From: Alphaproteobacteria bacterium
GTDB taxonomy: Bacteria > Pseudomonadota > Alphaproteobacteria > SHVV01
DNA: 64,000 nt
Reading direction: 5' to 3'
Assembly (NCBI GenBank): GCA_965247665.1
Contig: CBDFHH010000004.1
Coordinates: forward strand, 844,595-908,594
The notes beneath the pieces are model-generated. The model saw only the letters and a list, made by a program, of their open reading frames with translations. It was not told where the DNA came from and ran no database searches. The position numbers were made by a program, and so were the translations under genes. Positions within the stretch are counted from its first letter, which is position 1. Each line of letters opens with the position of its first letter. Below are positions 1-64,000 of this stretch, piece by piece.

Positions 1-543
1 CCCGACGAGATCGTCGTATTCGTCGTCACCGAACATCCGGATCCACTCTGCGTATATGGGGTTATCGGGAAGGGCCTCGGCAAGTGGTTTGGCCAGCTCC
101 CCATAACTCCACGGGCAAGGCAGAACAGCGGTGAGTCCTTCGGCGCAGTCCCCCTGTTGGGTTACGTGCAGAAGATGCCGAGTATATCCATATGTGACTG
201 GCCCCATGGTGTCGATGGGATCTATCTCCTGTGGGTTGCCGCCCAACCGCTCGAGGAATCGCGAGTTGGCCGGAATTTCATTTTCGACGATGTGTGACAG
301 GAAGCGTGTGAGACTCGAGAGAGCTGACTGATCCGACGCTTTTCCGATGATCAGGGCGATCGACCGGGCGTAGTCCTCTAAGTAGAGGATGTTCTGCTCA
401 AAATACCGACGGAATTTTTCATGCGGCAACGTCCCGGCACCGATTTCATAGACCATTGGATGGCTGATGGCGGCTGTCCACGTTGCCATTGAGCGCTGAT
501 GCAACAGCCGGGAGACGCTTACTCTTTGCTCGTTGAGCATGAA
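1..543 (-). CDS. TenA/thiaminase-II family protein (heme-oxygenase-like fold). N-terminus at 543; C-terminus runs off the window start.
   Basis: Minus-strand translation from the ATG at 541-543 gives MLNEQRVSVSRLLHQRSMATWTAAISHPMVYEIGAGTLPHEKFRRYFEQNILYLEDYARS...AVLPCPWSYGEL. This carries the TenA/PqqC-like signature (YxxQD.YL, conserved PC.W.Y motif). It is absent from the ORF track because no stop codon lies inside the window. Confidence 0.55.
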
Positions 544-1005
544 CCGGAACTAGATCGCAGAATTGAACACCAAGTCAAGCGAGGCGCCGGTCTTGTAGCA
601 TTGAACGGCAGCAGAGATTCATTGCCTAAGAATCGATTTCGGGGACTTGCTACCGAATTGGTAACGCGAGAGTAAGCGCACTTGCGTCGCAGCGCGGATC
701 CCCCTCCTCGGTGAAACCGGCATACATGGGGCGCAACTCGTGCGCTTCGAGGTGTTAACGTTCGGCTACGGTGCGCGGTAACTTACACTGTGAAGTCGGA
801 CCGAATACCGATGCTATTAGGGTCTATTCGATTTGTTGCTGACGAAGGTTTCACCGACCTACGAGTCGATGATTCAACCCAATACGCGTGCAGCGCTTCG
901 GTAGTCCCCTGTATGAAACATTGCACCTTATCTTCCATTACTAATATGTGCCATAGCTCAGCCAACGTAACGTACAAATCCGAAGAAGCGCTTGACAATA
1001 CATCT

Positions 1006-1028
1006 TCTTGTTATTACTTGAAACAAGA
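1006..1028. promoter_or_regulatory. 7-bp inverted repeat TCTTGTT-N9-AACAAGA directly upstream of the GntR-family gene; candidate autoregulatory operator.
   Basis: Perfect reverse-complement arms at 1006-1012 and 1022-1028, sitting in an AT-rich 500-bp intergenic region. GntR/HutC operators are typically short palindromes of the GT..AC type. A TTGACA hexamer lies at 992-997. Confidence 0.25.
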
Positions 1029-1030
1029 GA

Positions 1031-1852
1031 TTGTCCTTTTCGGGAGCAAGCTGGGTTGTGAGGGAACATCGTACAGAAGCGGCGATCAAAGTTTCGCCGA
1101 CTAGTCTGCCAAAATCAGTTAAGATCGAGCAGATTCTCAGGCAACGGATCCGTAGCGAATACCAGCCTGGCGAGGTGTTTTCCTCCGAGCCCAAGCTTTC
1201 AAAAGAGTTTCAGGTCAGCCGTACTCTAATCCGGGGCGTGCTTGGTAATCTGGCGAGGGAAGGTTTTTTCAGTCGGAAGGCTCGATGCGGTACATTCGTA
1301 TCGACTCAATTGGGAGACAAGCCTGAACCCGAGGTAAGCGACCTTATCGAGCGACTCTTGGAATACGGGCCGAACATGCAAGTGGACGTGCTCGAAATCA
1401 AGACCACACTCGGCGAAGTTGGCCTAAAGACTCGCTTGCGTTTGGCGGTAGCGGACCCTCTTGTGGCGGTTAAGCGGCTCATATATTACTATGAACAACC
1501 GCTCACTTACTTGGTTTCGCTTGTTCCTTATGAGATTGTGCGCAATCTTGAGGCCGAGGACATTGAAAAGACTCCAGTCACGACTCTGCTGAGGCAGCGA
1601 AAGAACATCCCAATCGAGCGCGCAGCTCAAACGATCGAACCGGCCGTTGCCGATATTGAAGTCGCGTCCCACCTTAAGGTGAATGTCGGCCCCCCAATCC
1701 TCCTTGTGGAGCGATTCCTTCACGGGAGACGGAGTTTGCCGATTTATTGTAGCCAAGCCTTCTATCGTGGTGACCGATACAAGTTTACGGTGGGCCTGCA
1801 GCTGGGGAGGGGAAACGGCGCAGGTCGTAGAAGCCCAGGGAGCAGATCGTAG
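1031..1852 (+). CDS. GntR/HutC-family transcriptional regulator (winged HTH + UTRA effector domain).
   Basis: HTH segment VKIEQILRQRIRSEYQPGEVFSSEPKLSKEFQVSRTLIRGVLGNLAREGF is typical of GntR N-terminal domains, and the C-terminal ~180 aa are UTRA-like. The true start may be an internal GTG (VREHRTE...) because the HTH begins at about residue 29. Confidence 0.75.
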   Translation: MSFSGASWVVREHRTEAAIKVSPTSLPKSVKIEQILRQRIRSEYQPGEVFSSEPKLSKEFQVSRTLIRGVLGNLAREGFFSRKARCGTFVSTQLGDKPEPEVSDLIERLLEYGPNMQVDVLEIKTTLGEVGLKTRLRLAVADPLVAVKRLIYYYEQPLTYLVSLVPYEIVRNLEAEDIEKTPVTTLLRQRKNIPIERAAQTIEPAVADIEVASHLKVNVGPPILLVERFLHGRRSLPIYCSQAFYRGDRYKFTVGLQLGRGNGAGRRSPGSRS

Positions 1853-1858
1853 AAGCCC

Positions 1859-3070
1859 ATGGAAATGAGCGACGAAACGTTCAATAGGGTTCTCGACAGA
1901 GTAGACACGGACTTTGCGGTCTCGTTGACCCAAGAAATTGTCCGAATCCCTAGTGTCGTTGGGGACGAAGGGCCGATCGCCAACGCGCTTGAGGCAATAC
2001 TGCGTCAGCTTGATGTTGGCTCCGTTTGGCAGGAGGAGGTCGAGCCTGGACGCAAGAACGTCTTGTGGGAGATCGAGGGCTCGCAGCCAGGTCCACGGTT
2101 TCTGTTTACAGGGCATATGGATACCAAACCAGTGTGTGAGGGCTGGACACGCGATCCCTTTGGCGGTGAGCGCGAGGGCCCCCGCGTGTATGGTCACGCG
2201 ATTATGGACATGAAGGCAGGGCTCGCTTGCCAGATAGCGGCTATGAAAGCAATCGTTGAGGCTGGGCTCAGTTTTGGCGGCACAATGACATTCGCTGCGG
2301 TCGCCGACCACATGGGCGCGCAAAAGGGTAGCATTGCATTATTTGACCGGCACACGTTCGACTATGCTGTCCTGGGCGAGCTGACCGACATGCAGATTTA
2401 TGTTGCTCACCGAGGGCGTTATTACTTTGACATTTCAACGATCGGGCGGTCGGCACACACCTGCCACAAGGACAAGGCGATCAACGCGATCGAGAAAATT
2501 ATGCCTGTCGTAAAAAACGTTTCTGCGATTCGGTTCTACCCGGATATTGATCCGGTGCTGAAGGATCTTGTGGGCGACGAACTGTACATCGCTGTGGGCC
2601 GCATATATGGCGGACTATTCCCAGGCGGCCCCTCCATGATTCCGGATCGCTGTACAATACGGGTGGATACGCGGCCCCAACCGGGTGTGTCTGCAGATCT
2701 CGTTCGTGCCTTGCTGGAAGAGGCGGTCAGCAAAGCTCAAGCCGAGGATCCAGATATCGAAGTCGAGATAATGCTGGCGGATTCGAAGGACGGTTTCATC
2801 GTCCCGGTCGACGCGAAACTTGTTTGCTATATGAAGGCGGCCTGGGAGAGAGTAATGAACAGACCGCCGGTTCTGCGTGGAGGGTCGTGGCTCGGAGATA
2901 CGGCGAGCTTTGGCAAGCTTGTGGAGACAGTTATCTTTGGTCCGGGCGGTGAGCCAGTCTATATGCCCGACGAGTATTTGGAGATTTCGGATATCGAACG
3001 CGCCGTCCAAATCAACGCCCTGACCGCAACTCAAGCGCTCGTGCCTGAGGCTCGGTTGTCCAGCAAGTAG
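1859..3070 (+). CDS. M20-family metallopeptidase (ArgE/DapE/succinyl-diaminopimelate desuccinylase-like).
   Basis: FTGHMDTKPV metal-binding motif, HAIMDMKAGLA, GPGGEPVYMPDEYLEISDIERAVQINALTATQAL; 403 aa. Lies 6 bp after the GntR stop. Confidence 0.85.
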   Translation: MEMSDETFNRVLDRVDTDFAVSLTQEIVRIPSVVGDEGPIANALEAILRQLDVGSVWQEEVEPGRKNVLWEIEGSQPGPRFLFTGHMDTKPVCEGWTRDPFGGEREGPRVYGHAIMDMKAGLACQIAAMKAIVEAGLSFGGTMTFAAVADHMGAQKGSIALFDRHTFDYAVLGELTDMQIYVAHRGRYYFDISTIGRSAHTCHKDKAINAIEKIMPVVKNVSAIRFYPDIDPVLKDLVGDELYIAVGRIYGGLFPGGPSMIPDRCTIRVDTRPQPGVSADLVRALLEEAVSKAQAEDPDIEVEIMLADSKDGFIVPVDAKLVCYMKAAWERVMNRPPVLRGGSWLGDTASFGKLVETVIFGPGGEPVYMPDEYLEISDIERAVQINALTATQALVPEARLSSK

Positions 3071-3352
3071 GAGTCATCGGTTAGGGCGCAATCGAGGCAA
3101 CAAACCCCACGAACGCGCTGCCTCCATACCCGCCGGCAGCGTCGTCGTCGCGGACCCGCCACCCTTGCCGGCAGACGCGTTCGCAGAGAAAGGTATCGAC
3201 CATGGACCTTTATGCGGGCATTATTGTGGACGTTCATCCGCGGCCCCCGGCAAAGCTGTCGTGTGTCCAAACTCACAGCTTCAACCGCAAGTCCGAATGA
3301 ACAACCTCCCTGGCAACGACATCTAGGCTACGGCCCATAGGGGAAAGCTACG

Positions 3353-4354
3353 ATGATCCGTTTTGGGATCACGACGATGGCGGTCGAACCCCCGGATCGC
3401 TTCTTGCAGATAGTACAGACAGCGGACGACGGGGGATTCGATTACCTGTGGGTTTGCGATTCCTCGCTCCACGCGCGTGATGTCTACTCATACCTTACCT
3501 TAGCAGCCATGAACTCGGAGCGCATGCTTCTGGGCCCCAACTGCACACACCCCTACACCCGGCACCCGGCGATCAATTTCAACGCCATGGCCACGGTTCA
3601 CGAGCTTTCGAGCGGGCGCGGCATAATCGCAGTTGCAACGGGTGATCGACCGGTCATGGAATTGGGATATCGCATGGCACGCGTGGCCGTCGTGCGAGAA
3701 ATGATTGAAGTAATTCGTGCTCTACAGCAGAGCGAAACGATTAGTTTGGAAGGGCCAACGTTTACTCTCAGAAATGCGCGCATGTCGTTCAGGCTGCCAT
3801 CGGAGATCCCCATATACATGGCTGCATCCGGGCCGCGCATGCTTCAGATGGCGGGAGAGTTGGCAGACGGCATCCTCTTCTTAAGCGGCTTGCACCCCTC
3901 CTGCGTTCGTTACGCCCTCGATCACATTGAGGCCGGTGCCAAGAAAGCGGGGCGGGACCTAAGCACGCTCGATGTTGGTTGCACCATCTACGGTTCGTTG
4001 AACAATGAGGAAGATTTCGCTCGCGAAGAGTGCCGGCCTATGGCGGCTTGGTTTCCACAAACGGCGCCACATTACGCCGAAATTGTCGGGATTCATTCAG
4101 ATACGATTCAGCGAATTAGGCAGGCCTATTCGGGTGGACACTTTGACGATGCGAAAGAAGCATTGCGCTATGTAACCGACGACATGATCGATGCGTTTAC
4201 CGTGGCGGGTCCAGCCAGCGTGTGGATCGCACAAATAAACAAGATTATCGAAGCGGGTGTCCGCCACATCAACATCTTCTTGCTGACGAAGGACAAGGTA
4301 GCGATGACGAAAGCTCTCGTGACGGACGTCCTACCCAAGGTAAGGAGCGCTTGA
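3353..4354 (+). CDS. Luciferase-like monooxygenase (LLM) class F420-dependent oxidoreductase.
   Basis: N-terminal IRFGITTMAVEPPDRFLQIVQTADDGGFDYLWVCDSSLHARDVYSYLTLAAM and the TIM-barrel LLM pattern; 333 aa. RBS GGGGAAAG upstream. Confidence 0.85.
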   Translation: MIRFGITTMAVEPPDRFLQIVQTADDGGFDYLWVCDSSLHARDVYSYLTLAAMNSERMLLGPNCTHPYTRHPAINFNAMATVHELSSGRGIIAVATGDRPVMELGYRMARVAVVREMIEVIRALQQSETISLEGPTFTLRNARMSFRLPSEIPIYMAASGPRMLQMAGELADGILFLSGLHPSCVRYALDHIEAGAKKAGRDLSTLDVGCTIYGSLNNEEDFAREECRPMAAWFPQTAPHYAEIVGIHSDTIQRIRQAYSGGHFDDAKEALRYVTDDMIDAFTVAGPASVWIAQINKIIEAGVRHINIFLLTKDKVAMTKALVTDVLPKVRSA

Positions 4355-4355
4355 A

Positions 4356-5153
4356 GTGCCAACCGCGCAAATCAATGGAGTAGGACTGTATTACGAAGAG
4401 CACGGGTCTGGTTTTCCGCTCCTTCTCCTGATGGGATTTGGAGACGATTGCGGCGCGTGGTCCCTTCAACTACCGGCATTTTCAGCTCGATATCGGACAA
4501 TCGTCTACGATCACCGTGGAGTTGGGAGATCGGAGAAACCGCAAGACGGCTATTCGATACAGCAGTTTTCTGATGACGCTATCGAACTTTTGAACCACCT
4601 TGACGCGTCTCAAGCTCATGTCCTCGGATACTCGATGGGCGGACGTATAGCGCAGGATTTGGCCGCCCGATACCCTGGTCGCGTCGCCTCGATCGTGCTT
4701 GCGTCATCAGCAGCGACGCCAAACGCACTGAATCTCTACAGCCTGAAGGCCGGTGCCTACCTATACAGGAATTTTGGTCCCGCGGCGGCAAGCGCTATTG
4801 GCCCACTCATCTCCTTCACCCACGACTACTTTGCTGAGCATCTCTCCGAGCTGATAGACAATCTGGGGAAACCGCCGGCACACCCGATGCCCGATCACGC
4901 ATTCGAAGGCCATGTGCGGGCTATCGAGGAGCACGATACGACGGACGTCATAGGTGAAATCAAAGTGCCAACGTTGGTTCTCATGGGCGATCAGGAGTGG
5001 CTCAACCCACGATCCGACGCCGACGCTTTGCTCCGGGGTATCCCCAATTCGAATCTACGTGTGCTCGAGGGGGGAGGGCATGGGTTCATTTGGGAAATCC
5101 CCGATTCCTTTAATCAGGCTGTCTTGGAATTTCTGGACGAGCACGCGCTATAG
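4356..5153 (+). CDS. Alpha/beta-fold hydrolase.
   Basis: INGVGLYYEEHGSGFPLLLLMGFGDD..., nucleophile elbow GYSMGG, C-terminal EGGGHGFIWEIPDSFNQAVLEFL. Start lies 2 bp after the LLM stop, so the two are probably co-transcribed. Confidence 0.8.
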   Translation: MPTAQINGVGLYYEEHGSGFPLLLLMGFGDDCGAWSLQLPAFSARYRTIVYDHRGVGRSEKPQDGYSIQQFSDDAIELLNHLDASQAHVLGYSMGGRIAQDLAARYPGRVASIVLASSAATPNALNLYSLKAGAYLYRNFGPAAASAIGPLISFTHDYFAEHLSELIDNLGKPPAHPMPDHAFEGHVRAIEEHDTTDVIGEIKVPTLVLMGDQEWLNPRSDADALLRGIPNSNLRVLEGGGHGFIWEIPDSFNQAVLEFLDEHAL

Positions 5154-5302
5154 GTAGGAACTCAACGCAATTGGTCTATCTCTTGCCCGGCGTTCCCAGT
5201 CATCCGCCGTCATCAATTGAGTCGATTGCGGCGGAGATCTACGCCACGCACGCGGGTTGCGTATTGAGAGTAATCGAAAAAGCACCTACTCATGCCATGA
5301 GC

Positions 5303-5332
5303 TTGACAATCTCATAGTTGTATTTGTAACAT
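5303..5332 (+). promoter_or_regulatory. Candidate sigma70-like promoter (TTGACA-18 bp-TAACAT) in the AT-rich intergenic region upstream of the HDAC-family gene.
   Basis: Consensus -35 hexamer at 5303-5308 and a 4/6 -10 match at 5327-5332, inside the locally AT-rich 350-bp gap 5154-5504. This would imply a ~170-nt 5' UTR. Confidence 0.25.
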
Positions 5333-5504
5333 CTGAAAACAAAAGCTTGTCGTAAAGAATGCAAGCTGCGAGAAAGCTGAAACGGGGAAGGGGTGACTGA
5401 GAGTTGATGCCGCCTGCGGTGCTCTAACATGCGCTGCGCCTCGGCGGTCAGCGAACCAGCCCGTCGACAAGACACCTCGACACGACAGGGAGGTTGAACC
5501 AGCG

Positions 5505-6614
5505 GTGAGCACAGCGGTTGTCTGGGATGATCGCTTTGGCATCCACGACATGGGGGAAGCCGCTCTCTACATTCCCCCCGCTGGTATCGTCGAGTCCGAT
5601 CTCCATATCGATAACCCCACCCGGATTGTTCGTACCAGGAACGTTATCAGTGCCGCAGGTCTGGACGAAATATTGACACTTCGCGCGCCGCGCGAAGCCA
5701 ACCTAGACGAGCTCACACGGGTCCACTCGGCCGAGCACATCGAGCGGATGCAAGGGGTTTCAACAGCCGGCGGCGGAGACGCCGGCTGCGGGTATACACC
5801 TATGGATGCGCGATCCTACGAGCTTGGAATCCTCAGTGCCGGATCGACCCTCACGGCGCTGGATCTCGTTATGCAGAGACTGGTTGAGAACGCCCACGCG
5901 ATGACGCGCCGTTCGGGGCACCACGCGTCACGGGATACCGGCTTGGGTTTTTGCATTTTCAACAACGTGGCTATTGCGGCGCGCGCCGCTCAATCGGACT
6001 ACAAGCTTAGGCGCGTTGCAATCGTCGATATCGATGCGCATCATGGAAACGGGACCGAGACAATTTTTTACGCCGACTCGAGCGTTCTAACGATCTCGAT
6101 TCAACAGGACAGATTGTTCCCGGTCGAGACAGGAGACAGCTCGTCACTGGGCGCGGACGATGCGATCGGGTACAATCTGAATGTCAACCTGCCGGCTGGC
6201 ACCGGTGATGAGGGTTATCTCTACGGATTTGACCAAATCGTCTCGCCAGCGCTTCGCGCATTCCAACCTGAACTTATCCTAGTGGCTTGCGGCGTGGATG
6301 CGAGCTACTACGACCCCATGGCGCGTCTAGCCGTTACCGCACGCGGCTTTCGTGCCATCGGCGCGCGTTTGCGTGATCTCGCTCGTGAACTGTGTTCCGG
6401 CAGGCTCGTCATGTCGCAGGAAGGTGGCTACAGCCACCAGTATGCCCCTTTCTGCTGGTTGGCGCTCATCGAAGCGATTGCTGATGTTAGCAATGCACAC
6501 GAAGATCCCTTCGAGCCGTTCCTTGATGGTGCCGGTGCGCGGGAATTGACGTTGTGGCAACAGAGCACCATAGACGCGACGACGCGTGCAATGGAAGGAT
6601 ACTGGCATCGATGA
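5505..6614 (+). CDS. Histone-deacetylase-family amidohydrolase (acetoin utilisation AcuC / acetylpolyamine amidohydrolase-like).
   Basis: HDAC-fold motifs RSGHHASRDTGLGFCIFNNVAIAA, VDIDAHHGNGTETIFY, MSQEGGY. GTG start at 5505 preceded by RBS AGGGAGG. Confidence 0.85.
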   Translation: MSTAVVWDDRFGIHDMGEAALYIPPAGIVESDLHIDNPTRIVRTRNVISAAGLDEILTLRAPREANLDELTRVHSAEHIERMQGVSTAGGGDAGCGYTPMDARSYELGILSAGSTLTALDLVMQRLVENAHAMTRRSGHHASRDTGLGFCIFNNVAIAARAAQSDYKLRRVAIVDIDAHHGNGTETIFYADSSVLTISIQQDRLFPVETGDSSSLGADDAIGYNLNVNLPAGTGDEGYLYGFDQIVSPALRAFQPELILVACGVDASYYDPMARLAVTARGFRAIGARLRDLARELCSGRLVMSQEGGYSHQYAPFCWLALIEAIADVSNAHEDPFEPFLDGAGARELTLWQQSTIDATTRAMEGYWHR

Positions 6615-6778
6615 TTGTGTATTGCTGGTGTCTCCTCGCTAGTCCGCACCAGCTTGGTGTGGTTACACGAAGAACGTTCCAGATCGAGGGTCGCTTAATC
6701 CCTTCGAGTACTAAAGCGTGCCAGCGTTAGAACTACACTATGAGCCTATTACCCAATCATACGTCGAGGGAGGTAACC

Positions 6779-7801
6779 ATGTGGACTTCAAGTACGGACA
6801 TCCGAGAGCGCAGTACTTGCCGGCGCCCAAGAGCGATATGGTCGCTTGCCTGTGCCACTCTTCTATCTCTTGCCATGGTCGCTATTTGCTTTGGTAGTGT
6901 CGCGCAAGCAGACCAAGCCAGAGTTGGCGGCCTTTTCACGCAGTCCGTCAGTCAGGGTAATTGGGATCCGGGAGGATATGCCGGGTTCAAAGCAATGTGC
7001 GAGAAGTACAACTTCCAGTGCTCACACGTCGAGCACGCTACCTACGAAAAAGCGCCAGCCATCCTGCGTGATCTCGCTTCCAAGGGATACGATCTCATCA
7101 TCACCCATAGTGGGGGGTACGCGTCGGCAATTTGGGAGGTCGCCCCTGAGTTTCCGGACACCGAATTCGTCCTTTACAGCTGGGCTAATACGACAAAAGA
7201 CTTGAAGAACTACTCCGCCTGGTCGATGAATTGGGACGAATACGGTTACGTTCTTGGCGTACTTGCAGGTGCAACCTCCAAATCTGGCCACATCGCATTG
7301 GTCGGAGGTGAGGCAATCCCTTCGACCAAAGAAACGATCAAGTTCATCTCGCGCGGTGCAAAGAGTGTAAACCCAGACATCAAGATCGATGTCAGCTACA
7401 TTGGATCTTGGACCGATGTCGCCAAGGGGAAGGAGATCGGCCTCCAAGCGATCGAGCGCGGCGCCGACTTTCTGATCCCGATTGCTGACACCGCTGGCGC
7501 TGGCGTGCAACAAGCGGCAGAGGAGAATGGCAAGTTGACTATGGGAGAGTATATTGACCAAAGTGCCTCTTATCCGAAGTCAATTGTTACAAGCACGCTT
7601 CTAGATTACGTGGGTGCATTCGACGAGATCGGCGAGGCTTTTACTCAGGGTAAACTCAACGGCCAGATCGTCCAACTGAACATCGATACTGGCGACTTTA
7701 CTATGAATAAGCCTTTCCAGCATGTTGCGCCAGATGTCGAGGAAAAAGTCATGAAAGTGTTTCACGGTATTGGCGAAGGCACGATCAAAGTGAATGAGTA
7801 A
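6779..7801 (+). CDS. BMP-family (PnrA/Med-like, nucleoside-type) ABC transporter substrate-binding lipoprotein/periplasmic protein.
   Basis: Signal peptide with RR (RRPRAIWSLACATLLSLAMVAICFGSVAQA), followed by a BMP-fold pattern (GGLFTQSVSQGNWD...IITHSGGY...ALVGGEAIPST...FLIPIADTAGAGVQQA). Strong RBS GGGAGG 6 nt before the ATG at 6779. The upstream ATG at 6740 was rejected. Confidence 0.85.
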   Translation: MWTSSTDIRERSTCRRPRAIWSLACATLLSLAMVAICFGSVAQADQARVGGLFTQSVSQGNWDPGGYAGFKAMCEKYNFQCSHVEHATYEKAPAILRDLASKGYDLIITHSGGYASAIWEVAPEFPDTEFVLYSWANTTKDLKNYSAWSMNWDEYGYVLGVLAGATSKSGHIALVGGEAIPSTKETIKFISRGAKSVNPDIKIDVSYIGSWTDVAKGKEIGLQAIERGADFLIPIADTAGAGVQQAAEENGKLTMGEYIDQSASYPKSIVTSTLLDYVGAFDEIGEAFTQGKLNGQIVQLNIDTGDFTMNKPFQHVAPDVEEKVMKVFHGIGEGTIKVNE

Positions 7802-7809
7802 CCGCTGAA

Positions 7810-9354
7810 GTGCCTGACGAACGAGAGCCACTCGCTCGCCTTGAGGGAATCACAAAGCGTTTTCAGGGTGGAGTTATCGCCAACCGAACGGTGGATCTCA
7901 CCCTTTATGGGGGTGAGATCCACGCGCTTGTCGGCGAAAATGGCGCAGGTAAGACGACGCTAATGAACATCCTCTTTGGGCTTGTCGAGCCAGACGAGGG
8001 GAAGATCTTTGTTGGCAACAGATTAGTCCGCCATAGCACACCAGCCGACGCGATTGCCAACGGCATCGGCATGGTACATCAGCATTTCAAACTGGTGTCT
8101 CGGCTAACAGTGGCGGAAAACTTGATCTTGGGTCGTTTTCGCGACGCGGGATTGCGCCTTGCGCCTCGGCGAGTCGCTATGGAGATCGTAGAACTCTCAC
8201 GCCAGTATGGACTTGATGTCGAACCCAACGCCATCGTCGGCTCGCTACCCTTGGCCGGTCAACAACGTGTTGAAATCCTCAAGGCTCTCTACCAGGACGC
8301 ACGTGTATTAATCCTAGACGAACCCACAACAGTTTTGAACCCGGACGAGGTGGAGCGCCTGTACGAGGTGCTTGTTTCCCTAGCACTTGAAGGGCGTAGT
8401 ATTGTTTTAATTACGCATCACCTTGATGAGGTATTTCGGTTTAGCAATTATGTTTCGGTGCTCCGGTTAGGGCAGATCGTGGGCTCTGGGTGGACCAAGA
8501 ACATTACTCGGGAGAAGATAGCTAAACTCATCGTCGGTCGGGAGTTCAAATCCGCCGGCGATTTGCGGAGCGAATCAAACGCTAATTTAGGGCCGCTGCT
8601 GCTCGAGATTGACCATGTGTCCCTGCCTGGCTCAACGTTTTCAACCGGCCTTAACGATGTAACACTAAAGGTTCACGGCGGTGAAGTCATGGCTATTGCT
8701 GGGGTCGAGGGCAACGGTCAGCGCGAGCTGTTCGAAATTGTATCGGGCTTGCGTCGGCCAACGGATGGTCGGGTGGCAATCGGCGGCCTAAAGGGCCAAC
8801 CGCGTAACCGAAAGCACTCGGCGGAACTTGGTCTTAGGGTTGTCCCTGAGGATCGTCACTCAGAAGGACTGGTACTGGATCTAACTGTGGCCGAGAACCT
8901 GGTGGTTGATTGCATTGACAGCCAACCATACGCCGAATTCGGCTGGCTCAACCGTAAGACCATCAGATCCATTGCGATCTCATTGCTGAAGCGCTTTGAC
9001 ATACGTGCCTCAAGTTCTGATGTAGCGGTAAGAACGCTATCCGGTGGAAATCAACAAAAAGTAGTTTTAGCGCGTGCTCTTCGGGACGGCGCCGGGGTCC
9101 TGCTCGCTCATCAGCCGACGCGGGGCCTGGACGTCGGTGCAACTGAGGAAATCCTCCAACAGATTTCGACCGCCGCGGATGCTGGCGCCGCAGTTCTGCT
9201 CATTTCAAGCAGCCTTGATGAAGTGATTCGTATGGGTGACCGCATCATCGTATTTTATCGAGGTCGGATCGCCGGCGAGACTTCAAGGCAAAACGCTTCT
9301 ATCGAGCAAATCGGACGCTGGATGACAGGTGTTCGGTCAGATGAGGCGGCTTGA
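7810..9354 (+). CDS. ABC transporter ATP-binding protein with two fused ATPase domains (sugar/nucleoside CUT2-type).
   Basis: Two Walker A motifs (GENGAGKTT; GVEGNGQRE-type second domain), LSGGNQQKVVLARAL signature; 514 aa. Confidence 0.9.
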   Translation: MPDEREPLARLEGITKRFQGGVIANRTVDLTLYGGEIHALVGENGAGKTTLMNILFGLVEPDEGKIFVGNRLVRHSTPADAIANGIGMVHQHFKLVSRLTVAENLILGRFRDAGLRLAPRRVAMEIVELSRQYGLDVEPNAIVGSLPLAGQQRVEILKALYQDARVLILDEPTTVLNPDEVERLYEVLVSLALEGRSIVLITHHLDEVFRFSNYVSVLRLGQIVGSGWTKNITREKIAKLIVGREFKSAGDLRSESNANLGPLLLEIDHVSLPGSTFSTGLNDVTLKVHGGEVMAIAGVEGNGQRELFEIVSGLRRPTDGRVAIGGLKGQPRNRKHSAELGLRVVPEDRHSEGLVLDLTVAENLVVDCIDSQPYAEFGWLNRKTIRSIAISLLKRFDIRASSSDVAVRTLSGGNQQKVVLARALRDGAGVLLAHQPTRGLDVGATEEILQQISTAADAGAAVLLISSSLDEVIRMGDRIIVFYRGRIAGETSRQNASIEQIGRWMTGVRSDEAA

Positions 9355-10439
9355 GGGAATCCATCTCGCAGCTCAGGCGTGTCCGCGCGACATTTCTGGC
9401 TCGGCTTGTGCGGCCGAGCCGACCAGGCAGCAACACACTTATTGTCTTGGGCGCCATTGCCGCTAGCATTTTCGCTGGCGCGTTGACAGTAACGATTATT
9501 GGCGTCTCGCCCGTGCAGGCGCTTATTGTAGTTATCCAAGGATCAGTCGGTTCACTTCGAGGCTTAGGCGATTCACTCGTATTCGCAACACCGCGTTTGT
9601 TCGTAGCCCTCGGCACAATCGTCGCCGTGCGCTGCGGAGTGTTTAACCTCGGCGGTGAAGGCCAGCTTCAACTAGGGGCGATTGGTGCCGTGCTCGCTGG
9701 CACAATGGTGGGTCAAATCGTTCCTCCGCTGCACATCGCATTCGCTGTCCTCTCCGCAATGGCATTTGGTGCTGCGTGGGCCATGCTCGCGATCTTGCTC
9801 AAGTTGTGGCGCGGCGCCGACGAGATCATCGTAACGCTTATGATGAACTTTATCGGAATCTTTCTTGTCGCCTATTTGGTGGAGGGACCGCTTCAGCCAC
9901 CGGATTCCATTTTCAATATGTCGGAGAGGATAGAACAGACCTCCCGGCTACCAATACTAATTCCAGGCACGCGACTACATTTGGGTTTTGTGATCGCCCT
10001 TGCCGCTACTGCCGCGGTTTGGTGCTTGCTCTACCGAACGTCTCTTGGGGTACAGCTGCGTGCGACGGGTCTCAACCCCAAAGCGGCACGCCTCCAGGGA
10101 CTGTCGACAGGTCAGCTGATGTTCGTGTCAATGGCGATATCCGGTGCCGTGGGTGGTTTGGCGGGAGCCGGAGAAGTACTTGGGGTACAGTTCCGGCTGA
10201 TCGAGGGTTTCAGTTCCGGCTTTGGATTCGAAGGCTTGGCGATCGCGTTCCTTGGCGGTCTTGAGCCAATCCCTGTTCTGCTCATTGCTATCTATTTTGG
10301 CATCATACAAAACGGAACAACGGCGTTGCAGAGCACCCTCAGTGTGCCTGCTTCACTCGTTTACATCATGGTAGCGCTGCCAATATTGTTCTTGGCAGGC
10401 GCGCAGGGATGGCGGCTTATGCGCGGTGGGACCGCGTGA
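9351..10439 (+). CDS. ABC transporter permease (BMP-family / ribose-type, first TMD).
   Basis: Polytopic hydrophobic protein of 362 aa. Overlaps the ATPase stop by 4 bp, which suggests translational coupling. Confidence 0.85.
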   Translation: MRESISQLRRVRATFLARLVRPSRPGSNTLIVLGAIAASIFAGALTVTIIGVSPVQALIVVIQGSVGSLRGLGDSLVFATPRLFVALGTIVAVRCGVFNLGGEGQLQLGAIGAVLAGTMVGQIVPPLHIAFAVLSAMAFGAAWAMLAILLKLWRGADEIIVTLMMNFIGIFLVAYLVEGPLQPPDSIFNMSERIEQTSRLPILIPGTRLHLGFVIALAATAAVWCLLYRTSLGVQLRATGLNPKAARLQGLSTGQLMFVSMAISGAVGGLAGAGEVLGVQFRLIEGFSSGFGFEGLAIAFLGGLEPIPVLLIAIYFGIIQNGTTALQSTLSVPASLVYIMVALPILFLAGAQGWRLMRGGTA

Positions 10440-11377
10440 ACGTGGACGAAATTACCATCATCGCGTTATTCCTCGCCTCGGCGATCCGCCTCGCTGGGCC
10501 GGTGCTGCTCGCGGCACTTGGCGAAGTCGTTTCGCAACGAGCCGGCGTCTTAAATGTTGGACTCGAAGGGTTAATGTTGGTTGGTGCCTTCGCCGCCGTG
10601 GTTGGTGCTGGCGCAACCGGATCGGCGCTGTACGGTGCAATGATTGGTGCCGGCGTGGCCTGCCTGTGCGGACTGGCGTTCGGGGTTCTCGTCGGCGTGC
10701 TTAGGGCAGATCAGATCGTGGCTGGAATTGGCCTTAACATATTGGCTCTTGGTGTGACCACACTGCTGCGGGAGGAGCTGATTCCAACACAGATCACACC
10801 GGTTCCAGCTGGCGTATTAGGCCCTATGGCAATCCCGTTGCTGAGTGAGCTACCCATCTTGGGCCGGGGGGTTTTTTCTCAAAGTCCCTTCATCTACGGA
10901 GCTTTGCTGCTAGCTATTCTTCTTTGGTACTTCTTGCGCTTCACATCGCCGGGTCTCGTTTTACGTTCGGTTGGAGAGGGTGCAACCGCAGCCGACTCCG
11001 CGGGCATCCCTGTCCTGTCGATACGGGTCGCCGTGGTAGCATTTGCGGGCCTAATGGCCGGGTTCGGCGGTGCCTACTTGTCGCTCGTTGCTGCCGGCGG
11101 TTTCTTCGTAGACAACATCACAGGTGGCCGCGGTTATCTTTCAATTGCCGTAGCAATTTTCGGACGCTGGCATCCTTTGTGGGTATGCGCGGCTGCGCTC
11201 TTGTTTGGGGCCGCTGACGCACTCCAGTACCAAGGTCAGCTACTGGGGTTGGCAGTACCAACGTCTATTCTGCTCATGTTCCCCTTCTTGCTTGCACTCG
11301 TAACATGGGTGCTCCTTGGTCGCAGCAAGGCGGCTCCTGCGGATCTGCTCCGACCATTCGTGCGGGCACAGAACTAA
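10409..11377 (+). CDS. ABC transporter permease (second TMD).
   Basis: 322-aa polytopic membrane protein overlapping the upstream permease by ~30 bp; start codon uncertain. Confidence 0.8.
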   Translation: MAAYARWDRVNVDEITIIALFLASAIRLAGPVLLAALGEVVSQRAGVLNVGLEGLMLVGAFAAVVGAGATGSALYGAMIGAGVACLCGLAFGVLVGVLRADQIVAGIGLNILALGVTTLLREELIPTQITPVPAGVLGPMAIPLLSELPILGRGVFSQSPFIYGALLLAILLWYFLRFTSPGLVLRSVGEGATAADSAGIPVLSIRVAVVAFAGLMAGFGGAYLSLVAAGGFFVDNITGGRGYLSIAVAIFGRWHPLWVCAAALLFGAADALQYQGQLLGLAVPTSILLMFPFLLALVTWVLLGRSKAAPADLLRPFVRAQN

Positions 11378-11432
11378 GCGGGGCCAACACTTTGGAATTC
11401 TCTAGAGCGCATCATTATTCGTACTAAGACAG

Positions 11433-13667
11433 TTGAAGTATCGAGGGCGGGAAATCAAGCGCGTCGAGGATTGGCGGCTTCTCAGGGGCGGCGGCCAATA
11501 TGTGGACGATATTCACGTCCCCAATGCAGCATACGCCGTCTTCGTGCGCAGTCCCCACGCGCATGCTGTGATCAAGCAAATTGAAACGGGCCAGGCAACC
11601 TCGATGCCCAACGTGCTCGCCGTGCTGAAGTCCGCAGATTGGGAAGCAAACGGCGGCGCTGACCTTCCGTGCATCCAAACTGTTCGTTCCAGCGATGGAA
11701 CACCCGCGCGAGAGGTATGGCGTCCCGTATTCGCCAAGGATCGTGTTCGTCATGTCGGAGAAATCGTTGTACTCGTGGTTGCCAGCACTCCTTGGCGAGC
11801 CGCCGATGCTGCCGAAGCTATCGAGATTGACTACGAGCTTCTGCCTTGTGTGACAGATGCTTGCGAGGCGCTCGAGCTTGGTGCACCGCAGGTCCATGAT
11901 GACGTTCCCGGCAATGTTGTTTACGACTGGTCGATCGGAGACAAGGTGGCGGTGGCGCAAGGCTTTGCGCGCGCAACACACGTGACGCGGACCGATCTTG
12001 TTAACAACCGCCTTCACCACCTGCCCATTGAGCCACGTGCAGTGATCGGTGCCTACGACCCAGCCAGGGAGCACTACACTCTGTGGTCGTCGACGCAGGT
12101 ACCTCATTTGATCCGTCAACTTCTAGTTGAGCACACACTCCGGGTGGCCGAACCAAACCTGCGCGTTATAGCGCCTGACGTGGGTGGTGGCTTCGGTCTA
12201 AAGGCGGTGCATTACGCCGAGGAAGCTGCAGTACTCTGGGCTTCCCGACTAGTTGGCCGCCCCGTGCGCTGGACTTCGACCCGCACGGAGGCCTTCATCG
12301 CCGACGTCCACGGCCGTGCCCAAGTTGCGCACGCCGAGATGGCCTTCGACGCCGAGGGCCGTATTCTTGCGCTACGCGTCGACACGGTTGCCAACATGGG
12401 TTCTTGCCTTGCCACTCTCGGGCCGGCGATACCATCCAAGTTCGGCTTACCAAGCCTCTGTCAGCTCTATGCGATTCCTGCGACCTACGCACGAGTACGC
12501 GCGGTATACACCAACACTTTACCCGTCGACGCCTATCGAGGTGCTGGCCAGCCAGAAGCGACCTACATCGTTGAACGCTTGATCGAGCAAACCGCGCGCG
12601 AACTTAGGATAGATCCTTTAATTCTCCGAGAGCGCAATCTCATCCCCGCGAACGCGTTCCCTCACACGACAGCCACCGGCGCCGTGTATGACTCTGGCGA
12701 CTATCCGGCCTTGTTGGCGAGAATGAAAGAGTTTGCTGGATATGAGGCGCTGCGGGTGCAGCAACAACAACTGAGAGAGTCTGGCACGCTGGTGGGTATC
12801 GGCATATCAGCGTACATCGAGAGTGCCGCTGACAGCCCGAGCCGTGAGACAGCCTCCGGTGGTAGCCGTGTCGGAAGTTGGGATGCTGCAAGCGTGCGCA
12901 TCCACCCGAGTGGCGCGGTCACGATCTACAGCGGCGGCCATTCCCATGGACAGGGTCATGATACCACGTTCCGCCAGGTGGCTGCCGATTACCTCGGCTG
13001 CAAGCTGACTGAGATCCAACTCGTGTCGGGTGACACCGATCGCGTGCATGCCGGAATGGGCACGTTCGGGTCGCGCTCGATCACGGTGATCGGCAGTGCG
13101 ATCGCGATCGCAGCTCAACGCGTCGTGATCAAGGGAGGCAAGCTCGCCGCGCACTTACTCGAGTGTGCCGAGACCGATATCGATTTCGAGAATGGCGACT
13201 ATGTCGTGCGAGGCATACACCTCGCGGTCGTGCTTGTCGACCCTGAGTGCGGCTTGGTCCGTTTGCTATACTATGTTGCCGTCGATGACTGTGGCCGGGT
13301 GATCAATCCCATGATTGTCGAGGGCCAAGTCCAAGGCGGAGTCGCACAGGGCGTTGGGCAGGCGCTGCTTGAATGCATCGTCTACGATGTCGAGACGGGG
13401 CAACCAACCTCTGGCTCGCTCTTGGATTATGCTGTGCCACGCGCCGCGGATTTGCCGTCGTTTCGCAATGCGAGGATTGAAACTCCGGCTCCCGACAATC
13501 CGCTTGGCGTAAAAGGGATCGGCGAGGCGGGAGCCGTCGCAGCCCCACCAGCAATCGTGAACGCAGTTCTCGATGCGCTTGCGCCGCTCGGTGTCCGCCA
13601 TCTCGACATGCCCTTGACGCCGTTGAGAGTTTGGGAGGCGATTCGAGCTGGAGGCAGGAGTTCCTAA
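11433..13667 (+). CDS. Xanthine-dehydrogenase-family molybdopterin-binding large subunit (aldehyde oxidase / form-II CoxL-like). Orphan: no adjacent small or FAD subunit.
   Basis: N-terminal RVEDWRLLRGGGQYVDDI, AYRGAGQPEATYIVERLIEQ motif (non-CO-dehydrogenase type), C-terminal molybdopterin domain; 744 aa. Confidence 0.85.
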   Translation: MKYRGREIKRVEDWRLLRGGGQYVDDIHVPNAAYAVFVRSPHAHAVIKQIETGQATSMPNVLAVLKSADWEANGGADLPCIQTVRSSDGTPAREVWRPVFAKDRVRHVGEIVVLVVASTPWRAADAAEAIEIDYELLPCVTDACEALELGAPQVHDDVPGNVVYDWSIGDKVAVAQGFARATHVTRTDLVNNRLHHLPIEPRAVIGAYDPAREHYTLWSSTQVPHLIRQLLVEHTLRVAEPNLRVIAPDVGGGFGLKAVHYAEEAAVLWASRLVGRPVRWTSTRTEAFIADVHGRAQVAHAEMAFDAEGRILALRVDTVANMGSCLATLGPAIPSKFGLPSLCQLYAIPATYARVRAVYTNTLPVDAYRGAGQPEATYIVERLIEQTARELRIDPLILRERNLIPANAFPHTTATGAVYDSGDYPALLARMKEFAGYEALRVQQQQLRESGTLVGIGISAYIESAADSPSRETASGGSRVGSWDAASVRIHPSGAVTIYSGGHSHGQGHDTTFRQVAADYLGCKLTEIQLVSGDTDRVHAGMGTFGSRSITVIGSAIAIAAQRVVIKGGKLAAHLLECAETDIDFENGDYVVRGIHLAVVLVDPECGLVRLLYYVAVDDCGRVINPMIVEGQVQGGVAQGVGQALLECIVYDVETGQPTSGSLLDYAVPRAADLPSFRNARIETPAPDNPLGVKGIGEAGAVAAPPAIVNAVLDALAPLGVRHLDMPLTPLRVWEAIRAGGRSS

Positions 13668-13720
13668 TACACGAAATGGCGCCCTGAACTCTGCGGTAAG
13701 CGGCGATGGCGAGCTGCGTT

Positions 13721-13780
13721 GCCCAAAGGCTCTTCAAGTTGCCCAAAGGCTCTTCAAGTTGCCCAAAGGCTCTTCAATAT
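13721..13780. repeat. Tandem direct repeat, 3 x 20 bp (GCCCAAAGGCTCTTCAAGTT), in the convergent intergenic region.
   Basis: Units at 13721-13740 and 13741-13760 are identical; 13761-13780 has 2 terminal mismatches. No spacers, so not a CRISPR array. Confidence 0.85.
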
Positions 13781-13931
13781 GACAGGGATTCTCAGTCTGA
13801 ACCCAGCCGGATAATTGGAAATCGGAATATCTCGTCTCAAATGGTTTGCGGCTCGCCGCACCTACCTACCTGCGTTTCCTCTATTGCCGTTCGTCCTAAC
13901 CCACAAAGGAGCAGCGCCCTGTCTTGGCTCG

Positions 13932-15320
13932 TTAACCAATACTGGGTAGCAGGCTTCCCAAGGGAACTGGCTTGATCGGCACACGGGGCTCGTTCACACC
14001 AAGGCTTTTCGGCGACACACCCAGAATCTGCGCTGCAACATGGGCAAGGCTCCAAGCGCAGACACGTCCCTGGCATGGACCCATCCCGCAGCGTGTCCAC
14101 ATCTTGATAGCCGCTGCGGTCTGAGCGCCGCTGTCAATTGCCTCGCGAACATCGCGTACACAGATGTCCTCGCAACGACAAACGATGGTGTCGTCCGTCA
14201 TCAAGCCGACGGTAGGGTTCTTCGCGGTGAATGTCTTGTTCACGTGATCGGCCAGAGCTTGAAAGCGGCGTCGCCGACGTCGCGCGCGGTCGAGCCGCCG
14301 TTGAGCTTCCACCGTCCAGTGTCCCAGAGTCCGGCCCGCGCACAATCCCGCTATTCTCCCTTCCTCGAGCGCCGCTCGCCATCCCGCCACGCCGGTGACC
14401 TCACCCGCCGCATAAATCTTCTCAACTGAAGTCTCCCCGGTGTTGTGGTTCACGGTGCATATTCGACCTCCCTCAATGTCGCTATACCCGTGCTCACAGC
14501 CTGCTAGGGCGGTCAATTCCGTGGAAGGTCGAAATCCTTGTCCGACTACGAGAATGTCCGCCTGGACATCGTGCTTCTGTCCAGCTACCTGCCCACTTCG
14601 ATAGTCGAGCGGGGAAATTGAAACGTGTTCGACGGCGCTCCGACCGTGAGCCGCCGTCACAACCGAACTCAAATGTACTGGGACATGGTGGCGACGAAGC
14701 GACCAGAGATACGTTACCAACTCGGACCAGATTTCCGGGAACTGCAAGGCGCCAAGCGCAGCGAGCGGCGCAAAGCGCGCAGATTCGACGTAAGCGGCGA
14801 TTTCCACACCTGATTTGAGCAGTTGCTGCGCTACAACCAGAAGGAACGGGCCATTCCCCGCCAACACGGCACGCTGACCTAACCTCACGCCCTCCGCCTT
14901 TATCAAGCGCTGCGCTCCGCCAGCGGTTAGGACCCCAGGAAGCGTCCAACCTGGAAAGGCCAAATTCCGGTCGTGCGCACCAGTTGCAATGATCAGACGT
15001 TCGCTCAAGATCTCCTGGGAGATACCACCGCGATAGACAGTAATCCGGCGCTCAGGGAACAAGCCCCAGACCTGTACGCTGGCCCAGATTTCGGCTCCTG
15101 CATCACGCACCTGTTTCACGAGCTTACGTCCCCGTCGGATTTCGGCGGACAGGGCACCATCGGTTCGGCTCGCCGGGGTAGGCTGCATGAAATACTGCCC
15201 GCCCGGAGAGACACTCTCATCGAGCAAGAGCACTTTGGCGCCCAATGAAGATGCTTCGAATGCCGCAGCCAGGCCGGCTGGCCCGGCACCAACGACGACG
15301 ACCTCCGCCATTATTACCAT
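13932..15320 (-). CDS. FAD/NAD(P)-binding oxidoreductase with BFD-like [2Fe-2S] domain (HcnB / opine-oxidase subunit A / sarcosine-oxidase-alpha-like).
   Basis: Rossmann GXGXXG (VVVVGAGPAGLAAA) and BFD-like CRCEDICVRDVREAI...RCGMGPCQGRVC segment. The start overlaps the stop of the upstream 2Fe-2S gene by 1 nt. Confidence 0.8.
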   Translation of the reverse strand: MVIMAEVVVVGAGPAGLAAAFEASSLGAKVLLLDESVSPGGQYFMQPTPASRTDGALSAEIRRGRKLVKQVRDAGAEIWASVQVWGLFPERRITVYRGGISQEILSERLIIATGAHDRNLAFPGWTLPGVLTAGGAQRLIKAEGVRLGQRAVLAGNGPFLLVVAQQLLKSGVEIAAYVESARFAPLAALGALQFPEIWSELVTYLWSLRRHHVPVHLSSVVTAAHGRSAVEHVSISPLDYRSGQVAGQKHDVQADILVVGQGFRPSTELTALAGCEHGYSDIEGGRICTVNHNTGETSVEKIYAAGEVTGVAGWRAALEEGRIAGLCAGRTLGHWTVEAQRRLDRARRRRRRFQALADHVNKTFTAKNPTVGLMTDDTIVCRCEDICVRDVREAIDSGAQTAAAIKMWTRCGMGPCQGRVCAWSLAHVAAQILGVSPKSLGVNEPRVPIKPVPLGSLLPSIG

Positions 15321-15610
15321 TACGTTGGCAACCGACCGAGTTCGACAACCATTCCTTCCAGCACACGGATCTGGCAGGCTCGTTGCGCCCGCCGGCCATC
15401 AACCGTTACCAAACACTCGAAGCAGACTCCCATCGCGCAGAACAAACCTCTCGGTTCTTGACGCAGTAGCGAATGACGTAGAACTCTTGTCTCATGCGCA
15501 AGCAGGGTCGCGGCCAGGGTTTGACCCTGCGGCGCATGTATCTCTTGACCATTGACCCACAGAGTAACCAATTGTCCCTCGGGCATTGCTCGGCTTGGGG
15601 AATTGGGCAT
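15320..15610 (-). CDS. Small (2Fe-2S)-binding subunit (HcnA-like). Start uncertain: 15610 or 15586.
   Basis: Core sequence EGQLVTLWVNGQEIHAPQGQTLAATLL...CAMGVCFECLVTVDGRRAQRAC is typical of HcnA / 2Fe-2S subunits of heteromeric amino-acid/opine oxidases. No clear RBS. Confidence 0.6.
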   Translation of the reverse strand: MPNSPSRAMPEGQLVTLWVNGQEIHAPQGQTLAATLLAHETRVLRHSLLRQEPRGLFCAMGVCFECLVTVDGRRAQRACQIRVLEGMVVELGRLPT

Positions 15611-15614
15611 GACT

Positions 15615-16787
15615 CTAGGTGGGCCCCATCGGAATTGAACCGACGCTAAAGCGAGTAGGGTCGTATAGTGCAATCGCCGGTGAGTCGTCCCCTTCGACTA
15701 TTAGCTGAGCAAGGGTCTCCGCAACTACTGGGGCGCGAACGAAACCGACACCACAATCCCCTGCAGCCATGAGAAAACCTCGAACTGACGGGAACTGCCC
15801 TACCAAGAACCGATCATCGGGGGTGACAGCTTCGTAACGTACCCAGGAACGAAGTAGGGGTACATCTGACAGAGTTGGGAAAAGCCACAGCAACGTCTCA
15901 ATTGAATTCAGGACAAAAGATAAATCGACGTCCAAGTCTCCGAGCTGATCGCTCTCTTCCCGCAAACCACCCGCGGGCACGGTGTTGAATAAAACCTGTC
16001 CGCTGTGCGCTTGTTGAATCTGTGTATATCCTGCTTTGGCACCACCAGCCGACTCACAGGATCCAACGACACAGGGGATCGTGGGGTCAAGGCGATCGGT
16101 TGCCAGACATTGTGCCTTGCGTGGCCGTATCGGGATTTCGAGGCCAACCATCGCAGCGAGCTGCCGCGCCCAAGGGCCAGTCGCGTTCACGAAGCAGCAT
16201 GTTGCCACGCGATGCGAACCGGATCGTACGGCGCGGACCGCGCCAGCCTCGATTTCCACCGCCGTCACTGGGCTTTGCGATAGGACGACGGCCCCTTGTC
16301 GTACAGCCGCCTCAATCAAGGCTCGGCAGCTAAGAAACGGATTCACGGTGGCGTCATCTGATGACCAAGTTGCGCCGACGATCGGACCCGTCAGAGCCGG
16401 GACAATCTCCCGTACGGTCGCGGGATTAATGAGTTCAACCTGGAGGCCGAGCTTCCGTTCTGCCTCGACCCATTCGCGCGCGATGGCCAGATCGTCCTCA
16501 CGCGCGATAAACCTCATTTGACCGCAGCGCTGATACTCGAAATCTCGGTCTAGTTCGTCGACCAAGTGCTCCCAGAGTGTGCATGCACGGCGCAGATAAG
16601 GGATCTCTTCGATATCGATCATGTGCGCGCCGATGCAAGCCAAGCTGGCGCCAGTTACCGCCCCACCAATGTTCCCCGTTTCCAGAATGACAACAGATAG
16701 GCCTCGTTTGGACAAAGCGTGGGCGGTCGCACAACCGACGATACCCGCGCCGGCGATGACCACGTCGGCAGTACTCGGGAACGTCAT
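15615..16787 (-). CDS. FAD-dependent oxidoreductase, DAO family (HcnC / opine-oxidase subunit B / sarcosine-oxidase-beta-like).
   Basis: N-terminal ADVVIAGAGIVGCATAHALSKRGLSVVILE dinucleotide fold, DAO-family architecture; 390 aa. Overlaps the next gene (16784) by 4 bp. Confidence 0.8.
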   Translation of the reverse strand: MTFPSTADVVIAGAGIVGCATAHALSKRGLSVVILETGNIGGAVTGASLACIGAHMIDIEEIPYLRRACTLWEHLVDELDRDFEYQRCGQMRFIAREDDLAIAREWVEAERKLGLQVELINPATVREIVPALTGPIVGATWSSDDATVNPFLSCRALIEAAVRQGAVVLSQSPVTAVEIEAGAVRAVRSGSHRVATCCFVNATGPWARQLAAMVGLEIPIRPRKAQCLATDRLDPTIPCVVGSCESAGGAKAGYTQIQQAHSGQVLFNTVPAGGLREESDQLGDLDVDLSFVLNSIETLLWLFPTLSDVPLLRSWVRYEAVTPDDRFLVGQFPSVRGFLMAAGDCGVGFVRAPVVAETLAQLIVEGDDSPAIALYDPTRFSVGSIPMGPT

Positions 16788-17710
16788 GATCGAATCTTGG
16801 TATCCGGTGGAGCGTCTGTCCAGAAACGGTCTTCAATCACTCCTTGCAGAACGGCATTGTCGATCTCCTCGCCCAAGGCCTCAAGGGCACTGACCGCCCG
16901 TGCGACGTGGACAGAATCGGGAAAGCCTAAACCGTATTCAAGCGTCGCACCTACAAACGTCAAGGCACGGATATCGCGAAGCTGCTTGTCCTGTTCCGTC
17001 TTTGACAGCCCAAACCAAGAGTCAGTGCAGATGTCCACCGCTTCTTCTCGGTTTCGAAAAGCCCAGGCCCAACCACTCAGCACCGTATTTACAACCGCCT
17101 GCACAAAATCTGGTCGTTCCTGCACCAGAGAACGTCTCGCGATCAAGCCGTCCTTGATCAAACTTGCATCGAAATCTTCTGGTACGAATAGATGCAGTTC
17201 ATCGCGCGTAAGCCCCGCATCCTCAATTTGGTGTAGTTCGTGATAGACTGTGATCTGAGCGCACTTGGTTTCGCCGGCAATAAAAGGTGCGACCGTATCC
17301 TCTTGGGCCACGCGTTCGACAGCTTGTGGATCAACATTGGCGCGTCGCAACATCCACCGAAACTCAAGATCCTCTCCACCAGGCCACACGCCAACCTTTT
17401 GCCCGACTAACTGAGACAGCTGCGTGATGCCGCTATCCTTGCGTACCGGATAAACCAGTGGACTATCCTGCTGAATGACTAGCAGCAAATTCAGGTCTTG
17501 AGGCACGCTCTCCACGATGTGAGCCGGGCTGGCGACACCGAAATCGCTTGCCCCCGAGAGGACAGACCGCACTGGGCCCACGTCAAAATCTAGCGGTGTC
17601 GTCTCAAGGCGGATATCGAACTGTTCGCCCAGACTCAGCCGCTCGGCTACCAGATAGCCGGCAAATTGAGCCTGGGGATGCCACATCAAATTTATCGTCG
17701 CCGTTTCCAT
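16784..17710 (-). CDS. NMT1/THI5-like (SsuA/ThiY-type) substrate-binding-fold protein. No obvious signal peptide from the chosen start.
   Basis: Start taken at the internal ATG (METATINLMWHPQAQFAGYLVA...), which matches the N-termini of NMT1/THI5-family proteins. The 54-codon upstream extension in the track looks non-coding. Confidence 0.6.
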   Translation of the reverse strand: METATINLMWHPQAQFAGYLVAERLSLGEQFDIRLETTPLDFDVGPVRSVLSGASDFGVASPAHIVESVPQDLNLLLVIQQDSPLVYPVRKDSGITQLSQLVGQKVGVWPGGEDLEFRWMLRRANVDPQAVERVAQEDTVAPFIAGETKCAQITVYHELHQIEDAGLTRDELHLFVPEDFDASLIKDGLIARRSLVQERPDFVQAVVNTVLSGWAWAFRNREEAVDICTDSWFGLSKTEQDKQLRDIRALTFVGATLEYGLGFPDSVHVARAVSALEALGEEIDNAVLQGVIEDRFWTDAPPDTKIRS

Positions 17711-18121
17711 GCTGGATCCGTATGCTGTCCGACCTTGCCCCGATGGGCCACCTTGCTGACGGGTACGCCCAAGAGATTCCCTTCTCAAATCGCGAGATGC
17801 GTGTCGTAGCGCTTCTCTGACCAAGCTGGAACACCAACACAAGCGCGACGTCAGTCGACCGCGTCGCAATCATCTGATTGGTATGGCCGACACCGAATGC
17901 ATCAGTGCCGTTGATCATAACGTTGGCTGGCTTTCGATGCGAGCCTGCGCGCGGTAGCTCAATGTCAGCGCCTTCCTCCCTGCAGCGACCCCTATCCGCT
18001 ACAACGCGGGAACGGACGAACTGCCTCGTAACACACGATCAGGTGGATTCCCGTGGCCGTCAACGCACCAATCCCCAAATTGGGCAGTGTGGCAGCGATC
18101 GGAGCCGCCACCCCAGCGAAG

Positions 18122-18440
18122 TGAGGTGGCTCCGGAGAATTGGACAGGTAGCTAAGGTGTCTTCCCCCGAGTGAGGAGGGGTACGCGATGAGCAAGAGAC
18201 GCAGGTTTTCCGGGGAGCTGAAGGCGAAGATCGCTCTGGACGCCCAGCGCGGGGATCGGACACTGCAGGAGATTGCTTCGAAGCATCAGGTTCATCCGAA
18301 CCAGGTGAGCACGTGAAAGGGCCAGACGATCGAGGGCCGGGGCAAGGTCTTCTCGAACGGCGCCGAACGGCGGGTCCGGGATCACGAGAGCGAGCTCCGA
18401 GATCTTCACGCGAAGATCGGGGAGTTGATCGTGGAACGGA
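18122..18440 (+). mobile_element. IS3-family insertion-sequence remnant: putative left terminal repeat plus 5' part of transposase orfA, carrying a premature TGA and truncated after ~85 codons. It marks the junction between the moderate-GC and high-GC blocks.
   Basis: TGAGGTGGCTCC... at 18122 resembles IS3-family ends, with RBS GAGGAGGGG upstream of orfA. The ATG at 18188 encodes MSKRRRFSGELKAKIALDAQRGDRTLQEIASKHQVHPNQVST, a near-canonical IS3/IS911 OrfA N-terminus. The conserved Trp codon is TGA at 18314-18316. The frame then continues KGQTIEGRGKVFSNG...ELRDLHAKIGELIVE (leucine-zipper region) and homology is lost at about 18440. Confidence 0.7.
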
Positions 18441-18512
18441 TGAGGCGGTCGGAGCGGCGGGCCATGGTGGCGCGCGATCACCCGTCGCCGGCCAGCCTTG
18501 GTCGCGCCGCCG

Positions 18513-19505
18513 CTACCCCCACAGCTCCGGCCTCGGCGGCAGCACCATGCCGTCGCGGTATTCGAGCGCGGGCTTTCGGTCGCGCGCGAGCAGCAGCGGG
18601 CCGTCGAGATCGACATAGTCGGCGAGGCCAGCGAGCAGAACCGCCGGCGCCACGGCCAACGAGGTCGCAACCATGCAACCGACCATGATCTTGAGATCGA
18701 GGGCATGGGCCGCCCGCGCGAGGTCGATCGCCTCGGTCAGCCCGCCGGTTTTGTCGAGCTTGATGTTGATCATGTCGTAGCGTGCCGCCAGTACGGCGAG
18801 GCCGTCGCGGTGGTGGCAGGACTCGTCGCCGCAGACGCTGAGCGGACGTGCCATCGCGGCGAGCGCTTCGTCCGCGTCGGCGGGCAGCGGCTGCTCGACC
18901 AGCTCGACTCCGAGTTGCGCCAAGCCTGCGAGACCGGGCTCGAGTTGTGCGGGTGTCCACGCCTCGTTGGCGTCGACGATGATGCGCGCCTCGGGAACCG
19001 CTTTGCGCACCGCAGCGACGCGGTCCATGTCGCCGTCGCCGCCGAGCTTGAGCTTGAGCAGCGGCTGACCGGCCGCTTTACGCGCCTTCGCGGCCATCTC
19101 GCCGGGTGGACCGAGGCTGATGGTGAAGGCGGTGATGGCGGCGACCGGTGCGTCGAGCCCGGCGATCGCCCAGGCCGGCCGGGCCTGTTGCTTGGCTTCG
19201 AGATCGAACAGCGCGCAATCGACCGCATTGCGGGCGGCGCCAGCCGGCATATGTGCGCGCAACTCCTCGCGCGAGATCCCGTTTTCGATATCGGCGCGGA
19301 ACGCTTCGATCTGTCCGACCACCGATTCGATACTTTCGCCGTAACGCGCGTAGGGCACACATTCGCCGCGCCCGGCGGCGTTGCCCTCCCGGATCACGCA
19401 GCTCACGACATCGATCTCGGTGCGGCTGCCGCGCGAGATCGTGAAGGTTCCCTCGGTCGGGAACCGTTCGTTGCGCAGCGCCAGGGTGCGCCTGGCGGAG
19501 GTCAC
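18513..19505 (-). CDS. Enolase-superfamily dipeptide epimerase (L-Ala-D/L-Glu epimerase-like; mandelate racemase / muconate lactonizing enzyme family).
   Basis: GTG start at 19505 (VTSARRTLALRNERFPTEGTFTISRGSRTEIDVV...), then ...TISLGPPGEMAAKARKAAGQPLLKLKLGGD...IIVDANEAWT...VEQP metal-ligand pattern. The track's 459-aa ORF includes a rejected upstream extension. Overlaps the DUF1611 stop by 4 bp (GTGA). Confidence 0.8.
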   Translation of the reverse strand: MTSARRTLALRNERFPTEGTFTISRGSRTEIDVVSCVIREGNAAGRGECVPYARYGESIESVVGQIEAFRADIENGISREELRAHMPAGAARNAVDCALFDLEAKQQARPAWAIAGLDAPVAAITAFTISLGPPGEMAAKARKAAGQPLLKLKLGGDGDMDRVAAVRKAVPEARIIVDANEAWTPAQLEPGLAGLAQLGVELVEQPLPADADEALAAMARPLSVCGDESCHHRDGLAVLAARYDMINIKLDKTGGLTEAIDLARAAHALDLKIMVGCMVATSLAVAPAVLLAGLADYVDLDGPLLLARDRKPALEYRDGMVLPPRPELWG

Positions 19506-20494
19506 GGCAGATTGTCGACGATACGCCCGATATCGCCGCTGATCGGATCGACGCAGGGCAGGCCGAGGCGGGCCTCGGTTTCCTCGAGGTATTTTGCGGC
19601 CTCGTCCGCGGGCAACGCGGCACTGTTGATGGCGACGCCGGCCATCCGGCAGCCGGGACTCGTAAGCCCGGCCCCGACCAGATTGTGTTCGATGCAATCG
19701 GCAAGATCGGGGATCGGTGCGTGCGGCAAACCGCGCATATGCGTGCGCGTGGGTTCGTGGCACAGCACCAGCGCGTCGGGTTGCGAGCCGTGCAGCAGGC
19801 CCAGCGAAACACCGGCGAAAGCGCCATGGAACAGGGAGCCCTGGCCCTCGACAAGATCCCAATGGTCGGGCTCGTTGTCCGGGCTGAGCCATTCGGCGGC
19901 GCCGGAGATGAAGTCGGCGACCACGGCGTCGATGGCGACGCCGCGCTCGGCGATGAAGATGCCGGTCTGCCCGGTGGCGCGGAAATCCGCTTTCATGCCG
20001 CGCCGACGCATCTCGCGTTCAAGCGCAAGGGCCGCGTATTTCTTGCCGCAGGAACAGTCGGTGCCAACGGTCAAGAGCCGCTTGCCCGAGCGCTTGACTC
20101 CTTTGCCCGTCGCGAAGATCTGCTCGGTGTGGCGTACATTGTGGAGCCGGCGGCCGTGGGTCGCGGCGGCGTCGCGAACCGCGGTAAATGATTCGAGCCG
20201 AGTGTGCAGGCCGCTTGCGACATCCATCCCGCGAGTCAGCGCCTCGACCAAGACTTCGGTCCAGCTCTCCGGCATGGTTCCGCCCGAGTTGACGACACCG
20301 ATCACCAGGGTTTGCGCCCTGCGAGCGACGGCTTCTTCGATGCTGATGTCTGCGAGGCCGGTATCGGCCGCACAGTCAGGCAGGCGGAGCTGCCCGACGC
20401 ACCAGTCGCGCCGCCAATCGGCGATGCCGGTCGCGGTCTTTGCGGCGAGCTGGTCGCGCGCGTCGCCGAGAAAGAGCAGGTACGGTTTTTTCAC
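19502..20494 (-). CDS. DUF1611-domain protein (P-loop-like protein habitually encoded next to dipeptide epimerases).
   Basis: 330 aa: MKKPYLLFLGDARDQLAAKTATGIADW...LLTVGTDCSCGKKYAALALEREMRRRG... Translationally coupled to the downstream epimerase. Confidence 0.7.
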   Translation of the reverse strand: MKKPYLLFLGDARDQLAAKTATGIADWRRDWCVGQLRLPDCAADTGLADISIEEAVARRAQTLVIGVVNSGGTMPESWTEVLVEALTRGMDVASGLHTRLESFTAVRDAAATHGRRLHNVRHTEQIFATGKGVKRSGKRLLTVGTDCSCGKKYAALALEREMRRRGMKADFRATGQTGIFIAERGVAIDAVVADFISGAAEWLSPDNEPDHWDLVEGQGSLFHGAFAGVSLGLLHGSQPDALVLCHEPTRTHMRGLPHAPIPDLADCIEHNLVGAGLTSPGCRMAGVAINSAALPADEAAKYLEETEARLGLPCVDPISGDIGRIVDNLP

Positions 20495-20641
20495 CGGAAC
20501 TCCCTTGCCGCTCGGCTTTCCTCATAGCGTATCTTGGAGCGGCGATATAGGCCGCCATGGCTCGCCTCACTCGCTGTCGCTGTCGCGTTGGGACCGCTGC
20601 CGCAAACGCGGCCGCGGGCTAACGGGATCGGGCGACGGCTA

Positions 20642-21682
20642 TCAGGCGGCCGCGCAGGACGGCGCCGTACCGGGATTGGCGAGCCGGTTGAAAGCCGCCA
20701 GCGATGCTTCGATCCGTTCGCGCGGCAGGTTGCGAACGATGAAGATGATGCGCGAACCCCGATCGGCGTCCGGCCACCGGTCGAGATGCGTGGGCGGGTG
20801 GACGACGTGCTGGACGCCGTTGATGACCACCGGCGCGTCGAGGCCGGCGACGCCGAGCATGCCTTTGACCCGCAGCACACTTTCGCCGTGGCGGTTGAGC
20901 AGCATGGTCATCCAGATCCCGAACGCGGTCCAATCCAGGGGCTGCTCGAAACGGAAGTAAAAGGACGAGATCCCGTGGGTGTGATCGTGCGCGAGAGCGT
21001 CGGCCCCCGCCGTGGCGCGGCCGAGCCAGCGATCGACCTCGGAGGCCTTGGCGTCGTCGTCGAACGCATCCTCGATCAGCAGCAATTCGGGCGCGGTATC
21101 GTCCGCCGCTTGGTAAATCGGCGCCGAGCGGTTGAGCCCGCCGAGGCGGTCCTTTAGCGCCCGCAGGTCGGTCTCCGTGCACAGATCGATCTTGGTGACG
21201 ACGATGCGGTCGGCGACCGCCGCCTGCTTGACCGATTCCGGGAACGAATCGAGTTGGCTCGCGCCGTTGACCGCATCGACGACGGTGATCACGTTGCCGA
21301 GGCGGAAATGATGCTGCAGCATCGGTTCGATCAGCACGGTGTAGGCAATCGGCACGGGATCAGCGAGCCCGGATGTTTCGATCACCACCCGGTCGAACGG
21401 CGGCACTTCGCCGCGCTCGCGCTGCGCCCACAGATCGCGCAGCGCGTCCTGCAGGTCGCCGCGGATGGCGCAGCAGACACAGCCATTGTCGAGCAGGAGC
21501 GTGCCCTCGGCGACCGAGCTCAACAGCTGATGGTCGAGCCCGACCTCGCCGAACTCGTTGACCATCACCGCCACGTTCTGCAGCCGCGGCGAGGTCAGCA
21601 GGCGTCGCAATAACGTGGTCTTGCCGCTGCCGAGGAATCCGGTAACGACATTGACCGGTATCAGCTCGCCGTAGCCGGCCAT
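20642..21682 (-). CDS. COG0523/CobW-family G3E GTPase (putative zinc metallochaperone).
   Basis: Walker A VVTGFLGSGKTTLL, CxCC metal motif GCVCCAIRGDL, ETSGLADP, TKIDL; 346 aa. Confidence 0.85.
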   Translation of the reverse strand: MAGYGELIPVNVVTGFLGSGKTTLLRRLLTSPRLQNVAVMVNEFGEVGLDHQLLSSVAEGTLLLDNGCVCCAIRGDLQDALRDLWAQRERGEVPPFDRVVIETSGLADPVPIAYTVLIEPMLQHHFRLGNVITVVDAVNGASQLDSFPESVKQAAVADRIVVTKIDLCTETDLRALKDRLGGLNRSAPIYQAADDTAPELLLIEDAFDDDAKASEVDRWLGRATAGADALAHDHTHGISSFYFRFEQPLDWTAFGIWMTMLLNRHGESVLRVKGMLGVAGLDAPVVINGVQHVVHPPTHLDRWPDADRGSRIIFIVRNLPRERIEASLAAFNRLANPGTAPSCAAA

Positions 21683-22002
21683 CAGCTATGCTCCAGCCCG
21701 GCCAGGAGGTCGGCGTCGAGCGGGTCGCATTCCTTCTTGGCGAGCGCTTCGGCCGCCGCCCACAACTCGGTCAGATTATTTACCAGTTCCGTCTTGCCGG
21801 TATGGCTGCGCAGGATGAATGCGTTGGGCGGCCAATCGGCGAGCGAAAGCCCGTAGAATTTCAGCACCTTGTTGATCAGTTGGGTCCGCTGCTGCCGCTC
21901 GCCGGCGATCGTGGTCGGCGCCTGGGTGCGAAAAGCCTCGGGGTTGCTCGATCGATCGGCCCAGTGACCGCGCCCGCCGAGAACACCGCACAAGCTGCAC
22001 AT
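21682..22002 (-). CDS. Hypothetical small protein with N-terminal MCSLCG (CxxC), translationally coupled to the COG0523 GTPase.
   Basis: 106-aa ORF whose stop overlaps the CobW-family start by 1 nt. No recognised family; weak RBS. Confidence 0.4.
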   Translation of the reverse strand: MCSLCGVLGGRGHWADRSSNPEAFRTQAPTTIAGERQQRTQLINKVLKFYGLSLADWPPNAFILRSHTGKTELVNNLTELWAAAEALAKKECDPLDADLLAGLEHS

Positions 22003-22025
22003 CCCCCCGGCTCCGTCGCTGGGCG

Positions 22026-23084
22026 CTACTCTGCCGCGGTCGCGGTTCCCGTGTCGCGCGGAAAACGCCGCCGAAAGTCTTTGGAGATTTCGTAGAACGT
22101 TGTGAAACGTACGCCGCTATGGTTGACGATATAGTCGTAGAGCCTCTCGAGCATCAGCAGCACTTGTGGGCGACCCGACACGTCGGGGTGGATCGTCATC
22201 GTGAACACGGCATAGTCGTACTCGCGGTAGACCCAATCGAACTGGTCGCGCCACAACTCTTCGATATCCCTCGGGTTGGTGAAACCGTAGCTGTTGGGTG
22301 CGCCCTTGATAAACATCATCGGCGGCAGGTCGTCGGTGTACCAGCTCGCCGGGATGTCGACGAGATCGGTCTCCTCGCCGCGCACCAGCGGAAACATCCA
22401 TTCGCGTGCCTGCTTGGAGTAGTCGATCGGCGTCCAGCTATCGCCGACTCGAACGTAGAACGGAATAAAGTCGTGGTTCATCAGGCTGTGGTCGTATTTG
22501 ATGCCCTTCTTGATCAGCAGCTCGTTGGTCACCGGGCTGAACTCCCACCACGGCGCGACATAGCCCTTGGCCGTGTGGCCCGTCAGTTCACCGATCAAAT
22601 CGATGCACTTGTCGAGCACGTCCTCTTCCTGTTGGGGCGTCATCGAGATCGGGTTCTCGTGCGAGTAGCCGTGCAGCCCGATCTCGTGGCCGGCGTCGAA
22701 CACCTCCTTGCACTGCGAGGGGAAGGTTTCGATCGAATGGCCGGGGATGAACCACGAGGTTTGAATGCCGAAACGATCGAACAGCTTGACCAGACGCGGG
22801 GTACCGACTTCGCCGGCGAACAGACCGCGCGAAATGTCGCAGGGTGAATCCTGACCGCCATAGGAGCCTAGCCAGCCGGCGACCGCGTCGATATCGATAC
22901 CGAAGGCGCATAAGATTTCCTTGCGCCCGCTGCCGGTTGGCTGCGGCCGGCGCGACAGCTCGCCGCCCGGCCGCCGCGCGGCACCGGAAAAAGCCGGGCG
23001 CGGCTGATAACGGTCGCTGCGCTGCGCACGAATGACGCCGGTGCTCGCGCCGGGCACCCGCCGAACCGCAAACTGATCTCTCAT
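22026..23084 (-). CDS. Polysaccharide deacetylase (NodB-homology, CE4) family metal-dependent hydrolase.
   Basis: Motifs [33 protein letters not shown] (His-His metal triad context). Start chosen at the ATG at 23084 with strong RBS GGGGAGGGAAGA; the 25-codon upstream extension in the track was rejected. Confidence 0.7.
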
Positions 23085-23293
23085 TCTTCCCTCCCCGGTA
23101 GGTCTCGGAAGTCGACGGCGGAAGCTGCCCGCTGGCTCCGTGTGTAGCGGTGCCGCCACGGCGAATCAAGCGGCAACGGCTTGAGCTCGTGTACGGGCTC
23201 GCACCTGTCGTGCGCTCTGCTATTATCGCTGCTCGCGAAGGTTCGACATGATCCGCGCCGAACGCGAACAGGAACGCCCAATTGGAGACGGTG

Positions 23294-24004
23294 ATGGTCG
23301 ATTGGGAAAAGGAAACGCGCGAAGATTACAGGCGCAAAGGCCTCGCCGTAAGCTGCGGCTACGGCACCGGTCCGGCGCTTCTCGTGGTCGATTTCATCAA
23401 CGGTTTCACCGATCCGTCGACCCCATTGGGCGGCGATTTCTCAGCTCAAATCGGCGCCACCCAGGAATTGCTGTCGACGTTCCGCGACGCCGGGCTGCCG
23501 ATCGTCTTCACCACCATCGCCTACGAGTCGCACTACCGCGATGCCGGGATGTGGATCAAGAAAGTTCCCTCGCTGGAGATTCTCCGCAAAGGCACGCGCA
23601 TGGTCGAGGTCGACGATCGCATCCGCCCGCGCACCGACGAATATGTCCTTGAGAAGAAATTCGCCAGTTCATTCTTCAAGACCGATCTGGAGAGCTACCT
23701 CAAGGCCCGCGGCGTTGACACGGTGATCATGGTCGGCTGTACCACGAGCGGCTGCGTGCGCGCCTCCGCGATCGATTCGATCTCCTGCGGCTTCCACACC
23801 ATCGTCGTGGCCGAAGCGACCGGAGACAGAGCGCAGGGCCCGCATGAGGCCAATCTGTTCGATATCGAAGCCAAGTATGGTGACGTCGTCTCGTTGCGCG
23901 AGGCGACCGATTACATCAAATCCATCACCAGCGCCGGCGGCTACGCCCAGAAGGTGCAGGACGATTTCCATCGTTGGTGGAATCGACCGGCCGCCAGCGC
24001 TTGA
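23294..24004 (+). CDS. Isochorismatase-family cysteine hydrolase (N-carbamoylsarcosine amidase / CSHase-like), copy A.
   Basis: LLVVDFINGF, FTTIAYES, catalytic-Cys context VMVGCTTSGCVRASAIDS. ATG at 23294 preceded by GGAGACGGTG; the TTG at 23282 in the track is less likely. Confidence 0.85.
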   Translation: MVDWEKETREDYRRKGLAVSCGYGTGPALLVVDFINGFTDPSTPLGGDFSAQIGATQELLSTFRDAGLPIVFTTIAYESHYRDAGMWIKKVPSLEILRKGTRMVEVDDRIRPRTDEYVLEKKFASSFFKTDLESYLKARGVDTVIMVGCTTSGCVRASAIDSISCGFHTIVVAEATGDRAQGPHEANLFDIEAKYGDVVSLREATDYIKSITSAGGYAQKVQDDFHRWWNRPAASA

Positions 24005-24032
24005 ATGACCGCCGCTGGTTAGGACAACGGGT

Positions 24033-24518
24033 ATGGCCGGCGACCGACGCCCTTCATTGTCTTCCGCGTTCGACGATATGCTCGAACGCAATTGGCAAGA
24101 GCTCGACGGTATGTACGCCGGTACCGCCGATAGGACAGGCCGTCGCGAGCCCCGGGCGCCGTCGTTACCGAGCGCCGATTTTCAAACCCCGTTGTCGTCG
24201 GAACGGCCGATCGTGCAGCAGCTCAACGAACGATTCGGCGACAAATGGCGCTACGAGATCACGGACCGTCAGCGCGATGGCGACGACGTGGTCGTGCTAT
24301 GCAAACTGACGCTGCCCGAAAAGAACGTCACCAAAGCGCAATTCGGGCTCGCCCGTATCGGCCGCGCCGGCGGTGGATCGGCAGTCCACGGCAGCGCCGG
24401 GGGCGTGTCGTTTTCGCTGGGCGCGAGCGAATCCGGTGCGCTGGCAGGCGATACCGAGAACGCGGCGTATGAACGTGCGACCGACGACGCCCTCGCCAAA
24501 TGCGCTGCGATGCTGTGA
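24033..24518 (+). CDS. Standalone small protein carrying the Rad52/Mgm101-like domain. This is copy 1 of the ~100-aa domain that is also found fused to both HyuB paralogs.
   Basis: PIVQQLNERFGDKWRYEI...DVVVLCKLTLPEKNVTKAQFGLARIG...(Gly-rich insertion)...AYERATDDALAKCAAML. Same pattern as the N-termini of the proteins at 28216 and 46943: xxNExFG..W-S..V...G.V.V.CKL...G....FG.A...A...ATDxALxKCAA. Confidence 0.5.
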   Translation: MAGDRRPSLSSAFDDMLERNWQELDGMYAGTADRTGRREPRAPSLPSADFQTPLSSERPIVQQLNERFGDKWRYEITDRQRDGDDVVVLCKLTLPEKNVTKAQFGLARIGRAGGGSAVHGSAGGVSFSLGASESGALAGDTENAAYERATDDALAKCAAML

Positions 24519-24561
24519 GCGCGGGGAGTCGCAAGCAACCCCTTGACGATGACGATCGGCA

Positions 24562-25017
24562 ATGCTGCGGCTAAATGAGCCGGCGCCACGCCTGCGCCTG
24601 CGCAATCAGTGCGGCATCGCCACCGGACTTACCGAATTGCACGGCCACATCGTGGTCATGTGGTGGCAGCGCACCTTCGAACATTCCATTGCCGAAATCA
24701 TCGCCAGGTCGTTTCGTGATCGTCACGCCGACCTTACGGCGCGAAACGCGACTATTCTCGGTATCAGCAGCGACCCCTCGGTGCGGATCGCTCGATTCCA
24801 CGAATCCCTCGGACTCCCTTTCGATCTGCTGAGCGATGCCACGGGTGAAGCCGCCGCGGCCTATGGAGCGGCGGATTGGTGGCGGGCCGGCCCCGACTTG
24901 CCGCTAACCTTCGTCATTGACGCCGGCGGGCTGATATGTGCCAGCCACCAAATCGACCGCGGACACGCGAATCATGTCGAGACGCTGCTGGCCGACGTCG
25001 CCCGCGCTGCAAATTGA
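24562..25017 (+). CDS. Peroxiredoxin (Bcp/AhpC-TSA)-like thioredoxin-fold protein lacking the peroxidatic cysteine (degenerate).
   Basis: Collinear with Bcp: APRLRLRNQCGIATGLTELHGHIVVMWW aligns to APDF.L.D..G..V.LSDF.GK.VVLYFYP, and ILGISSDPSVRIARFHESLGLPFDLLSD aligns to VLGVSVDS...KFAEK.GL.FPLLSD. The canonical TPGC is replaced by TFEHSI. Confidence 0.55.
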   Translation: MLRLNEPAPRLRLRNQCGIATGLTELHGHIVVMWWQRTFEHSIAEIIARSFRDRHADLTARNATILGISSDPSVRIARFHESLGLPFDLLSDATGEAAAAYGAADWWRAGPDLPLTFVIDAGGLICASHQIDRGHANHVETLLADVARAAN

Positions 25018-25185
25018 TCGCAAACCGGCCACGCTACGCGTCGCATCGATGATCGTTGTTCCGCTTGCTCCACTCTCGGCGCCCAAGGCCGCGAAATATG
25101 AGCGTGAAGCCGCCGGCCATATTCCGCCGGAGGAAGCGTCCCATACCCGCCGGCAAGGCGGCGGGATGGCGAACCAAGCGCCGCT

Positions 25186-25695
25186 CTAGGACTTCCTCGG
25201 CGGCTGGCGTCGATACTGCCAGCCGTCGCGGAACGCGCGCACCACGTGGTGCAGCAGATAGAACAGGATCGCCAGGATCACCAGCAGGATGATCGATAGC
25301 AGGCGGTCACCGAACCCCGAATCGATGATGGCACCGCCGCTGATAAGATGCTCGCTGAGCATGACAACCGCCTGGAGCGTAGCGCCCGCGAACAGGATCA
25401 CCGCGATCAAGATCGCCACTTGCAGCGTCTCGAAAACCAGCGTTTCGACGTCGAGCTCGGTCACCGGGCGCAAGATGTTGCGGCGGAAGGTCTGCCAGTG
25501 GGCAATGAAGTAGCCGATGACTCCGACCAGCGACGCGAACCAGAAGATCACGTTGTCGCTGCGAATATGGCGGATTCCCTTCGACACATACTCTTCGAAC
25601 GGCTGGTAGAAATACAAGAATATCAACAGGATAATCAGACCCACCAGGAGGATCCAAAGGCGCGGCCGCTGCCAGCTGTCGGAATCTTGTGCCAT
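25186..25695 (-). CDS. Small 4-TM membrane protein, paralog 1 (unknown family; paralog of 42670-43155).
   Basis: Shares W..L..LVG.....L.FLYFYQPF...N.IFW.A...G.IG......ILLSAGATLQ.V....L..G.IDSGFG.RL...VIL with the second copy. Start uncertain; the internal ATG at 25695 was chosen. Confidence 0.5.
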   Translation of the reverse strand: MAQDSDSWQRPRLWILLVGLIILLIFLYFYQPFEEYVSKGIRHIRSDNVIFWFASLVGVIGYFIAHWQTFRRNILRPVTELDVETLVFETLQVAILIAVILFAGATLQAVVMLSEHLISGGAIIDSGFGDRLLSIILLVILAILFYLLHHVVRAFRDGWQYRRQPPRKS

Positions 25696-26148
25696 TCGTG
25701 GAGAACCCGAGGCGTACTGCGAATGCGGTCGGATCGTATACGACGGGGCAGCGGTTTCACAACCCGGGTATGGCATTTGAGAGATTGCGGATTGGCTGGG
25801 TGTCGATTCCGCCAAGTCGGTCTATTCGACGGAGGGGTTTATGGTGGAACGGTTTCGGGAGTGCTTGCCGAGTCGGATGATCTGGGTGCGGAAAATGCGC
25901 CGCGTTACGATCTTCGGGAGCTGGTGTTCATTGCCTTTTAGCCGGCTTGTGAGGCGGGCGGAGCTGCGTTGACATAGCTGAATTCGCGGCCGCCAAGGAG
26001 GATCGCGAAATCGGTCGAAAACCTGTTTAATTGCGTCTTCGGGCGCGCTACAAACGCCTGCTGTTCCGACCCGTTGGGTGATTTCCCGATGCCGTGGTCG
26101 GCGCACACTCCATCGGGGACGCCAAACAAGCGGCGAGGAGAAGGGCGT

Positions 26149-28206
26149 ATGGCGAGTCGCTTGGGGATCGACGTCGGGGGTACCTTCACCGATCTCCTGT
26201 TGTTCAACGAAGCGTCGCGGGAAATCCAGCTGCTCAAAACCCCCTCGACGCCCGAAGATCAGTCGGTGGGTATTCTCACCGGTGTGCGGAAGATCATTGC
26301 CCAGTCCGGGATCTCGGCCGGCGACATCCAGGCGCTGCTGCACGGCACGACCGTCTCGACCAACATCGTGCTCGAGGAGAAGGGCGCTAAGGTTGGCCTG
26401 CTTGTCACCGAGAATTTCGAGCAAATCCTGCACATGGCGCGGTCGCAGACTCCGGGACCGCTGGCCGGCTGGATCATCATGGAAAAGCCCGACCCGCTGG
26501 CCGACCTCGAGCTCACCCGGGGCATCGTCGAACGCATCGATGCGCGCGGCGAAATCGTCACGCCGATCGACGAAGCCGCGGCGCGCCAGTCGATCCGCGA
26601 GTTGATCGAACGCGGCGTCGAGTCGATTACCATCTCGCTGCTGCATTCCTACGCCAATCCGACCCACGAACGGCGCCTCAAAGCGCTGGTGGACGAGATC
26701 GGCCCCGAGGTGCCGGTATCGGTATCGTCGGAGATCCTGCCCGAATTCCGCGAGTATGAGCGCACGCTGGTGACGGTGATGAATGCCTATGTCGGTCCCA
26801 GCATGCGCCGCTACCTGAGCAACCTCGAAGACAAGCTCAAGGGCGTGGAGTTCGCGCCGCACGTCCATATCGTGCGCTCCGACGGGGGACTGATGAGCGT
26901 CCAGCGCGCGTCCGAATCGCCGGTCCATACAATGATGTCGGGACCGGCGGGCGGCGTGTCGGGAGCGGCATTCCTCGCCAATCTGGCCGGCCATCCCAAC
27001 GCCATTGGCTTCGACATGGGCGGCACATCGACCGACGTGTCCGTAATCCAGGACGGCAAGCCCAACATTTCGCGCCAGACCAGCCTCGGCTATTACCCGA
27101 TCAAGGTGCCCTCGGTGGAGGTGCACAGCGTCGGTGCCGGCGGCGGGTCGATCGCGCACGTGCCGATGACCGGGGCGCTACGGGTCGGCCCGGAGAGCGC
27201 CGGTGCGATGCCGGGTCCGGCAAGCTACGGACGCGGCGGCGACAAGCCGACGGTAACCGACGCCAACGTGGTGTTGGGGCGGTTGCTGCCCCACCTGCTG
27301 GGCGGCGAGATGATGCTCGACGTCAACGCCGCGGAAACCGCAGTGTCGCGTATCGGCGGAGCACTCGGCCTCGACGTCAACGCGGCGGCGCAAGGTATCC
27401 TCGACATCGTCAACGAGAACATGTTCGGGGCGTTGCGCCTGGTCACGGTGCAGAAGGGCCTCGACCCGCGCGACTTTGCCTTGGTTGCTTTCGGCGGTGC
27501 CGGGCCGCTGCACGGTAACGCCATCGCCATGCTGGCAGGCTGCTATCCCGTGATCGTGCCGCCCACACCAGGCGTGCTGTCGGCGCTTGGTTTCCTCTAT
27601 TCCGACGTCAAGAACGAATTCGCCCAGACCTATATCCGCAACATCGACGATGTCCGATCCGGCGACGTGAGCGAGGTGCTGTCCCGCCTTGGGCGCGAGG
27701 CGAAGACGTGGCTGCGCGAAGAGGGAATCGGCGAATCGAGCCAGGAATTGCGCTACGAAGCGGACGTGCGGTACTTTCGTCAGGGTTACGAATTTTCACT
27801 GGAGGTCAATCCCGAATCCGTTGGCAACGGGGGCATGCAGAACCTCGCCAGCCGCTTTGGCATCGCCCATGAACGCCTCTATGGCTTCAAGCTGGATGCG
27901 CCGGTGGAGCTGGTCAATCTGCGTGCGATTGGAACTGGAAACGTGATCAAGGTCGAGTTCCCCAAGTTCGAGAAAGAAAGCACCGACGCCAGAGGGGCGA
28001 TCGTCGGTCAGCATCGCACGTCGTTCGACGGCAATTTCGTGGCCGCCAGCGTCTACGACCGTGACCTGCTCAGGGCCGGCAATCAGGTTCCCGGCCCGGC
28101 GATCATCACCCAGAAGGATTCGACGACCGTGATCCATCCCGACCATGTCGGCGCGGTCGATGAGTATCTCAACATTCTTATCAACCCCGTAGGTGGACCG
28201 GCATAG
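26149..28206 (+). CDS. hyuA: Hydantoinase/oxoprolinase A subunit (HyuA; N-methylhydantoinase A-type ATPase of the ASKHA fold), copy 1.
   Basis: MASRLGIDVGGTFTDLLLF... (actin-like ATPase phosphate-1 motif), 685 aa. RBS GAGGAGAAGGG before the ATG at 26149; the upstream 25 codons in the track were rejected. Confidence 0.9.
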   Translation: MASRLGIDVGGTFTDLLLFNEASREIQLLKTPSTPEDQSVGILTGVRKIIAQSGISAGDIQALLHGTTVSTNIVLEEKGAKVGLLVTENFEQILHMARSQTPGPLAGWIIMEKPDPLADLELTRGIVERIDARGEIVTPIDEAAARQSIRELIERGVESITISLLHSYANPTHERRLKALVDEIGPEVPVSVSSEILPEFREYERTLVTVMNAYVGPSMRRYLSNLEDKLKGVEFAPHVHIVRSDGGLMSVQRASESPVHTMMSGPAGGVSGAAFLANLAGHPNAIGFDMGGTSTDVSVIQDGKPNISRQTSLGYYPIKVPSVEVHSVGAGGGSIAHVPMTGALRVGPESAGAMPGPASYGRGGDKPTVTDANVVLGRLLPHLLGGEMMLDVNAAETAVSRIGGALGLDVNAAAQGILDIVNENMFGALRLVTVQKGLDPRDFALVAFGGAGPLHGNAIAMLAGCYPVIVPPTPGVLSALGFLYSDVKNEFAQTYIRNIDDVRSGDVSEVLSRLGREAKTWLREEGIGESSQELRYEADVRYFRQGYEFSLEVNPESVGNGGMQNLASRFGIAHERLYGFKLDAPVELVNLRAIGTGNVIKVEFPKFEKESTDARGAIVGQHRTSFDGNFVAASVYDRDLLRAGNQVPGPAIITQKDSTTVIHPDHVGAVDEYLNILINPVGGPA

Positions 28207-28215
28207 GAGGGCTCC

Positions 28216-30510
28216 GTGGTCGATCTTCATCCCCACGCCAAATCGGTCTCTCTCGACGACCTGCTCAAGGCCAACAAGGATCAGTTCGACAAGATCTTTG
28301 CCCGCCAGATGGACGAGGTCGGTCTGGTCGAGGCGCCGCACCGCCCGGCCACCCAGGAGGATCTCGAATCGGCGAGCCTCAAGGCGCATACCCCGGCCGA
28401 TGACGTTAACGAGATGCTCACCGAACGGTTTGGCGTTGGCTGGTCTTCGGAAGTGGTCGAGCACAAGGTCGGAAGCGGTGTCGTGACCGTGTTGTGCAAG
28501 CTCACGGTCGACGGCGTCTCGAAGATGCAGTTCGGCTCGGCGCGGGCCAATGGCGACGAGGGCCGCGCCCTCCAGCGGGCGACCGACGAGGCGCTGACGA
28601 AATGCGCGGCGCAGTTCGGCAATGGCGGTAACGGGCACACGGCTGATGCACGCGGGACGCCGAGCCCGCAGACCGTGCCGAGATATGGCGAGGCGGAACC
28701 GGCGCCGGCGTCGGGGCGTGCACCGTCGCAGAAGCTCGACACAATTTCGTTGGACATTATCGAGAACGCCCTGCGCAACGCCCGCCATGAGATGGATGCG
28801 GTGCTATTCCGCTCCGCGATGTCGCCGGTGATTCGCGAGCAACACGATGAATTCCCGATGATTACCGATGCCAAAGGCCGCATGATCGTTGGCCAGTTCG
28901 GTTCGTATGTCGTCGAGATGCTCAAGGAGCAGAACATCTCCGTCGCGCCGGGCGACGTGATCCTCAACAACGATCCCTATCTGTGCGGCGGTTCGATAAG
29001 CCACATCAACGACTGGCTGGTGCTCGTGCCGATCTTCCACGAGGACGAACTGGTCGGCTTCAGCTCGATGTTCGGGCACATGATGGATTGCGGCGGCTCG
29101 GTGCCGTGCAGCATGCCCACCGCCGCCACGTCGATCTTCGCCGAGGGTATTCGCATCCCGCCGGTCAAGATCTACGACAAGGGCGAACTCAACCGGGCGG
29201 CGCTCAGCATCATCATGAACAACACGCGCACGCCGGAGATGAACTACAGCGATCTGATGGCGATCATCGCCGGCTGCCGCACCGGCGAGAAACGGGTGGT
29301 CGAGATTTGCGACCGCTTCGGCAAGGAGACTTACAAACAGGCCTGCGAAGCCCTGCTCGAGCGCACCAACCGGGCGATGCGCAAGCTGATCGTGCAGAAC
29401 CTCCCGGAAGAGCCGCAAACCTTCGAGGACGTCATCGACGACGATGGCTGCGGCAACGGCCCCTTCAAGCTGCGCATGACGCTGTGGCGCGAAGGGGAGC
29501 ACGCCTATTTCGACTGGACGGGAACCTCGCCGCAGGCGCCGGGACCGGTGAACTTCTACCTCAACGAGGGCATGTTCAAGATGTTCATCGGCGTCTACCT
29601 GATCATGATCTACGACCCGCAGATCCTGTTCAACGACGGCTTCTATGACTTGATCCATGTCACCATGCCGAAGGGATCGCTGCTGCACCCCGATTTTCCC
29701 GCTGCACTCGGCAACCGCACCCACGCGCTGTCGCGCCAGTTCGACGTGCTCGGCGGCGCGCTGTCGAAGAACGCGCCGCAGATGGCGACCGCGGCCGGCT
29801 ACGGCTCGAGCCCGCACTTCCTCTACTCGGGCGTCGACAAGAAGGGGCGGCCGTTCCAGCTGATGGAGATCCTGTTCGGCGGCATACCGGGCCGGCCGGT
29901 CGGCGACGGCATGGACGGTCATTCCTGGTGGCCGCTGTTTGAGAGCATTCCGACCGAGTATCTCGAGGTCTACTATCCGATGATCATCGAGAACTACGAG
30001 ACGATCTCCGACAGCGGCGGGCCCGGTAAACACCGTGGGGGCAACGGGGTCGAGAAGGTCTATCTCCTGCTCGAGGATGGCGAGATCTCGATCCAGGACG
30101 ACCGCCAGGAATCGCAGCCCTGGGGCATCCTCGGCGGCAAGCCCGGCCAGTGCTCGGACAAGTGGCTGGTTAGGACCGACGGCAATCGCGAGCCGCTCGG
30201 GTCCAAGATCGACAGCTTCAAGGTCAAGGCCGGAGAGCGCGTGATCTTCCGTACCGCCGGGGGCGGCGGCTGGGGCGACGCGCTGGAACGCGATGCGATG
30301 CGGGTGCGCAACGACGTGGCCCGCCATCTCATGTCGGCGGAAGCGGCGCGCGAGCATTATGGCGTGGTGCTCAAGGGCCAGGTGCAGGAGCTCGACATCG
30401 GCGCCACGCAGGAGCTGCGCGGGAGTTTGAAACGAAGCCGCCCGGCGCTGCCGCCGTACGATTTCGGCGAGCGTCGGACGGGAGGAAACGGGGTCGGCGC
30501 GACGGGCTGA
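28216..30510 (+). CDS. hyuB: Hydantoinase/oxoprolinase B subunit (HyuB) with an N-terminal ~140-aa extension containing a Rad52/Mgm101-like domain; copy 1.
   Basis: GTG at 28216 with RBS AGGAGG, 9 bp after the hyuA stop. Residues ~60-135 read NEMLTERFGVGWSSEVVEHKVGSGVVTVLCKLTVDGVSKMQFGSARANGDEGRALQRATDEALTKCAAQFG. A Gly/Pro/Ala linker follows, then the canonical HyuB core begins LDTISLDIIENALRNARHEMDAVLFRSAMSPVIREQHDEF.... There is no stop or plausible internal start between the domains. Confidence 0.88.
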   Translation: MVDLHPHAKSVSLDDLLKANKDQFDKIFARQMDEVGLVEAPHRPATQEDLESASLKAHTPADDVNEMLTERFGVGWSSEVVEHKVGSGVVTVLCKLTVDGVSKMQFGSARANGDEGRALQRATDEALTKCAAQFGNGGNGHTADARGTPSPQTVPRYGEAEPAPASGRAPSQKLDTISLDIIENALRNARHEMDAVLFRSAMSPVIREQHDEFPMITDAKGRMIVGQFGSYVVEMLKEQNISVAPGDVILNNDPYLCGGSISHINDWLVLVPIFHEDELVGFSSMFGHMMDCGGSVPCSMPTAATSIFAEGIRIPPVKIYDKGELNRAALSIIMNNTRTPEMNYSDLMAIIAGCRTGEKRVVEICDRFGKETYKQACEALLERTNRAMRKLIVQNLPEEPQTFEDVIDDDGCGNGPFKLRMTLWREGEHAYFDWTGTSPQAPGPVNFYLNEGMFKMFIGVYLIMIYDPQILFNDGFYDLIHVTMPKGSLLHPDFPAALGNRTHALSRQFDVLGGALSKNAPQMATAAGYGSSPHFLYSGVDKKGRPFQLMEILFGGIPGRPVGDGMDGHSWWPLFESIPTEYLEVYYPMIIENYETISDSGGPGKHRGGNGVEKVYLLLEDGEISIQDDRQESQPWGILGGKPGQCSDKWLVRTDGNREPLGSKIDSFKVKAGERVIFRTAGGGGWGDALERDAMRVRNDVARHLMSAEAAREHYGVVLKGQVQELDIGATQELRGSLKRSRPALPPYDFGERRTGGNGVGATG

Positions 30511-30586
30511 CCGCAATCGGGGAGGTGAGGCCGGGCTCAGCCGATCCGGCCCGCATACGAAGTGTTAAGGAGGAGGGGGCCGCACC

Positions 30587-33415
30587 ATGCTCGGAACCGT
30601 CATTTCCGTAGTCATCACAGCGATTGTCGTCATCGCAATCGCCTACATCATCTCGATCTGGATCTACAAACGCTCGCCGTCGAACATGGCGTTCATCCGC
30701 ACCGGCTTTCTCGGTACGAAGGTATGCCTCGGACGCGGCGCGATCGTGCTGCCGGTTTTCCACGACGTCTCGTGGGTCTCGCTCGAGACGATTAAGCTGA
30801 TCGTCGGCCGCACCAACGACCGGGCGGTGCTGACCGCCGACAACATCCGGGTCGATATCACCGCCGAGCTCTACACTCATGTCGGCCACACCGAGGCGGA
30901 CATTCTCACCGCCAGCCGCAGCCTCGGCGAGAAAACCTTCGATGCCGAGGGTGTGCGCAACCTGCTTGAAGCCAAGGTGGTCAGCCAGGTCCGCAGCGAC
31001 GCTGCCACCAAAACGCTGAAGGAGCTACACGAAAACCGCGACGCCTTCGCCCGTTCCATCAAAGAGAAGGTGATCGAGAGCTTCCAGGCCAACGGTCTGA
31101 CGCTGGAAGAAGTCACCATCGTGTCGCTCGAGCAGTCGGGCAAGGAATATTTCAAGACCGACAACGTGTTCGACGCCGAGGGTCTCAAGGTCATCACCGA
31201 GATCACCTCGGACGCCAGGCGCAAGGTTCACGAGACCGAGAAGCGCACCGACGTCGCGATCCGCCAGAAGGACCTCGATACCCAGCTCGAAATGCTGATA
31301 ATCGAGAAGAACGAGGCGTTGGCCCGCGCCAGCCAGGACCGCGAAGTGTCCAACGAGCAGGCGCTGCAGCTCTCGGAGAAGCAGAAATACGTGCTCGATC
31401 AGCGCCGCGCGGTCGAGGAGCGCGAAATCGACAACGAGAAGGACCTCGAACGCCTGCGCACTGAGCGCGAAATAGCGATCACCGAAGAGGCGCAAAAGCG
31501 CGAGATCACCGAAATCCAAAAAAGCCTGGCCATCGAACAGGAGCAGCGCGACCGCGAAATCGCGCTGATAGCCAAAGCCAAGGAGGAGGAGCTCTCCAAC
31601 ATCGCCCGCAACCTCGAACTCGAAAAGGCCGAGAAAGACCGGCACATCGAGCTGGTTGGCAAGACGCGCGACGAGGAGCTCGCGGAGATCGATCGAGTGC
31701 TGGCTCGCGAGCGGGCGGAAAAGGAGCGCGAGATCGATCTGTCGGCCAAGGAGCGCGAGCGGCAGCAAACCGATATCGCCCGCCGGACGGAAGTGTTGAA
31801 GTCGGAAGAGCTGGCCCGCGATGAGCGCCACAAGGCGGCGGAGGGGGCTACGATCTTGGTCCGCAAGCGCAGCCTCGACACCAAGCTGGCGATACTGCAG
31901 GTCGAAAAGGACGAGGAATACGCCAAGCTGCTGCAGGATCAAGAGATCTCGAACGAACGCGCGCGCATTCTCAGCGACAAGCAGCGCTTCATCATCGACA
32001 AGCGCTGGGAGGTCGAGCACGAGGAGATCGTCAAGGAGCAAGCGCTCGAGCAGGCCAAAATCCAGAAGGACACGGCGATCATCGAGGAAGCGAAAACTCG
32101 CGAGGCCGCGGACATCCGCCGTACGCTCGCGCGCGAGCAGGAGGAGCGCGACCGCGAGATCGCGCTGCTGGCCAAGGCCGAGGAGGTCGACCGTGCGACC
32201 ACTGCGCGCAGCCGCAAGCGCGAGGAGAACGACCGCGACCGCCAGGTGGCGATCATCGCCAAGGACGAAGAGGTGCGCCGCGCCGAGGTCCGTCAGGCCC
32301 TGGCCGTCGAGCTCGAAGAGCGCGAGCGCGAGATCGCGCTGATCAACAAGGAATCCGAGCGCGAGCTGACCGATATCCAGCGCTATCTCGCGCGCGAGCA
32401 GGAGGAGCGCGACCGCGAGATCACCCTGGCCGCCAAGCTGCGCGAGCTCGAGGCAGCCGAAATCAACCGACTGGAAACCACGGCGGAGCGTGAAAAGGCC
32501 GAACACGGTGCGGAATCAGTGCGCATCGTCGCTGATGCCGAGCGCGAGAAGGAACTCGAGCGGATCAAGGCCGAGCGGGAAGCTACCGCGCGTCGCATCG
32601 ACGAGGAGAACAAGGCCGACATCACGCGCATGCACATGCTGACCCAGTCGGAAGCGCGCAAGCTGGCCTCCGAGCAGGAAGCCGAAGCAACGCTGACCCG
32701 CGCCAAGGCCAACAGCGAGGCGCAGAAGATCACCGCGGAAGGCATCGAGCGCGAGGCCGGCGCCGAGGGCCGCGCCGAGATGGAGATCGAAGCGCTACGC
32801 ACGCAAAACGTGCAGGGCCGGCTGGAGGCGGAGGCGGCGGGCATCGAATCCAAGGCCGATGCGCTCAAGCAGTACAACGAGTCGGCCGCGTTCCTGGAAC
32901 TGGCGCAACTGCACATCGCCGCCGAGCGCGACGTCCACATCGACCAGGCCAAAGCGATGGGCAACGCGCTCAGCCAGGCGCAGATCCGCATGTATGGCGG
33001 CGGCGGCAGCGGCGGCGACGGCACCGTCGATACCATACGCGGTATGTTCACGTCCGGATTCGCGCTCGGCGAAGTCCTGGAAGGCGTGGCCCAGTCGCTG
33101 CCCGAGGGACTGCGGAGCCGGTTCTCGGAAAACGGCATCCGCGGCTTGTTCGGCAAGCCCTACCGCGGCAACGAGCTGAAAGAAGCGGTCGTTGCCCTCG
33201 CCGCCCTGGTGCGAAACCAGATGCGGGCGCGCAAGGATCGCGAAATTCCCTTCGCGGAGGCTGTCGCCAAGCTCGAAGCGGCGGCCGGCGACGATACGGC
33301 GGCGGGCCGCGGCATCGCAATCCTCAGAAACTTTAATGAGAACGGCGTTTTCGACGATGTCCAGTTCGAACAGGTCTGGGCACTGCTTCAGGCAGCCGCC
33401 AAGAACGGTAACTAG
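30587..33415 (+). CDS. Flotillin/SPFH-family membrane scaffold protein (FloT/YqiK-like), unusually long at 942 aa because of an expanded coiled-coil repeat region.
   Basis: N-terminal TM helix (MLGTVISVVITAIVVIAIAYIISIWIY), SPFH domain (FIRTGFLGTKVCLGRGAIVLPVFHDVSWVSLETIKLIV...), then ~600 aa of E/R/A-rich repeats (REQEERDREIALLAKAEE; IEQEQRDREIALIAKAKEE; EEREREIALINKESE...). Strong RBS AAGGAGGAGGGG. Confidence 0.8.
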   Translation: MLGTVISVVITAIVVIAIAYIISIWIYKRSPSNMAFIRTGFLGTKVCLGRGAIVLPVFHDVSWVSLETIKLIVGRTNDRAVLTADNIRVDITAELYTHVGHTEADILTASRSLGEKTFDAEGVRNLLEAKVVSQVRSDAATKTLKELHENRDAFARSIKEKVIESFQANGLTLEEVTIVSLEQSGKEYFKTDNVFDAEGLKVITEITSDARRKVHETEKRTDVAIRQKDLDTQLEMLIIEKNEALARASQDREVSNEQALQLSEKQKYVLDQRRAVEEREIDNEKDLERLRTEREIAITEEAQKREITEIQKSLAIEQEQRDREIALIAKAKEEELSNIARNLELEKAEKDRHIELVGKTRDEELAEIDRVLARERAEKEREIDLSAKERERQQTDIARRTEVLKSEELARDERHKAAEGATILVRKRSLDTKLAILQVEKDEEYAKLLQDQEISNERARILSDKQRFIIDKRWEVEHEEIVKEQALEQAKIQKDTAIIEEAKTREAADIRRTLAREQEERDREIALLAKAEEVDRATTARSRKREENDRDRQVAIIAKDEEVRRAEVRQALAVELEEREREIALINKESERELTDIQRYLAREQEERDREITLAAKLRELEAAEINRLETTAEREKAEHGAESVRIVADAEREKELERIKAEREATARRIDEENKADITRMHMLTQSEARKLASEQEAEATLTRAKANSEAQKITAEGIEREAGAEGRAEMEIEALRTQNVQGRLEAEAAGIESKADALKQYNESAAFLELAQLHIAAERDVHIDQAKAMGNALSQAQIRMYGGGGSGGDGTVDTIRGMFTSGFALGEVLEGVAQSLPEGLRSRFSENGIRGLFGKPYRGNELKEAVVALAALVRNQMRARKDREIPFAEAVAKLEAAAGDDTAAGRGIAILRNFNENGVFDDVQFEQVWALLQAAAKNGN
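32131..32422 (+). repeat. Intragenic direct repeats inside the flotillin gene. For example, a 31-bp exact repeat GCGCGAGCAGGAGGAGCGCGACCGCGAGATC occurs at 32131 and 32392, 261 bp (87 codons) apart and in frame.
   Basis: Nucleotide-identical blocks encode the repeated peptide AREQEERDREI; similar degenerate copies occur throughout 31,300-32,500. Confidence 0.8.
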
Positions 33416-33460
33416 GACAAGGTTGGACAATGCCAACGCAGAGCTTCCCGCCCGCTCAAT

Positions 33461-33487
33461 CCCTCGCCCCCGCCGGCGGGCGAGGGG
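33461..33487 (+). terminator. GC-rich near-perfect palindrome (hairpin) immediately downstream of the flotillin stop; candidate intrinsic terminator without a U-tract.
   Basis: CCCTCGCCCCCGCC|GGCGGGCGAGGGG is a 13-bp stem, 46 bp after the stop at 33415. Confidence 0.3.
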
Positions 33488-33531
33488 AGGGTGAGGGGGA
33501 CTGACTCCGAACGCGGGAAGGCCGGACGCGC

Positions 33532-34641
33532 ATGCCGGATTACGACGTTGTCCTCGCTCACGTTGACAAGACGTTCGAGGGTGATGTCCGCGCGGTAATC
33601 GACTTCAATGCGGAAATCGAGCATGGCGAGTTCGTGGCCATGCTCGGTCCCAGCGGTTGCGGCAAGACCACCACGCTGCGCATGATCGGCGGCCTCGAGG
33701 AGGTCACCGAAGGCAAGATCTACCTTGCCGGCGAGGATGTTACCGACCTGCCGCCGTCGCACCGCAACACCTCGATGATGTTCCAGAGCTTCGCGCTGTT
33801 TCCGCATCGCACGGTGTACCAGAACGTCGAGTTCAGCCTCAAAATGAAGGGCCAGTCGAAGGACGAGCGCGCGCGCCAAGTGTGGCAGATGCTCGAACTG
33901 GTCGGGCTCGACCCGCTGTCAAACCGCCATCCGCGCGATCTTTCCGGCGGTCAGCAGCAACGTGTGGCGCTGGCGCGAGCGCTGATTAGCAAACCGGTAT
34001 TGCTCTTGCTCGACGAGCCGCTCGGTGCGCTCGACTACAATCTACGTGCGACGATGATGGTCGAGCTCAAGAAGATCCAGCGCGAGACCGGCATTACCTT
34101 CATCATGGTCACTCACTCGCAGCAGGAAGCGATGTCGTTGGCCGACAAGGTGATTGTGATGAGCGACGCGCTGATCCAGCAGACCGGCACCTCGCGCGAA
34201 ATCTACGAAACGCCGCGCACCAAATTCGTCGCCGAGTTCATCGGCAACAACAACATCTTCAACGGCACCATCAAGTCGCGCAGCGGTTCGATCGTGTTCG
34301 TCGAATCCGAGACCAATCTGTTCTACGTGCGGGTGCCGGAATATATGCGGCAGGTCACGATCGGCAGCGCAGCGCACTTCTCGGTGCGCGCCGACCTCGT
34401 GCATACCGGCGACCACCCGGATATGGCCAACAAGGTGGTCGGGTCGTACATCACCACCGAATTCATGGGCTCGCTCGAAACCGACGTGTTCGAGATCGAA
34501 CCCGGGTTGTTCATCCATGTCGAGCAGCACCGCTCGGCCACGGATCGTTCCTACGAGATGGGCGAGCGCGAGGTGGTGTGCTGGCCTGCCGACGCCGGCA
34601 TCCTACTCGATCAGGTAACCGCCGAGTCCGTTTCCAGCTAG
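33532..34641 (+). CDS. ABC transporter ATP-binding protein, PotA/spermidine-putrescine-type (with C-terminal TOBE-like domain).
   Basis: Walker A GPSGCGKTT, LSGGQQQRVALARAL, Walker B LLLLDEPLGALD; 369 aa. It is convergent with the permease/SBP genes of the same transporter type on the minus strand. Confidence 0.85.
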   Translation: MPDYDVVLAHVDKTFEGDVRAVIDFNAEIEHGEFVAMLGPSGCGKTTTLRMIGGLEEVTEGKIYLAGEDVTDLPPSHRNTSMMFQSFALFPHRTVYQNVEFSLKMKGQSKDERARQVWQMLELVGLDPLSNRHPRDLSGGQQQRVALARALISKPVLLLLDEPLGALDYNLRATMMVELKKIQRETGITFIMVTHSQQEAMSLADKVIVMSDALIQQTGTSREIYETPRTKFVAEFIGNNNIFNGTIKSRSGSIVFVESETNLFYVRVPEYMRQVTIGSAAHFSVRADLVHTGDHPDMANKVVGSYITTEFMGSLETDVFEIEPGLFIHVEQHRSATDRSYEMGEREVVCWPADAGILLDQVTAESVSS

Positions 34642-34935
34642 CGCCTTCTCTACCTAAAAATATCGCTTCAGCACTACCGCGCCGCTGGGTTCCGTATCAC
34701 CGGCGGCGAAGACGAGGGTCGGCGTGCGCGATCCGCACCATTCCAACAACGCGTCGACCGCTCCCGCTTTGGCGTCCAACTCGGCGACATGGCATTCCTG
34801 AATGCCGGCCGGCGTTCAGGCCGATGGCCGTACCATTGTGTAGGTCCGGCTCGGCGCGGGTCCTGCGGCCGAAGCATTGCAAGCGCGCTTCGGCCTTATC
34901 GTGCGTGGCTCGGCCCGACCCAGTGCGGGCCGCGG

Positions 34936-35622
34936 TCAGCGGCGCACATATTGCGTGGCGCCGAACAGCACCGACCAGCTCTGCTCAGTGAACTTCGGCG
35001 GTTTGTCCTTGGTCTTTTCCATGTCCTTGGCGACTGCGGATCGTGCCGCGATGACGTCGAACCACCGCACCACGTTGGGGAACTCGTTGATATCCTGGCC
35101 TTGCCGCTCGTAGAGCCGGCACCAGGGGAAGATCGCCATGTCGGCGATCGAATAATCGCCCGCGACATACTCCCGGTCGGCAAGCCGGCGGTCGAGCACG
35201 CCGTAGAGGCGCCCGGCCTCGTTGGTGTAGCGGTCCATCGCATATTCGATGCGCTCGGGCGCGTAGGCGTTGAAGTGGTGCGACTGGCCCAGCATCGGCC
35301 CGAAGCCACCCATCTGCCAGAACAGCCACTGCATCGCCTCGACGCGGGCGCGCGGCTCGGTTGGCAGGAATTGACCGGTCTTCTCGGCGAGATAGACCAG
35401 GATCGCGCCGGACTCGAACACCGAGATCGGTTTGCCGTCGGGCCCGTCATGATCGACGATCGCCGGGATCTTGTTGTTGGGGCTGATAGCAAGAAACTCC
35501 GCTTCGAACTGATCGCCGCGGCCGATATCGACCCAAGCCAATCGGTAGGGCAGGCCCGTCTCCTCGAGCATGATGTGGATCTTCTGTCCGTTCGGCGTCG
35601 CCGCCGTATAGAGGTCGATCAT
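34936..35622 (-). CDS. Glutathione S-transferase (bacterial Nu/YghU-YfcG-like class).
   Basis: Start at the ATG at 35622 (MIDLYTAATPNGQKIHIMLEETGLPY...). Has a thioredoxin-like N-domain and a helical C-domain. The 148-codon upstream extension in the track was rejected as a high-GC artefact. Confidence 0.8.
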   Translation of the reverse strand: MIDLYTAATPNGQKIHIMLEETGLPYRLAWVDIGRGDQFEAEFLAISPNNKIPAIVDHDGPDGKPISVFESGAILVYLAEKTGQFLPTEPRARVEAMQWLFWQMGGFGPMLGQSHHFNAYAPERIEYAMDRYTNEAGRLYGVLDRRLADREYVAGDYSIADMAIFPWCRLYERQGQDINEFPNVVRWFDVIAARSAVAKDMEKTKDKPPKFTEQSWSVLFGATQYVRR

Positions 35623-35666
35623 CGGTACCTTCGCTTGCTTGCTGGACGGAGCAACATGGACCGCCG

Positions 35667-36494
35667 CTAACGCGAGCGGCGATAGAGGATCGAGTAGATT
35701 ACCAGGAACAGTGCGATCATCCCCAGCGAGAACAACGTTGAGGCGGTGCCGAGCGCGAACAGGGTGGGGCGTATGCGCTGGGTCATCGAGGCGTTGATGT
35801 CGAGCGGTAGGGTGTTGAACTCGCCGGCCAGCAGTGTGGTGCGCGCGAACTCGTCGTACGACAGCGTGAACCCGAACAGGCCGGCAGCGACAATTCCAGG
35901 CAGGATCAACGGGAACGTCACCTCCCTGAACACGGTCCACTCGCTGGCGCCCATATCGCGGGCCGCCTCCTCCAATCCGCTGTCGAAGCGGTTGAACACC
36001 GCCATCATCACCAGGAAACCGAAGGGCAGGGTCCAAACGACGTGGACCGCCAGCGCCGACGACCACCAGTGAGGCGATATGCCAAGGAACTGCAGCAGTG
36101 TGGCCATACCCAGGCTGAGCAGCACACCGGGTACCATTAGCCCGGCCATGATCGTGTAGAACAGCACGCCGGCGCCGAAAAACCTCTTGCGGAACGCCAT
36201 CGCCAGCATCGTCGAGAACAGCGCGGTAATGACCATGACGATGAGTGCGAGGATCAGCGACCGCATCAGCGCCCCCTGCATGTCGCCGACGCTCGAGGGT
36301 TGGATCAGCTTTTCGTACCAGTAGAAGCTGAATCCGCGCATCGGAAAGCTCGTGCCCCCGCGCCGGCCCTGAAACGACAGCACGAACATTGCGAACATCG
36401 GGCCGTAGATGAACAGCAGGAACAGGCCGTAATAGACTCCGAATCCGCCCTTGATCCAGGCCTTCTTCTTACGTTCGGGCGTCCACCGCGCCAT
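35667..36494 (-). CDS. ABC transporter permease, PotC/PotI-like.
   Basis: 275-aa polytopic protein with the EAA-type loop (FDSGLEEAARDMGASEWTVFREVTFPL). Confidence 0.85.
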   Translation of the reverse strand: MARWTPERKKKAWIKGGFGVYYGLFLLFIYGPMFAMFVLSFQGRRGGTSFPMRGFSFYWYEKLIQPSSVGDMQGALMRSLILALIVMVITALFSTMLAMAFRKRFFGAGVLFYTIMAGLMVPGVLLSLGMATLLQFLGISPHWWSSALAVHVVWTLPFGFLVMMAVFNRFDSGLEEAARDMGASEWTVFREVTFPLILPGIVAAGLFGFTLSYDEFARTTLLAGEFNTLPLDINASMTQRIRPTLFALGTASTLFSLGMIALFLVIYSILYRRSR

Positions 36495-36501
36495 CTTTCC
36501 C

Positions 36502-37485
36502 CTACAGCTCCTTGCGGATGTTGACGATCCTCAGGATCACCACCACGCCGATCATCATCGCGAACATGAGCATCAACGCGTTGACCGCGGCGAACGGGTA
36601 GTTGGCCACCGCGTAGTAGTTGAGGATCACCGTGCCGGTCGTACTGGTCTTGCCGCCGTAAACCACGACGGCGGTGGCAAACTCCCCCATCAGCATGACG
36701 AAGATGAAGATCATGCCGATGGCGACGCCCGGCAGCGATAGTGGGCCAATGATTTCACGGAAAACCTGGAACGCCGACGCGCCCATGTCGCGCGCCGCTT
36801 CGAGGATGTCAGTGTCGATCTTGGCGAGCGAGAAGAAGATCGGGCCGACGGCCAGCACGACGTAAAGCTGCACCAGCGCCATGGTGTAGCCGAACTCGGA
36901 ATAGAGCAGGAAGCTGACCGGCTTGTCGACGATGTCGAGGTTGACCAGCAGTCTGTTGAGCAGGCCGCGCCGGCCCAGCATTGGCAGCCAGGCGACGGCG
37001 CGGATCAGATAGCTGGTCCAGAACGGCACCATGCACACCAGGAACAGCGCCAGCTGCCATTTGAACGACTTCACCTGCATCGCCAGGAAGTAGGCGATCG
37101 GATAGCCGACCACCAACGCGAAGAACATCACGGTCACGGTGTATCGGAACGTCGCCCACAGGGTCTTGATGAAGATCGACGGAGTCAGGAACTTGTCGCG
37201 TGCCGGATCGAAGAACCCCTCTGAGACGAAATAGTCCTCATAGGATTTGAGCGTGAAGGTCGGCTCCATGCCGTAGCCGGTGTTCTGCCAGAAACTGAAC
37301 ACCACGATGCCCAGCAGCGGGATCACCAGGAACAGCACTAGCCATAGTGTCGCCGGGCCGATCAGCCAGCCGACCGGGAAACCGCCTTCGCGCCGGTAGA
37401 CCTTGGCCTTCTCGACGATATCCTGCGGCGGCGCCGGTTGAGCGCCGATCAGTCCGGGGTGCGGTGCGTAGTCAAGCTGCGCCAT
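36502..37485 (-). CDS. ABC transporter permease, PotB/PotH-like.
   Basis: 327 aa, with EAA loop ILEAARDMGASAFQVFREI. Confidence 0.85.
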   Translation of the reverse strand: MAQLDYAPHPGLIGAQPAPPQDIVEKAKVYRREGGFPVGWLIGPATLWLVLFLVIPLLGIVVFSFWQNTGYGMEPTFTLKSYEDYFVSEGFFDPARDKFLTPSIFIKTLWATFRYTVTVMFFALVVGYPIAYFLAMQVKSFKWQLALFLVCMVPFWTSYLIRAVAWLPMLGRRGLLNRLLVNLDIVDKPVSFLLYSEFGYTMALVQLYVVLAVGPIFFSLAKIDTDILEAARDMGASAFQVFREIIGPLSLPGVAIGMIFIFVMLMGEFATAVVVYGGKTSTTGTVILNYYAVANYPFAAVNALMLMFAMMIGVVVILRIVNIRKEL

Positions 37486-37615
37486 GTGGCGACACGAAAC
37501 GCGTCACGGATGCGTACGACCCGTACTCTAAACAAAGCCGGTCGGCCTGAAAACGACCAGACCGGGTCTCCCCGAAGGGAGCCCGGCCTGGTGAACAATA
37601 TCGGTAAGCTCTGAC

Positions 37616-38899
37616 CTAGGCGTTGAGGAACTCGGTCCAGCGCTTCACCAGATAGTCGTTCTCACTCATCAAGGAATTCCACACCTCGATGTTGCTGAAC
37701 CGCTTCCAGTACGCGCCGCCGTCTCGGATCTCGCCTTCCGGAACGATGGGCGTGCCGAACGGATCAGTCAGCTCCTTGGCCGCGGGCTTACCCTCATACC
37801 AGTAATCCCACTCCTCCGGCTCGAGGTACTTCTTGACGTTTTCGGGTACCGACATGTAGTAGCCCTGGCGGGCGACGAACGCGCCGGCCCAGCCATCGAG
37901 CCACCAATTGATGTACTCGTAGGCTTGGTCAAGCGCCTTGCCGGTCGCCTTGGCCGAGATGGCGACGCCGCCGTGCCAGCCGCGGTAGCCCTCTTTCAAG
38001 TCCGCATAGATGCACGGCACGCCTTCCGCCTTGATCGCGGTCACCGCCGGCGACCACATGCTCTCGAGAACCACCTCGCCGCTGACCATCAAATTGACCG
38101 ACTGACCGAAGGTTTCCCAGAAGGCGCGGAAGTGGCCGTCCTTCTTCTTCTCGATCAGGAAACGGACCATGAAGTCGATCTCCTCCTTGGTCATGTCGCC
38201 CTTGTCCTTAAACGTGAACAGGCCCATCGCTTCAATGGCCATCGCCGCGTCCATGACGCCGATCTGCGGTGTGTTCAGCAGAGCAACCCGACCCTTGAAG
38301 TCTTCGCTGAACAGCTCGGCCCAGCTCTCGATCTTGCGGCCGGTCTCCTCGGGGTTGTAGCCGAGCGTGTCGGCGTTGTGCCAACCCGGAATCATCGACA
38401 CGTAACGCGACGGACCCTCAGTCCGGTTGCCGTTCTCGTCGACCCAGATCTGCCGCACCGGGGCGTCGCCCTGTCCGACCTTGGAGTCGGGGGTCAGCTT
38501 ACCGGTTTTACTCAGGTTGGAGACCTTGTCCCATTCCTTGACGCGAGTGGTGTCGATCGGTTGGAACACCTTGGCCGGAATGAACAGGTCCATATCGTTG
38601 TAATAGGCCTCGGCGCACTCGTACTGATCGGTTTGGTTCAGCATCTTGGTGAGCATGGCGCCATAGCCTAGCGCCTGGCCGCGGATGGTAAAGCCGAGAT
38701 CCTCGGCTCCCTGCGATTGGATCTCGTTGATGATGCTGACAGCGAGACCCACGGTGCGCAACGTCTCTGCACCGCGGACTATGGCCGGAAAACCGGTGAC
38801 AGTGGTGGCGGCCGCCGTCGTCGCTGCCGCCGTTCCGAGAAACTTGCGCCGGCTGATACTCCTCTTCGCCAAGTTGGTTTCGAGCTTACGCTTCGTCAT
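37616..38899 (-). CDS. Periplasmic substrate-binding protein, PotD/PotF (polyamine/opine-type) family, with a twin-arginine signal.
   Basis: ATG at 38899 with RBS GGAGGT: MTKRKLETNLAKRSISRRKFLGTAAATTAAATTVTGFPAIVRG (Tat motif SRRKFLG). The 965-aa track ORF is this gene plus a rejected ~540-codon upstream extension. Confidence 0.85.
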   Translation of the reverse strand: MTKRKLETNLAKRSISRRKFLGTAAATTAAATTVTGFPAIVRGAETLRTVGLAVSIINEIQSQGAEDLGFTIRGQALGYGAMLTKMLNQTDQYECAEAYYNDMDLFIPAKVFQPIDTTRVKEWDKVSNLSKTGKLTPDSKVGQGDAPVRQIWVDENGNRTEGPSRYVSMIPGWHNADTLGYNPEETGRKIESWAELFSEDFKGRVALLNTPQIGVMDAAMAIEAMGLFTFKDKGDMTKEEIDFMVRFLIEKKKDGHFRAFWETFGQSVNLMVSGEVVLESMWSPAVTAIKAEGVPCIYADLKEGYRGWHGGVAISAKATGKALDQAYEYINWWLDGWAGAFVARQGYYMSVPENVKKYLEPEEWDYWYEGKPAAKELTDPFGTPIVPEGEIRDGGAYWKRFSNIEVWNSLMSENDYLVKRWTEFLNA

Positions 38900-39028
38900 G
38901 CCTACCTCCATTGGAATGCCAATACGCAACGGGTGGAGAAATTCGCTATGTGGATAGTAGGAGAAACCCTTGTGCGGGTAAACTATGCTAGGAACGATCT
39001 CACGATCCCGTGTGCCAGGGAGGACCAA

Positions 39029-40495
39029 GTGAGCCTGTTGATCAAGAACGGCCGTATCGTGACGGCCGCGGACGACTACCACGCCGACATCTTCGTCGAG
39101 AACGAAACGATCTCGCTGATCGGCAAGAATCTGGTCATCGATGCCGATCAGGTGATAGACGCGAGCGGTAAGCTGGTTATTCCCGGCGGCGTCGATCCGC
39201 ATACCCATCTCGAAATGCCGTTCGGCGGCACCACCACCTCCGACGATTTCGAAACCGGCACCCGCGCCGCTGCCCACGGCGGCACGACCTGCCTGATCGA
39301 TTTCGCGATCCAGCCCAAGGGTGTTTCGACGATCGAAGCGCTCGACACCTGGCATGCCAAGGCGGCGAGCAAGACGGCGATCGACTATGGCTTCCACATG
39401 ATCATCACCGACCTGCCGGAGGAGCGCACGCAGGAGATGCGCCGGCTTTCGGACGAGGGCATCACTTCCTACAAGCTGTTCATGGCCTACCCGGGCGCGC
39501 TGCTGTCGGACGACGGCACGATCTTCCGGGCCATGCGCAAGGCCGGCGAGGACGGTACCCTGGTGTGCATGCATGCCGAAAACGGCATCGTCATCGACGA
39601 ACTGGCCAAAACCGCCTTTGCCGACGGCAAGGGGCCGGAGCCCCGCCAGCACGCTTACACCAGGCCGACCCGGCTCGAGGCCGAGGGCGTGCACCGTGCG
39701 CTGGCGATCGCCGAGGTCGCGCGGGCACCGTGCTACATCGTTCACCTCACGTGCTACGACGCCCTCAAGGAACTGCGCGACGCACAGGCGCGCGGGGTGA
39801 TGGCGCATGCTGAGACCTGCCCGCAATATTTGCTGCTGGACATCTCGGCCTACGACGAGCCCGGTTTCGACGGTGCCAAGTACGTTCTGACTCCGCCCTT
39901 GCGCGAAAAGTGGAACCAGGACGAGCTGTGGCGCGGCCTGCGGCGTCATTCGCTCGACGTGATCTCGACCGACCATTGCCCGTTCTGCCTGCGCGAGCAA
40001 AAGGAGCTGGGCCGCGACGACTTCCGCAAGATCCCCAATGGGGGGCCGGGGGTCGAGAACCGCATGAGCCTGATCTACCACTACGGGGTCAGTGGCGGGC
40101 GCATCAATCTCAACCGCTTCGTCGAGCTGACCTCGACCGCACCGGCCAAGATCTTCGGCCTGTTCCCCAAGAAGGGCACCATCGCGGTGGGCAGCGACGC
40201 CGACATCGTCGTGTTCGACCCCGAGCACGAGGAGACCATCAGTTACCACAACCCGCGCACCCACCACATGAACATCGATTACAACGCTTATGAGGGATTC
40301 CCGGTCAGGGGTTACACCGAGACGGTGATCTCGCGCGGCCGCACCATCATCCGGAACGGCGAGTATATCGGCCGCAAGGGCGACGGCTCGTTTGTCAAGC
40401 GCGGTCTCTATGGCGGGCTCTACGACACCGCCGACCGTAGCGCGGTCATCGACGCGACGCCGGCGCAGCGCCCGCTGCAACGCGCGGCGGAGTAG
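39029..40495 (+). CDS. D-hydantoinase / dihydropyrimidinase (cyclic amidohydrolase, metal-dependent).
   Basis: GTG at 39029 with RBS GGGAGG: VSLLIKNGRIVTAADDYHADIFVENETISLIGKNL..., then GGVDPHTHLEMPFGGT, the carboxylated-Lys context ITSYKLFMAY and the HAENG motif; 488 aa. An alternative in-frame ATG at 38948 is possible. Confidence 0.85.
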   Translation: MSLLIKNGRIVTAADDYHADIFVENETISLIGKNLVIDADQVIDASGKLVIPGGVDPHTHLEMPFGGTTTSDDFETGTRAAAHGGTTCLIDFAIQPKGVSTIEALDTWHAKAASKTAIDYGFHMIITDLPEERTQEMRRLSDEGITSYKLFMAYPGALLSDDGTIFRAMRKAGEDGTLVCMHAENGIVIDELAKTAFADGKGPEPRQHAYTRPTRLEAEGVHRALAIAEVARAPCYIVHLTCYDALKELRDAQARGVMAHAETCPQYLLLDISAYDEPGFDGAKYVLTPPLREKWNQDELWRGLRRHSLDVISTDHCPFCLREQKELGRDDFRKIPNGGPGVENRMSLIYHYGVSGGRINLNRFVELTSTAPAKIFGLFPKKGTIAVGSDADIVVFDPEHEETISYHNPRTHHMNIDYNAYEGFPVRGYTETVISRGRTIIRNGEYIGRKGDGSFVKRGLYGGLYDTADRSAVIDATPAQRPLQRAAE

Positions 40496-40566
40496 AAGCG
40501 GCGCCCCGGCCACGCGGAAGTTGGTTCGGTCCGCGCTGGGAGGGCGTCGACCAATCTGGTTCGGGA

Positions 40567-41304
40567 ATGGCTGATAAGGTCTTTGTCGGCAACTCGGGTA
40601 TCCTGTCTTTCGAGCACGTCAACTTCATGGCGATCGGCGCCTACGTTGCCGCCTAGCTGACGATCGTACCGGTGACCAGGAAGGTGCTGTTGCCGGGATT
40701 GCCCGCATTTCTCGCGACTGCTCATTGGCCGCCGCTTTCGCGGTGGTGGTCGGGGTGCCGCTGGTGCGCCTATTGGGAATCGCAGCGAGCATCGGCACCT
40801 TCGCGATCCTGTCGATCGTCCACACCGTATTCTCGAATCGGGACTCGATGACCGGTGGCGCCGACTCGCTGTTCGGGTTGACGACCTACGCCGATACGTA
40901 CGTCGCACTGGCCTCGGCGAAGGCTGCGGTGATCGCCGCCTTCGCCTATCAGGAATCGCGCTTCGGGTTTCGTTTGCACGGCGCACGCGCACTTTCCCGG
41001 TGTCGTCGTTGTCGCCGGCTTTTTTCTCAACCTCACTTTTCTCACTATTGCCATGCTCGTGATCGGCGGAATGCAAAGCCTGTCGGGAGCGGTCGCCGGG
41101 ATGATCCCGGTCTCGGTGGCGGTCGAGCTGCTGCGTCACGTCGCGCGCGGCATGGATCTCGGCATCGTTGCCTTGCCGATCTTGCCCGGCATTCGCGAGG
41201 TCGTGCTTGCGGTGGTGATGTCGCTGGTGCTGATATTCCGCCCGCAGGGACTGCTTGGTGCCGAATTACGCCCACCCGCTGTGCTCAGGCGCCGGCTCGA
41301 ATAG
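40567..41304 (+). pseudogene. Remnant of a branched-chain amino-acid ABC transporter permease (LivH/LivM family). It is 5'-truncated, with an in-frame TAG and at least one frameshift.
   Basis: Fragment MADKVFVGNSGILSFEHVNFMAIGAYVAA* (TAG at 40654-40656). Liv-like helices then continue in other frames (..AAAFAVVVGVPLVRLLGIAASIGTFAILSIV..; ..LVIGGMQSLSGAVAGMIPVSVAVELLRH..LVLIFRPQGLLG). A T-run at about 41015-41022 lies near the frame switch. Confidence 0.55.
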
Positions 41305-41355
41305 CCCTGTGCGCCAACCAACACGGCCTATCGGCAATAACTATATGGTCACGCC

Positions 41356-42543
41356 ATGAACGACTCACCTTTTCTCGAACCCGGCCGCATCGGCGGCGTC
41401 GAGCTGAAGAACCGGCTGGTGCGCGCGCCGACCTCGGAATCGATGGCCGAGCCGGACGGCAGGGTCAACGACGCACTCAAGAAGCTGTACGGCGATCTGG
41501 CGCGGGGCGGCGCCGGGCTCATTGTCACCGGGCATGTCTATGTGGAATCGCGCGGACAGTACTCGCCGAATCAAATGGGCATCTACGACGACACCCTCGT
41601 GCCGGGCTTGAGCGAGTTGGTCGACGTGGTTCACGAGGCGGGGGGAACGATTTTCGCCGAACTGGCTCATGCCGGCAGCCAGTCGGTCATGCCCGATGTC
41701 AGACCGGTGGCGCCGTCCGTGATTCCCAATGCGATATTCGAACGCGAACCCGTGGAACTGGACGATGCAGGGATCGAAGAAGTCATCGCTGCGTTCGGCG
41801 CGGGCGCGCGGCGCGCTAAAGAGGCCGGCTTCGACGGCATCCACATTCATGGCGCCAATGGATACCTCCTCAGCGAGTTCACCTCACCGCACGCCAATAG
41901 GCGGAGCGACGATTGGGGCGGCGACCCCGAGCGCCGTGGTCGGTTCTTCGAGGAGGTCTATCAGCGCATTCGCGATACCGTCGCCTCTGACCTGCCGGTC
42001 ACGGCGCGGGTGGGCATCGCGGACAGCGTCGAGGGAGGCCTCGCGATCGAAGACGGCGTTGCGCTGGTCGGGCGGTTGCGACAGCGCGGCCTCGATGCGG
42101 TCGAGACGACCCTCGGGGTGTTGGGCTCATACCTCGAGAACGTTCGGCCCTATGTCGCGGTGAGCGCGGCGCGCGCGTTGGCCAGCGGGCTCTATCCGCG
42201 CTTGTTCGAGCCGGCCGGATCGGAAGCCTACTACCGGCCCTACGCACAGGCGGTGAAGCAGTCGGTCGATATCCCGGTGATCCTGATCGGAGGCATGCGC
42301 AGGACCGAGACCATGGCCGAGGTGATCGATTCCGGCGATGCCGATTTCATCGCCATGGCGCGGCCGTTTATCCGCGAGCCCGACATTGCCAAGCAGATCG
42401 CGGCGGGCCGGCGCGGAATGGTCGATTGCGTATCGTGCAATATCTGCCTCTACCATGACGGCCGCGACCCGTTGCAATGCTGGCGGCGCGAGTGGCGCTC
42501 GCTGGCGCGTCACGCCTATTGCCGTTTGTGGCGCGACCGTTGA
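41356..42543 (+). CDS. NADH:flavin oxidoreductase, Old Yellow Enzyme family.
   Basis: GGVELKNRLVRAPT, GAGLIVTGHVYV, HAGSQ, GFDGIHIHGANGYLLSEF, RRSDDWGG; 395 aa. Confidence 0.85.
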   Translation: MNDSPFLEPGRIGGVELKNRLVRAPTSESMAEPDGRVNDALKKLYGDLARGGAGLIVTGHVYVESRGQYSPNQMGIYDDTLVPGLSELVDVVHEAGGTIFAELAHAGSQSVMPDVRPVAPSVIPNAIFEREPVELDDAGIEEVIAAFGAGARRAKEAGFDGIHIHGANGYLLSEFTSPHANRRSDDWGGDPERRGRFFEEVYQRIRDTVASDLPVTARVGIADSVEGGLAIEDGVALVGRLRQRGLDAVETTLGVLGSYLENVRPYVAVSAARALASGLYPRLFEPAGSEAYYRPYAQAVKQSVDIPVILIGGMRRTETMAEVIDSGDADFIAMARPFIREPDIAKQIAAGRRGMVDCVSCNICLYHDGRDPLQCWRREWRSLARHAYCRLWRDR

Positions 42544-42669
42544 TCGGGTTTAGGGTCGCCTGAAGCGGCGGCCCGTTCGCGGGCTCGATGGAGTGACCGT
42601 CGCGCAGCAGAGCGCCCTCGGCAACCCTTGCTCCGGTTGCCCCGGCAAGCTTGAGGTGCTCCAGCTAGA

Positions 42670-43155
42670 CTAGGTGCTCTGGCGGGCGGCGTGGACGATC
42701 TTCAGCAGCCAGAAGATGATGCAGAACGCGGCGGTGAGGATCACCAGCGCCACCACGGCGGCGAGACGTTCGCCGAAACCGCTGTCGATTTGGCCCTGGC
42801 GCAGCAGGTGGATGCACAGGCTCTGCACCGACTGCAGCGTGGCGCCCGCGCTCAGTAGGATGGCGACAAAGGTCGAGCCGCGCAGCGAGCTCAGCACGAT
42901 CGCTTCGATACTGCCCTGCTGCACGATATAAAGCCGATAGGCGCGCCAGTGGTAGCTGCAGAAGCCGATAATGCCGATGATCAGCGCGATCCAGAAGATC
43001 GAATTGTCGAAGGTGAGACCGTTGAGGATGAGCGTGAACAGGTCATCGAACGGCTGATAGAAATACAGGAAGATCAGGACGACGATGAACAGGAGGAAGC
43101 CCACCAGCGTCCAGAATAAGCGCCACCCACTCATGGCCTGTCCGATCTCCCTCAC
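42670..43155 (-). CDS. Small 4-TM membrane protein, paralog 2 (same unknown family as 25186-25695).
   Basis: MREIGQAMSGWRLFWTLVGFLLFIVVLIFLYFYQPFDD...AILLSAGATLQSV...GQIDSGFGERL...; 161 aa. Confidence 0.55.
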   Translation of the reverse strand: MREIGQAMSGWRLFWTLVGFLLFIVVLIFLYFYQPFDDLFTLILNGLTFDNSIFWIALIIGIIGFCSYHWRAYRLYIVQQGSIEAIVLSSLRGSTFVAILLSAGATLQSVQSLCIHLLRQGQIDSGFGERLAAVVALVILTAAFCIIFWLLKIVHAARQST

Positions 43156-43351
43156 ACCAAGCTTGCAACCCGGGGCGCGCGGTCGATAACCGCCCGTTTG
43201 TACCTGCCGCTCTTGCCAAACGCAATCGCACCTTCACCCTGGATCCCACGAAGCCGCGCTTGCGCGGTGCCAACGGCACGGCAGTCGCACCTTCGAACCC
43301 GCAACCGGGAGAGGGAACCCGGCGGTGCGTGTGAAGCGCTTTCCATACCCT

Positions 43352-44419
43352 CTAGCCTTCGCCGGGGACGGCACCGATCAGCAGAATCGCGTAGGCCGCC
43401 ACGAACAGAAAGTCCTTGATCGCCGGCACCGCGGAGCGGGTGTCGGAATCGCGCCTCGCTACCAAGGCGATGATCTCGAGCACGAGGAAGATGAGCGCCA
43501 AGAAGAAGAACGGCCAGATCGAGCTCCACCAGCTCAAACCTTCCGGCAGCTCGACTCCCTGCACGGCGCGCCAGATCAGCAGTAGGACCGGCAGCCCGGT
43601 CAGATAGGCATAGGCGATCAGGAAACGGATACGAACGGCGGTGCGGTCGACGATCCAAAAAATGAAATAAAACAGCACCACGTTGATCATATCCCACAGC
43701 ACGGCGCCGTATTCGTCACCGGCCTCGCTCTGCAGCAGGTTGAGGAAACCGAGGATCAGCAGGAACACGATCAGGTCGCAGAACAGCCATTCGCGCGTGG
43801 TCTCGCCGCCGCCATGCGCGCTCCAGGCGCGAGTTGCCTTGTCGAACAGCAGCACCAGCGATACGGCGACGCTGGCGGGATAGATCAGGTAGAGCATCAG
43901 CGCGTATTGCTGCGCCGCCGGTACGTAGATCCAGTTGAGCAACAGGAAGCCGAGCGCGAGGATGAACAGCCCGAGGAGATTGCCGCCGGTGCTGGTGGCA
44001 ATCGGAGCGGCGGTCGCGACGGCGGCCGGTTGGGCGGCGCCTTCTGCCGGCACGCTGCGCGGTTGCCGCGGGATGCGGGTGAACGCGTAGATCAAGAAGC
44101 CGATCACGGCGATGCCGCCGATCGCCAACATGACGATGAAGAAGATCAGCGAACGGTCGTCGTCGACGATCTCGGTACGGGCGAGTTGGCTGTCGGCGCC
44201 GGGGCTCAGTTCCCAGATCAACAGCGCCGCGACCACAACCAGCAGAATGATCGCCAGCACGTAGACATACCATTGCGGCCCGGCCGGAACGGCGGGGCCG
44301 TCGGCGGTGGCTTCCTGCGCGCGCGCAGAGCGGGCGACCAGCGAGACCAGGAACGCGAGTACGCCGACGATGGCGATCGCGATCATCACCTCGATGAAGA
44401 GCCAGGCGCGGTCGTCCAC
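43352..44419 (-). CDS. Hypothetical polytopic membrane protein (~8 TM), no recognised family.
   Basis: 355 aa, strongly hydrophobic segments throughout. Lies between membrane paralog 2 and hyuB copy 2 on the same strand. Confidence 0.5.
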   Translation of the reverse strand: MDDRAWLFIEVMIAIAIVGVLAFLVSLVARSARAQEATADGPAVPAGPQWYVYVLAIILLVVVAALLIWELSPGADSQLARTEIVDDDRSLIFFIVMLAIGGIAVIGFLIYAFTRIPRQPRSVPAEGAAQPAAVATAAPIATSTGGNLLGLFILALGFLLLNWIYVPAAQQYALMLYLIYPASVAVSLVLLFDKATRAWSAHGGGETTREWLFCDLIVFLLILGFLNLLQSEAGDEYGAVLWDMINVVLFYFIFWIVDRTAVRIRFLIAYAYLTGLPVLLLIWRAVQGVELPEGLSWWSSIWPFFFLALIFLVLEIIALVARRDSDTRSAVPAIKDFLFVAAYAILLIGAVPGEG

Positions 44420-44669
44420 TTGGGTTACCTCATCCCCTGAAGTCTATTGGTTGCGCTCGGCCAAGCTTCGGTGGAGTCCCGCATGGACGATTCGATTCGA
44501 CCGGTATGGGCACCGCTGAAATGCCCCTTCGCCCTGGCCTCTTCCCCAGGGGTGAGAGGGTCGTCTTGGTCGCGTGCGGCGCGGACCGACTGCCTTGCGA
44601 GACGGCGGTCATGGATCCGGGAATCACGGCGGACAGTGGGTCGTGGCGTCTTCCGCCGAGCCGACCCGA

Positions 44670-46943
44670 TCAGCCGCCGCGTAAGCGCCGGGTTTCCTGC
44701 TCGTTGACGGTTTCGGTCTCAGGATTGATGACCACACCATAGACCTCGCTCGCCTTCTCGAGCGTGACGAAGTCGTCGAGCCAGTCGCTCAGCACCATCT
44801 CGGGATCGCGCTTCTTGGGATCGCCGTAACCGCCGCCGGAGGGACCGACGATGCGGACCATGTCCCCGGCCTTCATCTTGGCGCCCGTCACCTTCGACGG
44901 CCAGTTCTCTTCATCGGGCTGGCCGGGATTCTTGATGAGCTGTCCGACCAGGCCGCTCTCGCCACCGAACACGCCGACCGGCGCCTCCTTGTGGCGGTCC
45001 GCTTCGCACGAGATGAAGCCGTCTACGAGGAAGCGGTTCTCGCGCACGATGCCAATGCCGCCGCGCCACTGTCCGGCGGCGGCCGGGTCGAGCCGAAGCT
45101 CGTAACGCTCGTTGTGCAGCGGGTAGTGCATGTCGAGCTCTTCGACCGGATTGTTGCGGGTATTGGCCATCAGATTGTCGACGCTGTCCATAGCGTCCTT
45201 GCCGTAACGGCCACCGTAACTGCCTTCGTCGACCTCGAGATACATCCAGTATTGCTGCTTCTCCTCGAGGAAGCCGCTGTAGGAGATAAAATAGAGCGAG
45301 GCCGAATTGCCGCCGGTCGCTTTTTCGGGGATCACCGGCGCCAGCGCCTGGATCGTGCAGTCGATCACCCTTTGGATCTGGGCGAAGCGCGAGAAGCAGG
45401 CGCGCGGGAAGTTGGGGTTGAAGATCGTGCCTTTCGGCGCGGTGACCTTGACCGGGCGGAAGATGCCTTCGTTCTGCGGCACGAATTCCTCGAGCTCGGC
45501 CTCGTCGAGCAGCAGCGTTCGCACGATGTAGTAGCAGGCGACCTTGCAGCTGCCCTCGAACGGTACGTTGAAGCCGGTTTCCACCTCCATCGCCGAACCG
45601 GTCAGATCGATCTCGATGTCGCTGCCCTTGACCCGGACGGTGACGTTGACCTTGAGCGGCACGTCACGGTTCTTGCCGTCGTCGTCGAGCCAGCCCTCGG
45701 CGTGGTACTCGCCGTCCGGGACCTTCTCGATCTCGCTTCGCAGCATGCGCTCGGAGTAGTCCATCCAGTAATTGGCCGAGCCCATCACCGTTTCGACGCC
45801 GTACTTCTCGACCAACGCGAGGAAGCGTTCGCGTCCCTTCTCGACCGAGGCGATCATCGCGTCGATGTCGGACGTGTCCATATCGGGCGTCCGCACATTT
45901 TCGATGATCATCTGCCACATCTCTTCGTTGCGGACGCCGCGGTCGTAGAGCTTGACCGCATTGAACAGCTTGGCTTCGGCAAACACGTCGACCACGTCGA
46001 CATTGATGCCGGGCGCGGCGCCGCCGAGGTCGAGCAGGTGAGCGGTGTTGGCCGAGAAGCCGATCAGCTCGCCGTTATAGACGATCGGCACCATCACCCC
46101 GAGATCGGGCGTGTGCGACGAACCGTGGTAGGGGTGGTTGTGTATGATGACGTCGCCGTCGTTGATTTTGCCTTCGAGGCGCTTGAGCACCCCGCGGATA
46201 TAGAAAGGCAGCGAGCCGATATGCATCGGCGTGCTTTCGCTTTCGCACAGTTCGTTGCCGTTCATGTCGAAGATGCCGCAGCCGAGATCTTCGGACTCGC
46301 GGATGATGCTCGAGTAGGACATGCGGTAGAGGACGTGTGCCATCTCCTTGGCGATGGCGTTGAAGGCGCCGCCGATTACCCGCAGCGTCACCGGATCGAG
46401 GTGGTCGTATGCGAAATCGGTGATTAGTCGTTTCGACGCAGTCGGTCGCGGCAGCGCCGCCGGTTCGGCGCTCGGCCTGGGCAGTCGCTCGGTAGCTGGT
46501 TGCGGTTCCGGCGCGCGCAACTGGGCCCGGGCCGGTTCCGGCGCCGCGATCTGCGCCCCCCGATCGGGGCCGACCGGAGGCGGCAGTTGGCGCTGCGGTT
46601 GGTCGGACCGGGCTTCGATGCGCGGCGCGCCCGGTTCCGGCGCAGGCATCGACTGGACCTCGTCGGGGAACCGGCCGTTGAGCAGCGTCGTCGCACATTT
46701 GCGCAGGCTGTCGTTCGATGCCCGCTCGAGCTGTTCGCCGAGCGACAAGGTGCCGTTGCCGTTGGCGTGACCCGTATCGCGGACCTCGGAGCCATCGGCC
46801 TTGAGGGCACCGGTTACTTCGACGCCACCGCCATTGCGACCATGGTCGATGATGTCGAAACTCCACGCATCGCCATAGGCGTCACGCAGTGCGGTGATCA
46901 CCGCGGCGATCGGACCGTTGCCGGAGCTGAGATGGGTATCCAT
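44670..46943 (-). CDS. hyuB: HyuB (hydantoinase/oxoprolinase B) with N-terminal Rad52/Mgm101-like domain and a long Pro/Ala-rich linker; copy 2.
   Basis: ATG at 46943, 18 bp after the hyuA-2 stop. N-terminus reads ITALRDAYGDAWSFDIIDHGRNGGGVEVTGALKADGSEVRDTGHANGNGTLSLGEQLERASNDSLRKCATTLL, followed by ~80 aa of P/A/E-rich linker and then the HyuB core LDPVTLRVIGGAFNAIAKEMAHVLYRMSYSSIIRES... About 35% identical to copy 1 in the core by eye, so not a recent duplication. Confidence 0.88.
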   Translation of the reverse strand: MDTHLSSGNGPIAAVITALRDAYGDAWSFDIIDHGRNGGGVEVTGALKADGSEVRDTGHANGNGTLSLGEQLERASNDSLRKCATTLLNGRFPDEVQSMPAPEPGAPRIEARSDQPQRQLPPPVGPDRGAQIAAPEPARAQLRAPEPQPATERLPRPSAEPAALPRPTASKRLITDFAYDHLDPVTLRVIGGAFNAIAKEMAHVLYRMSYSSIIRESEDLGCGIFDMNGNELCESESTPMHIGSLPFYIRGVLKRLEGKINDGDVIIHNHPYHGSSHTPDLGVMVPIVYNGELIGFSANTAHLLDLGGAAPGINVDVVDVFAEAKLFNAVKLYDRGVRNEEMWQMIIENVRTPDMDTSDIDAMIASVEKGRERFLALVEKYGVETVMGSANYWMDYSERMLRSEIEKVPDGEYHAEGWLDDDGKNRDVPLKVNVTVRVKGSDIEIDLTGSAMEVETGFNVPFEGSCKVACYYIVRTLLLDEAELEEFVPQNEGIFRPVKVTAPKGTIFNPNFPRACFSRFAQIQRVIDCTIQALAPVIPEKATGGNSASLYFISYSGFLEEKQQYWMYLEVDEGSYGGRYGKDAMDSVDNLMANTRNNPVEELDMHYPLHNERYELRLDPAAAGQWRGGIGIVRENRFLVDGFISCEADRHKEAPVGVFGGESGLVGQLIKNPGQPDEENWPSKVTGAKMKAGDMVRIVGPSGGGYGDPKKRDPEMVLSDWLDDFVTLEKASEVYGVVINPETETVNEQETRRLRGG

Positions 46944-46961
46944 GTGTGTATCCCCGGGTTT

Positions 46962-49055
46962 CTACAGCTTGATCAGAATGTTGGCGTATTGATCGACCTC
47001 GGCGGTGAGGTCGGGTAGGACGAACGTGGTAGTGTCGGGTTGTTCGATGATGGCGGGCCCCCGGATGACGTTGCCGCTCCGGAGTTTGGCGCGATCATAG
47101 TGCGGCGTCGAGATGGATTTCGGTTTGCCTGTGCCGTCGTCGAAAATCACGTCACGATGCCCGTTCACCGCGTCGGCGTTCGATTCGCCGCCGCCCTGCT
47201 CGAGCAGCTTGGTGCGCAGCTCGGGAATGCGGCCGACGCCCACGACGCGAACATTGACCAGCTCGATGTCTTTCTCGTCGAAACGCTTGCCGTATTCGCG
47301 CTGGTGGACCTGGTGGAAGCCCTCGATCAGCTGTTTGACAAAGCTGTCGTCGATGGGACCGTCCGGCGCGTCGACGCGCAGCTCGTAGCCCTGGCCCTGG
47401 TAGCGGCATTCGGCAATACGGATGAACAACCGATCGGCCGCGCCGATGCGATCCTCTTCCAGCTGCTTGGCGGAGAGGCCCTGGAGATAGGCATAGTCCT
47501 CGTCGATCTTGGCCAGGTCCGGCTTGCTCAGGAGTTGCAGTTGGGTGCGGCTGTGGTCGTAGGACAGGTCGGTAGCCAGCAGGCCGAGGGCCGAGGTCAA
47601 GCCGGGATTGGGCGGCACGATCACCATCGGGATCGTCAGTTCGGCCGCCACCTCGCAGGCCTGCAGCGGACCGGCGCCGCCGAACGCGACCAGCGCAAAC
47701 TCGCGCGGATCGTAACCCTTGCGTACGCTGTTCATCTCGATCGACTGGATCATCCCGTGGTTGAGGATCTTGATACCGCCGAGAGCCGCCTCCTGGACGG
47801 TCATGCCGAGCGGCCGGCACAAATGCTCCTCGATCGCCCGCTTCGATAGATCGGCCCGCAGCTCCATGCGGCCGCCGAGGAAGTTGTCCGGATTGAGGCG
47901 GCCGAGCACGACGTTGCAATCGGTCGAGGTCGGCAGCTCGCCGCCCCGGCCATAGCAGCACGGGCCCGGTACTGCGCCGGCGCTCTTGGGGCCGACCCGG
48001 AAAACGCCACCGCGGTCGACATAGGCGATCGAGCCGCCGCCGGCGCCGATCGTATCAATGTCGACCATCGGCACCATCGCCTGGTAGTCGCCGATCTTGG
48101 TGTCGAGCAGATGTTTCATCGACATCTTGCCGTTCGGCGCAACGCCGATGTCGGCCGAGGTGCCGCCCACGTCGAGCGTGACGATGTTCTTGTAACCGGA
48201 CTGGCTGCTCGCCCAGATACCGCCGATCAGGCCGGCAACCGGACCCGACATCAGCAGCGTGACCGGCCGTTCCACCGCGCCCTGCGGCGTGGCGACGCCG
48301 CCGTTGGTCTGCATCAGGTGCAGCTCGGCGCGGAACTGCTTGTCCTTCATCGCCTGGTCGAGGTTGGTGATGTAGTTGGCTGTCTTGGGTCCGACATATG
48401 AGTTGAGGCAGGTGGTGCTGAAGCGCTCATATTCGCGGTATTGCGGGATCACGCGATGGCTGAGCGACAGATACACGTCGGGCCATTCCTTGCGGACGAT
48501 CTCGCCGGCGCGAATCTCGTGTTCCGGATTGAGAAAGGCGAACATAAAGCACACCGAGATCGCGTCGACATTGGCCTTGCGCAGCTTGCGCACCGCTTCG
48601 ACCACGTCTTCTTCGTTGAGCGGGGTCTGGATCTCTCCGTCGGGAGCGATGATGCGCTCGCGAATCGGCAACCGGTAGCGGCGCCGCACCAACGGGTATT
48701 TCTGCCATGGCAGGTCTTGCTGCAAGCTGAAATTGTAGGGCCGTTTGTGGCGGGCGATGTGCAGGATGTCGCGATAACCCTCGGTGGTGAGCAGGCCGGC
48801 GCGGGCACCGTTGTGCTCGAGAACGATGTTGGTGGCGATCGTGGTGCCGTGAAAGAACTGTTCGACCTCGGCGGGCGACACGCCAGCCATCTTGCACAGC
48901 TCCAGGGCTCCATCCATCGTGCCGATGGACGGATCCTGCGGTGTCGTCGGCACTTTGTTGGTGTGGATCGCGCCCGACGAATCGTCGGTCAGAACCAGAT
49001 CGGTGAACGTTCCCCCGATATCGACGCCTAATCGAATCACGCTCAAGCCCCCCAA
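46962..49055 (-). CDS. hyuA: HyuA (hydantoinase/oxoprolinase A), copy 2.
   Basis: VIRLGVDIGGTFTDLVLTDD...; 697 aa. Directly follows isochorismatase-family gene B (stop at 49056). Confidence 0.9.
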   Translation of the reverse strand: MGGLSVIRLGVDIGGTFTDLVLTDDSSGAIHTNKVPTTPQDPSIGTMDGALELCKMAGVSPAEVEQFFHGTTIATNIVLEHNGARAGLLTTEGYRDILHIARHKRPYNFSLQQDLPWQKYPLVRRRYRLPIRERIIAPDGEIQTPLNEEDVVEAVRKLRKANVDAISVCFMFAFLNPEHEIRAGEIVRKEWPDVYLSLSHRVIPQYREYERFSTTCLNSYVGPKTANYITNLDQAMKDKQFRAELHLMQTNGGVATPQGAVERPVTLLMSGPVAGLIGGIWASSQSGYKNIVTLDVGGTSADIGVAPNGKMSMKHLLDTKIGDYQAMVPMVDIDTIGAGGGSIAYVDRGGVFRVGPKSAGAVPGPCCYGRGGELPTSTDCNVVLGRLNPDNFLGGRMELRADLSKRAIEEHLCRPLGMTVQEAALGGIKILNHGMIQSIEMNSVRKGYDPREFALVAFGGAGPLQACEVAAELTIPMVIVPPNPGLTSALGLLATDLSYDHSRTQLQLLSKPDLAKIDEDYAYLQGLSAKQLEEDRIGAADRLFIRIAECRYQGQGYELRVDAPDGPIDDSFVKQLIEGFHQVHQREYGKRFDEKDIELVNVRVVGVGRIPELRTKLLEQGGGESNADAVNGHRDVIFDDGTGKPKSISTPHYDRAKLRSGNVIRGPAIIEQPDTTTFVLPDLTAEVDQYANILIKL

Positions 49056-49787
49056 TCACAATTCCGACGATGCGCCGACCGGCTTATCCTCGAACGACGC
49101 CGACGGGTCGTTGCGCAGTTCGAGCCCGTCGAGGTAGCTCAGCACCTTTTCCAACGGCTCGACGTCGCCGAACTTGGCATCGATGTCGAACAGGTTCCAC
49201 TCGGTTACCCCGGGCACGCGATCGCCACACGCTTCACGCACCAAGATTGGGCGGAAGCCCTCGGCGATGGCGTCCTCGGTGGTGTGGCGCACGCAGCCGG
49301 CCATAGTCACGCCGGTGAGAATCACGGTGTCGACTCCGGCCGCCTTCAAGAAGCTGGAGAGAAAAGTACCGTGGAAGGCGCTGGCGCGTTTCTTGACGAT
49401 CACGTGCTCGCCGGGCTCCGGGGCGATGCGGTCGTCGATCTGCGCCTCCCAGGTGCCGGCCTTGAGCAGCTCAGCCGGTATCTTGTGGTGCCACAGGCCC
49501 ATGTCGGTGTTGTGGCCGTCGGTGTTCTCATAGGCGGTCGAGGTGAACACGATCGGGATGCGCTTGGCGCGTGCCGCAACCAGCAGCTTCTGGGTGGCGG
49601 GGATGATCACGTCCATGTTCTCGCAGGAAAACGCGTTGCCGGGCCGGGTCCAGGCGTTGGCCAGGTCGATGTTGACCAGCCCCGGACGGACCCCGAAACC
49701 GATGCGGCGCTGGAAACCACGGCCCCGATAAATCTCCGAATCCGCTGCGAAGATCTTGTCCAGAGCTTCGCGAATATCGTCTGCCAT
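49056..49787 (-). CDS. Isochorismatase-family cysteine hydrolase (CSHase-like), copy B; clear paralog of copy A.
   Basis: GLVNIDLANAW..., IPIVFTSTAYEN, catalytic Cys context ILTGVTMAGCVRHTTEDA. Collinear with copy A along its whole length. Confidence 0.85.
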   Translation of the reverse strand: MADDIREALDKIFAADSEIYRGRGFQRRIGFGVRPGLVNIDLANAWTRPGNAFSCENMDVIIPATQKLLVAARAKRIPIVFTSTAYENTDGHNTDMGLWHHKIPAELLKAGTWEAQIDDRIAPEPGEHVIVKKRASAFHGTFLSSFLKAAGVDTVILTGVTMAGCVRHTTEDAIAEGFRPILVREACGDRVPGVTEWNLFDIDAKFGDVEPLEKVLSYLDGLELRNDPSASFEDKPVGASSEL

Positions 49788-49820
49788 CTAACTACCACCC
49801 GCGATCAAGAAACCGGGTTG

Positions 49821-50519
49821 CTACTCCGCGGCGGCGGCGCGCCGGTTTGGTTTGTGGGCTTCGAGCTCTGCAATCACTTCATCGCACGACATCACCCGGC
49901 CCCACAGGCGCCGAAAGGTATCGTGATAGGCCTCCTGCATTGCGTCGCTGCAGGTGCCGGTGGCGTCGGAAACGATGACGGTGCCGTAGCAGCGATCGCT
50001 CGCTTCCTGGGCGGTCATTCCGACGCAGTTGTTGGTCGAGACGCCGGTGCATACGAGCTCGGTGATGCCGGCGGCCCTGAGCGTAGCCTCGATACCGCTC
50101 GAACCGAACGCCCCCATGGTGGTCTTGTTGATGACCAACTCGCCCGGCTCGGGCTTGAGCTCGTCGACGATTTCGTGCTCGCGAGTGCCTTCGTGATTGT
50201 TGGTTGCCTGGAAGAAGCCCTTCAGGTGGGCCGGCGCGTCGCTGTAGTCGGACCTGGTCGGACCCAGGGTGACGTAAACCACGCGCGCCTCGTTGGCCCG
50301 GAATGCCCGCAGCAGGCGTTGAATGTTGGGAATCAGCAGATTGTCGATGCGGTCAAAGCGGTACGACGCCTCGTCGAGCCGCCCCTGTTCGGCCAGAAGC
50401 TTGCCAAGACCTTGGTACCGGCTGCCGCTGGCATACTGCATGTCGATCACCAGCAGTGCGGCGGTTTCCGGCGACAGAGTGAAGGGGCGGGTGAACTCGT
50501 CGACATACGTGGCGGCCAT
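49821..50519 (-). CDS. Isochorismatase-family hydrolase, copy C (more divergent).
   Basis: Start at the ATG at 50519 with RBS AGGAGAAGG (MAATYVDEFTRPFTLSPETAALLVIDMQYA...). Catalytic context LVCTGVSTNNCVGMTAQEA. Confidence 0.8.
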   Translation of the reverse strand: MAATYVDEFTRPFTLSPETAALLVIDMQYASGSRYQGLGKLLAEQGRLDEASYRFDRIDNLLIPNIQRLLRAFRANEARVVYVTLGPTRSDYSDAPAHLKGFFQATNNHEGTREHEIVDELKPEPGELVINKTTMGAFGSSGIEATLRAAGITELVCTGVSTNNCVGMTAQEASDRCYGTVIVSDATGTCSDAMQEAYHDTFRRLWGRVMSCDEVIAELEAHKPNRRAAAAE

Positions 50520-51336
50520 TCGCCTTCTCCTGTTGTGGGGTTCCGACTCTGCCAAGAGCGGGACGCTGAAACAACCGATAAGGCCGCTTCGAAGCGAGCT
50601 TTTTCCGGGCTGGGCTGGTGGTCGAGGAAACCGGCAATCCCTCGATTTCGCGCAACAGTTTGCGCAGCACCACGCGCGGGAACGCAGCGTAGTCGTTGGC
50701 GACCTCGACGAAAGCGTTGGCGCCGCCGATCACGTTGTCGCGAAAGTGGGATTCCAGGGTCAATTCGCCGCTGAGGATGGCCAGCGCATTGATAGTGATA
50801 TTGTTAAGGGTCACGAGGTCGCGCGCGCGCTTGGCCCCGAACCCGTCATTGTCGCTGCCGTCGCCGGAGAGGTCGATGATGCGGCGCGGCGCGGCGATGT
50901 CGTTCTCGATCAACGACTTGGCGGCAAACAGCAGCGCGTTGCCGATGGCGGTCTTGCCCGAGCTGGTGCGTGGCGCGGCCAGGATCGCGGTAGCGAAGGC
51001 TTCGGCTTCGGCGTCGGTGCGGATGATGTGCCAGTCGACCACGGTTGATTGCTCGTGGGCGCTCGACCACAGGATCAGGCTGACGGCGATGCCGCGCTCG
51101 CCGATTGCGCGAATAGCCCCGAGCAGCTCGGGGCTGCGGAACGCGTCGGCGTAGCCGTGGGTCTGCATGTAGTACTCCCAGCCGCCGACGCTGGCCGAGG
51201 AATCGAGCGCCAGCACCAGCTCCAGGTCGACGGTTTCGGGTCGTGCGGGCGCGGTTTGCAGCGCCAGCGCGGCGGCGAAGGCGAGGCCGAGAGCCGGCCG
51301 CGCCGGGGATCTCGGTAAATACCGCAATCTCACCAA
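50353..51336 (-). CDS. DUF1194 (vWA-like) secreted protein. The 3' end is uncertain: the ORF runs ~165 bp into the isochorismatase-C gene.
   Basis: Signal peptide LVRLRYLPRSPARPALGLAFAAALALQTAPA followed by ETVDLELVLALDSSASVGGWEY... (DUF1194/vWA pattern) for ~240 aa. The last ~85 codons look non-protein-like and overlap the neighbouring gene. Non-ATG (TTG/GTG) start. Confidence 0.5.
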   Translation of the reverse strand: MVRLRYLPRSPARPALGLAFAAALALQTAPARPETVDLELVLALDSSASVGGWEYYMQTHGYADAFRSPELLGAIRAIGERGIAVSLILWSSAHEQSTVVDWHIIRTDAEAEAFATAILAAPRTSSGKTAIGNALLFAAKSLIENDIAAPRRIIDLSGDGSDNDGFGAKRARDLVTLNNITINALAILSGELTLESHFRDNVIGGANAFVEVANDYAAFPRVVLRKLLREIEGLPVSSTTSPARKKLASKRPYRLFQRPALGRVGTPQQEKANGRHVCRRVHPPLHSVAGNRRTAGDRHAVCQRQPVPRSWQASGRTGAARRGVVPL

Positions 51337-51384
51337 CCCGGACTATGATGCAGCAGCAGTTTTACCAGTAAGTGGGAGGTCGCA

Positions 51385-52620
51385 GTGCAAAACATTCGCG
51401 TGAACGGTCAGCGGCTCTATGACAGCCTGATGGAGATGGCCGAGATCGGCGCGACCGAGAAGGGCGGGGTGTGTCGTCTGGCCCTGACCGACATCGACAA
51501 ACAGGCACGCGACCTGTTTGTTAAATGGTGCGAGGAGGCGGGCTGCACGGTCGGCATCGACAAGATGGGCAACATCTTCGCCCGCCGTCCCGGCAAGGAT
51601 GATTCGCTGCCGCCGGTGATGACCGGCAGCCATATCGACAGCCAGCCGACGGGCGGCAAGTTCGACGGCATCTACGGCGTGCTCGCCGGACTCGAGGTGA
51701 TCCGCACGCTCAACGATCTGGACTACGAGACCAACGCGCCGATCGAGATTTCGGCGTGGACCAACGAGGAGGGATCGCGCTTCGCGCCGGCAATGGTGGC
51801 ATCGGGCGTGTTCGGCGGCGTGTTCGACCTCGAATACGGTTTGGCCTGCCGGGACCGCGACGGCAAGACTATCGGCGAGGAGCTCAAGCGCATCGGCTAT
51901 GCTGGCGATATGGAGTGCGGCGGCCGCGAGGTCGACGCGTTCTTCGAAACCCACATCGAACAGGGCCCGATCCTCGAAGCCGACAACAACACCATCGGCG
52001 TGGTGCAGGGGGTGCAGGGCATTCGCTGGTACGAGATCGAGGTTACCGGCATGGAGTCGCATGCCGGAACCACGCCGATGGAACGTCGCAAGGATGCGTT
52101 GGCGAGTGCGTCGATGATGGTGGCCGAGATCATTCGCCGCGGCGAGGCTGTGACGAATGCCCGCACGACGATCGGCATGATGGAGGTCAGCCCGAACTCG
52201 CGCAACGTGATCCCGGGTCATGTCTTCTTCTCTCTGGATTTGCGTCATCCCGACGCCGACACCTTGGCCAAGCTCGGCCGGGAGTTGCAGGAACTGTGCG
52301 AACGGATCGCATCGGAGAGGAGCTGCGAGCTCAAATTCGACGAGATCTGGTACTCGCCGCCGGTGAAGTTCAACGCGGACTGTATCGGCGCGGTGCAGGA
52401 GGCGGCCGATTCCCTGGAACTCGCCAATCAACCGATCACGTCCGGCGCCGGCCACGACGCGGTCTATGTTTCCAAAGTCGCGCCGACGGCGATGATCTTC
52501 ATTCCCTGCAAGGACGGGATCAGCCACAACGAGATCGAGGACGCTACCCAGGAACACCTCACCGCCGGCTGCGACGTGCTGCTCAACGCGATGGTCGCGC
52601 GCGCCAACGCGGAGGGGTGA
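51385..52620 (+). CDS. M20-family Zn-dependent amidohydrolase of the N-carbamoyl-L-amino-acid hydrolase / allantoate amidohydrolase / beta-ureidopropionase (AmaB) clade.
   Basis: GTG at 51385 with RBS GGGAGGT. Motifs GSHIDSQPTGGKFDG, EEGSRF, HAGTTPMERRKDA, SGAGHDA; 411 aa. Confidence 0.9.
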   Translation: MQNIRVNGQRLYDSLMEMAEIGATEKGGVCRLALTDIDKQARDLFVKWCEEAGCTVGIDKMGNIFARRPGKDDSLPPVMTGSHIDSQPTGGKFDGIYGVLAGLEVIRTLNDLDYETNAPIEISAWTNEEGSRFAPAMVASGVFGGVFDLEYGLACRDRDGKTIGEELKRIGYAGDMECGGREVDAFFETHIEQGPILEADNNTIGVVQGVQGIRWYEIEVTGMESHAGTTPMERRKDALASASMMVAEIIRRGEAVTNARTTIGMMEVSPNSRNVIPGHVFFSLDLRHPDADTLAKLGRELQELCERIASERSCELKFDEIWYSPPVKFNADCIGAVQEAADSLELANQPITSGAGHDAVYVSKVAPTAMIFIPCKDGISHNEIEDATQEHLTAGCDVLLNAMVARANAEG

Positions 52621-52972
52621 GGGCGGCGCCCAACGCTGGAGCGATACGAAAACCGGTCGGCCCCGGAACCCCGCCATATTCGTCGGACGCGGGTCTCGCT
52701 CGGGCCATGGCGGCCGTGGACGGCGTGCCGGCCAGGCGGCCAGGACCGCCTGCGTCCCGGTCTCGGCGGCGGTGATCGCCCGCCTGTCGGCCGTGCTGTT
52801 GCGGGCCACGATCGTCCCCTGCCGACAACCGCGGAGCACCTGGGGGTTGCCGCGCTCGCGCTGATCGCGGCGGGGGGACCGCGCGCCGATCCTCGGGGTG
52901 CGGCGTTTTAGCGCTGGCGCCGCGCGGTCGACCCGTCTTAACCTGTCGGGCCATGACCGTTCCGAGAAGACG

Positions 52973-55708
52973 ATGACCGCCGAGAACGTCAAACAAGTCC
53001 CGGTTTATTGCTACCAGTGCGTTGCCGGCCCCGACCTGCTCAAGGTCGAGGTGGCGGACGGCGTCGCCACCCGGGTCGAGTCCAACTACGACATCGCCGA
53101 AGAACATCCCGGTGGCGGCCGGATCTGCGTCAAGGCCTATGGGCTGGTGCAGAAGACCTACAATCCCAACCGCATTCAGCAGCCGATGAAGCGTACCAAC
53201 CCCAACAAAGGGAGGGGCGAGGACCCCGGCTTCGTACCGATCTCGTGGGACCAGGCGCTGGATATCGTCGCCGGCAAGCTGCGGGAAATTTGCGAAAAGG
53301 GCTTGCTTGACGAATCCGGCTATCCCCGCGTGGCGGCGAGTTTCGGCGGCGGCGGCACGCCGACCCAGTATATGGGCACGTTCCCGGCGTTTCTTTCGGC
53401 CTGGGGTCCGATGGATCTGGGCTACGGATCGGGGCAGGGCATGAAGTGCTATCACTCCGAGCACCTCTATGGCGAACTGTGGCACCGCGCCTTCATCGTA
53501 TCGCCCGACACGCCGCGCACCGAGTATGTGATCTCGTGCGGCCACAACGTCGAAGCCTCGGGTGGCGTCGCCGGAGTGTGGCGCCAAGCCGACGCCCGCA
53601 CGCGCGGACTGAAGCGGGTGCAGGTCGAGCCGCATCTATCGATCACCGGCGCGATGTCGGCGGAATGGGTGCCGATCAAACCCAAGACCGACGCCGCGTT
53701 TCTCTACGCGGTCATCCACAGCATCCTGCACGAGCATGACTGGCGCAGCGTTTGCGACGTGCCGTTCCTGGCCGACGACACCAACGCGCCCTACCTGGTC
53801 GGGCCCAACGGCTACTACCTACGCGACCGTGAAACCCGCAAACCCCTGATCTTTGATCTTGCCGACAATACGGCCAAGCCGTACACCGCCGAGATCGTGC
53901 AGCCCGCCCTCGACGGCGCCTACACGGTCAGCGGGGTCGAGGTCGGCGCCGACGACGAGCTGTGGGAGCATGACGGCGTCGGAGCCAAACCGTCGTTTCA
54001 GCTGCTCATCGAGCACATGGCGGACTATACGCCTGATTGGGCCGCGGCCGAATGCGACATTCCCGCCGACCGCATCCGTCGCATCGCCGCGGAGTATCTC
54101 GCCCACGCCCATATCGGCGAGACCATCGACATCGAGGGCCGCACCCTGCCGTACCGACCGGTGGCGGTAATGCTCGGCAAAACCGTCAACAATGGCTGGG
54201 GCGGCTACGAGTGTTGCTGGGCGCGCACGCTGCTGGCCTGCTTGGTCGGCGCACTCGAAGTGCCCGGCGGCCTGCTTGGTACCAACGTCAAGCTGGTGCG
54301 GCCGGCCGACGACCGCCTGAAGTCGGTGCAGCCCGACGCCGACGGACTGATGGTGCACCCCTTCAACGAAACCTCGAAGGAGGGCTGGCAGCGCGATCCA
54401 CACATCCGCAACGCGTACCGCACGCTGGTACCGCTTGCCGCCGACTCGCCCTGGTCTCCGGCGCTGGGCCCGGCCCACCTACCGTGGCTGTTCCAGAAGG
54501 AACCGCCGGACAACTGGCCCGCGCCGACCAAGCCCGAGATCTGGTTCTGCTACCGCACCAATCCCGCGATCTCGCAGCTCGCCGCGCCGCAAGTCGCGGA
54601 GCGGGTAGCGGAGTTCCCGTTCGTCGTCGCATTTGCCTACACCCACGACGAAACCAACCATATGGCCGATATCCTGCTGCCGGAGGCGACCGATCTCGAA
54701 GGGCTGCAGCTGATCAAGATCGGCGGTACCAAGTTCATAGAGTATTTCTGGCGCCACCACGGTTGGGCGATTCGCCAGCCGGTCGCCGATCCGGTGGGCG
54801 ACTGCAAGGACATGACCGACATCGCCACGGAGCTGGCGGCGAGGGTCGGCCTGCTTGGGGAATACAACGAGGCGATCAACCGAGGTGCCGCCGGCATGAA
54901 GCTTGCGGGCGAGGGTTTCGACTACGCGCTCGAGCCCAATGTGCAGCACGGTTGCGAGGAAATCTGGGATCGCGTGTGCAAGGCGGCGAGCCACGAACTC
55001 AGCGACGGCGCCGAGGTGCACGATCTCGCCTGGTTCAAAGAAAACGGCTACATGCTGGCGCCGCAGGACGAGCTGTCCTGGTTCCTGTACCCCAAGGTTA
55101 AGGAGCAGGGCGTGCGCTTCGAGCTGCCCTACCAGGAGCGCATCAAGCGGCACGGCACCCAGCTCGCGCGCAGGCTGCATGAAATTGGCGTCAACTGGTG
55201 GGATAAGCAGCTAGAGGAATATCAGCCGCTGCCGCCCTACAAACAGTTCCCGGATATCTGGGTCAACTATGCGCGCGAGGTCGGGCGCGACCCCGAAGAG
55301 TTTCCGTTCTGGGCCCTGACCACGCGCAGCATGCAATACTCGTGGGGTGCCAACGTCGCCATCCCGGTGATCAACGAGGTCGCCAAGAACGTCGCCGGCC
55401 ACCGCGGCATCATTCTTAACCGCCAAGCAGCGCGCGATCGCGGCATCGACGACGGTGATCTGATCACGGTCGAATCGGTAGCGGGCACGACCAGGGGCCG
55501 CGCGGTGCTGCGCGAGGGCATCCGGCCGGATACCATTCTGATGATCGGCCAGTTCGACCACTGGGCGACGCCGATAGCCAAGGATCTCGAGCTCGGCAGC
55601 CTCAACTCGCTCACCTCGATAGCACTGTCGTTGACCGACGCTACCGGCAGCGGCTCCGACATCGCGCGGGTGAGAATCTCCAAGGCCGGCGGCGGCACTG
55701 CGGCATGA
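52973..55708 (+). CDS. Molybdopterin (bis-MGD) oxidoreductase catalytic subunit, DMSO-reductase superfamily. No twin-arginine signal.
   Basis: Start at the ATG at 52973 (MTAENVKQVPVYCYQCVAGPD...; Cys-rich N-terminal FeS-type motif). 911 aa with MopB and C-terminal molybdopterin-binding architecture. The upstream 25 codons of the track ORF were rejected. Confidence 0.8.
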   Translation: MTAENVKQVPVYCYQCVAGPDLLKVEVADGVATRVESNYDIAEEHPGGGRICVKAYGLVQKTYNPNRIQQPMKRTNPNKGRGEDPGFVPISWDQALDIVAGKLREICEKGLLDESGYPRVAASFGGGGTPTQYMGTFPAFLSAWGPMDLGYGSGQGMKCYHSEHLYGELWHRAFIVSPDTPRTEYVISCGHNVEASGGVAGVWRQADARTRGLKRVQVEPHLSITGAMSAEWVPIKPKTDAAFLYAVIHSILHEHDWRSVCDVPFLADDTNAPYLVGPNGYYLRDRETRKPLIFDLADNTAKPYTAEIVQPALDGAYTVSGVEVGADDELWEHDGVGAKPSFQLLIEHMADYTPDWAAAECDIPADRIRRIAAEYLAHAHIGETIDIEGRTLPYRPVAVMLGKTVNNGWGGYECCWARTLLACLVGALEVPGGLLGTNVKLVRPADDRLKSVQPDADGLMVHPFNETSKEGWQRDPHIRNAYRTLVPLAADSPWSPALGPAHLPWLFQKEPPDNWPAPTKPEIWFCYRTNPAISQLAAPQVAERVAEFPFVVAFAYTHDETNHMADILLPEATDLEGLQLIKIGGTKFIEYFWRHHGWAIRQPVADPVGDCKDMTDIATELAARVGLLGEYNEAINRGAAGMKLAGEGFDYALEPNVQHGCEEIWDRVCKAASHELSDGAEVHDLAWFKENGYMLAPQDELSWFLYPKVKEQGVRFELPYQERIKRHGTQLARRLHEIGVNWWDKQLEEYQPLPPYKQFPDIWVNYAREVGRDPEEFPFWALTTRSMQYSWGANVAIPVINEVAKNVAGHRGIILNRQAARDRGIDDGDLITVESVAGTTRGRAVLREGIRPDTILMIGQFDHWATPIAKDLELGSLNSLTSIALSLTDATGSGSDIARVRISKAGGGTAA

Positions 55709-57285
55709 CCACGCGCTGGGGCATGGTCATCGACCTCAACCGCTGCGTCGGTTGTCAGACCTGCGTCGCCGCCTGCAAACACGAAAACGCGACGCCGCCT
55801 GGCGTGCAGTGGCGTAAGGTGCTCGACATCGAGCTCGGTACCTTCCCGGACGTGCAGCGCCTGTTCATGGTGACGGGTTGCCAGCATTGCGAGGAGCCGC
55901 CCTGCGTGCCGGTGTGCCCAACCGGGGCAACGCAACGGCGCCCCGACGGTCTGGTGACGATGGACTACGACCGCTGTATCGGTTGCGCGGCCTGCGTCGT
56001 CGCCTGTCCCTACCAGGCGCGCGACTTGGTCGGCTCGCCCGCTTCCTATTACGGCGGCGAACTCACCGCTCAGGAGCGCGCGGTTACCCATGATGAGCGC
56101 ATCGACGTTGCCACCAAGTGTACGTTCTGCGTCGATCGTCTCGACGCCGGTCTCGAGGCCGGTCTAACGCCGGGCGTGGATCCCGCAGCAACGCCTGCCT
56201 GCGCCGCTTCGTGCATCGCCAGCGCGATTCATTTCGGCGACTTCGCCGAGCCCAACAGCAACGTGTCCAGCTTGGTACGCGATAATAAGAGCTTCCGGAT
56301 GCACGAGGAACTCGGCACTGAACCGCGGATCCGTTATCTCTACGAGTTGCCGACCACGCCGGGCCGCGACGCCGAAACCAACGAAACCGCAGCCACGTCC
56401 GAACCGCTCGCCGGACGCCAACAGACCTATTGGGATTGGAAGGGTGCGATGAATTTCGTCTGCGGCGGGTTGGCGTCGGGCTTTGCCGTGATGGCGTTCC
56501 TGTTCGAGGTCCAGCGCGACAGCAACGATCCGTCGATCCTGTTCCTGATCGCGGCGGTCATCATGGCGGTCGGCCTGGGCTCGCTCTTGTTCAAGATCGG
56601 CCGACCGACCCGCGCCCTCTACGCCGCGCTGCGGCCGGGCTCGTCGTGGATGACGCGCGAACTGTGGGTGGCGGCGATGTTCTTCCCGCTGGTAGTGCTG
56701 AGCCTGCTGACGCGGGAGCCGTGGGCGCACTACCTCATCGGCTTGGTCGCAGTGCTGTTTCTGATCTGCCAGGCGCGCATCCTTTATGCTTGTAGAGGAA
56801 TCCCGGCATGGCGGGCGCCCCAGATCCCGTGGTTGCTGGCGATGACCGGTTTGCTCGAAGGCACGGCGCTTTACGCGGTGGTCGAGCTGGTGGCGCCGAG
56901 TGTGGTCGCGGGCTCGACGTCGTTGCCGCTGATCGGTGCGGGGCTGATAGCGGTCAACGCGATCCTGTGGCGCCGCTATTGCCGCGGCACCGGGGACGGC
57001 GGGATCGGCCGGGCGGCAAGCGATGCGCTGGCGAAGATCACACCGTGGCTGCACGGGGTCGGCCACGCGCTGCCGTTGGTTCTGTTCGCGGTCGCGTTGT
57101 TCGTACCGATCGACGCCGCGCGGATCCTCGCGGGGGTCGGCGGTCTCGCGGCCATCGCCGGCGGAGCGGGGTGGAAGTTCTGGGTGATCCTGCGGGCCGG
57201 CCACCAGCAGGGCTTCGCCCTGCCCAAGGTGCCGCAGCGCGGCTCCGGCGCCTACGCCGCGCCGCCGCGCCTGAAGGTGGCATAG
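55705..57285 (+). CDS. Fused 4Fe-4S ferredoxin-type electron-transfer subunit (DmsB/PsrB-like) + polytopic membrane anchor (NrfD/PsrC-like).
   Basis: N-terminal ~230 aa carry four Cys clusters (CVGCQTCVAAC; CQHCEEPPCVPVCP; CIGCAACVVACP; CTFC...C). The C-terminal ~290 aa carry 8-9 hydrophobic helices. Overlaps the catalytic-subunit stop by 4 bp. Confidence 0.8.
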   Translation: MTTRWGMVIDLNRCVGCQTCVAACKHENATPPGVQWRKVLDIELGTFPDVQRLFMVTGCQHCEEPPCVPVCPTGATQRRPDGLVTMDYDRCIGCAACVVACPYQARDLVGSPASYYGGELTAQERAVTHDERIDVATKCTFCVDRLDAGLEAGLTPGVDPAATPACAASCIASAIHFGDFAEPNSNVSSLVRDNKSFRMHEELGTEPRIRYLYELPTTPGRDAETNETAATSEPLAGRQQTYWDWKGAMNFVCGGLASGFAVMAFLFEVQRDSNDPSILFLIAAVIMAVGLGSLLFKIGRPTRALYAALRPGSSWMTRELWVAAMFFPLVVLSLLTREPWAHYLIGLVAVLFLICQARILYACRGIPAWRAPQIPWLLAMTGLLEGTALYAVVELVAPSVVAGSTSLPLIGAGLIAVNAILWRRYCRGTGDGGIGRAASDALAKITPWLHGVGHALPLVLFAVALFVPIDAARILAGVGGLAAIAGGAGWKFWVILRAGHQQGFALPKVPQRGSGAYAAPPRLKVA

Positions 57286-57426
57286 GCTCTCTGCGCGGCC
57301 GCCCGCCGAACGACGGGGAGACAATGGTTCGACCGTCAGCTTCGACGAGATGTATGCCACCGCGTACGGCCCCGGCGCACTGGCGGTGCGTTCATCCCTG
57401 ACCGCGACCTGCGTCCGGAAGGCTCG

Positions 57427-58746
57427 CTATGCTTCCTTCGGCCGCAGATCGACGATTCGCTTGGCCTTGCCGATCGAACGCTCGACCGAATCGGGCTCCA
57501 TCACGTTTACGGTTACGGTAATGCCGATGCGCGATTTGATGTGGCCGGCGAGATCAGCACCGGCGGCCATACGGGTCGCTTCGTCGCCGGCGCTGCACTT
57601 CGCCTCAACCACAACCGTGAGATCGTCGAGCCGGCCCTCGCGTCGCACCTCCAGGAAATAGTGCGGTGACAGGCGCTCATCCTCGAGCAGAATCTCCTCG
57701 ATCTGGGTCGGGAACAGATTGACGCCGCGGATGATCAGCATGTCGTCGCTGCGGCCGGTGACCTTTTCCATGCGCCGCATTGAACGCGCCGTGCCCGGCA
57801 GCAGCCGGGTGAGATCACGGGTTCGGTAGCGGATCACCGGGAACGCTTCCTTGGTCAGCGAGGTGAGGACGAGTTCGCCGACTTCGCCGTCGGGCAATAC
57901 GGCGCCGGTCGCCGGATCGATGGTCTCGGGGTAGAAGTGATCCTCCCAAATGTGCAGCCCGTCCTTGGTTTCGACGCATTCAGCGGAAACGCCGGGACCG
58001 ATCACTTCCGAGAGCCCGTAGACATCGATCGCTTGGAGATCGAAGCGCACTTCGATCTCGCCGCGCATCGATTCGGTCCACGGTTCGGCGCCATGAACGC
58101 CGATCCGAAGCGAGGTCGCGCGCGGATCGAGGCCCTGGCGTTCGAACTCATCGGCGATCGCCAGCATGTAGGACGGCGTTACCGCCATCACGGAGGGCTT
58201 GAAATCGTTGATGATCTGGACTTGGCGCTCGGTGAACCCGCCCGACACCGGGATAACCGTGCAGCCCAGGCGGCTGGCGCCGTCATGGAACCCCAAGCCG
58301 CCGGTAAACAGGCCGTAGCCGAACGCGACGTGGACGATGTCGCCGGGCCGCGCGCCCGCGGCGCGCAGCGACCGCGCCATTACGTCGGCCCACATGTCGA
58401 GATCGTTCCGGGTGTAACCAATCACGGTCGGCACGCCGGTGGTCCCACTCGACGCATGTACGCGAATCACCTGCTCGCGCGGCACCGCAAACATCCCGAA
58501 AGGATAGTTCCGGCGAAGATCGTCCTTGGCGGTAAAGGGGAACCTGGCGAGATCGTCGAGCGCCGTGAGATCGGTCGGCCCAACCCCGGCGGCATCGAAC
58601 GCGTTCCGATAATGCGCGACGTTGTCATAAGCGTGCTTAAGCGTCTTTTTCAAGCGTTCGCGCTGCAGCGCGGCGATTTCGTCGCGGCTGGCGATCTCGA
58701 TCGGTTCGAGCTCGTCGCGGTCCGGGGGTTGAACGGCGGTGTTCAT
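57427..58746 (-). CDS. paaK: Phenylacetate-CoA ligase (PaaK) family adenylate-forming enzyme.
   Basis: ATG at 58746 (MNTAVQPPDRDELEPIEIASRDEIAALQRERLKKTLKHAYDNVAHYR...), SSGTTGVPT P-loop, C-terminal ACT-like tail; 439 aa. Confidence 0.85.
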   Translation of the reverse strand: MNTAVQPPDRDELEPIEIASRDEIAALQRERLKKTLKHAYDNVAHYRNAFDAAGVGPTDLTALDDLARFPFTAKDDLRRNYPFGMFAVPREQVIRVHASSGTTGVPTVIGYTRNDLDMWADVMARSLRAAGARPGDIVHVAFGYGLFTGGLGFHDGASRLGCTVIPVSGGFTERQVQIINDFKPSVMAVTPSYMLAIADEFERQGLDPRATSLRIGVHGAEPWTESMRGEIEVRFDLQAIDVYGLSEVIGPGVSAECVETKDGLHIWEDHFYPETIDPATGAVLPDGEVGELVLTSLTKEAFPVIRYRTRDLTRLLPGTARSMRRMEKVTGRSDDMLIIRGVNLFPTQIEEILLEDERLSPHYFLEVRREGRLDDLTVVVEAKCSAGDEATRMAAGADLAGHIKSRIGITVTVNVMEPDSVERSIGKAKRIVDLRPKEA

Positions 58747-58771
58747 GTCCGACCTCTTCGCATAGCGACGA

Positions 58772-60292
58772 TCAGTCGGCGGCATCTGCGACCTGCTCCC
58801 TCAATTCGAACTTCAGCACCTTGCCCATGCTGTTACGAGGAAGGGCGTCGACGAATATTACGTCCTTTGGATGCTTGAAACGCGCCAGCGCGCCTTCAAA
58901 CCGGTCGATCACGGCCTGTTTGTCCTGGAAGTCGGCGTCACGGGGCACCACGACGGCGACCGGCACCTCGCCCCATTTGCTGTCGGGCCGGCCGACCACC
59001 GCGGCCTCGACGATGTCGGGACAGCCGGCGAGCACGTCTTCGAGCTCGGCGGGGTAGATGTTTTCGCCGCCGGAGATGACGACATCCTTGGCGCGGTCGT
59101 CGACATAGAGATAGCCCTCGGCGTCCCAATGGCCGATGTCGCCGGTACGCAACCAGCCGCCTGCGGCGAAAGCCTCGGCGGAGGCTTGCGGATTGTTCCA
59201 ATAGCCGGTGGTGACGCCCGGGCCGCGCAGCAAGATTTCGCCGCGGATATCGGCGCCGACATCGTTGTCGTCGGCGTCGACCACCCGCGCCTCGCAGTAG
59301 GGCGCCGGCTTACCGCAGGAGCCGATTTTGCGCTCGGCATCGGCGACGGGCGTAACGGTCGATACGGGGCCGCTTTCGGTCAGCCCATAGACCTGTGTTA
59401 CCGGAATGCTCCGGTCGAGCCAGGCACGCAGCAACTGCCTCGGGATGGTCGACGAGCCGGTCGTGAACATGCGCAGGCTGGAAAGATCGGTTTGCAGCCA
59501 GTCGGGATGATCGATCAGCGCCTGGATCATTGCCGGCACCGCGATGAATAGGGTCGGCCGGCGTTCCGCGATCAGCGCCAAGGTGGTCCCGGGATCGAAG
59601 CGCGGGGCGATGGTGACGGTGGCACCGAGATGCAGCGCCGGGGTGGTCTGGATATTGAGACCCCCGACATGGAACATCGGGATCGCCGTGAGCACGTGGT
59701 CGTCGCGGGTCATCCCGAGGGTTAGGGTCGCGTTGACGGCGTTCCAGAACAACGCCGATTGCGACAGCATCGCACCCTTGGGTCGGCCGGTGGTGCCCGA
59801 TGTGTAGACGATCAGCGCCGTCGCTGCGTCGCGATCGTCGCGCGCCGAGGCGACGGTGTCGGCGTCCGACACGATGTCGCGGAAGTCGAGCCAATCGCCG
59901 TACCGGCTGCCAAGGGCAATGCAGCGGATGCTGCCGAGCCTGTCGGCAACCGCCGCCGCGGTGTCGTAGAACGGCTCCGCGACGAACAGCAGTTTCGGGG
60001 TGCTGTCGCCAAGAATGAACTCGTACTCGCGTGCCGCGAGGCGCCAATTCAGCGGCGTAAGCGCTGCGCCGAGGCGGGCGCAAGCGAACAGGAGCTCAAG
60101 GATCTCGGGCCCGTTATAGCCGAGGTAGGCGACGCGGTCCCCTTCGGCGACGCCGAGCTCGTGCAACCCGCCGGCGAGCCGAGCGATGCGTCGGGCCAAC
60201 CACGCATAGGTGATGTCGTGGCCGGCGCCGTGCAGCGCCACCTTGTCTCCGTTCCACGCCGCCGCGTGGTCGATCCAGCGCGAGATTTCCAT
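58772..60292 (-). CDS. AMP-dependent synthetase/ligase (acyl- or aryl-CoA synthetase).
   Basis: YTSGTTGRPKGAML, TGD, GEICIRG-like ILLRGPGVTTGYWN, C-terminal lid with SMGKVLK; ATG at 60292. Confidence 0.85.
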   Translation of the reverse strand: MEISRWIDHAAAWNGDKVALHGAGHDITYAWLARRIARLAGGLHELGVAEGDRVAYLGYNGPEILELLFACARLGAALTPLNWRLAAREYEFILGDSTPKLLFVAEPFYDTAAAVADRLGSIRCIALGSRYGDWLDFRDIVSDADTVASARDDRDAATALIVYTSGTTGRPKGAMLSQSALFWNAVNATLTLGMTRDDHVLTAIPMFHVGGLNIQTTPALHLGATVTIAPRFDPGTTLALIAERRPTLFIAVPAMIQALIDHPDWLQTDLSSLRMFTTGSSTIPRQLLRAWLDRSIPVTQVYGLTESGPVSTVTPVADAERKIGSCGKPAPYCEARVVDADDNDVGADIRGEILLRGPGVTTGYWNNPQASAEAFAAGGWLRTGDIGHWDAEGYLYVDDRAKDVVISGGENIYPAELEDVLAGCPDIVEAAVVGRPDSKWGEVPVAVVVPRDADFQDKQAVIDRFEGALARFKHPKDVIFVDALPRNSMGKVLKFELREQVADAAD

Positions 60293-60437
60293 GGCTATGT
60301 CGCGCTCCCGCAAAAGAACGCGGAATCATTGGCACAGGGGTTGCACCCGTTTCTCAGGGTCCCCGCTCCCGAGGATTGGAAGAGGGACCAGGGCAGCCGT
60401 TTGCAATCTCGGCGGGGTGAAGTGTTGCCGTCCGACA

Positions 60438-62753
60438 TCACGCTATGTCCGAGCAGTCCACTTTCCCCTTCAACGCGCGCAGCACACGCTCGGGCGTCAG
60501 CGGCAATCTGGTGAAGCGGATGCCGATCGCGTTGTAGACGGCGTTCGCCACCGCCGGCGCCATGGCCACAATGGGCGCCTCGCCGATCCCCTTGGCGCCG
60601 TAGGGGCCTTCAGGATCGTTGGTCTCGATCAGGCCGATATCGATATCCGGGATCTCGGTCGCCGTGAACACCTTGTAGTCGGCGAAGCTGGGATTGAGCA
60701 CCCTGCCCCGGTCGATGAGCAGGTCCTCGGTGAGGGCGTAGCCCGCACCCATGATCACACCGCCTTGGATTTGACCCTCGATGCCGAGTTGATTGATGAC
60801 CCTGCCGACATCGTGAACGCTCGACACTTTGAGCAGGCGCACGATGCCGGTCTCGGTATCGACCTCGACTTCGGCGATCTGGCAGGCCCAAGTGTAGGCG
60901 GCGGAAACATCGCCGCGATTGTTCTCGTCCTGCATCACGCTGGGCGGCTCGTAGTAATCGGAGACGACGATCACATCGCCGTCCTCGCGATCGAAGTGCA
61001 GCGAGCGCAGCAACTTGTCGAGTTTGATCACGGCCACCCCGTTGTCGGCCTGGACCACGTGGCCGCCGCGCAGATCGAGTGCTGCGGCCGGCACGTTCGC
61101 TTGGCGCGCGGCTTCTTCAAGGATCAGCTCGCGGGCCTTGCGCGCCGCGCGGAGGGCCGAGTTGCCGGCGATGAAGGTCGAGCGGCTGGCGTGCACGCCC
61201 ACGTCCCACGGCGCGACCGCGGTATCGTTGGCAATGACGGTGACGTCGTCGGGCCGGAGCCCGAGCTCCTCGCCGATGATCTGAGTCAGCACCGTATCCA
61301 GCCCCTGGCCGATATCGGTGCCGCCACTGATCGCGGTGGCGTGGGCGAAATCGTCGAGCTTGAGGATCGTGCCGCAGCCGTCGGAGAGATAGATTTTGGC
61401 GCCGCCGCCGACATGGATGGTGGCGGCGATGCCGATACCCTTGCGGATCGCGCCGGTGGTCGTGGGTTGCGCAAGATTGGCGCGGTGCTTTTCGGCAAAG
61501 CCGCTGCGCTTGGCCGCCATCGTCAGGCACTCACGAAAACCGCAGGTCGTAAATCTGGTGCCCTGCGGCCCGACATCGCCGCGCTCGTGCGCGTTGCGCA
61601 GCCGAAACTCGAGCAGGTCCATGCCGATCGCGTCGGCCAGGCGGTCCATATGGCTTTCGACCGGAAACGTCGCCTGCAGGTTGCCGAAGCCACGGAACGA
61701 TCCGCTGTAGGGATTGTTGGTGTAGACAATGGTGGTCTTGTAACGGCAGTGGGGCAGCCGGTAGAGCGAGGCGAAGGTCATCATCATCACCAGCGGCGTG
61801 CGCGCGCCCCATGACACGTAACCACCATTGTCGTGCATGGTTTGCACGTCGCGGAAGGTGAGGGTGCCGTTCTTGCGGGCCCCGCTGCGCAGGGTAACCT
61901 CAACCGGTTGCCGGGTGGGCGAAGCGATGAACTCCTCTTCGCGGTCGAATGCGATCTTGACGGGCCGGCGCGTCGCTCGGGCCAGAAACACCGCAATCGG
62001 CTCGAACGGATAGATATCGAGGCGGCTGCCGAAAGCGCCGCCGATCGTTGGCTGGATGATGCGGATCCGACCGGGGTCGACGGCGACCACCGGTGCGATC
62101 TCACGACGGTAGAGAAACGGCACTTGGGTCTGCGAATGGATGGTCAGATTGCCGCGCGCGTCGAACGCGGCCATCACCGCACTCGCGCCCATGCAACAAT
62201 GGGTGACGAACTGCATCTCGAAGCGGTCTTCGATGATGATTTCGGAGTCGCGCTCTCCCTGCTCGATGTCCCCGTGCCCGTAATTAATCACATCAACGAC
62301 GTTGCCCGGCCGCGCCTCGTGGATGGTCGGCGCGCCCTCTGTCAGCGCAGCCTCGGTGGAGAAGACGCTCGGAAGGTCTTCGTAATTCACCTTGATCAGC
62401 GACAGAGCCTCGTCGGCGATTTCCTCGCTATCTGCCGCAACCGCGGCGATCTCATCGCGAATGCAGCGCACCTTGTCGCCCTTCAACGGCGGATTGTCTT
62501 TGGCGAAGCCGAGGGGAACGCCAGGCGTATCCGCCGCGGTGATGACCGCGTGCACGCCGGACAGAGCTCTGGCAGCACTGGTGTCGATGTCGAGGATGCG
62601 GGCGTGGCTGCGGTCGGCGCGCAGCACCTTGCCGATCAGCATGCGCGGAATGACCAGGTCCTGGAGGTAGGTCGCGCGGCCGCTGGTCTTGTCGGGAGCG
62701 TCGCGCTTGGTGATCGGTTTGCCGATCAGCGTTTCCCCGGCGACCTCCGTCAT
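60438..62753 (-). CDS. Xanthine-dehydrogenase-family molybdopterin-binding large subunit (aldehyde oxidoreductase / CoxL-type).
   Basis: ATG at 62753 overlapping the small-subunit stop (ATGA). MTEVAGETLIGKPITKRDAPDKTSGRATYLQD...; 771 aa. The track's 886-aa ORF includes a rejected upstream extension. Confidence 0.9.
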   Translation of the reverse strand: MTEVAGETLIGKPITKRDAPDKTSGRATYLQDLVIPRMLIGKVLRADRSHARILDIDTSAARALSGVHAVITAADTPGVPLGFAKDNPPLKGDKVRCIRDEIAAVAADSEEIADEALSLIKVNYEDLPSVFSTEAALTEGAPTIHEARPGNVVDVINYGHGDIEQGERDSEIIIEDRFEMQFVTHCCMGASAVMAAFDARGNLTIHSQTQVPFLYRREIAPVVAVDPGRIRIIQPTIGGAFGSRLDIYPFEPIAVFLARATRRPVKIAFDREEEFIASPTRQPVEVTLRSGARKNGTLTFRDVQTMHDNGGYVSWGARTPLVMMMTFASLYRLPHCRYKTTIVYTNNPYSGSFRGFGNLQATFPVESHMDRLADAIGMDLLEFRLRNAHERGDVGPQGTRFTTCGFRECLTMAAKRSGFAEKHRANLAQPTTTGAIRKGIGIAATIHVGGGAKIYLSDGCGTILKLDDFAHATAISGGTDIGQGLDTVLTQIIGEELGLRPDDVTVIANDTAVAPWDVGVHASRSTFIAGNSALRAARKARELILEEAARQANVPAAALDLRGGHVVQADNGVAVIKLDKLLRSLHFDREDGDVIVVSDYYEPPSVMQDENNRGDVSAAYTWACQIAEVEVDTETGIVRLLKVSSVHDVGRVINQLGIEGQIQGGVIMGAGYALTEDLLIDRGRVLNPSFADYKVFTATEIPDIDIGLIETNDPEGPYGAKGIGEAPIVAMAPAVANAVYNAIGIRFTRLPLTPERVLRALKGKVDCSDIA

Positions 62754-63226
62754 GGCGTCGCTTCCGTCGCGGCAACGATCGCCTCGACGATCTTGCCGTA
62801 GCCGGTGCAACGGCAGACATTGCCCTCGATCTCGCGCTTGATCTCGTCCTCGCTTGGCTTGGGGTTGCGTGACAGCAGGTATTTGGTCTGCATGATCATG
62901 CCCGCGGTACAGAAACCGCACTGTACCGCCCAATTGTCGACGAAAGCCTGCTGGATCGAATCCAACCCGTCGGCCGAGTCCAGGCCTTCGATCGTCACCA
63001 CCTCGCGACCGTCGCAATTGACCGCCAGCAGCAGGCAGCCATTGACGCTGTCGCCGTCGATCAGGATTGTGCAGGCGCCGCACTGGCCCTCGCCGCACGC
63101 GATCTTGCCGCCGGTCATTTCGAAATGCGCCCGCAGCATGGTCATTGCGTTCATGTGGACGGGCACGCTGGCGGTAACCGCGCGGCCGTTCAGCGTGAAG
63201 CGAATTTCACGCGTTGCGGAAGTCAT
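62750..63226 (-). CDS. (2Fe-2S)-binding small subunit of the XDH-family enzyme (CoxS-type).
   Basis: ATG at 63226 with RBS. MTSATREIRFTLNGRAV..., plant-type cluster CGEGQCGACT and second cluster CGFCTAGMIM...CRCTGY; 158 aa. Confidence 0.9.
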   Translation of the reverse strand: MTSATREIRFTLNGRAVTASVPVHMNAMTMLRAHFEMTGGKIACGEGQCGACTILIDGDSVNGCLLLAVNCDGREVVTIEGLDSADGLDSIQQAFVDNWAVQCGFCTAGMIMQTKYLLSRNPKPSEDEIKREIEGNVCRCTGYGKIVEAIVAATEATP

Positions 63227-64000
63227 CCAGCAATCTCCGGAGGAACACGCCGACCAGCTCGCGCCGGTACCAAGCGGAGGCCCTGGCATCGTCCAGCGGG
63301 TCGACCTCGCCCAGCGCCGTGGCGACGGCGTCGGTGATTCGCGCCGCGCTGATTTCCCGATCCGCCAGTACGCCCTCGGTACGATCGGCGCGCACGGCGT
63401 TGGCGGCAACCCCACCGAACGCAACCCGCGGGTGGCGTAGGATCCCACTATCGACAACCGCCGCAACGCCGACCGAAGCAACCGTGATATCGAGGGCAAC
63501 CCGGCTGCCAGATTTCCGGAAACCGCCGCGCAAGTCGAGCGCCGACGCCGGGATGGAGATGGCGGTTACGATTTCGTCGTCGTCCCGTGCGGTTTTCTCC
63601 GTGCCGACCAGAAAATCGCGCAGCGGCAGCGAGCGGCGGGCTGTGCCCTCCTCCCTCCAGCTTGCCAGCTCGACCGTGGCGTCGAGCAGCAGCAGCGGCA
63701 CGTTGAGATCAGCGGAGGGCGAGGCCCAACAGAGATTGCCGCCGATGGTGCCGAGGTTGCGGACTTGGCTACATGCCATCTGGCTGGCGGCGGATGCAAG
63801 AACCGGCACCTGCATGGCCAGAGCGGCATCGTCGATAAGGTCGCGGATGCGGGTCAGCGCGCCGATGCGGATCCCATCGCCGCCGCGATCGACGCCGCGT
63901 AGTTCCTGCAGTCGTTGCAAATTGATCAGCGTCGCCGCGTAGGCCAAGCGGCCGGCCTGGGCCTCCCGGACGACGATCGTCCCGCCGGCCACGAGCGTCG
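63207..64000 (-). CDS. FAD-binding medium subunit of the XDH-family enzyme (CoxM-type). N-terminus lies beyond the window end.
   Basis: LAGGTIVVRE...GIRIGALTRIRDL..., CO-dehydrogenase-flavoprotein C-terminal domain. Overlaps the small-subunit start by 20 nt. Gene order M-S-L. Confidence 0.8.
   Translation of the reverse strand, partial: TLVAGGTIVVREAQAGRLAYAATLINLQRLQELRGVDRGGDGIRIGALTRIRDLIDDAALAMQVPVLASAASQMACSQVRNLGTIGGNLCWASPSADLNVPLLLLDATVELASWREEGTARRSLPLRDFLVGTEKTARDDDEIVTAISIPASALDLRGGFRKSGSRVALDITVASVGVAAVVDSGILRHPRVAFGGVAANAVRADRTEGVLADREISAARITDAVATALGEVDPLDDARASAWYRRELVGVFLRRLLDDFRNA

What the first reader, a model, noticed from the sequence alone, without database searches (positions are those of the whole stretch)
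17870..18520. Abrupt compositional boundary coinciding with a degraded IS3 element
By eye, sequence left of about 18.1 kb is moderate-GC with frequent A/T-ending codons (for example BMP transporter, NMT1-like gene), while everything right of about 18.45 kb is strongly GC-biased. The junction holds only the first ~85 codons of an IS3-family orfA (TGG to TGA nonsense at 18314; homology lost near 18440) with a plausible terminal repeat at 18122.

This looks like the scar of a horizontal-acquisition or rearrangement event that joined two DNA segments of different origin. Alternatively it is a chimeric assembly join at a repeated IS.
Basis: seen in the sequence. Interest (0 to 1): 0.55.

Follow-up and report, generated by a model that had tools for sequence, protein, structure and literature searches.

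The report
Genomic island edge with IS3 remnant
The sharp change in base composition is real: it marks the right-hand end of a roughly 20-kb strain-specific, lower-GC island capped by a dead fragment of an IS3-family insertion sequence, which is an ordinary though unusually well documented scar of horizontal acquisition.

Summary
Observation confirmed. GC falls from 0.640 (right) to 0.565 (left). A single change point sits near 18.0 kb, with log-likelihood ratio 153 against 9.5±4.9 for shuffled blocks. GC3 is 0.58-0.65 on the left and 0.71-0.88 on the right, and tetranucleotide signatures differ.

The junction holds a 365-bp IS3-family remnant (18122-18486):
- an intact left terminal repeat with its TG tip at 18122
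- an orfA helix-turn-helix region with a TGA nonsense codon at 18314
- a 26-nt internal gap near 18438
- truncation at 18486, 26 bp beyond the dgcA stop codon

Three other metagenome assemblies of the same species (about 99% identical) settle the interpretation. Two of them (L085, L086) carry neither the remnant nor the low-GC DNA; they have 720 bp of other sequence between the same flanks. So the window carries a roughly 19.9-kb island, which extends 1.46 kb beyond the window start, and its right end is the truncated IS. The third assembly (L001) has the same remnant-to-core junction but lacks window 1253-18121 (16,869 bp). That deletion ends exactly at the IS tip and truncates a gntR-like gene that is intact in the window, which is a classic IS-adjacent deletion.

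A chimeric join is very unlikely. No donor lineage was identified. This is an ordinary kind of feature and interest is low.

The parts
1..18121 (.). Body of the lower-GC island inside the window (GC 0.565). By comparison with L001 and L085 it continues 1,459 bp beyond the window start. Total island length including the IS remnant is about 19,945 bp.
   Evidence: composition. (the left border corresponds to L001 16269|16270; the island is absent from L085 and L086).
1253..18121 (.). 16,869-bp segment present in the window but missing from sibling-strain contig L001. The deletion ends flush with the IS tip, with 2 bp (TG) ambiguous.
   Evidence: blastn shows window 1-1252 = L001 14810-13560 and window 18122-31680 = L001 13561-1; junction alignment.
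1031..1852 (+). GntR/UTRA regulator gene. It is intact in the window and cut at codon 74 by the L001 deletion, which makes the window state ancestral for this segment.
   Evidence: PF00392 and PF07702..
16784..17710 (-). NMT1/THI5-like (NitT/TauT-type) substrate-binding protein gene, the last intact island gene before the IS. Its only close relative is 86% identical, on a 57%-GC JGI contig (L084).
17844..18121 (.). 278 bp of unassigned island DNA between the end of L084 homology and the IS tip (GC 0.608). The minus strand at about 17,800-18,040 gives a weak match to the NMT1 N-terminus, so this may be a decayed gene fragment.
   Evidence: homology to L084 stops at 17843. (no similarity to the 720 bp of the empty site). 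(NMT1 E 3.8e-4). (GC).
18122..18486 (+). IS3-family remnant of 365 bp, about 29% of a roughly 1.26-kb element. The left terminal repeat starts TGAGGTGGCTCCGGAGAATTGGACAGG at 18122. The orfA ATG is at 18188. TGA replaces Trp at 18314-18316. A 26-nt internal gap removes the frameshift region near 18438. The element is truncated at 18486. There is no orfB/DDE part and no right terminal repeat.
   Evidence: The truncation point is fixed.
18487..18512 (.). 26-bp core spacer between the island end and the dgcA stop codon. This is the first sequence shared with the island-free strains.
18513..19505 (-). dgcA-like gene (N-acetyl-D-Glu racemase / dipeptide epimerase, enolase superfamily). It is the first core gene, followed by a DUF1611 gene at 19502-20494 (-), which I take from general knowledge to be the dgcN partner.
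   Evidence: Pfam. (names given by the sources). (conserved neighbourhood in L001, L085, L086 and L087).

Best explanation
The window comes from a roughly 64%-GC alphaproteobacterial genome. In this strain the variable interval between dgcA and recJ carries a roughly 19.9-kb, 56.5%-GC accessory island of foreign origin. The boundary under review is the right end of that island.

ISLAND CONTENT. The genes are:
- a GntR regulator
- an M20 amidohydrolase
- a luciferase-like monooxygenase
- an alpha/beta-hydrolase
- an HDAC-family amidohydrolase
- a BMP-type ABC transporter
- a CoxL/XDH-like molybdenum enzyme subunit
- a three-part set of FAD and Fe-S oxidoreductase genes
- an NMT1-type binding protein
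- TenA and an alcohol dehydrogenase, just outside the window

THE END ITSELF. The island ends in a 365-bp dead fragment of an IS3-family insertion sequence. Its intact left terminal repeat faces the island interior. Its truncated body abuts core DNA 26 bp beyond the dgcA stop codon.

SHOWN:
- The island and remnant are present in two assemblies and absent in two others of the same species.
- In the island-free strains 720 bp of other sequence occupies the site.
- In one island-bearing strain, 16.9 kb next to the IS has been deleted exactly up to the IS tip.

INFERRED:
- The island entered as one piece of DNA that already carried the IS, or it integrated with the help of the IS.
- A deletion with one endpoint inside the IS then removed the IS right-hand part together with adjacent DNA, creating the abrupt junction.
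- The 16.9-kb loss in L001 is an IS-end-directed adjacent deletion of the type well documented for IS3-family elements.
For: COMPOSITION..

IS IDENTITY AND ANATOMY..

EMPTY SITE. L085 1-10795 matches window 29281-18487 at 98.95%. Then come 720 bp unique to L085 (GC 0.61). Then L085 11516 onward matches L001 16270 onward at 97.5%. L086 gives the same pattern. A 99-codon ORF in L085 (11358-11657) reads across the left junction.

SISTER SPECIES. L087 has dgcA 81% identical, a 274-bp spacer, and then recJ.

SIBLING STRAIN WITH THE ISLAND. L001 has the same remnant, differing at only 3 sites over the 365 bp with no indels. It shares the nonsense codon, the internal gap and the truncation point. Its deletion of window 1253-18121 is flush with the IS tip and cuts gntR.

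RARITY OF ISLAND GENES. Among 5.8 billion proteins, the NMT1-like protein has a self-match, then 86%, then 62% or less. The XDH-like protein has a self-match, then 58% or less. A 2.8-kb JGI contig with the same gene order is 83% identical at the DNA level and has GC 0.574.

LITERATURE. Adjacent deletions of 14 bp to 48.9 kb next to IS150 (IS3 family), without target-site duplications, are reported in PMC11708052.
Against: - No donor lineage was identified. Both blocks have only distant, alphaproteobacterial named relatives.
- The island has no integrase, no adjacent tRNA gene and no flanking direct repeats, so the integration mechanism is inferred rather than shown.
- The junction 18121|18122 (island body to IS tip) is seen only in the window, because L001 has the deletion there.
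- Polarity (insertion in the window lineage versus loss in L085/L086) rests on composition and on the 99-codon ORF spanning the L085 junction. The sister species lacks the whole interval and so gives no outgroup for this site.
- The 99-codon ORF has no Pfam match.
- The remnant was apparently already dead when the L001 deletion happened, because all its defects are shared. A simple cis-acting adjacent deletion does not explain that.
Confidence: 0.85

Rival explanations
1. Chimeric assembly: two unrelated contigs were joined through a repeated IS copy, so the left and right blocks are not physically contiguous.
For: The junction contains IS sequence, and ISs are typically repeated. The exact junction 18121|18122 was not found in any other assembly.
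Against: - L001, an independent assembly from another ENA analysis, links the same IS remnant and core flank to window 1-1252, which is the far end of the same low-GC block.
- The gntR-like ORF is continuous across 1252|1253, so 1-18121 is one piece.
- The remnant is only 365 bp, and no other copy or orfB fragment exists in the window.
- The source contig is reported as 1,135,842 bp long.
Confidence: 0.03
2. Reversed polarity: the low-GC block and the IS are ancestral at this site in the species, and L085/L086 lost them through a replacement that left 720 bp of other DNA. On this reading the boundary is not an acquisition scar in the window lineage.
For: - The sister species L087 lacks the entire interval and cannot polarise the event.
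- Deletions next to this IS demonstrably occur, as in L001.
- The 99-codon ORF that spans the L085 junction has no family match.
Against: - The 720 bp in L085/L086 has no counterpart in the island-bearing strains, so a simple deletion cannot produce the L085 state.
- The island is the compositional outlier (GC 0.565, GC3 about 0.6) compared with 0.64 in 45 kb of flank and 0.61 in the 720 bp.
- Even under this rival, the block would remain foreign DNA acquired earlier in the lineage.
Confidence: 0.1
3. The coincidence of the IS with the boundary is accidental: the IS inserted into, and then decayed at, a pre-existing island edge and played no part in acquisition or rearrangement.
For: - There is no second IS copy or remnant at the other island border.
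- No target-site duplication can be tested.
- ISs often accumulate at island edges.
Against: - The island ends exactly at the truncated end of the IS (18486|18487). The remnant co-occurs strictly with the island in 2 of 2 island-bearing strains and 0 of 2 island-free strains.
- If an independent later insertion had been truncated by a deletion, some island or core DNA beyond the IS would probably survive, which is not seen.
- The L001 deletion shows that this IS end has been recombinationally active.
Confidence: 0.1

Closest known systems
IS3-family insertion sequences. The nearest found are annotated 'IS3 family transposase' elements on Sulfitobacter, Thioclava, Paracoccus and Phaeobacter plasmids, for example NZ_CP084955.1 91.9-93.2 kb (1,257 bp).
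   Same: The terminal repeat starts with TG and is colinear from the very tip. OrfA carries HTH_Tnp_1 and is 57% identical in amino acids. DNA identity is 66-70% over the first 220-300 bp.
   Different: Only 365 of about 1,260 bp remain. There is a nonsense codon at codon 43. The frameshift window is deleted (26-nt gap). There is no orfB/DDE domain and no right terminal repeat. The element is non-autonomous and cannot transpose by itself. The subgroup within IS3 was not determined.
Strain-specific genomic (metabolic) islands in variable regions between conserved core genes
   Same: Atypical GC, GC3 and tetranucleotide usage. Presence/absence polymorphism among roughly 99%-identical strains. 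Cargo of transport and catabolic genes. A mobile-element remnant at the edge. Location in an interval that also varies between species.
   Different: No integrase, no tRNA attachment site and no flanking direct repeats. Insertion was accompanied by replacement of 720 bp of resident DNA, so this is not a classical site-specific integrative island.
IS-adjacent deletions, for example IS150 in the E. coli long-term evolution experiment (PMC11708052)
   Same: The deletion in L001 starts exactly at the IS terminus, extends 16.9 kb into flanking DNA, leaves the IS sequence in place and truncates a gene at the far end.
   Different: Here the IS is a truncated, nonsense-carrying remnant with one end only, and its defects are shared by the deleted and undeleted strains. 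The transposase, if one was involved, must have come from elsewhere, or the event was a recombination with a second, transient copy.

Membership tests
IS3 family insertion sequence | OrfA with a helix-turn-helix of the HTH_Tnp_1 type | tested here: met
   PF01527 E 4.2e-10 with 40.1 bits (cutoff 24.1). 57% identity over 82 aa to OrfA of an annotated IS3-family element.
IS3 family insertion sequence | OrfB with a DDE (rve) catalytic domain | tested here: not met
   No tblastn match to OrfB anywhere in the window or in L001. The element ends at 18486. Absence is due to truncation, so this is a remnant and not a functional member.
IS3 family insertion sequence | Programmed -1 frameshift motif between orfA and orfB | tested here: not met
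   A 26-nt gap relative to the Sulfitobacter element removes the GAAAACGATTTTTTG region.
IS3 family insertion sequence | Imperfect terminal inverted repeats ending 5'-TG...CA-3' | tested here: inconclusive
   The left repeat is present with its TG tip at 18122 and is conserved with relatives. The right repeat is absent from the window.
IS3 family insertion sequence | 3-4 bp target-site duplication | not testable with these tools
   Only one end survives.
Genomic island (horizontally acquired, strain-specific) | Composition deviating from the host genome | tested here: met
   The host is represented only by 45.5 kb of the window plus the flanks in L001 and L085.
Genomic island (horizontally acquired, strain-specific) | Presence/absence polymorphism between close relatives with conserved flanks | tested here: met
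   L085 and L086 lack it, and the window and L001 carry it. Flanks are 97.5-99.2% identical.
Genomic island (horizontally acquired, strain-specific) | Integrase, tRNA attachment site and flanking direct repeats | tested here: not met
   No tRNA genes in the window. No Rfam hits. No integrase among island ORFs. No flanking repeats. The left border lies outside the window and was read in L001.
IS-adjacent deletion (in L001) | One deletion endpoint exactly at the IS terminus, with the IS retained | tested here: met
   The junction reads ...GGTAATC|TGAGGTGGCTCC..., with 2 bp ambiguous.
IS-adjacent deletion (in L001) | Active transposase acting on that end | not testable with these tools
   The local copy is dead in both strains. 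The rest of either genome could not be searched for intact copies.

The most novel reading that the evidence does not exclude
A dead, one-ended IS3 remnant (a solo left terminal repeat plus 365 bp) is still a recombination substrate. Transposase supplied in trans from another copy would have used the lone terminal repeat for a one-ended intramolecular strand transfer, producing the precise 16.9-kb flanking deletion seen in L001. On this reading IS scars remain rearrangement hotspots long after the element has died.
Probability: 0.25. Interest if true: 0.4.

Novelty: new member of a known kind. Interest (0 to 1): 0.2.

Why it matters
The value is mainly as a clean, fully resolved example. One locus shows four allelic states:
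- the sister species, with dgcA next to recJ
- the empty site in L085 and L086
- the full island in the window
- the island with an IS-flush deletion in L001

Together they document gain of a roughly 20-kb catabolic and transport island and its ongoing erosion next to an IS scar in an uncultured alphaproteobacterium. They also show that the assembly is trustworthy at this point. The finding does not open a new biological question. The only mildly unusual point is that a deletion ends exactly at the tip of an IS copy that appears to have been already non-functional.

Tried and rejected
- EXACT-PROTEIN LOOK-UPS. Look-ups for island proteins (DAO-like and Pyr_redox-like), for the 42-aa orfA fragment and for the source's own NMT1 protein (P0001) returned nothing. 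The window's own contig could therefore not be retrieved, and the rest of the genome could not be searched for the missing IS part.
- GENOME SCAN. The host species is not identified. recJ, glpX, hom and cobW were not found in those loci. dgcN is 70-73% identical in two Rhodospirillaceae MAGs.
- PLASMID DNA SEARCHES. Searches with 8 kb of each block gave only 66-74% matches to Hyphomicrobiales and other plasmids on both sides, so they do not discriminate taxonomically.
- METAGENOME SCAN. The 27-nt left terminal repeat has no exact match in JGI metagenome contigs.
- SURROGATE RIGHT END. I looked for a surrogate right end or terminal-repeat-like sequence at the L001 deletion endpoint (window 1253 onward) and at the island's left border (L001 16000-16300). 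Nothing convincing was found by eye, and no matching inverted repeat was found in window 1-20000.
- HYBRID-REMNANT TEST. If the L001 remnant were a hybrid with a second IS copy (the two-step recombination model), differences should cluster at its left end. Only 3 substitutions exist (18210, 18241, 18400), which is too few to decide.
- THE 278 bp NEXT TO THE IS TIP. It is not related to the 720 bp of the empty site, so the IS did not simply sit in that core DNA.
- SIGNALS AT THE JUNCTION. The promoter and terminator scan showed nothing above background.
Full report

Yes. In 1-kb windows, GC is 0.53-0.60 from 1 to 18,000 and 0.59-0.68 from 18,001 to 64,000.

A single-change-point likelihood scan places the break at 17,920-18,090, with GC 0.564 left and 0.640 right. 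On 500-bp blocks the log-likelihood ratio is 152.6. Two thousand block shuffles give 9.5±4.9 with a maximum of 38.1. The best residual change point inside either half scores only 9-10, so each side is internally homogeneous.

Third-codon-position GC of long ORFs is 0.58-0.65 on the left and 0.71-0.88 on the right. Strand-symmetrised tetranucleotide usage, normalised for base composition, correlates at 0.88±0.02 among right-hand 6-kb chunks but only 0.74±0.04 between left and right chunks.

2. THE IS FRAGMENT

The frame opening at 18188 matches Pfam HTH_Tnp_1 (PF01527, E 4e-10).

A distant-mode DNA search against plasmids found 17 records, all Rhodobacterales (Sulfitobacter, Thioclava, Paracoccus, Phaeobacter and others). 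Identity was 66-73%, and most matches lie under features annotated 'IS3 family transposase'. Seven of the matches begin at window 18121 or 18122.

I fetched one full relative, L002 (Sulfitobacter indolifex plasmid pDSM14862_d). It is 1,257 bp long with imperfect terminal repeats. The window sequence aligns to it from the terminal TG at 18122:

- TGAGGTGGCTCCGGAGAATTGGACAGG in the window
- TGAAGTGGTCCGGCAAAACTGGACAGC in L002

The alignment runs through orfA, which is 57% identical over 82 residues (tblastn E 4e-26). The TGA at 18314-18316 lies opposite the conserved Trp codon.

Near 18438 there is a 26-nt gap that removes the frameshift region. Weaker colinear similarity follows (MRRSERRAMVARDHPS against MSPTERKALINADRTD) and ends at about 18486. 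That last stretch is short and not convincing on its own. The end point is fixed independently in section 3.

No other copy, no orfB fragment and no right terminal repeat exists in the window.

3. WHAT SIBLING GENOMES SHOW

An exact-sequence look-up of the CobW-like protein (window 20642-21682, minus strand) returned ENA metagenome contig ERZ25067264:ctg824094 (73,954 bp), held as L001. blastn gives two colinear blocks:

- window 18122-31680 = L001 13561-1, at 99.45%
- window 1-1252 = L001 14810-13560, at 98.1%

L001 therefore lacks window 1253-18121 (16,869 bp). The junction alignment shows the break exactly at the IS tip...GGTAATC|TGAGGTGGCTCC..., with 2 bp (TG) ambiguous.

The GntR/UTRA regulator gene at 1031-1852 is intact in the window and is cut at codon 74 in L001. 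So L001 is the deletion derivative and the window holds the undeleted state.

The L001 remnant has no indels relative to the window and differs at three sites (18210, 18241, 18400). It carries the same 42-codon orfA stub. The nonsense codon, the internal gap and the 3' truncation therefore appear to predate the split of the two strains.

A homology search with dgcA (window 18513-19505, minus strand) found a 98%-identical protein on two further ENA contigs, L085 and L086. It also found an 81%-identical protein on L087, a sister species.

The L085 comparison reads as follows, and L086 gives the same pattern:

- L085 1-10795 = window 29281-18487, at 98.95%
- 720 bp found neither in the window nor in L001 (GC 0.61)
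- L085 11516 onward = L001 16270 onward, at 97.5%

These strains thus have neither the IS remnant nor any low-GC DNA. The junction sequences place the right island end at window 18486|18487, which is 26 bp beyond the dgcA stop codon. The left end is at L001 16269|16270, which is 1,459 bp beyond the window start.

The island is therefore 18,486 + 1,459, or about 19,945 bp, including the remnant. GC and GC3 in L001 agree. TenA and the alcohol dehydrogenase have GC3 of 0.61-0.65, and the genes beyond them have 0.71-0.82.

In L085 a 99-codon ORF (11358-11657) reads across the left junction, although it has no Pfam match. The 720 bp shows no similarity to the 278 bp next to the IS tip or to anything else in the window.

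In L087, dgcA is followed after 274 bp by recJ-glpX-hom. The whole dgcA-recJ interval is thus a variable region. In the window's species it also holds Fer4, EamA and GST genes and a DDE_3 transposase fragment.

4. CONTENT AND ORIGIN OF THE ISLAND

Pfam assignments for the island genes are:

- GntR/UTRA regulator
- M20 peptidase/amidohydrolase
- luciferase-like monooxygenase
- alpha/beta-hydrolase
- histone-deacetylase-family enzyme
- BMP-type ABC transporter: binding protein, duplicated ATPase and two permeases
- CoxL/XDH-type molybdopterin subunit
- Pyr_redox_2/SO_alpha_A3, Fer2_4 and DAO oxidoreductase genes in a row
- an NMT1-type binding protein

TenA and a zinc-type alcohol dehydrogenase lie just outside the window. 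There is no integrase, no tRNA gene and no Rfam match.

The island genes are rare. Apart from self-matches on a 1,135,842-bp NCBI/ENA contig (presumably the source), the NMT1-like protein has one relative at 86% and then 62% or less. The XDH-like protein has nothing above 58%.

The 86% relative sits on a 2.8-kb JGI contig (L084). That contig has the same gene order, 83% DNA identity and GC 0.574. Its homology to the window stops at 17843. This suggests that a lineage of similar GC carries the cluster, but the donor remains unidentified.

Named relatives of both blocks are distant Alphaproteobacteria, so taxonomy does not separate the two blocks.

5. MECHANISM

Shown:
- The low-GC block and the IS remnant are a strain-specific unit.
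- The unit ends at the truncated end of the IS.
- 720 bp of resident DNA is missing where the unit sits.
- A later 16.9-kb deletion ended exactly at the IS tip.

Inferred: the island arrived as a single DNA segment that carried the IS at or near its end, or it integrated through the IS. A deletion with one endpoint inside the IS then removed about 890 bp of the element plus neighbouring DNA, leaving the abrupt junction.

The L001 event has the form of an IS-adjacent deletion. These are well documented for IS3-family elements. For example, 14 of 83 IS events in three lines of the E. coli long-term evolution experiment were IS150-adjacent deletions of 14 bp to 48.9 kb (PMC11708052).

If deletion endpoints were scattered at random over even a kilobase, landing within 0-2 bp of the IS tip would have a probability of roughly 0.1-0.3%. 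This figure is my estimate.

The puzzle is that the local copy seems to have been dead already. I see three possibilities and could not discriminate among them:
- transposase supplied in trans, acting on the solo terminal repeat
- insertion of a second copy into gntR, followed by homologous recombination with the remnant
- an old deletion, followed by recombination between lineages

The three substitutions between the two remnants are too few to decide.

6. RIVAL EXPLANATIONS

Chimeric assembly is very unlikely (about 3%). An independent assembly links the same remnant and core flank to the far end of the same low-GC block. The block is continuous through an intact gene. The repeat is only 365 bp and occurs once in the window.

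Reversed polarity, in which the island is ancestral and was lost in L085/L086, cannot be excluded without a strain phylogeny. A simple deletion cannot generate the extra 720 bp, and the island is the compositional outlier.

7. COMPARISON WITH KNOWN KINDS, AND VERDICT

The fragment is a remnant of an IS3-family element. The HTH OrfA and the left terminal repeat tests are met. The DDE domain, the frameshift site and the right terminal repeat are absent because of decay.

The block is a non-classical genomic island. It shows atypical composition and strain polymorphism, but has no integrase, no tRNA site and no flanking direct repeats.

Both are ordinary kinds of feature. Novelty is limited to a new instance of known kinds. 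Interest is low (0.2). The only slightly unusual aspect is a precise flanking deletion at the tip of an apparently dead IS.

Noticed in passing
window 13718-13777: Perfect three-copy tandem repeat of a 20-nt unit (GTTGCCCAAAGGCTCTTCAA) in the intergenic gap between the XDH/CoxL-like gene and the Pyr_redox_2 gene of the island.
   Followed up: no
window 30587-33415 (+): Strong AT skew of +0.39 to +0.45 at 31-33 kb. It comes from a 942-aa SPFH/Band_7 protein whose long middle part is an E/R/K/A-rich, internally repeated coiled-coil with motifs such as EQEERDREIAL(I/L)AKA.
   Followed up: partly
window about 17,800-18,040, minus strand: A frame upstream of the NMT1-like gene gives a weak match to the N-terminal part of the NMT1 profile (E 3.8e-4, 20.8 bits against a cutoff of 20.5). 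It may be a decayed second binding-protein gene between the last island gene and the IS tip.
   Followed up: partly
window 694-1161 compared with L001: 22 of the 24 differences between the window and L001 in window 1-1252 cluster in the TenA-gntR intergenic region and the 5' end of gntR. That is about 4.7%, against 0.55% in the 13.6-kb core flank. The cause could be relaxed constraint after gntR was truncated in L001, or a recombination tract.
   Followed up: no
L085 14639-15004; L001 19.5-20.6 kb: A DDE_3 transposase fragment and a lower-GC GST gene (GC3 0.67) lie between EamA and recJ. This is a second mobile-element scar in the same dgcA-recJ variable interval, which the sister species L087 lacks entirely.
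   Followed up: partly
window 11433-13667 (+): The island's CoxL/XDH-like large subunit is 721-744 aa, whereas its relatives are 783-807 aa. No medium or small subunit genes are adjacent in the island. A complete second XDH/CO-dehydrogenase-type gene set begins at 60438-63992 in the core block.
   Followed up: no
window 26074-30510 and 44670-49787: Two paralogous isochorismatase and hydantoinase A/B clusters lie in the core block, about 67% identical in DNA over a short stretch.
   Followed up: no
L001 15118-16005: The alcohol dehydrogenase at the island's far end matches the ADH_N profile only from position 31 and starts at residue 6. It is either truncated at its 5' end or has a miscalled start.
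   Followed up: no

Follow-up and report, generated by a model that had tools for sequence, protein, structure and literature searches.

Two diverged HyuAB and amidase modules share one conserved gene island with a Rad52-fold domain and a membrane protein pair in uncultured Alpha- and Gammaproteobacteria

The stretch of DNA analysed here (64,000 nucleotides, hereafter the window) carries, between about 20.6 and 52.6 kb, one conserved island, centred on a dihydropyrimidinase and an ABC importer, in which old, diverged enzyme sets, each with a ring-opening pair and an amidase, travel with a Rad52-fold domain, two membrane proteins and a flotillin. The enzymes are of an ordinary kind; the accessory parts are not. 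The island recurs in well over 100 related loci of uncultured Alpha- and Gammaproteobacteria, the source organisms of which are all uncultured MAGs. A first-pass annotation of the same DNA had drawn attention to a duplicated, diverged gene module; every gene that it named is an open reading frame at, or a few codons from, the place given for it, and its four claims each held on testing, some with the qualifications set out below. The genes of the island and its edges are as follows.

20642-21682, minus strand: CobW/COG0523-type GTPase (Pfam cobW and CobW_C), last of a trio of deacetylase-like, 106-aa and cobW genes.
21682-22002, minus strand: 106-aa protein, between the deacetylase-like gene and cobW.
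22026-23159, minus strand: polysaccharide-deacetylase-fold hydrolase distantly like PuuE allantoinase (Pfam Polysacc_deac_1), divergent from isoA; its first start codon probably lies ahead of the real one.
23282-24004, plus strand: isoA, isochorismatase-family cysteine hydrolase resembling N-carbamoylsarcosine amidase (Pfam PF00857, E 7e-36).
24033-24518, plus strand: free-standing Rad52-fold protein, 161 aa; an N-terminal helix and a disordered linker precede the alpha-beta-beta-beta-alpha core.
24562-25017, plus strand: peroxiredoxin-fold protein without the peroxidatic cysteine (Pfam AhpC-TSA, E 2e-17).
25186-25695, minus strand: 4-TM membrane protein of the copy-1 type, four hydrophobic segments, divergent from hyuA1.
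26149-28206, plus strand: hyuA1, alpha subunit, ATP-dependent hydantoinase/oxoprolinase-type (Pfam Hydant_A_N, Hydantoinase_A, Hydant_A_C).
28216-30510, plus strand: hyuB1, beta subunit; Rad52-fold domain at the N-terminus (about 28222-28614), then a linker, then Pfam Hydantoinase_B from residue 175.
30587-33415, plus strand: flotillin-like protein, 942 aa, with one N-terminal TM segment, an SPFH/Band_7 domain (Pfam Band_7) and a long charged repetitive region.
33532-34641, plus strand: ABC importer ATPase (Pfam ABC_tran), conserved in position.
35667-36494, minus strand: ABC importer permease 1 (Pfam BPD_transp_1).
36502-37485, minus strand: ABC importer permease 2, 327 aa, assigned by position only (no Pfam match at E<=1e-5).
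37616-38950 (start approximate), minus strand: periplasmic substrate-binding protein with a Tat signal (Pfam SBP_bac_8, TAT_signal).
39035-40495 (start approximate), plus strand: dihydropyrimidinase/D-hydantoinase (NCBIfam TIGR02033, 596 bits, above the 393-bit cut-off).
41356-42543, plus strand: Old-yellow-enzyme-type flavin oxidoreductase (Pfam Oxidored_FMN).
42670-43134, minus strand: 4-TM membrane protein of the copy-2 type, 154 aa, four TM segments and basic cytoplasmic loops.
43352-44419, minus strand: 355-aa membrane protein, 10 predicted TM segments.
44670-46943, minus strand: hyuB2, beta subunit; Rad52-fold domain at the N-terminus (about 46683-46943), here lacking the leading helix, and Pfam Hydantoinase_B from residue 183.
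46962-49040, minus strand: hyuA2, alpha subunit (Pfam Hydant_A_N, Hydantoinase_A, Hydant_A_C); the start follows the gene call of an identical contig.
49056-49787, minus strand: isoB, isochorismatase-family hydrolase, paralog of isoA (Pfam PF00857).
49821-50519, minus strand: isoC, more distant isochorismatase-family hydrolase, weakly like biuret hydrolase or RutB (Pfam PF00857).
51385-52620, plus strand: M20 carbamoylase/allantoate-amidohydrolase-type hydrolase at the island edge (NCBIfam NF006769, 646 bits against a 452-bit cut-off).

The same set of parts was first read as occurring twice. An isochorismatase-type amidase, HyuA, HyuB and the 4-TM protein are indeed paired, but the sets are not identical, since within the window the 355-aa membrane protein and isoC belong to copy 2 only, and the free-standing small protein, the peroxiredoxin-like gene and the flotillin to copy 1 only; both copies are present, not as two stand-alone systems but as two arms of a single island. 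The similarities between paired proteins in pairwise BLASTP are far beyond chance: 45% identity for isoA and isoB (E 2e-54), 41% for the copy-1 and copy-2 4-TM proteins (E 3e-30), 39% for hyuA1 and hyuA2 (E 4e-157) and 29% for hyuB1 and hyuB2 (E 9e-82). Such values bear out the earlier statement that these are diverged paralogs rather than recent duplicates, and much too diverged to be assembly duplicates. The same arrangement is also present on independent contigs of other samples and in dozens of other species; nothing was found in favour of chance adjacency or an assembly artefact as the source of the repetition, and this explanation is refuted. In orthologue comparisons, dN/dS is 0.06-0.12 for every part except the peroxiredoxin-like gene, where it is 0.27 (dS is about 1-2, so that the ratios are approximate), which indicates that the small open reading frames are real genes under purifying selection. 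Copy 2 had been described as one apparent operon, which is plausible, but gaps of 250 and 217 nt precede its two membrane genes. A promoter and terminator consensus scan of positions 42400-51500 gave sites no more numerous than in shuffled controls, and at gathering thresholds no Rfam family matched anywhere in the window.

Related loci were collected by way of the 4-TM protein (80 species-representative genome loci) and of the free-standing small protein (29 metagenome loci). An order common to many species runs hyuA1, hyuB1, flotillin, ABC importer, dihydropyrimidinase, 4-TM gene and 355-aa gene, followed by hyuB2-hyuA2 or alternatives. Both modules are contiguous and interleaved in a soil/Xanthobacteraceae clade, and other genomes interleave parts of them, for example in an operon that has isoA and the small protein at its head together with hyuA2, hyuB2 and the 355-aa and 4-TM genes. 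This recurrent order, with the modules contiguous or interleaved, argues for one island and not two systems. Within 10 kb of the 4-TM gene, HyuB is found in 48 of the 80 loci and an isochorismatase-type gene in 50, and the linkages of the 355-aa and 4-TM genes, HyuB and isoA in other genomes support the original view of a functional system as opposed to chance adjacency.

At the centre of the island, dihydropyrimidinase copies about 80% identical to that of the window occur in 59 of 80 related loci and the substrate-binding protein in 67 of 80; the assignment of the second permease rests on an equally unannotated gene of 327-347 aa that, in L001 and L004, has the binding-protein gene on one side and the BPD_transp_1 gene on the other. 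Outside the window, only L001 and L002, two near-identical contigs, have the Old-yellow-enzyme-type gene at this position (L003 stops short of it), and a match to it within 10 kb was found in only 2 of the 80 species-representative loci, at about 26-30% identity and in another position. Towards the edges, the M20 hydrolase also matches TIGR01879, the hydantoinase/carbamoylase family amidase (430 bits, cut-off 204). Most related loci have the deacetylase-like gene upstream of isoA and in divergent orientation; in the window it scores 63 bits against NCBIfam PuuE allantoinase, well under the cut-off. The trio to which it belongs recurs in L007/L008 and L119, and the position of the 106-aa gene, the product of which has no Pfam match, is filled there by genes of 111 aa (L007) and 108 aa (L119).

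The closest solved relatives of isoA and HyuB1 are N-carbamoylsarcosine amidohydrolase (26st_A, E 3e-70) and N-methylhydantoinase (7hk5, E 4e-72), the two enzymes of the creatinine/N-methylhydantoin pathway. The island resembles that pathway in encoding the ATP-dependent N-methylhydantoinase (HyuA/HyuB) and N-carbamoylsarcosine amidase families side by side, with a sarcosine-oxidase-like flavoenzyme pair about 6 kb upstream; it differs in the absence of creatinine deaminase and creatininase from the window, in its two diverged enzyme sets, in the extra Rad52-fold domain of its HyuB, and in the membrane proteins and flotillin of the cluster. To our knowledge such accessories have not been described for the classical creatinine pathway, and we found no literature on Rad52 with hydantoinase or oxoprolinase, or on flotillin with hydantoinase. 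IsoC is 28% identical to both isoA and isoB in pairwise BLASTP, and among solved structures it comes closest to biuret hydrolase and RutB (about E 2e-13 each). Like the hydantoin-utilisation (hyu) and reductive pyrimidine clusters, which combine a D-hydantoinase/dihydropyrimidinase with a carbamoylase and a transporter, the island has an uptake system, an M20 carbamoylase-type hydrolase and a dihydropyrimidinase that exceeds its equivalog cut-off. Here, though, these make up just the core, to which ATP-dependent HyuAB, cysteine hydrolases and uncharacterised accessory genes are added. The best NCBIfam matches of both subunit pairs are to caprolactamase CapA/CapB and other ATP-dependent lactamases, and CapA/CapB has the same subunit architecture as the HyuA/HyuB of the island (PMC8453981). 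Scores of 240-580 bits against a caprolactamase cut-off of 1000 (533 for hyuA1 and 576 for hyuA2 with the alpha model) indicate that these are not orthologues, and in general the HyuAB scores fall far short of the NCBIfam equivalog thresholds set for characterised enzymes. In HyuB1 and HyuB2 the match to the caprolactamase beta model (577 positions) does not start before about residue 175-182, and Hydantoinase_B likewise begins late in both, so that each HyuB has an N-terminal extension that these models leave uncovered.

This extension is the small domain, which thus occurs three times in the window. The free-standing 161-aa protein aligns with the extension of HyuB1 at 31% identity (E 1e-14) and with that of HyuB2 at 28% (E 3e-4) in pairwise BLASTP, and a family HMM detects the N-termini of HyuB1 (E 2.5e-27) and HyuB2 (E 1.5e-13). 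The likeness to the Rad52 N-terminal domain/annealase superfamily (Rad52, Mgm101, Sak) consists of a predicted three-stranded sheet crossed by a long helix and of two short motifs, LNERFG-DKW, which aligns with ANEMFGYNGW, and ATDEALTKCAAQFGN, which by our own inspection aligns with AVTDGLKRALRSFGN. The AlphaFold2 core has a pLDDT of 85-90. The domain is mobile: it is N-terminal in HyuB in the window, L007, L010-L012 and L083, C-terminal, fused in frame, in about 25 other species, and free-standing directly after an isoA-type gene in all 28 metagenome loci (of 29) that have upstream sequence, as well as in L120. HyuB is also present in 28 of 28 genome loci with the domain, and in L119, a distant member, the domain is still near HyuAB and a deacetylase-like gene. 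A third type of HyuAB, present in many loci, is without it, and the domain is therefore not required by that enzyme class in general. The sole apparent fusion to an amidase domain (P0279) looks like a frameshift artefact.

One alternative is that the domain retains nucleic-acid binding, for instance of the mRNA or DNA of its own operon for regulation, or as a link between enzyme and nucleoid. The best structural matches of the model are ssDNA annealing proteins, followed by dsRNA-binding domains; the family gives marginal matches to Pfam Rad52_Rad22, all under the gathering threshold (E 0.0099 for the HyuB1 N-terminus, below cut-off); and of the conserved arginines (R67, R73, R79-81, R106) several lie on the sheet, where they could bind nucleic acid or another anion. 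Against this, the beta-hairpin that precedes the sheet and forms the DNA-binding element of the Rad52 superfamily (PMC11783212) is absent from the AlphaFold2 model, and the groove residues K152, R153 and R156 of RAD52 are not conserved, the matching positions being respectively mostly Ala, Lys/Arg/Asn, and a mixture of Glu, Ala and Arg in similar numbers. The core has a median net charge of -2, slightly acidic on average. These three features argue against a role on DNA; unlike members of the superfamily, moreover, the domain is always within or adjoining a catabolic enzyme, and no recombination or phage genes were linked to it in the related genome and metagenome loci examined. We consider retained nucleic-acid binding unlikely, and infer that the small domain is a protein-assembly module rather than a DNA-binding one.

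The domain also differs from the Rad52 superfamily in a near-invariant cysteine, Cys157, present in 97 of 99 family members (Cys90 is present in 56 of 99), which a pure scaffolding role leaves unexplained. That the domain is instead a redox-active, metal-binding or covalent-carrier subunit acting through this cysteine, perhaps with a peroxiredoxin-type neighbour, would be in keeping with the peroxiredoxin-fold gene placed after that of the free-standing protein in the window and, of the related loci examined, in L007/L008 and 10 of the 29 metagenome loci, and with five distant loci whose orthologues have an in-frame TGA, probably encoding selenocysteine, at the peroxidatic position. But the partner is missing from most loci, and the gene in the window has lost the catalytic residue (the motif WWQRTFEHSIAE has His where Cys is expected) and shows relaxed constraint at its approximate dN/dS of 0.27. 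We also know of no mechanism in the HyuAB or isochorismatase-type families that requires a thiol carrier, and hold a cysteine-based function to be doubtful in comparison with assembly.

Neither the 4-TM nor the 355-aa protein matches a curated family. The 4-TM family had been noted as lacking any recognised assignment, and it has no Pfam or NCBIfam match; the 483 listed homologues of the copy-2 protein are all unnamed or hypothetical proteins, none with a functional name or a Pfam match. A search of genomes gave this protein at least 164 species-level hits. Of the 80 loci, 74 have enough flank to show what lies upstream of the 4-TM gene, and in 72 of these the 355-aa gene is there in the same orientation. 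In 33 of 80 an amidase-signature amidase gene stands between the two, stop and start codons overlapping, an arrangement that ties the membrane pair to amide hydrolases. The copy-1 4-TM gene is kept beside hyuA1 (L007, L065, L066, L085, L094, L106, L108, L114), and wherever the flank of a related locus reaches far enough, the flotillin is directly 3' of hyuB1 and in the same orientation. It is conceivable, if improbable, that the membrane proteins and flotillin work apart from the enzymes and are syntenic only as transport or regulatory components of one nutrient-uptake island. The expected association of the membrane genes with HyuAB elsewhere does exist, but the most constant partners of the copy-2 4-TM gene are the 355-aa gene and the dihydropyrimidinase and importer unit, all linked to it more often than HyuB, and what lies upstream of the 355-aa gene varies (hyuAB, a Sua5-like gene or a divergent isoA-hyuAB). 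The inserted amidase, the constancy of the copy-1 4-TM gene and flotillin beside hyuA1 and hyuB1, and the retention of a diverged second 4-TM paralog with the second enzyme module speak against such a separation. We know of no membrane partners reported for CapAB. AmiS and UreI, the 6 TM channels of amidase and urease operons, offer an analogy only: they too are small integral membrane proteins inside operons for amide-hydrolysing enzymes, but the island proteins have no sequence or family match to them and have 4 and 10 TM segments.

With middling confidence, we interpret the island as a catabolic system for cyclic amides or ureides, in which the Rad52-fold domain assembles proteins and the membrane pair acts as a channel or anchor. 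The substrates would be compounds of the hydantoin, N-methylhydantoin or dihydropyrimidine type. Around a centre of importer and dihydropyrimidinase, with an anciently duplicated module on either side, the ring would be opened by an ATP-dependent HyuA/HyuB hydrolase of the N-methylhydantoinase type, one per module, and the carbamoyl group of the opened ring removed by one or two N-carbamoylsarcosine-amidase-type cysteine hydrolases per module. The Rad52-fold domain, of about 100 residues, would dock HyuB to the amidase, probably through self-association as in Rad52-type domains. The 10-TM and 4-TM proteins may form a membrane channel or anchor for a small polar compound that the amide-hydrolysing enzymes consume or release, analogous to AmiS/UreI, and the flotillin, probably co-transcribed with hyuA1 and hyuB1, may organise the complex at the membrane beside the importer.

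The window, which has a GC content of 62% and is densely coding, contains between about 20.6 and 52.6 kb an island in which one set of parts occurs twice, as the first-pass annotation had claimed; the genes were confirmed at their coordinates and the enzyme domains by Pfam.

Genes of the island, with window coordinates and strand
20642-23159, minus: trio ahead of copy 1, a polysaccharide-deacetylase-fold hydrolase, a 106-aa gene and CobW
23282-24004, plus: copy 1, isoA, an isochorismatase-family hydrolase
24033-24518, plus: copy 1, free-standing small protein of 161 aa
24562-25017, plus: copy 1, peroxiredoxin-fold gene
25186-25695, minus, opposite to the rest of copy 1: 4-TM gene of copy 1
26149-28206, plus: copy 1, hyuA1
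28216-30510, plus: copy 1, hyuB1
30587-33415, plus: copy 1, flotillin of 942 aa
33532-34641: ABC ATPase, between the copies
between the copies: two permeases
between the copies: Tat-signal binding protein
between the copies: dihydropyrimidinase, above the TIGR02033 equivalog cut-off
between the copies: old-yellow-enzyme-type reductase
42670-43134, minus: 4-TM gene of copy 2, 154 aa
43352-44419, minus: copy 2, 355-aa membrane gene
44670-46943, minus: copy 2, hyuB2
46962-49040, minus: copy 2, hyuA2
49056-49787, minus: copy 2, isoB
49821-50519, minus: copy 2, isoC
past copy 2: M20 carbamoylase-type hydrolase

The pairs had been described as diverged rather than recent, and BLASTP identities of 45% (isoA/isoB), 41% (the 4-TM pair), 39% (HyuA) and 29% (HyuB) agree with this; the small protein in turn matches the N-terminal extensions of HyuB1 (E 1e-14) and HyuB2 (E 3e-4). 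Judged on these comparisons of sequence, copies 1 and 2 are old paralogs, and their repetition is far beyond chance. The dN/dS check proposed for the paralog pairs was done on orthologues, from the related loci L007 (copy 1) and L010 (copy 2), since paralogs only 29-45% identical have reached saturation at synonymous sites. With dS of about 1-2 the ratios are approximate: every gene for an enzyme, a membrane protein or the small domain gives 0.06-0.12, and the peroxiredoxin-like gene 0.27. By this measure the genes compared are real and constrained. Copy 2 had also been read as one apparent operon; its genes do share a strand, and a promoter/terminator scan gave no excess of sites over shuffled controls. 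At Rfam gathering thresholds, the whole window yielded no riboswitches or other RNAs that would hint at a substrate.

The case for one functional system comes from gene order. Scanning a genome collection with the 4-TM family returned at least 164 species-level relatives, and 80 loci were inspected with 10-kb flanks, all of them from uncultured MAGs of mostly marine or soil Alphaproteobacteria, some Gammaproteobacteria and one SAR324. The copy-2 4-TM gene is accompanied by the 355-aa gene, upstream and on the same strand, in 72 of the 74 loci with enough flank, and by the binding protein in 67, dihydropyrimidinase in 59, an isochorismatase-type gene in 50 and HyuB in 48 of the 80. On the side of copy 1, flotillin lies immediately 3' of hyuB1 in every related locus whose flank is long enough. 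The gene set upstream of the 355-aa gene comes in three variants, i.e., hyuA2-hyuB2, a 243-aa Sua5/YrdC-like gene, either alone or joined by an isochorismatase-type gene (35 loci, e.g., L004 7385-8116), and a divergently transcribed isoA-hyuA-hyuB set. An amidase-signature amidase is inserted between the 355-aa and 4-TM genes in 33 of the 80 genome loci (e.g., L014 8507-9922, L017 8489-9922, and the same position in L020 and L063), its start codon overlapping the stop of the 355-aa gene; it is AtzE/allophanate-hydrolase-like by NCBIfam, with scores below the cut-offs. In a soil/Xanthobacteraceae clade (L065, L066, L085, L097) both modules are contiguous, in the order hyuB1-hyuA1, 4-TM, deacetylase-like, isoA, small protein, hyuA2, hyuB2, 355-aa and second 4-TM. 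This contiguity and the recurring order support the functional system that the first-pass annotation had argued for from conserved neighbourhood, and they make it a single system instead of two.

Other features of these loci deserve a record. The 243-aa protein, whose match to Sua5/YciO/YrdC is weak, often stands in place of HyuAB before the 355-aa gene, usually with an isochorismatase-type gene; YrdC-like domains produce carbamoyl- or carboxy-adenylates, and the protein may provide an alternative ATP-dependent step on a carbamoyl compound. A 40-aa ORF called between the membrane genes in L004 was dismissed as a gene-calling artefact, having no counterpart in the window. Two near-identical contigs from other samples carry mobile/defence-type genes between the old-yellow-enzyme gene and dihydropyrimidinase (L001 12205-15447 and L002 11974-19160), including Fic, a T1RH-like_C-domain gene (PF11867), an IS66 transposase and a DruA-domain gene, which are missing from the window at 40500-41350; their 4-TM, HyuAB and isoC genes are identical to those of the window and the remaining island genes 97-99% identical. 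This spot is an insertion hot spot.

The enzymes of the island are of a known kind, and so is its hydantoin/pyrimidine core. Both HyuA/HyuB pairs, with spacings of 9 and 18 nt between the genes, carry the expected Pfam domains (Hydant_A_N, Hydantoinase_A and Hydant_A_C in alpha, Hydantoinase_B in beta; E 1e-83 to 1e-155), and Hydantoinase_B begins only at residue 175 of HyuB1 and 183 of HyuB2. The closest solved relative of HyuB1 is the N-methylhydantoinase 7hk5 (E 4e-72, 247 bits), followed by 6yra_B, deposited as 'Hydantoinase', and then by acetophenone and acetone carboxylases. No NCBIfam equivalog threshold is reached by the HyuAB proteins or the isochorismatase-type genes; the caprolactamase alpha model gives 533 and 576 bits and the beta model 242 and 250, where 1000 bits would be needed. 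The dihydropyrimidinase does reach its curated equivalog, at 596 bits against a TIGR02033 cut-off of 393.

PF00857 is found in isoA, isoB and isoC, and the isochorismatase-type translations contain VVDF, KKFASSFF and TSGCV-type motifs, which we take to hold the Asp-Lys-Cys catalytic residues. Among solved structures the best relatives of isoA are two N-carbamoylsarcosine amidohydrolases (E 3e-70 for the top structure, 26st_A, and E 3e-35), with maleamate-amidase-like structures ranked between them; 1nba was also matched. The nearest solved relatives of isoC are biuret hydrolase and RutB, which it resembles weakly (about E 2e-13). N-methylhydantoinase and N-carbamoylsarcosine amidase are known, in accord with the literature found, as the second half of creatinine degradation, and the island has the same pairing of enzyme families, seen here at the level of genes; no creatinine deaminase or creatininase lies within the window. 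About 6 kb upstream (13932-16787, minus strand) are a DAO-type FAD oxidoreductase and a Pyr_redox_2 protein with a sarcosine-oxidase A3 domain, a pair that resembles heteromeric sarcosine or opine oxidases and that could plausibly consume, by oxidation, a sarcosine-like product or N-methyl amino acid from the amidases.

The trio ahead of copy 1 is kept in L007 (6582-9073) and L119 (3258-5658) as a deacetylase-fold hydrolase, a protein of about 106-111 aa that lacks annotation and begins MCSLCG, and a CobW-type metallochaperone GTPase, divergent from isoA or from the small-protein gene; its composition suggests that a metal-dependent hydrolase is served here by a metal-insertion factor of its own. 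The space from isoC to the M20 gene is filled by a DUF1194/VWA-domain ORF (50353-51336, minus strand; Pfam E 4e-61), which overlaps isoC by 166 nt in a different reading frame and is absent from the gene calls of the identical public contigs L001-L003; gene decay or a wrongly set end may explain it. The left end of the window, with a GntR regulator, an M20 hydrolase, a luciferase-like monooxygenase, a PnrA-type nucleoside ABC system and a xanthine-dehydrogenase-family enzyme, may be of different origin, third-position GC being about 0.56-0.65 in the first 15 kb (1-15500) versus about 0.75-0.88 from 18 kb on.

Less ordinary than the enzymes is the small domain that precedes Hydantoinase_B in both HyuB proteins and forms the free-standing protein. 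An exhaustive profile search gathered 513 clusters at 50% identity, mostly free-standing proteins of 140-200 aa with some HyuB fusions. When every reading frame of the retrieved loci was scanned with a family HMM, HyuB carried the domain at its N-terminus in the window, L001-L003, L007, L010-L012 and L083, and at its C-terminus, in frame, in about 25 further species. As a free-standing protein it lies immediately 3' of a gene of the isoA type in each of the 28 informative metagenome loci, retrieved with a narrow alignment of the free-standing small protein, and in L120; in the distant member L119 it is beside a deacetylase-like gene, near HyuAB. HyuB is present in every genome locus that has the domain. 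With the same HMM over the same loci, a third type of HyuAB was found to lack it, and the domain is therefore an accessory feature rather than part of the catalytic core. Mobility of this sort is classical evidence for physical joint action of the partners. An apparent isochorismatase fusion to the domain (P0279) was discarded, its linker being arginine-rich and out-of-frame-looking and the N-terminal helix motif missing.

As modelled by AlphaFold2, the free-standing protein consists of an N-terminal helix (10-31), a disordered linker and a confident core (pLDDT 85-90) with a helix at 59-68, strands at 73-82, 85-94 and 99-108, and a helix at 138-160, i.e., the three-stranded beta-sheet bridged by an alpha-helix of the Rad52/SSAP superfamily. 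That superfamily is defined by this motif together with a beta-hairpin motif, and hairpin and sheet form the DNA-binding groove (PMC11783212). The predicted small domain shares the sheet and bridging helix but not the hairpin: in the model residues 32-56, before the helix at 59-68, are disordered (pLDDT <50), and the sole extra element is a low-confidence glycine-rich insertion past strand 3. Sequence comparisons give faint matches. Neither the small protein, the two HyuB extensions nor the two membrane proteins match anything in Pfam or NCBIfam at curated thresholds, or even at E up to 10, apart from sub-threshold hits to Rad52_Rad22 (16.2 bits for the HyuB1 N-terminus and 19.5 for family member P0257, against a 20.3-bit cut-off), which appear at E<=1 in only 3 of 99 family members. 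Searched against PDB sequences, the family profile gave insignificant matches only (best MP18, E 0.23), and hhalign against human RAD52 (identical to 1kn0_A) gave a probability of about 4-6%, aligning only the short stretch LNERFG-DKW with ANEMFGYNGW, in the topologically expected place. In a motif alignment made by eye, the columns corresponding to human K152, R153 and R156 hold, respectively, mostly Ala; Lys/Arg/Asn; and Glu/Ala/Arg about equally, apparently without conservation of the basic character. Cys157 is conserved in 97 of 99 members, several arginines are conserved as well, and the median net charge of the core is -2. On these grounds we describe the domain, as modelled, as having a Rad52-like fold and do not file it as an annealase.

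That the 4-TM family had no recognisable assignment holds up, since none of the 483 homologues listed bears a functional name or a Pfam domain; the same is true of the 269 homologues listed for the 355-aa family. Hydropathy gives 4 and 10 TM segments, respectively, and neither protein has a profile or confident fold match to AmiS/UreI, TMEM175, TctB/DctQ or other transporter or channel families. Because the pair is constantly inside or beside operons for amide-hydrolysing enzymes, two roles suggest themselves, a membrane anchor or, by analogy with AmiS/UreI, a channel for small amide, ureide or ammonium species. The flotillin corresponds to the SPFH description of an N-terminal membrane anchor (one TM segment at 6-24), a Band_7 domain (residues 46-181, E 5e-13) and a long coiled-coil region, the remainder holding 349 charged residues.

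The peroxiredoxin-fold gene (AhpC/TSA domain, E 2e-17) has no peroxidatic Cys, its T-P-x-C motif reading TFEHS with His for Cys. Five distant orthologous loci (L093 7475-7861, L094 7466-7900, L104 1384-1818, L106 7491-7928, L107 683-1117) have an in-frame TGA at the peroxidatic position (WWYPKADTPG*T), with the frame conserved beyond it. From about 17 nt past the TGA, L106 and L107 contain a perfect 7-bp GC-rich hairpin (GGGGTTC...GAACCCC), and in L093, L094 and L104 the stem at this position is shorter and imperfect. To judge from these sequences, the gene looks like a selenocysteine peroxiredoxin that the lineage of the window has lost or let degenerate.

The mechanism that we propose builds on the observed gene content, synteny, fusions and predicted fold of the island. 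Substrate would be taken up via the ABC system; rings would be opened without ATP by dihydropyrimidinase, and possibly also by the deacetylase-fold hydrolase, and with ATP by the two putative HyuAB enzymes; and the carbamoyl group would then be removed by the cysteine hydrolases and the M20 enzyme. For the accessory parts we infer that the Rad52-fold domain would tie HyuB to the amidase, perhaps in the form of a ring, and that this assembly would be brought to the membrane by flotillin and the 10-TM/4-TM proteins. The enzyme part taken alone is very probable, and the overall picture of a catabolic island with accessory roles has roughly even chances. A bolder reading, which we consider improbable, is that the domain is a repurposed ring-forming module whose HyuB-fused and amidase-linked free copies co-assemble, giving with flotillin and the 10-TM/4-TM pair a membrane-attached multi-enzyme compartment in which the uptake of cyclic ureides would be coupled to their ATP-dependent ring opening and their decarbamoylation; if true, this would be an unrecognised way to organise catabolism, and the Rad52 fold would have its first role apart from nucleic acids. 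Nothing turned up in full-text searches that paired Rad52 with hydantoinase or oxoprolinase, or flotillin with hydantoinase, and the curated libraries searched do not describe the Rad52-fold accessory domain, the two membrane families or the flotillin linkage.

ATP-dependent hydantoinases and lactamases are usually regarded as simple alpha-beta enzymes and are of biotechnological interest, e.g., for lactam and nylon-monomer hydrolysis and creatinine assays. Here a widespread lineage of such enzymes, in marine, sponge-associated and soil Proteobacteria, bears a mobile extra domain with the predicted fold of a DNA-annealing protein, and is accompanied by flotillin and two membrane-protein families without any annotation. 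If the domain binds nucleic acid, it would make an unusual direct link from a catabolic enzyme to gene regulation; if it is an assembly module, it would extend the known roles of the Rad52 fold and open a way to study the processing of dissolved organic nitrogen heterocycles at the membrane.

Follow-up and report, generated by a model that had tools for sequence, protein, structure and literature searches.

A domain with a predicted Rad52-like core at the N-termini of two paralogous HyuB subunits and in a free-standing neighbour

Results

Genes and features of the locus

The window (the whole stretch of 64,000 nucleotides of contig CBDFHH010000004.1 analysed here) encodes three proteins that share one domain of about 80-90 residues: a standalone protein (24033-24518, plus strand), HyuB-1 (28216-30510, plus strand) and HyuB-2 (44670-46943, minus strand). 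The sequence-only reading had pointed to these three open reading frames, and all of them were found where it placed them, with the peptides it quoted. A MAFFT alignment of the three copies gives a common core of about 90 residues, in which 15-17 columns are invariant (pattern L..G..W...V.V..L...G.A...RA..L.KCA). By BLASTP, HyuB-1 and HyuB-2 are collinear all the way from the N-terminal domain through the core, at 29% identity. Considering that the Pfam Hydantoinase_B match begins only at residue 175 in HyuB-1 and at residue 183 in HyuB-2, each HyuB has an N-terminal extension composed of the domain and a Pro/Ala/Gly-rich linker.

HyuB-1 follows the gene of its ATP-binding partner subunit HyuA-1 (26149-28206, plus strand; NCBIfam CapA-like, E 1e-159), which ends 10 nt upstream of the HyuB-1 start; the true start of HyuA-1 is likely at MASRLGIDVGG, as in the gene call of a near-identical contig (L002). 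At the junction (28205-28218, plus strand, read directly from the sequence), the hyuA-1 stop TAG overlaps an AGGAGG ribosome-binding site located 5 nt upstream of the HyuB-1 GTG start at 28216, and this GTG aligns with the Met of the homologues (e.g., MADINPHAKS). The protein begins with a conserved helix, SVSLDDLLKANKDQFDKIF (residues ~10-34, 28243-28317, plus strand, from the alignment and the model), which the AlphaFold model puts at residues 13-34 and which has the invariant alignment columns D14, D15, L16, L17, N20, K21, Q23, F24, D25 and F28. The helix is common to HyuB-1 and the standalone protein and is missing in HyuB-2. It is followed by the Rad52-like core (residues 58-136, 28387-28623, plus strand) with a helix at 61-72, strands at 76-86, 89-98 and 101-110 and a helix at 115-135; by a low-complexity Gly/Pro/Ala linker evident from the translation (residues 137-174, 28624-28737, plus strand); and by the Hydantoinase_B catalytic core (residues 175-764, 28738-30510, plus strand; Pfam PF02538, E 1.3e-150, profile positions 1-518 of 519). 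The exact HyuB-1 sequence is absent from the protein database searched.

HyuB-2 is arranged similarly on the minus strand. Its Rad52-like core, termed C-type and delimited by alignments, occupies residues 1-90 (46674-46943) with no conserved helix ahead of it, and the family HMM matches the same region in about 30 HyuB-2 orthologue clusters (E 1e-7 to 1e-11). The translation continues with a Pro/Ala/Arg/Glu-rich linker (residues 91-182, 46398-46673, minus strand) and the catalytic core (residues 183-757, 44670-46397, minus strand; PF02538, E 6e-155, all profile positions, 1-519 of 519). The partner subunit HyuA-2 (46962-49055, minus strand; NCBIfam CapA-like, E 9.7e-173), 39% identical to HyuA-1, ends 18 nt upstream of the HyuB-2 start. 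A strong ribosome-binding site after hyuA had been described for both paralogs; this is true of HyuB-1, while the ATG of HyuB-2 is preceded at 7 nt by a weaker GGGGA box.

The standalone protein (161 aa, 24033-24518, plus strand), termed A-type, consists of the conserved N-terminal helix (FDDMLERN..ELD), a disordered spacer and a core at residues 59-160, in which a helix, three strands, an extra hairpin and the last helix follow each other. Directly upstream lies the gene of an isochorismatase-family cysteine hydrolase (23282-24004, plus strand; NCBIfam RutB/BiuH-like).

Conserved gene island

The third, free-standing copy belongs to the same conserved gene island as the HyuB copies. The recurring order is HyuB1-HyuA1, a membrane protein, CobW, a small ORF, a deacetylase, the isochorismatase, the standalone copy, (an AhpC-like protein) and HyuA2-HyuB2, and it is contiguous in several metagenomes. 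An isochorismatase stands upstream of the A-type gene in the loci with upstream sequence (12/15), except L083 and L084, which have no isochorismatase match. HyuA is present in 81 of 82 loci, and a flotillin-like Band7 protein and a small membrane protein are encoded in most loci examined. The system comprises two HyuAB paralogues, cysteine hydrolases, a PuuE-like deacetylase, CobW, the flotillin-like protein and membrane proteins; the gene context is catabolic in all loci. By eye, the neighbouring AhpC-like protein seems to have no peroxidatic Cys motif.

The HyuB cores resemble the PF02538 family in the full profile match, which exceeds the gathering score, and the HyuA partner, and resemble CapB in the Asp-His-Asp-His metal motif discerned by eye (..HDEF.., SHxxD, GHMMD or AHLLD). 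HyuB-1 and HyuB-2 score 242 and 250 bits against NCBIfam CapB and 131 and 112 bits against ApcD, the equivalog cut-offs being 1000 or 1500 bits (CapB / acetophenone carboxylase); judged by these scores, they are members of the superfamily below the CapB and ApcD equivalog cut-offs. The characterised PF02538 members are proteins of about 580 aa with the catalytic fold from the very start (in CapB, residues 1-580 are the entire subunit), and none is described with an appended N-terminal domain, in contrast to the HyuB proteins of the window.

The fusion in other genomes

The domain-HyuB fusion is real and ancient. A genome scan with the alignment of the B-type (i.e., HyuB-1-type) sequences showed that about 72 of 80 GTDB species-representative genomes encode domain and HyuB core together in an uninterrupted reading frame of 742-791 codons. 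The exceptions are nanopore assemblies full of indels; in Illumina assemblies the two parts are in frame in all cases. The linkers in the 72 loci are variable in sequence, 30-60 residues long and always in frame. The domain is also present in about 50 of 120 HyuB-2 homologue clusters among the matches listed. This agrees with the earlier proposal that the fusion is old and maintained and not an assembly artefact, and the proposed absence of a stop or internal start in the Gly/Pro/Ala linker was borne out as well: the linkers of HyuB-1 and HyuB-2 contain no stop codons, and the few GTG/TTG/ATG codons that are in frame there all lack a preceding Shine-Dalgarno sequence.

In the protein database, the HyuB-1-type domain at first seemed to be encoded mostly as an ORF of its own (160-189 aa), a view that we rejected. 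The tails of such ORFs are frame-shifted HyuB starts, and the same contigs also break hyuA and cobW, while Illumina assemblies are in frame. Contig L002 (99.4% identity with the window) has two additional G bases within hyuB and an antisense ORF annotated across the domain; the domain and the linker themselves are free of indels there.

Extent of the family

At 50% identity the domain family falls into 728 clusters, and its occurrence is restricted to uncultured Alphaproteobacteria, SAR324 and Acidiferrobacteraceae; marine and soil metagenomes frequently contain the enzyme system. Pfam and NCBIfam have no model for the family, and the literature searched contains no paper describing it. When Rad52 was combined with hydantoinase, oxoprolinase, caprolactamase or acetone carboxylase, the searches returned no paper that mentions Rad52, and a search for hydantoinase with SPFH or flotillin found nothing relevant. 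The opinion that no Rad52-like-hydantoinase architecture has been described therefore holds for Pfam, NCBIfam and the literature searched.

Similarity to Rad52

The predicted fold of the domain is nearest to the DNA-annealing core of Rad52. Two independent AlphaFold models from different subfamilies (core pLDDT >90) consist of a helix, three strands and a helix, i.e., they contain the three-stranded antiparallel beta-sheet with the crossing alpha-helix of the Rad52 superfamily core, and RAD52 accounts for every one of the best nine Foldseek matches in the PDB (E 4e-5 to 4e-4). The suggested profile check gave a recurrent, always sub-threshold signal. Pfam Rad52_Rad22 is the commonest weak match (7 of 79 family members, best E 0.0029, none taken to reach the gathering score); in one search PF04098 scored 16.1 bits (E 0.011) against a gathering score of 20.3 bits. 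The PHROG Erf-like SSAP match has E 0.05, all Rad52 or Erf profile matches lie under the curated thresholds, and searches of PDB sequences with a single sequence and with two profiles returned no meaningful match.

The hhalign alignment of the family with Rad52 is collinear across the entire core, with P 1.2e-5 in the global and 1.7e-4 in the local mode and a probability of 49-60%; the local mode aligned the first helix and strand only, and the collinear match is visible in the low-MAC and global modes. The family HMM scores above 5 bits on 53 of 78 Rad52 N-terminal domains and on none of the reversed or shuffled controls.

The Rad52 superfamily definition demands an accompanying N-terminal beta-hairpin motif (PMC11783212). 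Neither model has a strand ahead of the first core helix, this region being helical or disordered; the extra hairpin modelled for the standalone type is inserted after strand 3, a position unlike that of the Rad52 N-terminal hairpin. Compared with Rad52/Rad22/Rad59/Mgm101 (PF04098; PDB 5jrb, 8g3g, 9yi6), the domain has shorter strands, lacks the N-terminal hairpin and the C-terminal stem helices, is acidic rather than basic, has groove residues R55, Y65, K152 and R156 absent or replaced, and is fused to, or located beside, catabolic enzymes; the Rad52 elements outside the core that help to build the ring are missing. The comparison with the SSAPs Erf, Sak, Sak3, Redbeta and RecT differs likewise: the domain has no hairpin and no exonuclease or SSB neighbours, and the viral contigs scanned contain no copies of it. 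Thus, the nearest-fold part of the Rad52-like assignment stands, with a reproducible weak profile signal, whereas the profiles remain sub-threshold and the hairpin is missing; the domain does not qualify as a bona fide annealase.

DNA-binding groove

The basic ssDNA-binding groove of human RAD52 (R55, Y65, K152, R153, R156) is not preserved in the domain. R55 and Y65 belong to the hairpin that the domain lacks; opposite K152 the family mostly has Ala or Thr, and opposite R156 Glu, Arg and Ala all occur. The conserved groove lysine noted earlier is indeed retained, but hhalign aligns it with R153 and not with K152, and the conserved Cys with A154. The R153 position, where 45 of 79 members have Lys or Arg, is the sole groove position retained. 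The three copies in the window have pI 4.9-5.3 and a net charge of -2 to -7, against a median pI of 8.7 for Rad52 N-terminal domains. Considering the loss of the hairpin and of most basic groove residues and the acidic character of the domain, it most likely no longer binds DNA, and the earlier suggestion to this effect is plausible.

Discussion

Our tentative preference, which we hold with slightly less than half confidence, is that the domain is a degenerate and previously undescribed relative of the Rad52 core that has lost DNA binding and serves as a tethered assembly module of HyuAB. Given the loss of the Rad52 DNA-binding features, a catabolic enzyme system seems to have taken over a fold of recombination proteins. 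The role of the domain is most likely that of a flexibly tethered assembly or interaction module common to the three copies. The domain lies at the extreme N-terminus of the presumably metal-containing B subunit of two paralogous, putatively ATP-dependent cyclic-amide hydrolases (HyuAB, CapAB-like), tethered to HyuB by a Pro/Ala/Gly linker of 30-100 residues that is probably flexible. As a protein-protein assembly module, its copies might associate mutually, as Rad52-fold proteins do, or dock on a common partner, so that the two HyuAB heterotetramers, possibly together with neighbouring hydrolases, would act as a single complex.

It is tempting to go further and propose that the standalone, HyuB-1 and HyuB-2 modules form a Rad52-type hetero-oligomeric ring or hub uniting the two HyuABs in a membrane-associated metabolon, although we consider this improbable. 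The flotillin-like Band7 protein and the small membrane protein might be further members of such a candidate hub. If true, it would be the first annealase ring serving as a non-nucleic-acid scaffold for a catabolic pathway.

As to the origin of the domain, we infer homology to Rad52 rather than convergence. The alternative, a generic dsRBD-like module of the helix-three-strand-helix type that came to resemble the Rad52 core by convergence, has no annealase homology and performs a protein-protein or structural role, is unlikely but should be taken seriously, since dsRBD, S5 and HPF domains match the same fold with scores just 1.5-2 Z units under that of Rad52. The dsRBD, the ribosomal S5 N-domain and HPF fall below Rad52 in every search, and of the dsrm profiles only DSRM_2 matched (2 of 79 members, E 0.19 or weaker). 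The fold similarity to the dsRNA-binding domain is real but lower, and the acidic domain is without basic RNA-binding patches.

An allosteric function is also improbable, somewhat more so than the hub. In this case the domain would be a small-molecule-binding module, like the beta-beta-beta-alpha units of the LeuA/citramalate synthase regulatory domain, that pairs across the HyuB dimer and tunes activity to a metabolite. Its structure and profile scores are below those for Rad52, and the LeuA_dimer matches span only about 20 residues. Hydrophobic or small residues of the core account for nearly all near-invariant positions, and the long disordered linker and the standalone paralogue suit recruitment better.

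Small modules that are free-standing or Pro/Ala-linked occur in ATP-dependent multi-subunit enzymes, such as acetone carboxylase gamma and the biotinyl/lipoyl swinging-arm domains. These have an unrelated fold, and our domain is without a prosthetic-group attachment motif, so we see an analogy of architecture only. A swinging-arm or carrier role, or a redox or metal-handling role of the near-invariant Cys, brought to the active sites by the flexible linker, would explain the retention of this Cys in 78 of 79 members of all three subtypes; the Pro/Ala-rich tethers and the alternation of standalone and fused copies are typical of carrier domains, and the conserved neighbours include a CobW metallochaperone and an AhpC/TSA-like gene. 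Still, the Cys, which is C130 in HyuB-1, lies midway along the crossing helix and shares an i+4 stripe with its three near-invariant alanines, and is therefore probably buried against the sheet. This demotes a catalytic or redox role to a minor rival, and with no known carrier domain of such a fold, and an AhpC-like neighbour apparently devoid of the peroxidatic motif, we find it hard to credit. The pure scaffold role that we prefer leaves the conserved Cys unexplained; it may simply be a packing residue.

That the domain still binds ssDNA or RNA, giving HyuB a moonlighting or autoregulatory role, is very unlikely. In the fold family (Rad52, dsRBD, S5), nucleic-acid binding overwhelmingly prevails, and the R153 position is often basic; however, the window copies are negatively charged, the hairpin with R55 and Y65 is missing, K152 and R156 are unconserved, and the context is catabolic only, with no phage or recombination neighbours seen. 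Finally, we practically dismiss the view that the N-terminal extension is an artefact, whether by non-coding read-through, by mis-assembly or by erroneous joining of a separate small gene to hyuB: public gene callers do mostly give the domain as separate ORFs of at most 189 aa, and one near-identical contig has the antisense ORF annotated instead, but the short ORFs stop in frame-shifted HyuB starts of nanopore assemblies that break other genes too, one frame is held in most genomes although the linkers vary, and the domain is strongly conserved, with 44 invariant columns among the B-type sequences.

We believe that the observation has a practical side: the domain is often broken or missed by current gene callers, and a family model would improve many HyuB annotations. 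The conserved enzyme system defined here is apparently unstudied. Other than as a ring that anneals DNA during recombination in eukaryotes, phages and a few bacteria and archaea, the Rad52 fold is hardly known; a large family with the Rad52 core but not its DNA-binding parts would show the reuse of this fold outside nucleic-acid metabolism.

Results

The sequence-only reading that three proteins of the window share one domain proved correct. The standalone Rad52-like protein (161 aa; 24033-24518, plus strand), HyuB-1 (764 aa; 28216-30510, plus strand) and HyuB-2 (757 aa; 44670-46943, minus strand) are present as translated ORFs, and MAFFT aligns a common core of ~90 residues with 15-17 invariant columns. 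In Pfam, Hydantoinase_B occupies residues 175-688 of HyuB-1 and 183-709 of HyuB-2, with essentially the whole profile matched in both; each thus carries an unexplained N-terminal extension of ~175 residues. BLASTP finds the two HyuB proteins 29% identical and collinear from the Rad52-like core through the catalytic domain, while HyuA-1 and HyuA-2 are 39% identical. The strong ribosome-binding site proposed for both hyuB genes holds for HyuB-1, where an AGGAGG box overlapped by the hyuA-1 stop codon lies 5 nt before the GTG (28216); the box of HyuB-2, GGGGA, is weaker. The linkers, described as lacking stops and internal starts, contain no stop codon in either protein but do contain a few in-frame start codons, none preceded by a Shine-Dalgarno sequence.

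The first protein-database search returned short proteins alone (58-189 aa), namely standalone relatives and apparent separate ORFs of the HyuB-1-type domain. The latter were rejected as artefacts on DNA evidence. In contig L001, hyuA and cobW are split too, and the HyuB frame runs on, in another frame, upstream of the small ORF's stop; the short-ORF tails (...TRSRSI, ...STRFRSI) are the HyuB start LDTVSLDL translated in a shifted frame; and L002, 99.4% identical to the window, has two extra G within hyuB and no indel in the domain and linker. The gene call in L002 places an antisense ORF of 228 aa over the domain (window 28281-28970, minus strand). Public gene calls are often wrong here (L001, L002, L022, L025, L038, L070, L074, L075; proteins P0010-P0095): nanopore indels in the GC-rich linker break the fusion, leaving a ~180-aa ORF with a junk tail.

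A genome scan for the HyuB-1-type fusion, in which each GTDB species was represented by a single genome, yielded 80 loci (L003-L082) from Alphaproteobacteria (including Rhodospirillaceae and Xanthobacteraceae), SAR324 and Acidiferrobacteraceae. All 80 genomes are MAGs of marine water-column, soil and peat origin, with no cultured isolate among them. In ~72 of the 80, one uninterrupted ORF of 742-791 codons holds both the domain and the HyuB core, and the eight exceptions (L001 counted in) are nanopore (MFD-type) contigs with further frame breaks; the linker, of 30-60 residues (median 39), is in frame in every case. The fusion is therefore maintained, as had been proposed, and an artefact is essentially excluded.

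It also recurs beyond this type. In an exhaustive HMMER search of 50%-identity representatives, 728 members of the family turned up, mostly standalone proteins of 140-200 aa. HyuB-2-type fusions form ~30 clusters of 700-810 aa with the domain (E 1e-7 to 1e-11), besides variants of 660-680 aa that bear it on a short linker; canonical HyuB-2 homologues (~585 aa) are without it. Relatives of 1115-1119 aa (P0398, P0400-P0402, P0404, P0413) have the order domain-HyuB-Amidase (PF01425), which puts ring opening and a downstream amidase in one polypeptide.

The AlphaFold2 model of HyuB-1 residues 1-140 (alignment of 27 sequences) begins with a helix (13-34) at low-to-moderate confidence and a disordered stretch, followed by a predicted core of helix 61-72, strands 76-86, 89-98 and 101-110, and helix 115-135 (block-mean pLDDT 82-95). 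The model of the standalone protein (107 sequences) has the same core with an extra hairpin ahead of the last helix. The best nine Foldseek matches in the PDB are all human RAD52 (E 3.9e-5 to 3.5e-4), so that these models argue strongly for the proposed Rad52-like fold. Matches to dsRBD and RNase III appear from 1e-3; convergence on a generic dsRBD-like fold is a rival reading.

The sequence signal is fainter. HyuB-1 matches Pfam Rad52_Rad22 at E 0.011 and 16.1 bits (cut-off 20.3), and PDB sequence-profile searches gave no match. Across 79 diverse members, each scanned singly, Rad52_Rad22 is nonetheless the most frequent weak match (7/79, best E 0.0029); among the PHROGs the matches were phrog_37405 (E 5.8e-4), whose function is unknown, and an Erf-like SSAP (E 0.052). 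Against 31 Rad52 N-terminal domains gathered by a human RAD52 search, hhalign produced a single collinear alignment across the whole core (P 1.7e-4, probability 49% in local mode; P 1.2e-5, probability 60% in global mode). With the family HMM, 53 of the 78 Rad52 domains exceeded 5 bits, as did no reversed or shuffled control. Overall, homology to Rad52 is likely, if short of proof.

In human RAD52, R55 and Y65 contact ssDNA from within the hairpin. A beta-sheet-plus-crossing-helix motif and this N-terminal beta-hairpin together define the superfamily (PMC11783212), whereas both models of the new domain lack any strand ahead of the first core helix. The groove had been read as keeping its Lys, with the arginines replaced by Cys or Ala. 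In the hhalign register, Lys or Arg stands at R153 (45/79) and Cys at A154 (78/79), but K152 is mostly Ala or Thr and R156 is mixed (Glu, Arg, Ala). The basic residue at R153 would suit residual nucleic-acid binding; however, the window copies are acidic (pI 4.9-5.3, net charge -2 to -7, against a median pI of 8.7 for Rad52 N-terminal domains), and DNA binding is therefore unlikely. Its suggested loss is thus borne out as likely, the hairpin being absent and groove residues replaced. Nearly all of the near-invariant positions belong to the core: a Trp, two Gly, three Ala at i+4, and the Cys, which lies along that stripe.

The nearest NCBIfam models for both HyuA/HyuB pairs are caprolactamase CapA/CapB, with scores far under the equivalog cut-offs; by eye, the Asp-His-Asp-His metal motif of CapB is kept in both cores. 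CapB itself assembles as an ABBA heterotetramer built around a central B-B dimer (PMC8453981). The conserved island, which is repeated from locus to locus, comprises, in order, HyuB-1 with HyuA-1, a small membrane protein, CobW, a 106-aa ORF, a PuuE-like polysaccharide deacetylase, an isochorismatase-family hydrolase, the standalone Rad52-like protein and an AhpC/TSA-like protein, directly followed in several metagenome contigs by HyuA-2 and HyuB-2. In the window its two halves are parted (33532-42543) by an ABC importer and an old-yellow-enzyme (NADH:flavin oxidoreductase) reductase. The importer comprises an ATPase (33532-34641), two permeases (35667-37485) and an SBP_bac_8 protein, whose 965-aa ORF (37616-40513) probably has an over-extended start, since the match is confined to residues 616-873. 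Scans of viral contigs found no copy of the domain.

Paralogous small membrane proteins sharing LIFLYFYQPF (25186-25815 and 42670-43155, both minus strand), neither with a Pfam match, lie one beside each HyuAB cluster; the former is conserved upstream of hyuA-1 in 74/82 loci. The 106-aa ORF (21682-22002, minus strand; start MCSLCGVLGG), between the deacetylase and CobW, has no Pfam or NCBIfam match, and a gene of 105-111 aa holds its position in L002, L083, L085 and L086. The AhpC/TSA gene (24562-25017, plus strand) follows the standalone gene in the window and in L083, L085, L088, L089, L095 and L078/L080; its product may not be a peroxidase, because by eye the peroxidatic Cys motif is replaced (..QRTFEHSIAE..). 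Just 3' of HyuB-1, and downstream of it in 73/82 loci, lies a 942-aa protein (30587-33415, plus strand) whose N-terminal SPFH/Band7 domain precedes very long Glu/Arg/Lys-rich repeats, coiled-coil-like in appearance. It is unusual to find a flotillin-like protein encoded together with a soluble amidohydrolase.

Creatinine degradation employs N-methylhydantoinase and N-carbamoylsarcosine amidase. Three isochorismatase-family cysteine hydrolases with weak RutB/BiuH-like matches (23282-24004, 49056-49787, 49821-50555) beside the two HyuAB pairs may echo this logic.

Discussion

The domain has no Pfam or NCBIfam model, full-text literature searches combining Rad52 with hydantoinase-family terms found no paper containing Rad52, and a large structural survey of the superfamily (PMC11783212) does not mention enzyme fusions; within these sources the architecture is, as was suspected, undescribed.

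We presume that the domain would be a tethered interaction or assembly module and not catalytic machinery, considering that it always occupies the extreme N-terminus of HyuB on a variable, disordered linker, has a free-standing copy in the island and retains structural residues alone. Less likely rivals are a LeuA-like ligand-binding regulatory module and a Cys-based carrier or redox module; the latter would use the Cys found in 78/79, which lies on the stripe of core residues.

We believe that the domain probably represents a branch of the Rad52-like fold that is tethered to an enzyme and is no annealase, with some chance of convergence. As an interaction module, its copies would bind each other or a common partner, and may thereby organise the two HyuAB enzymes, as we infer.
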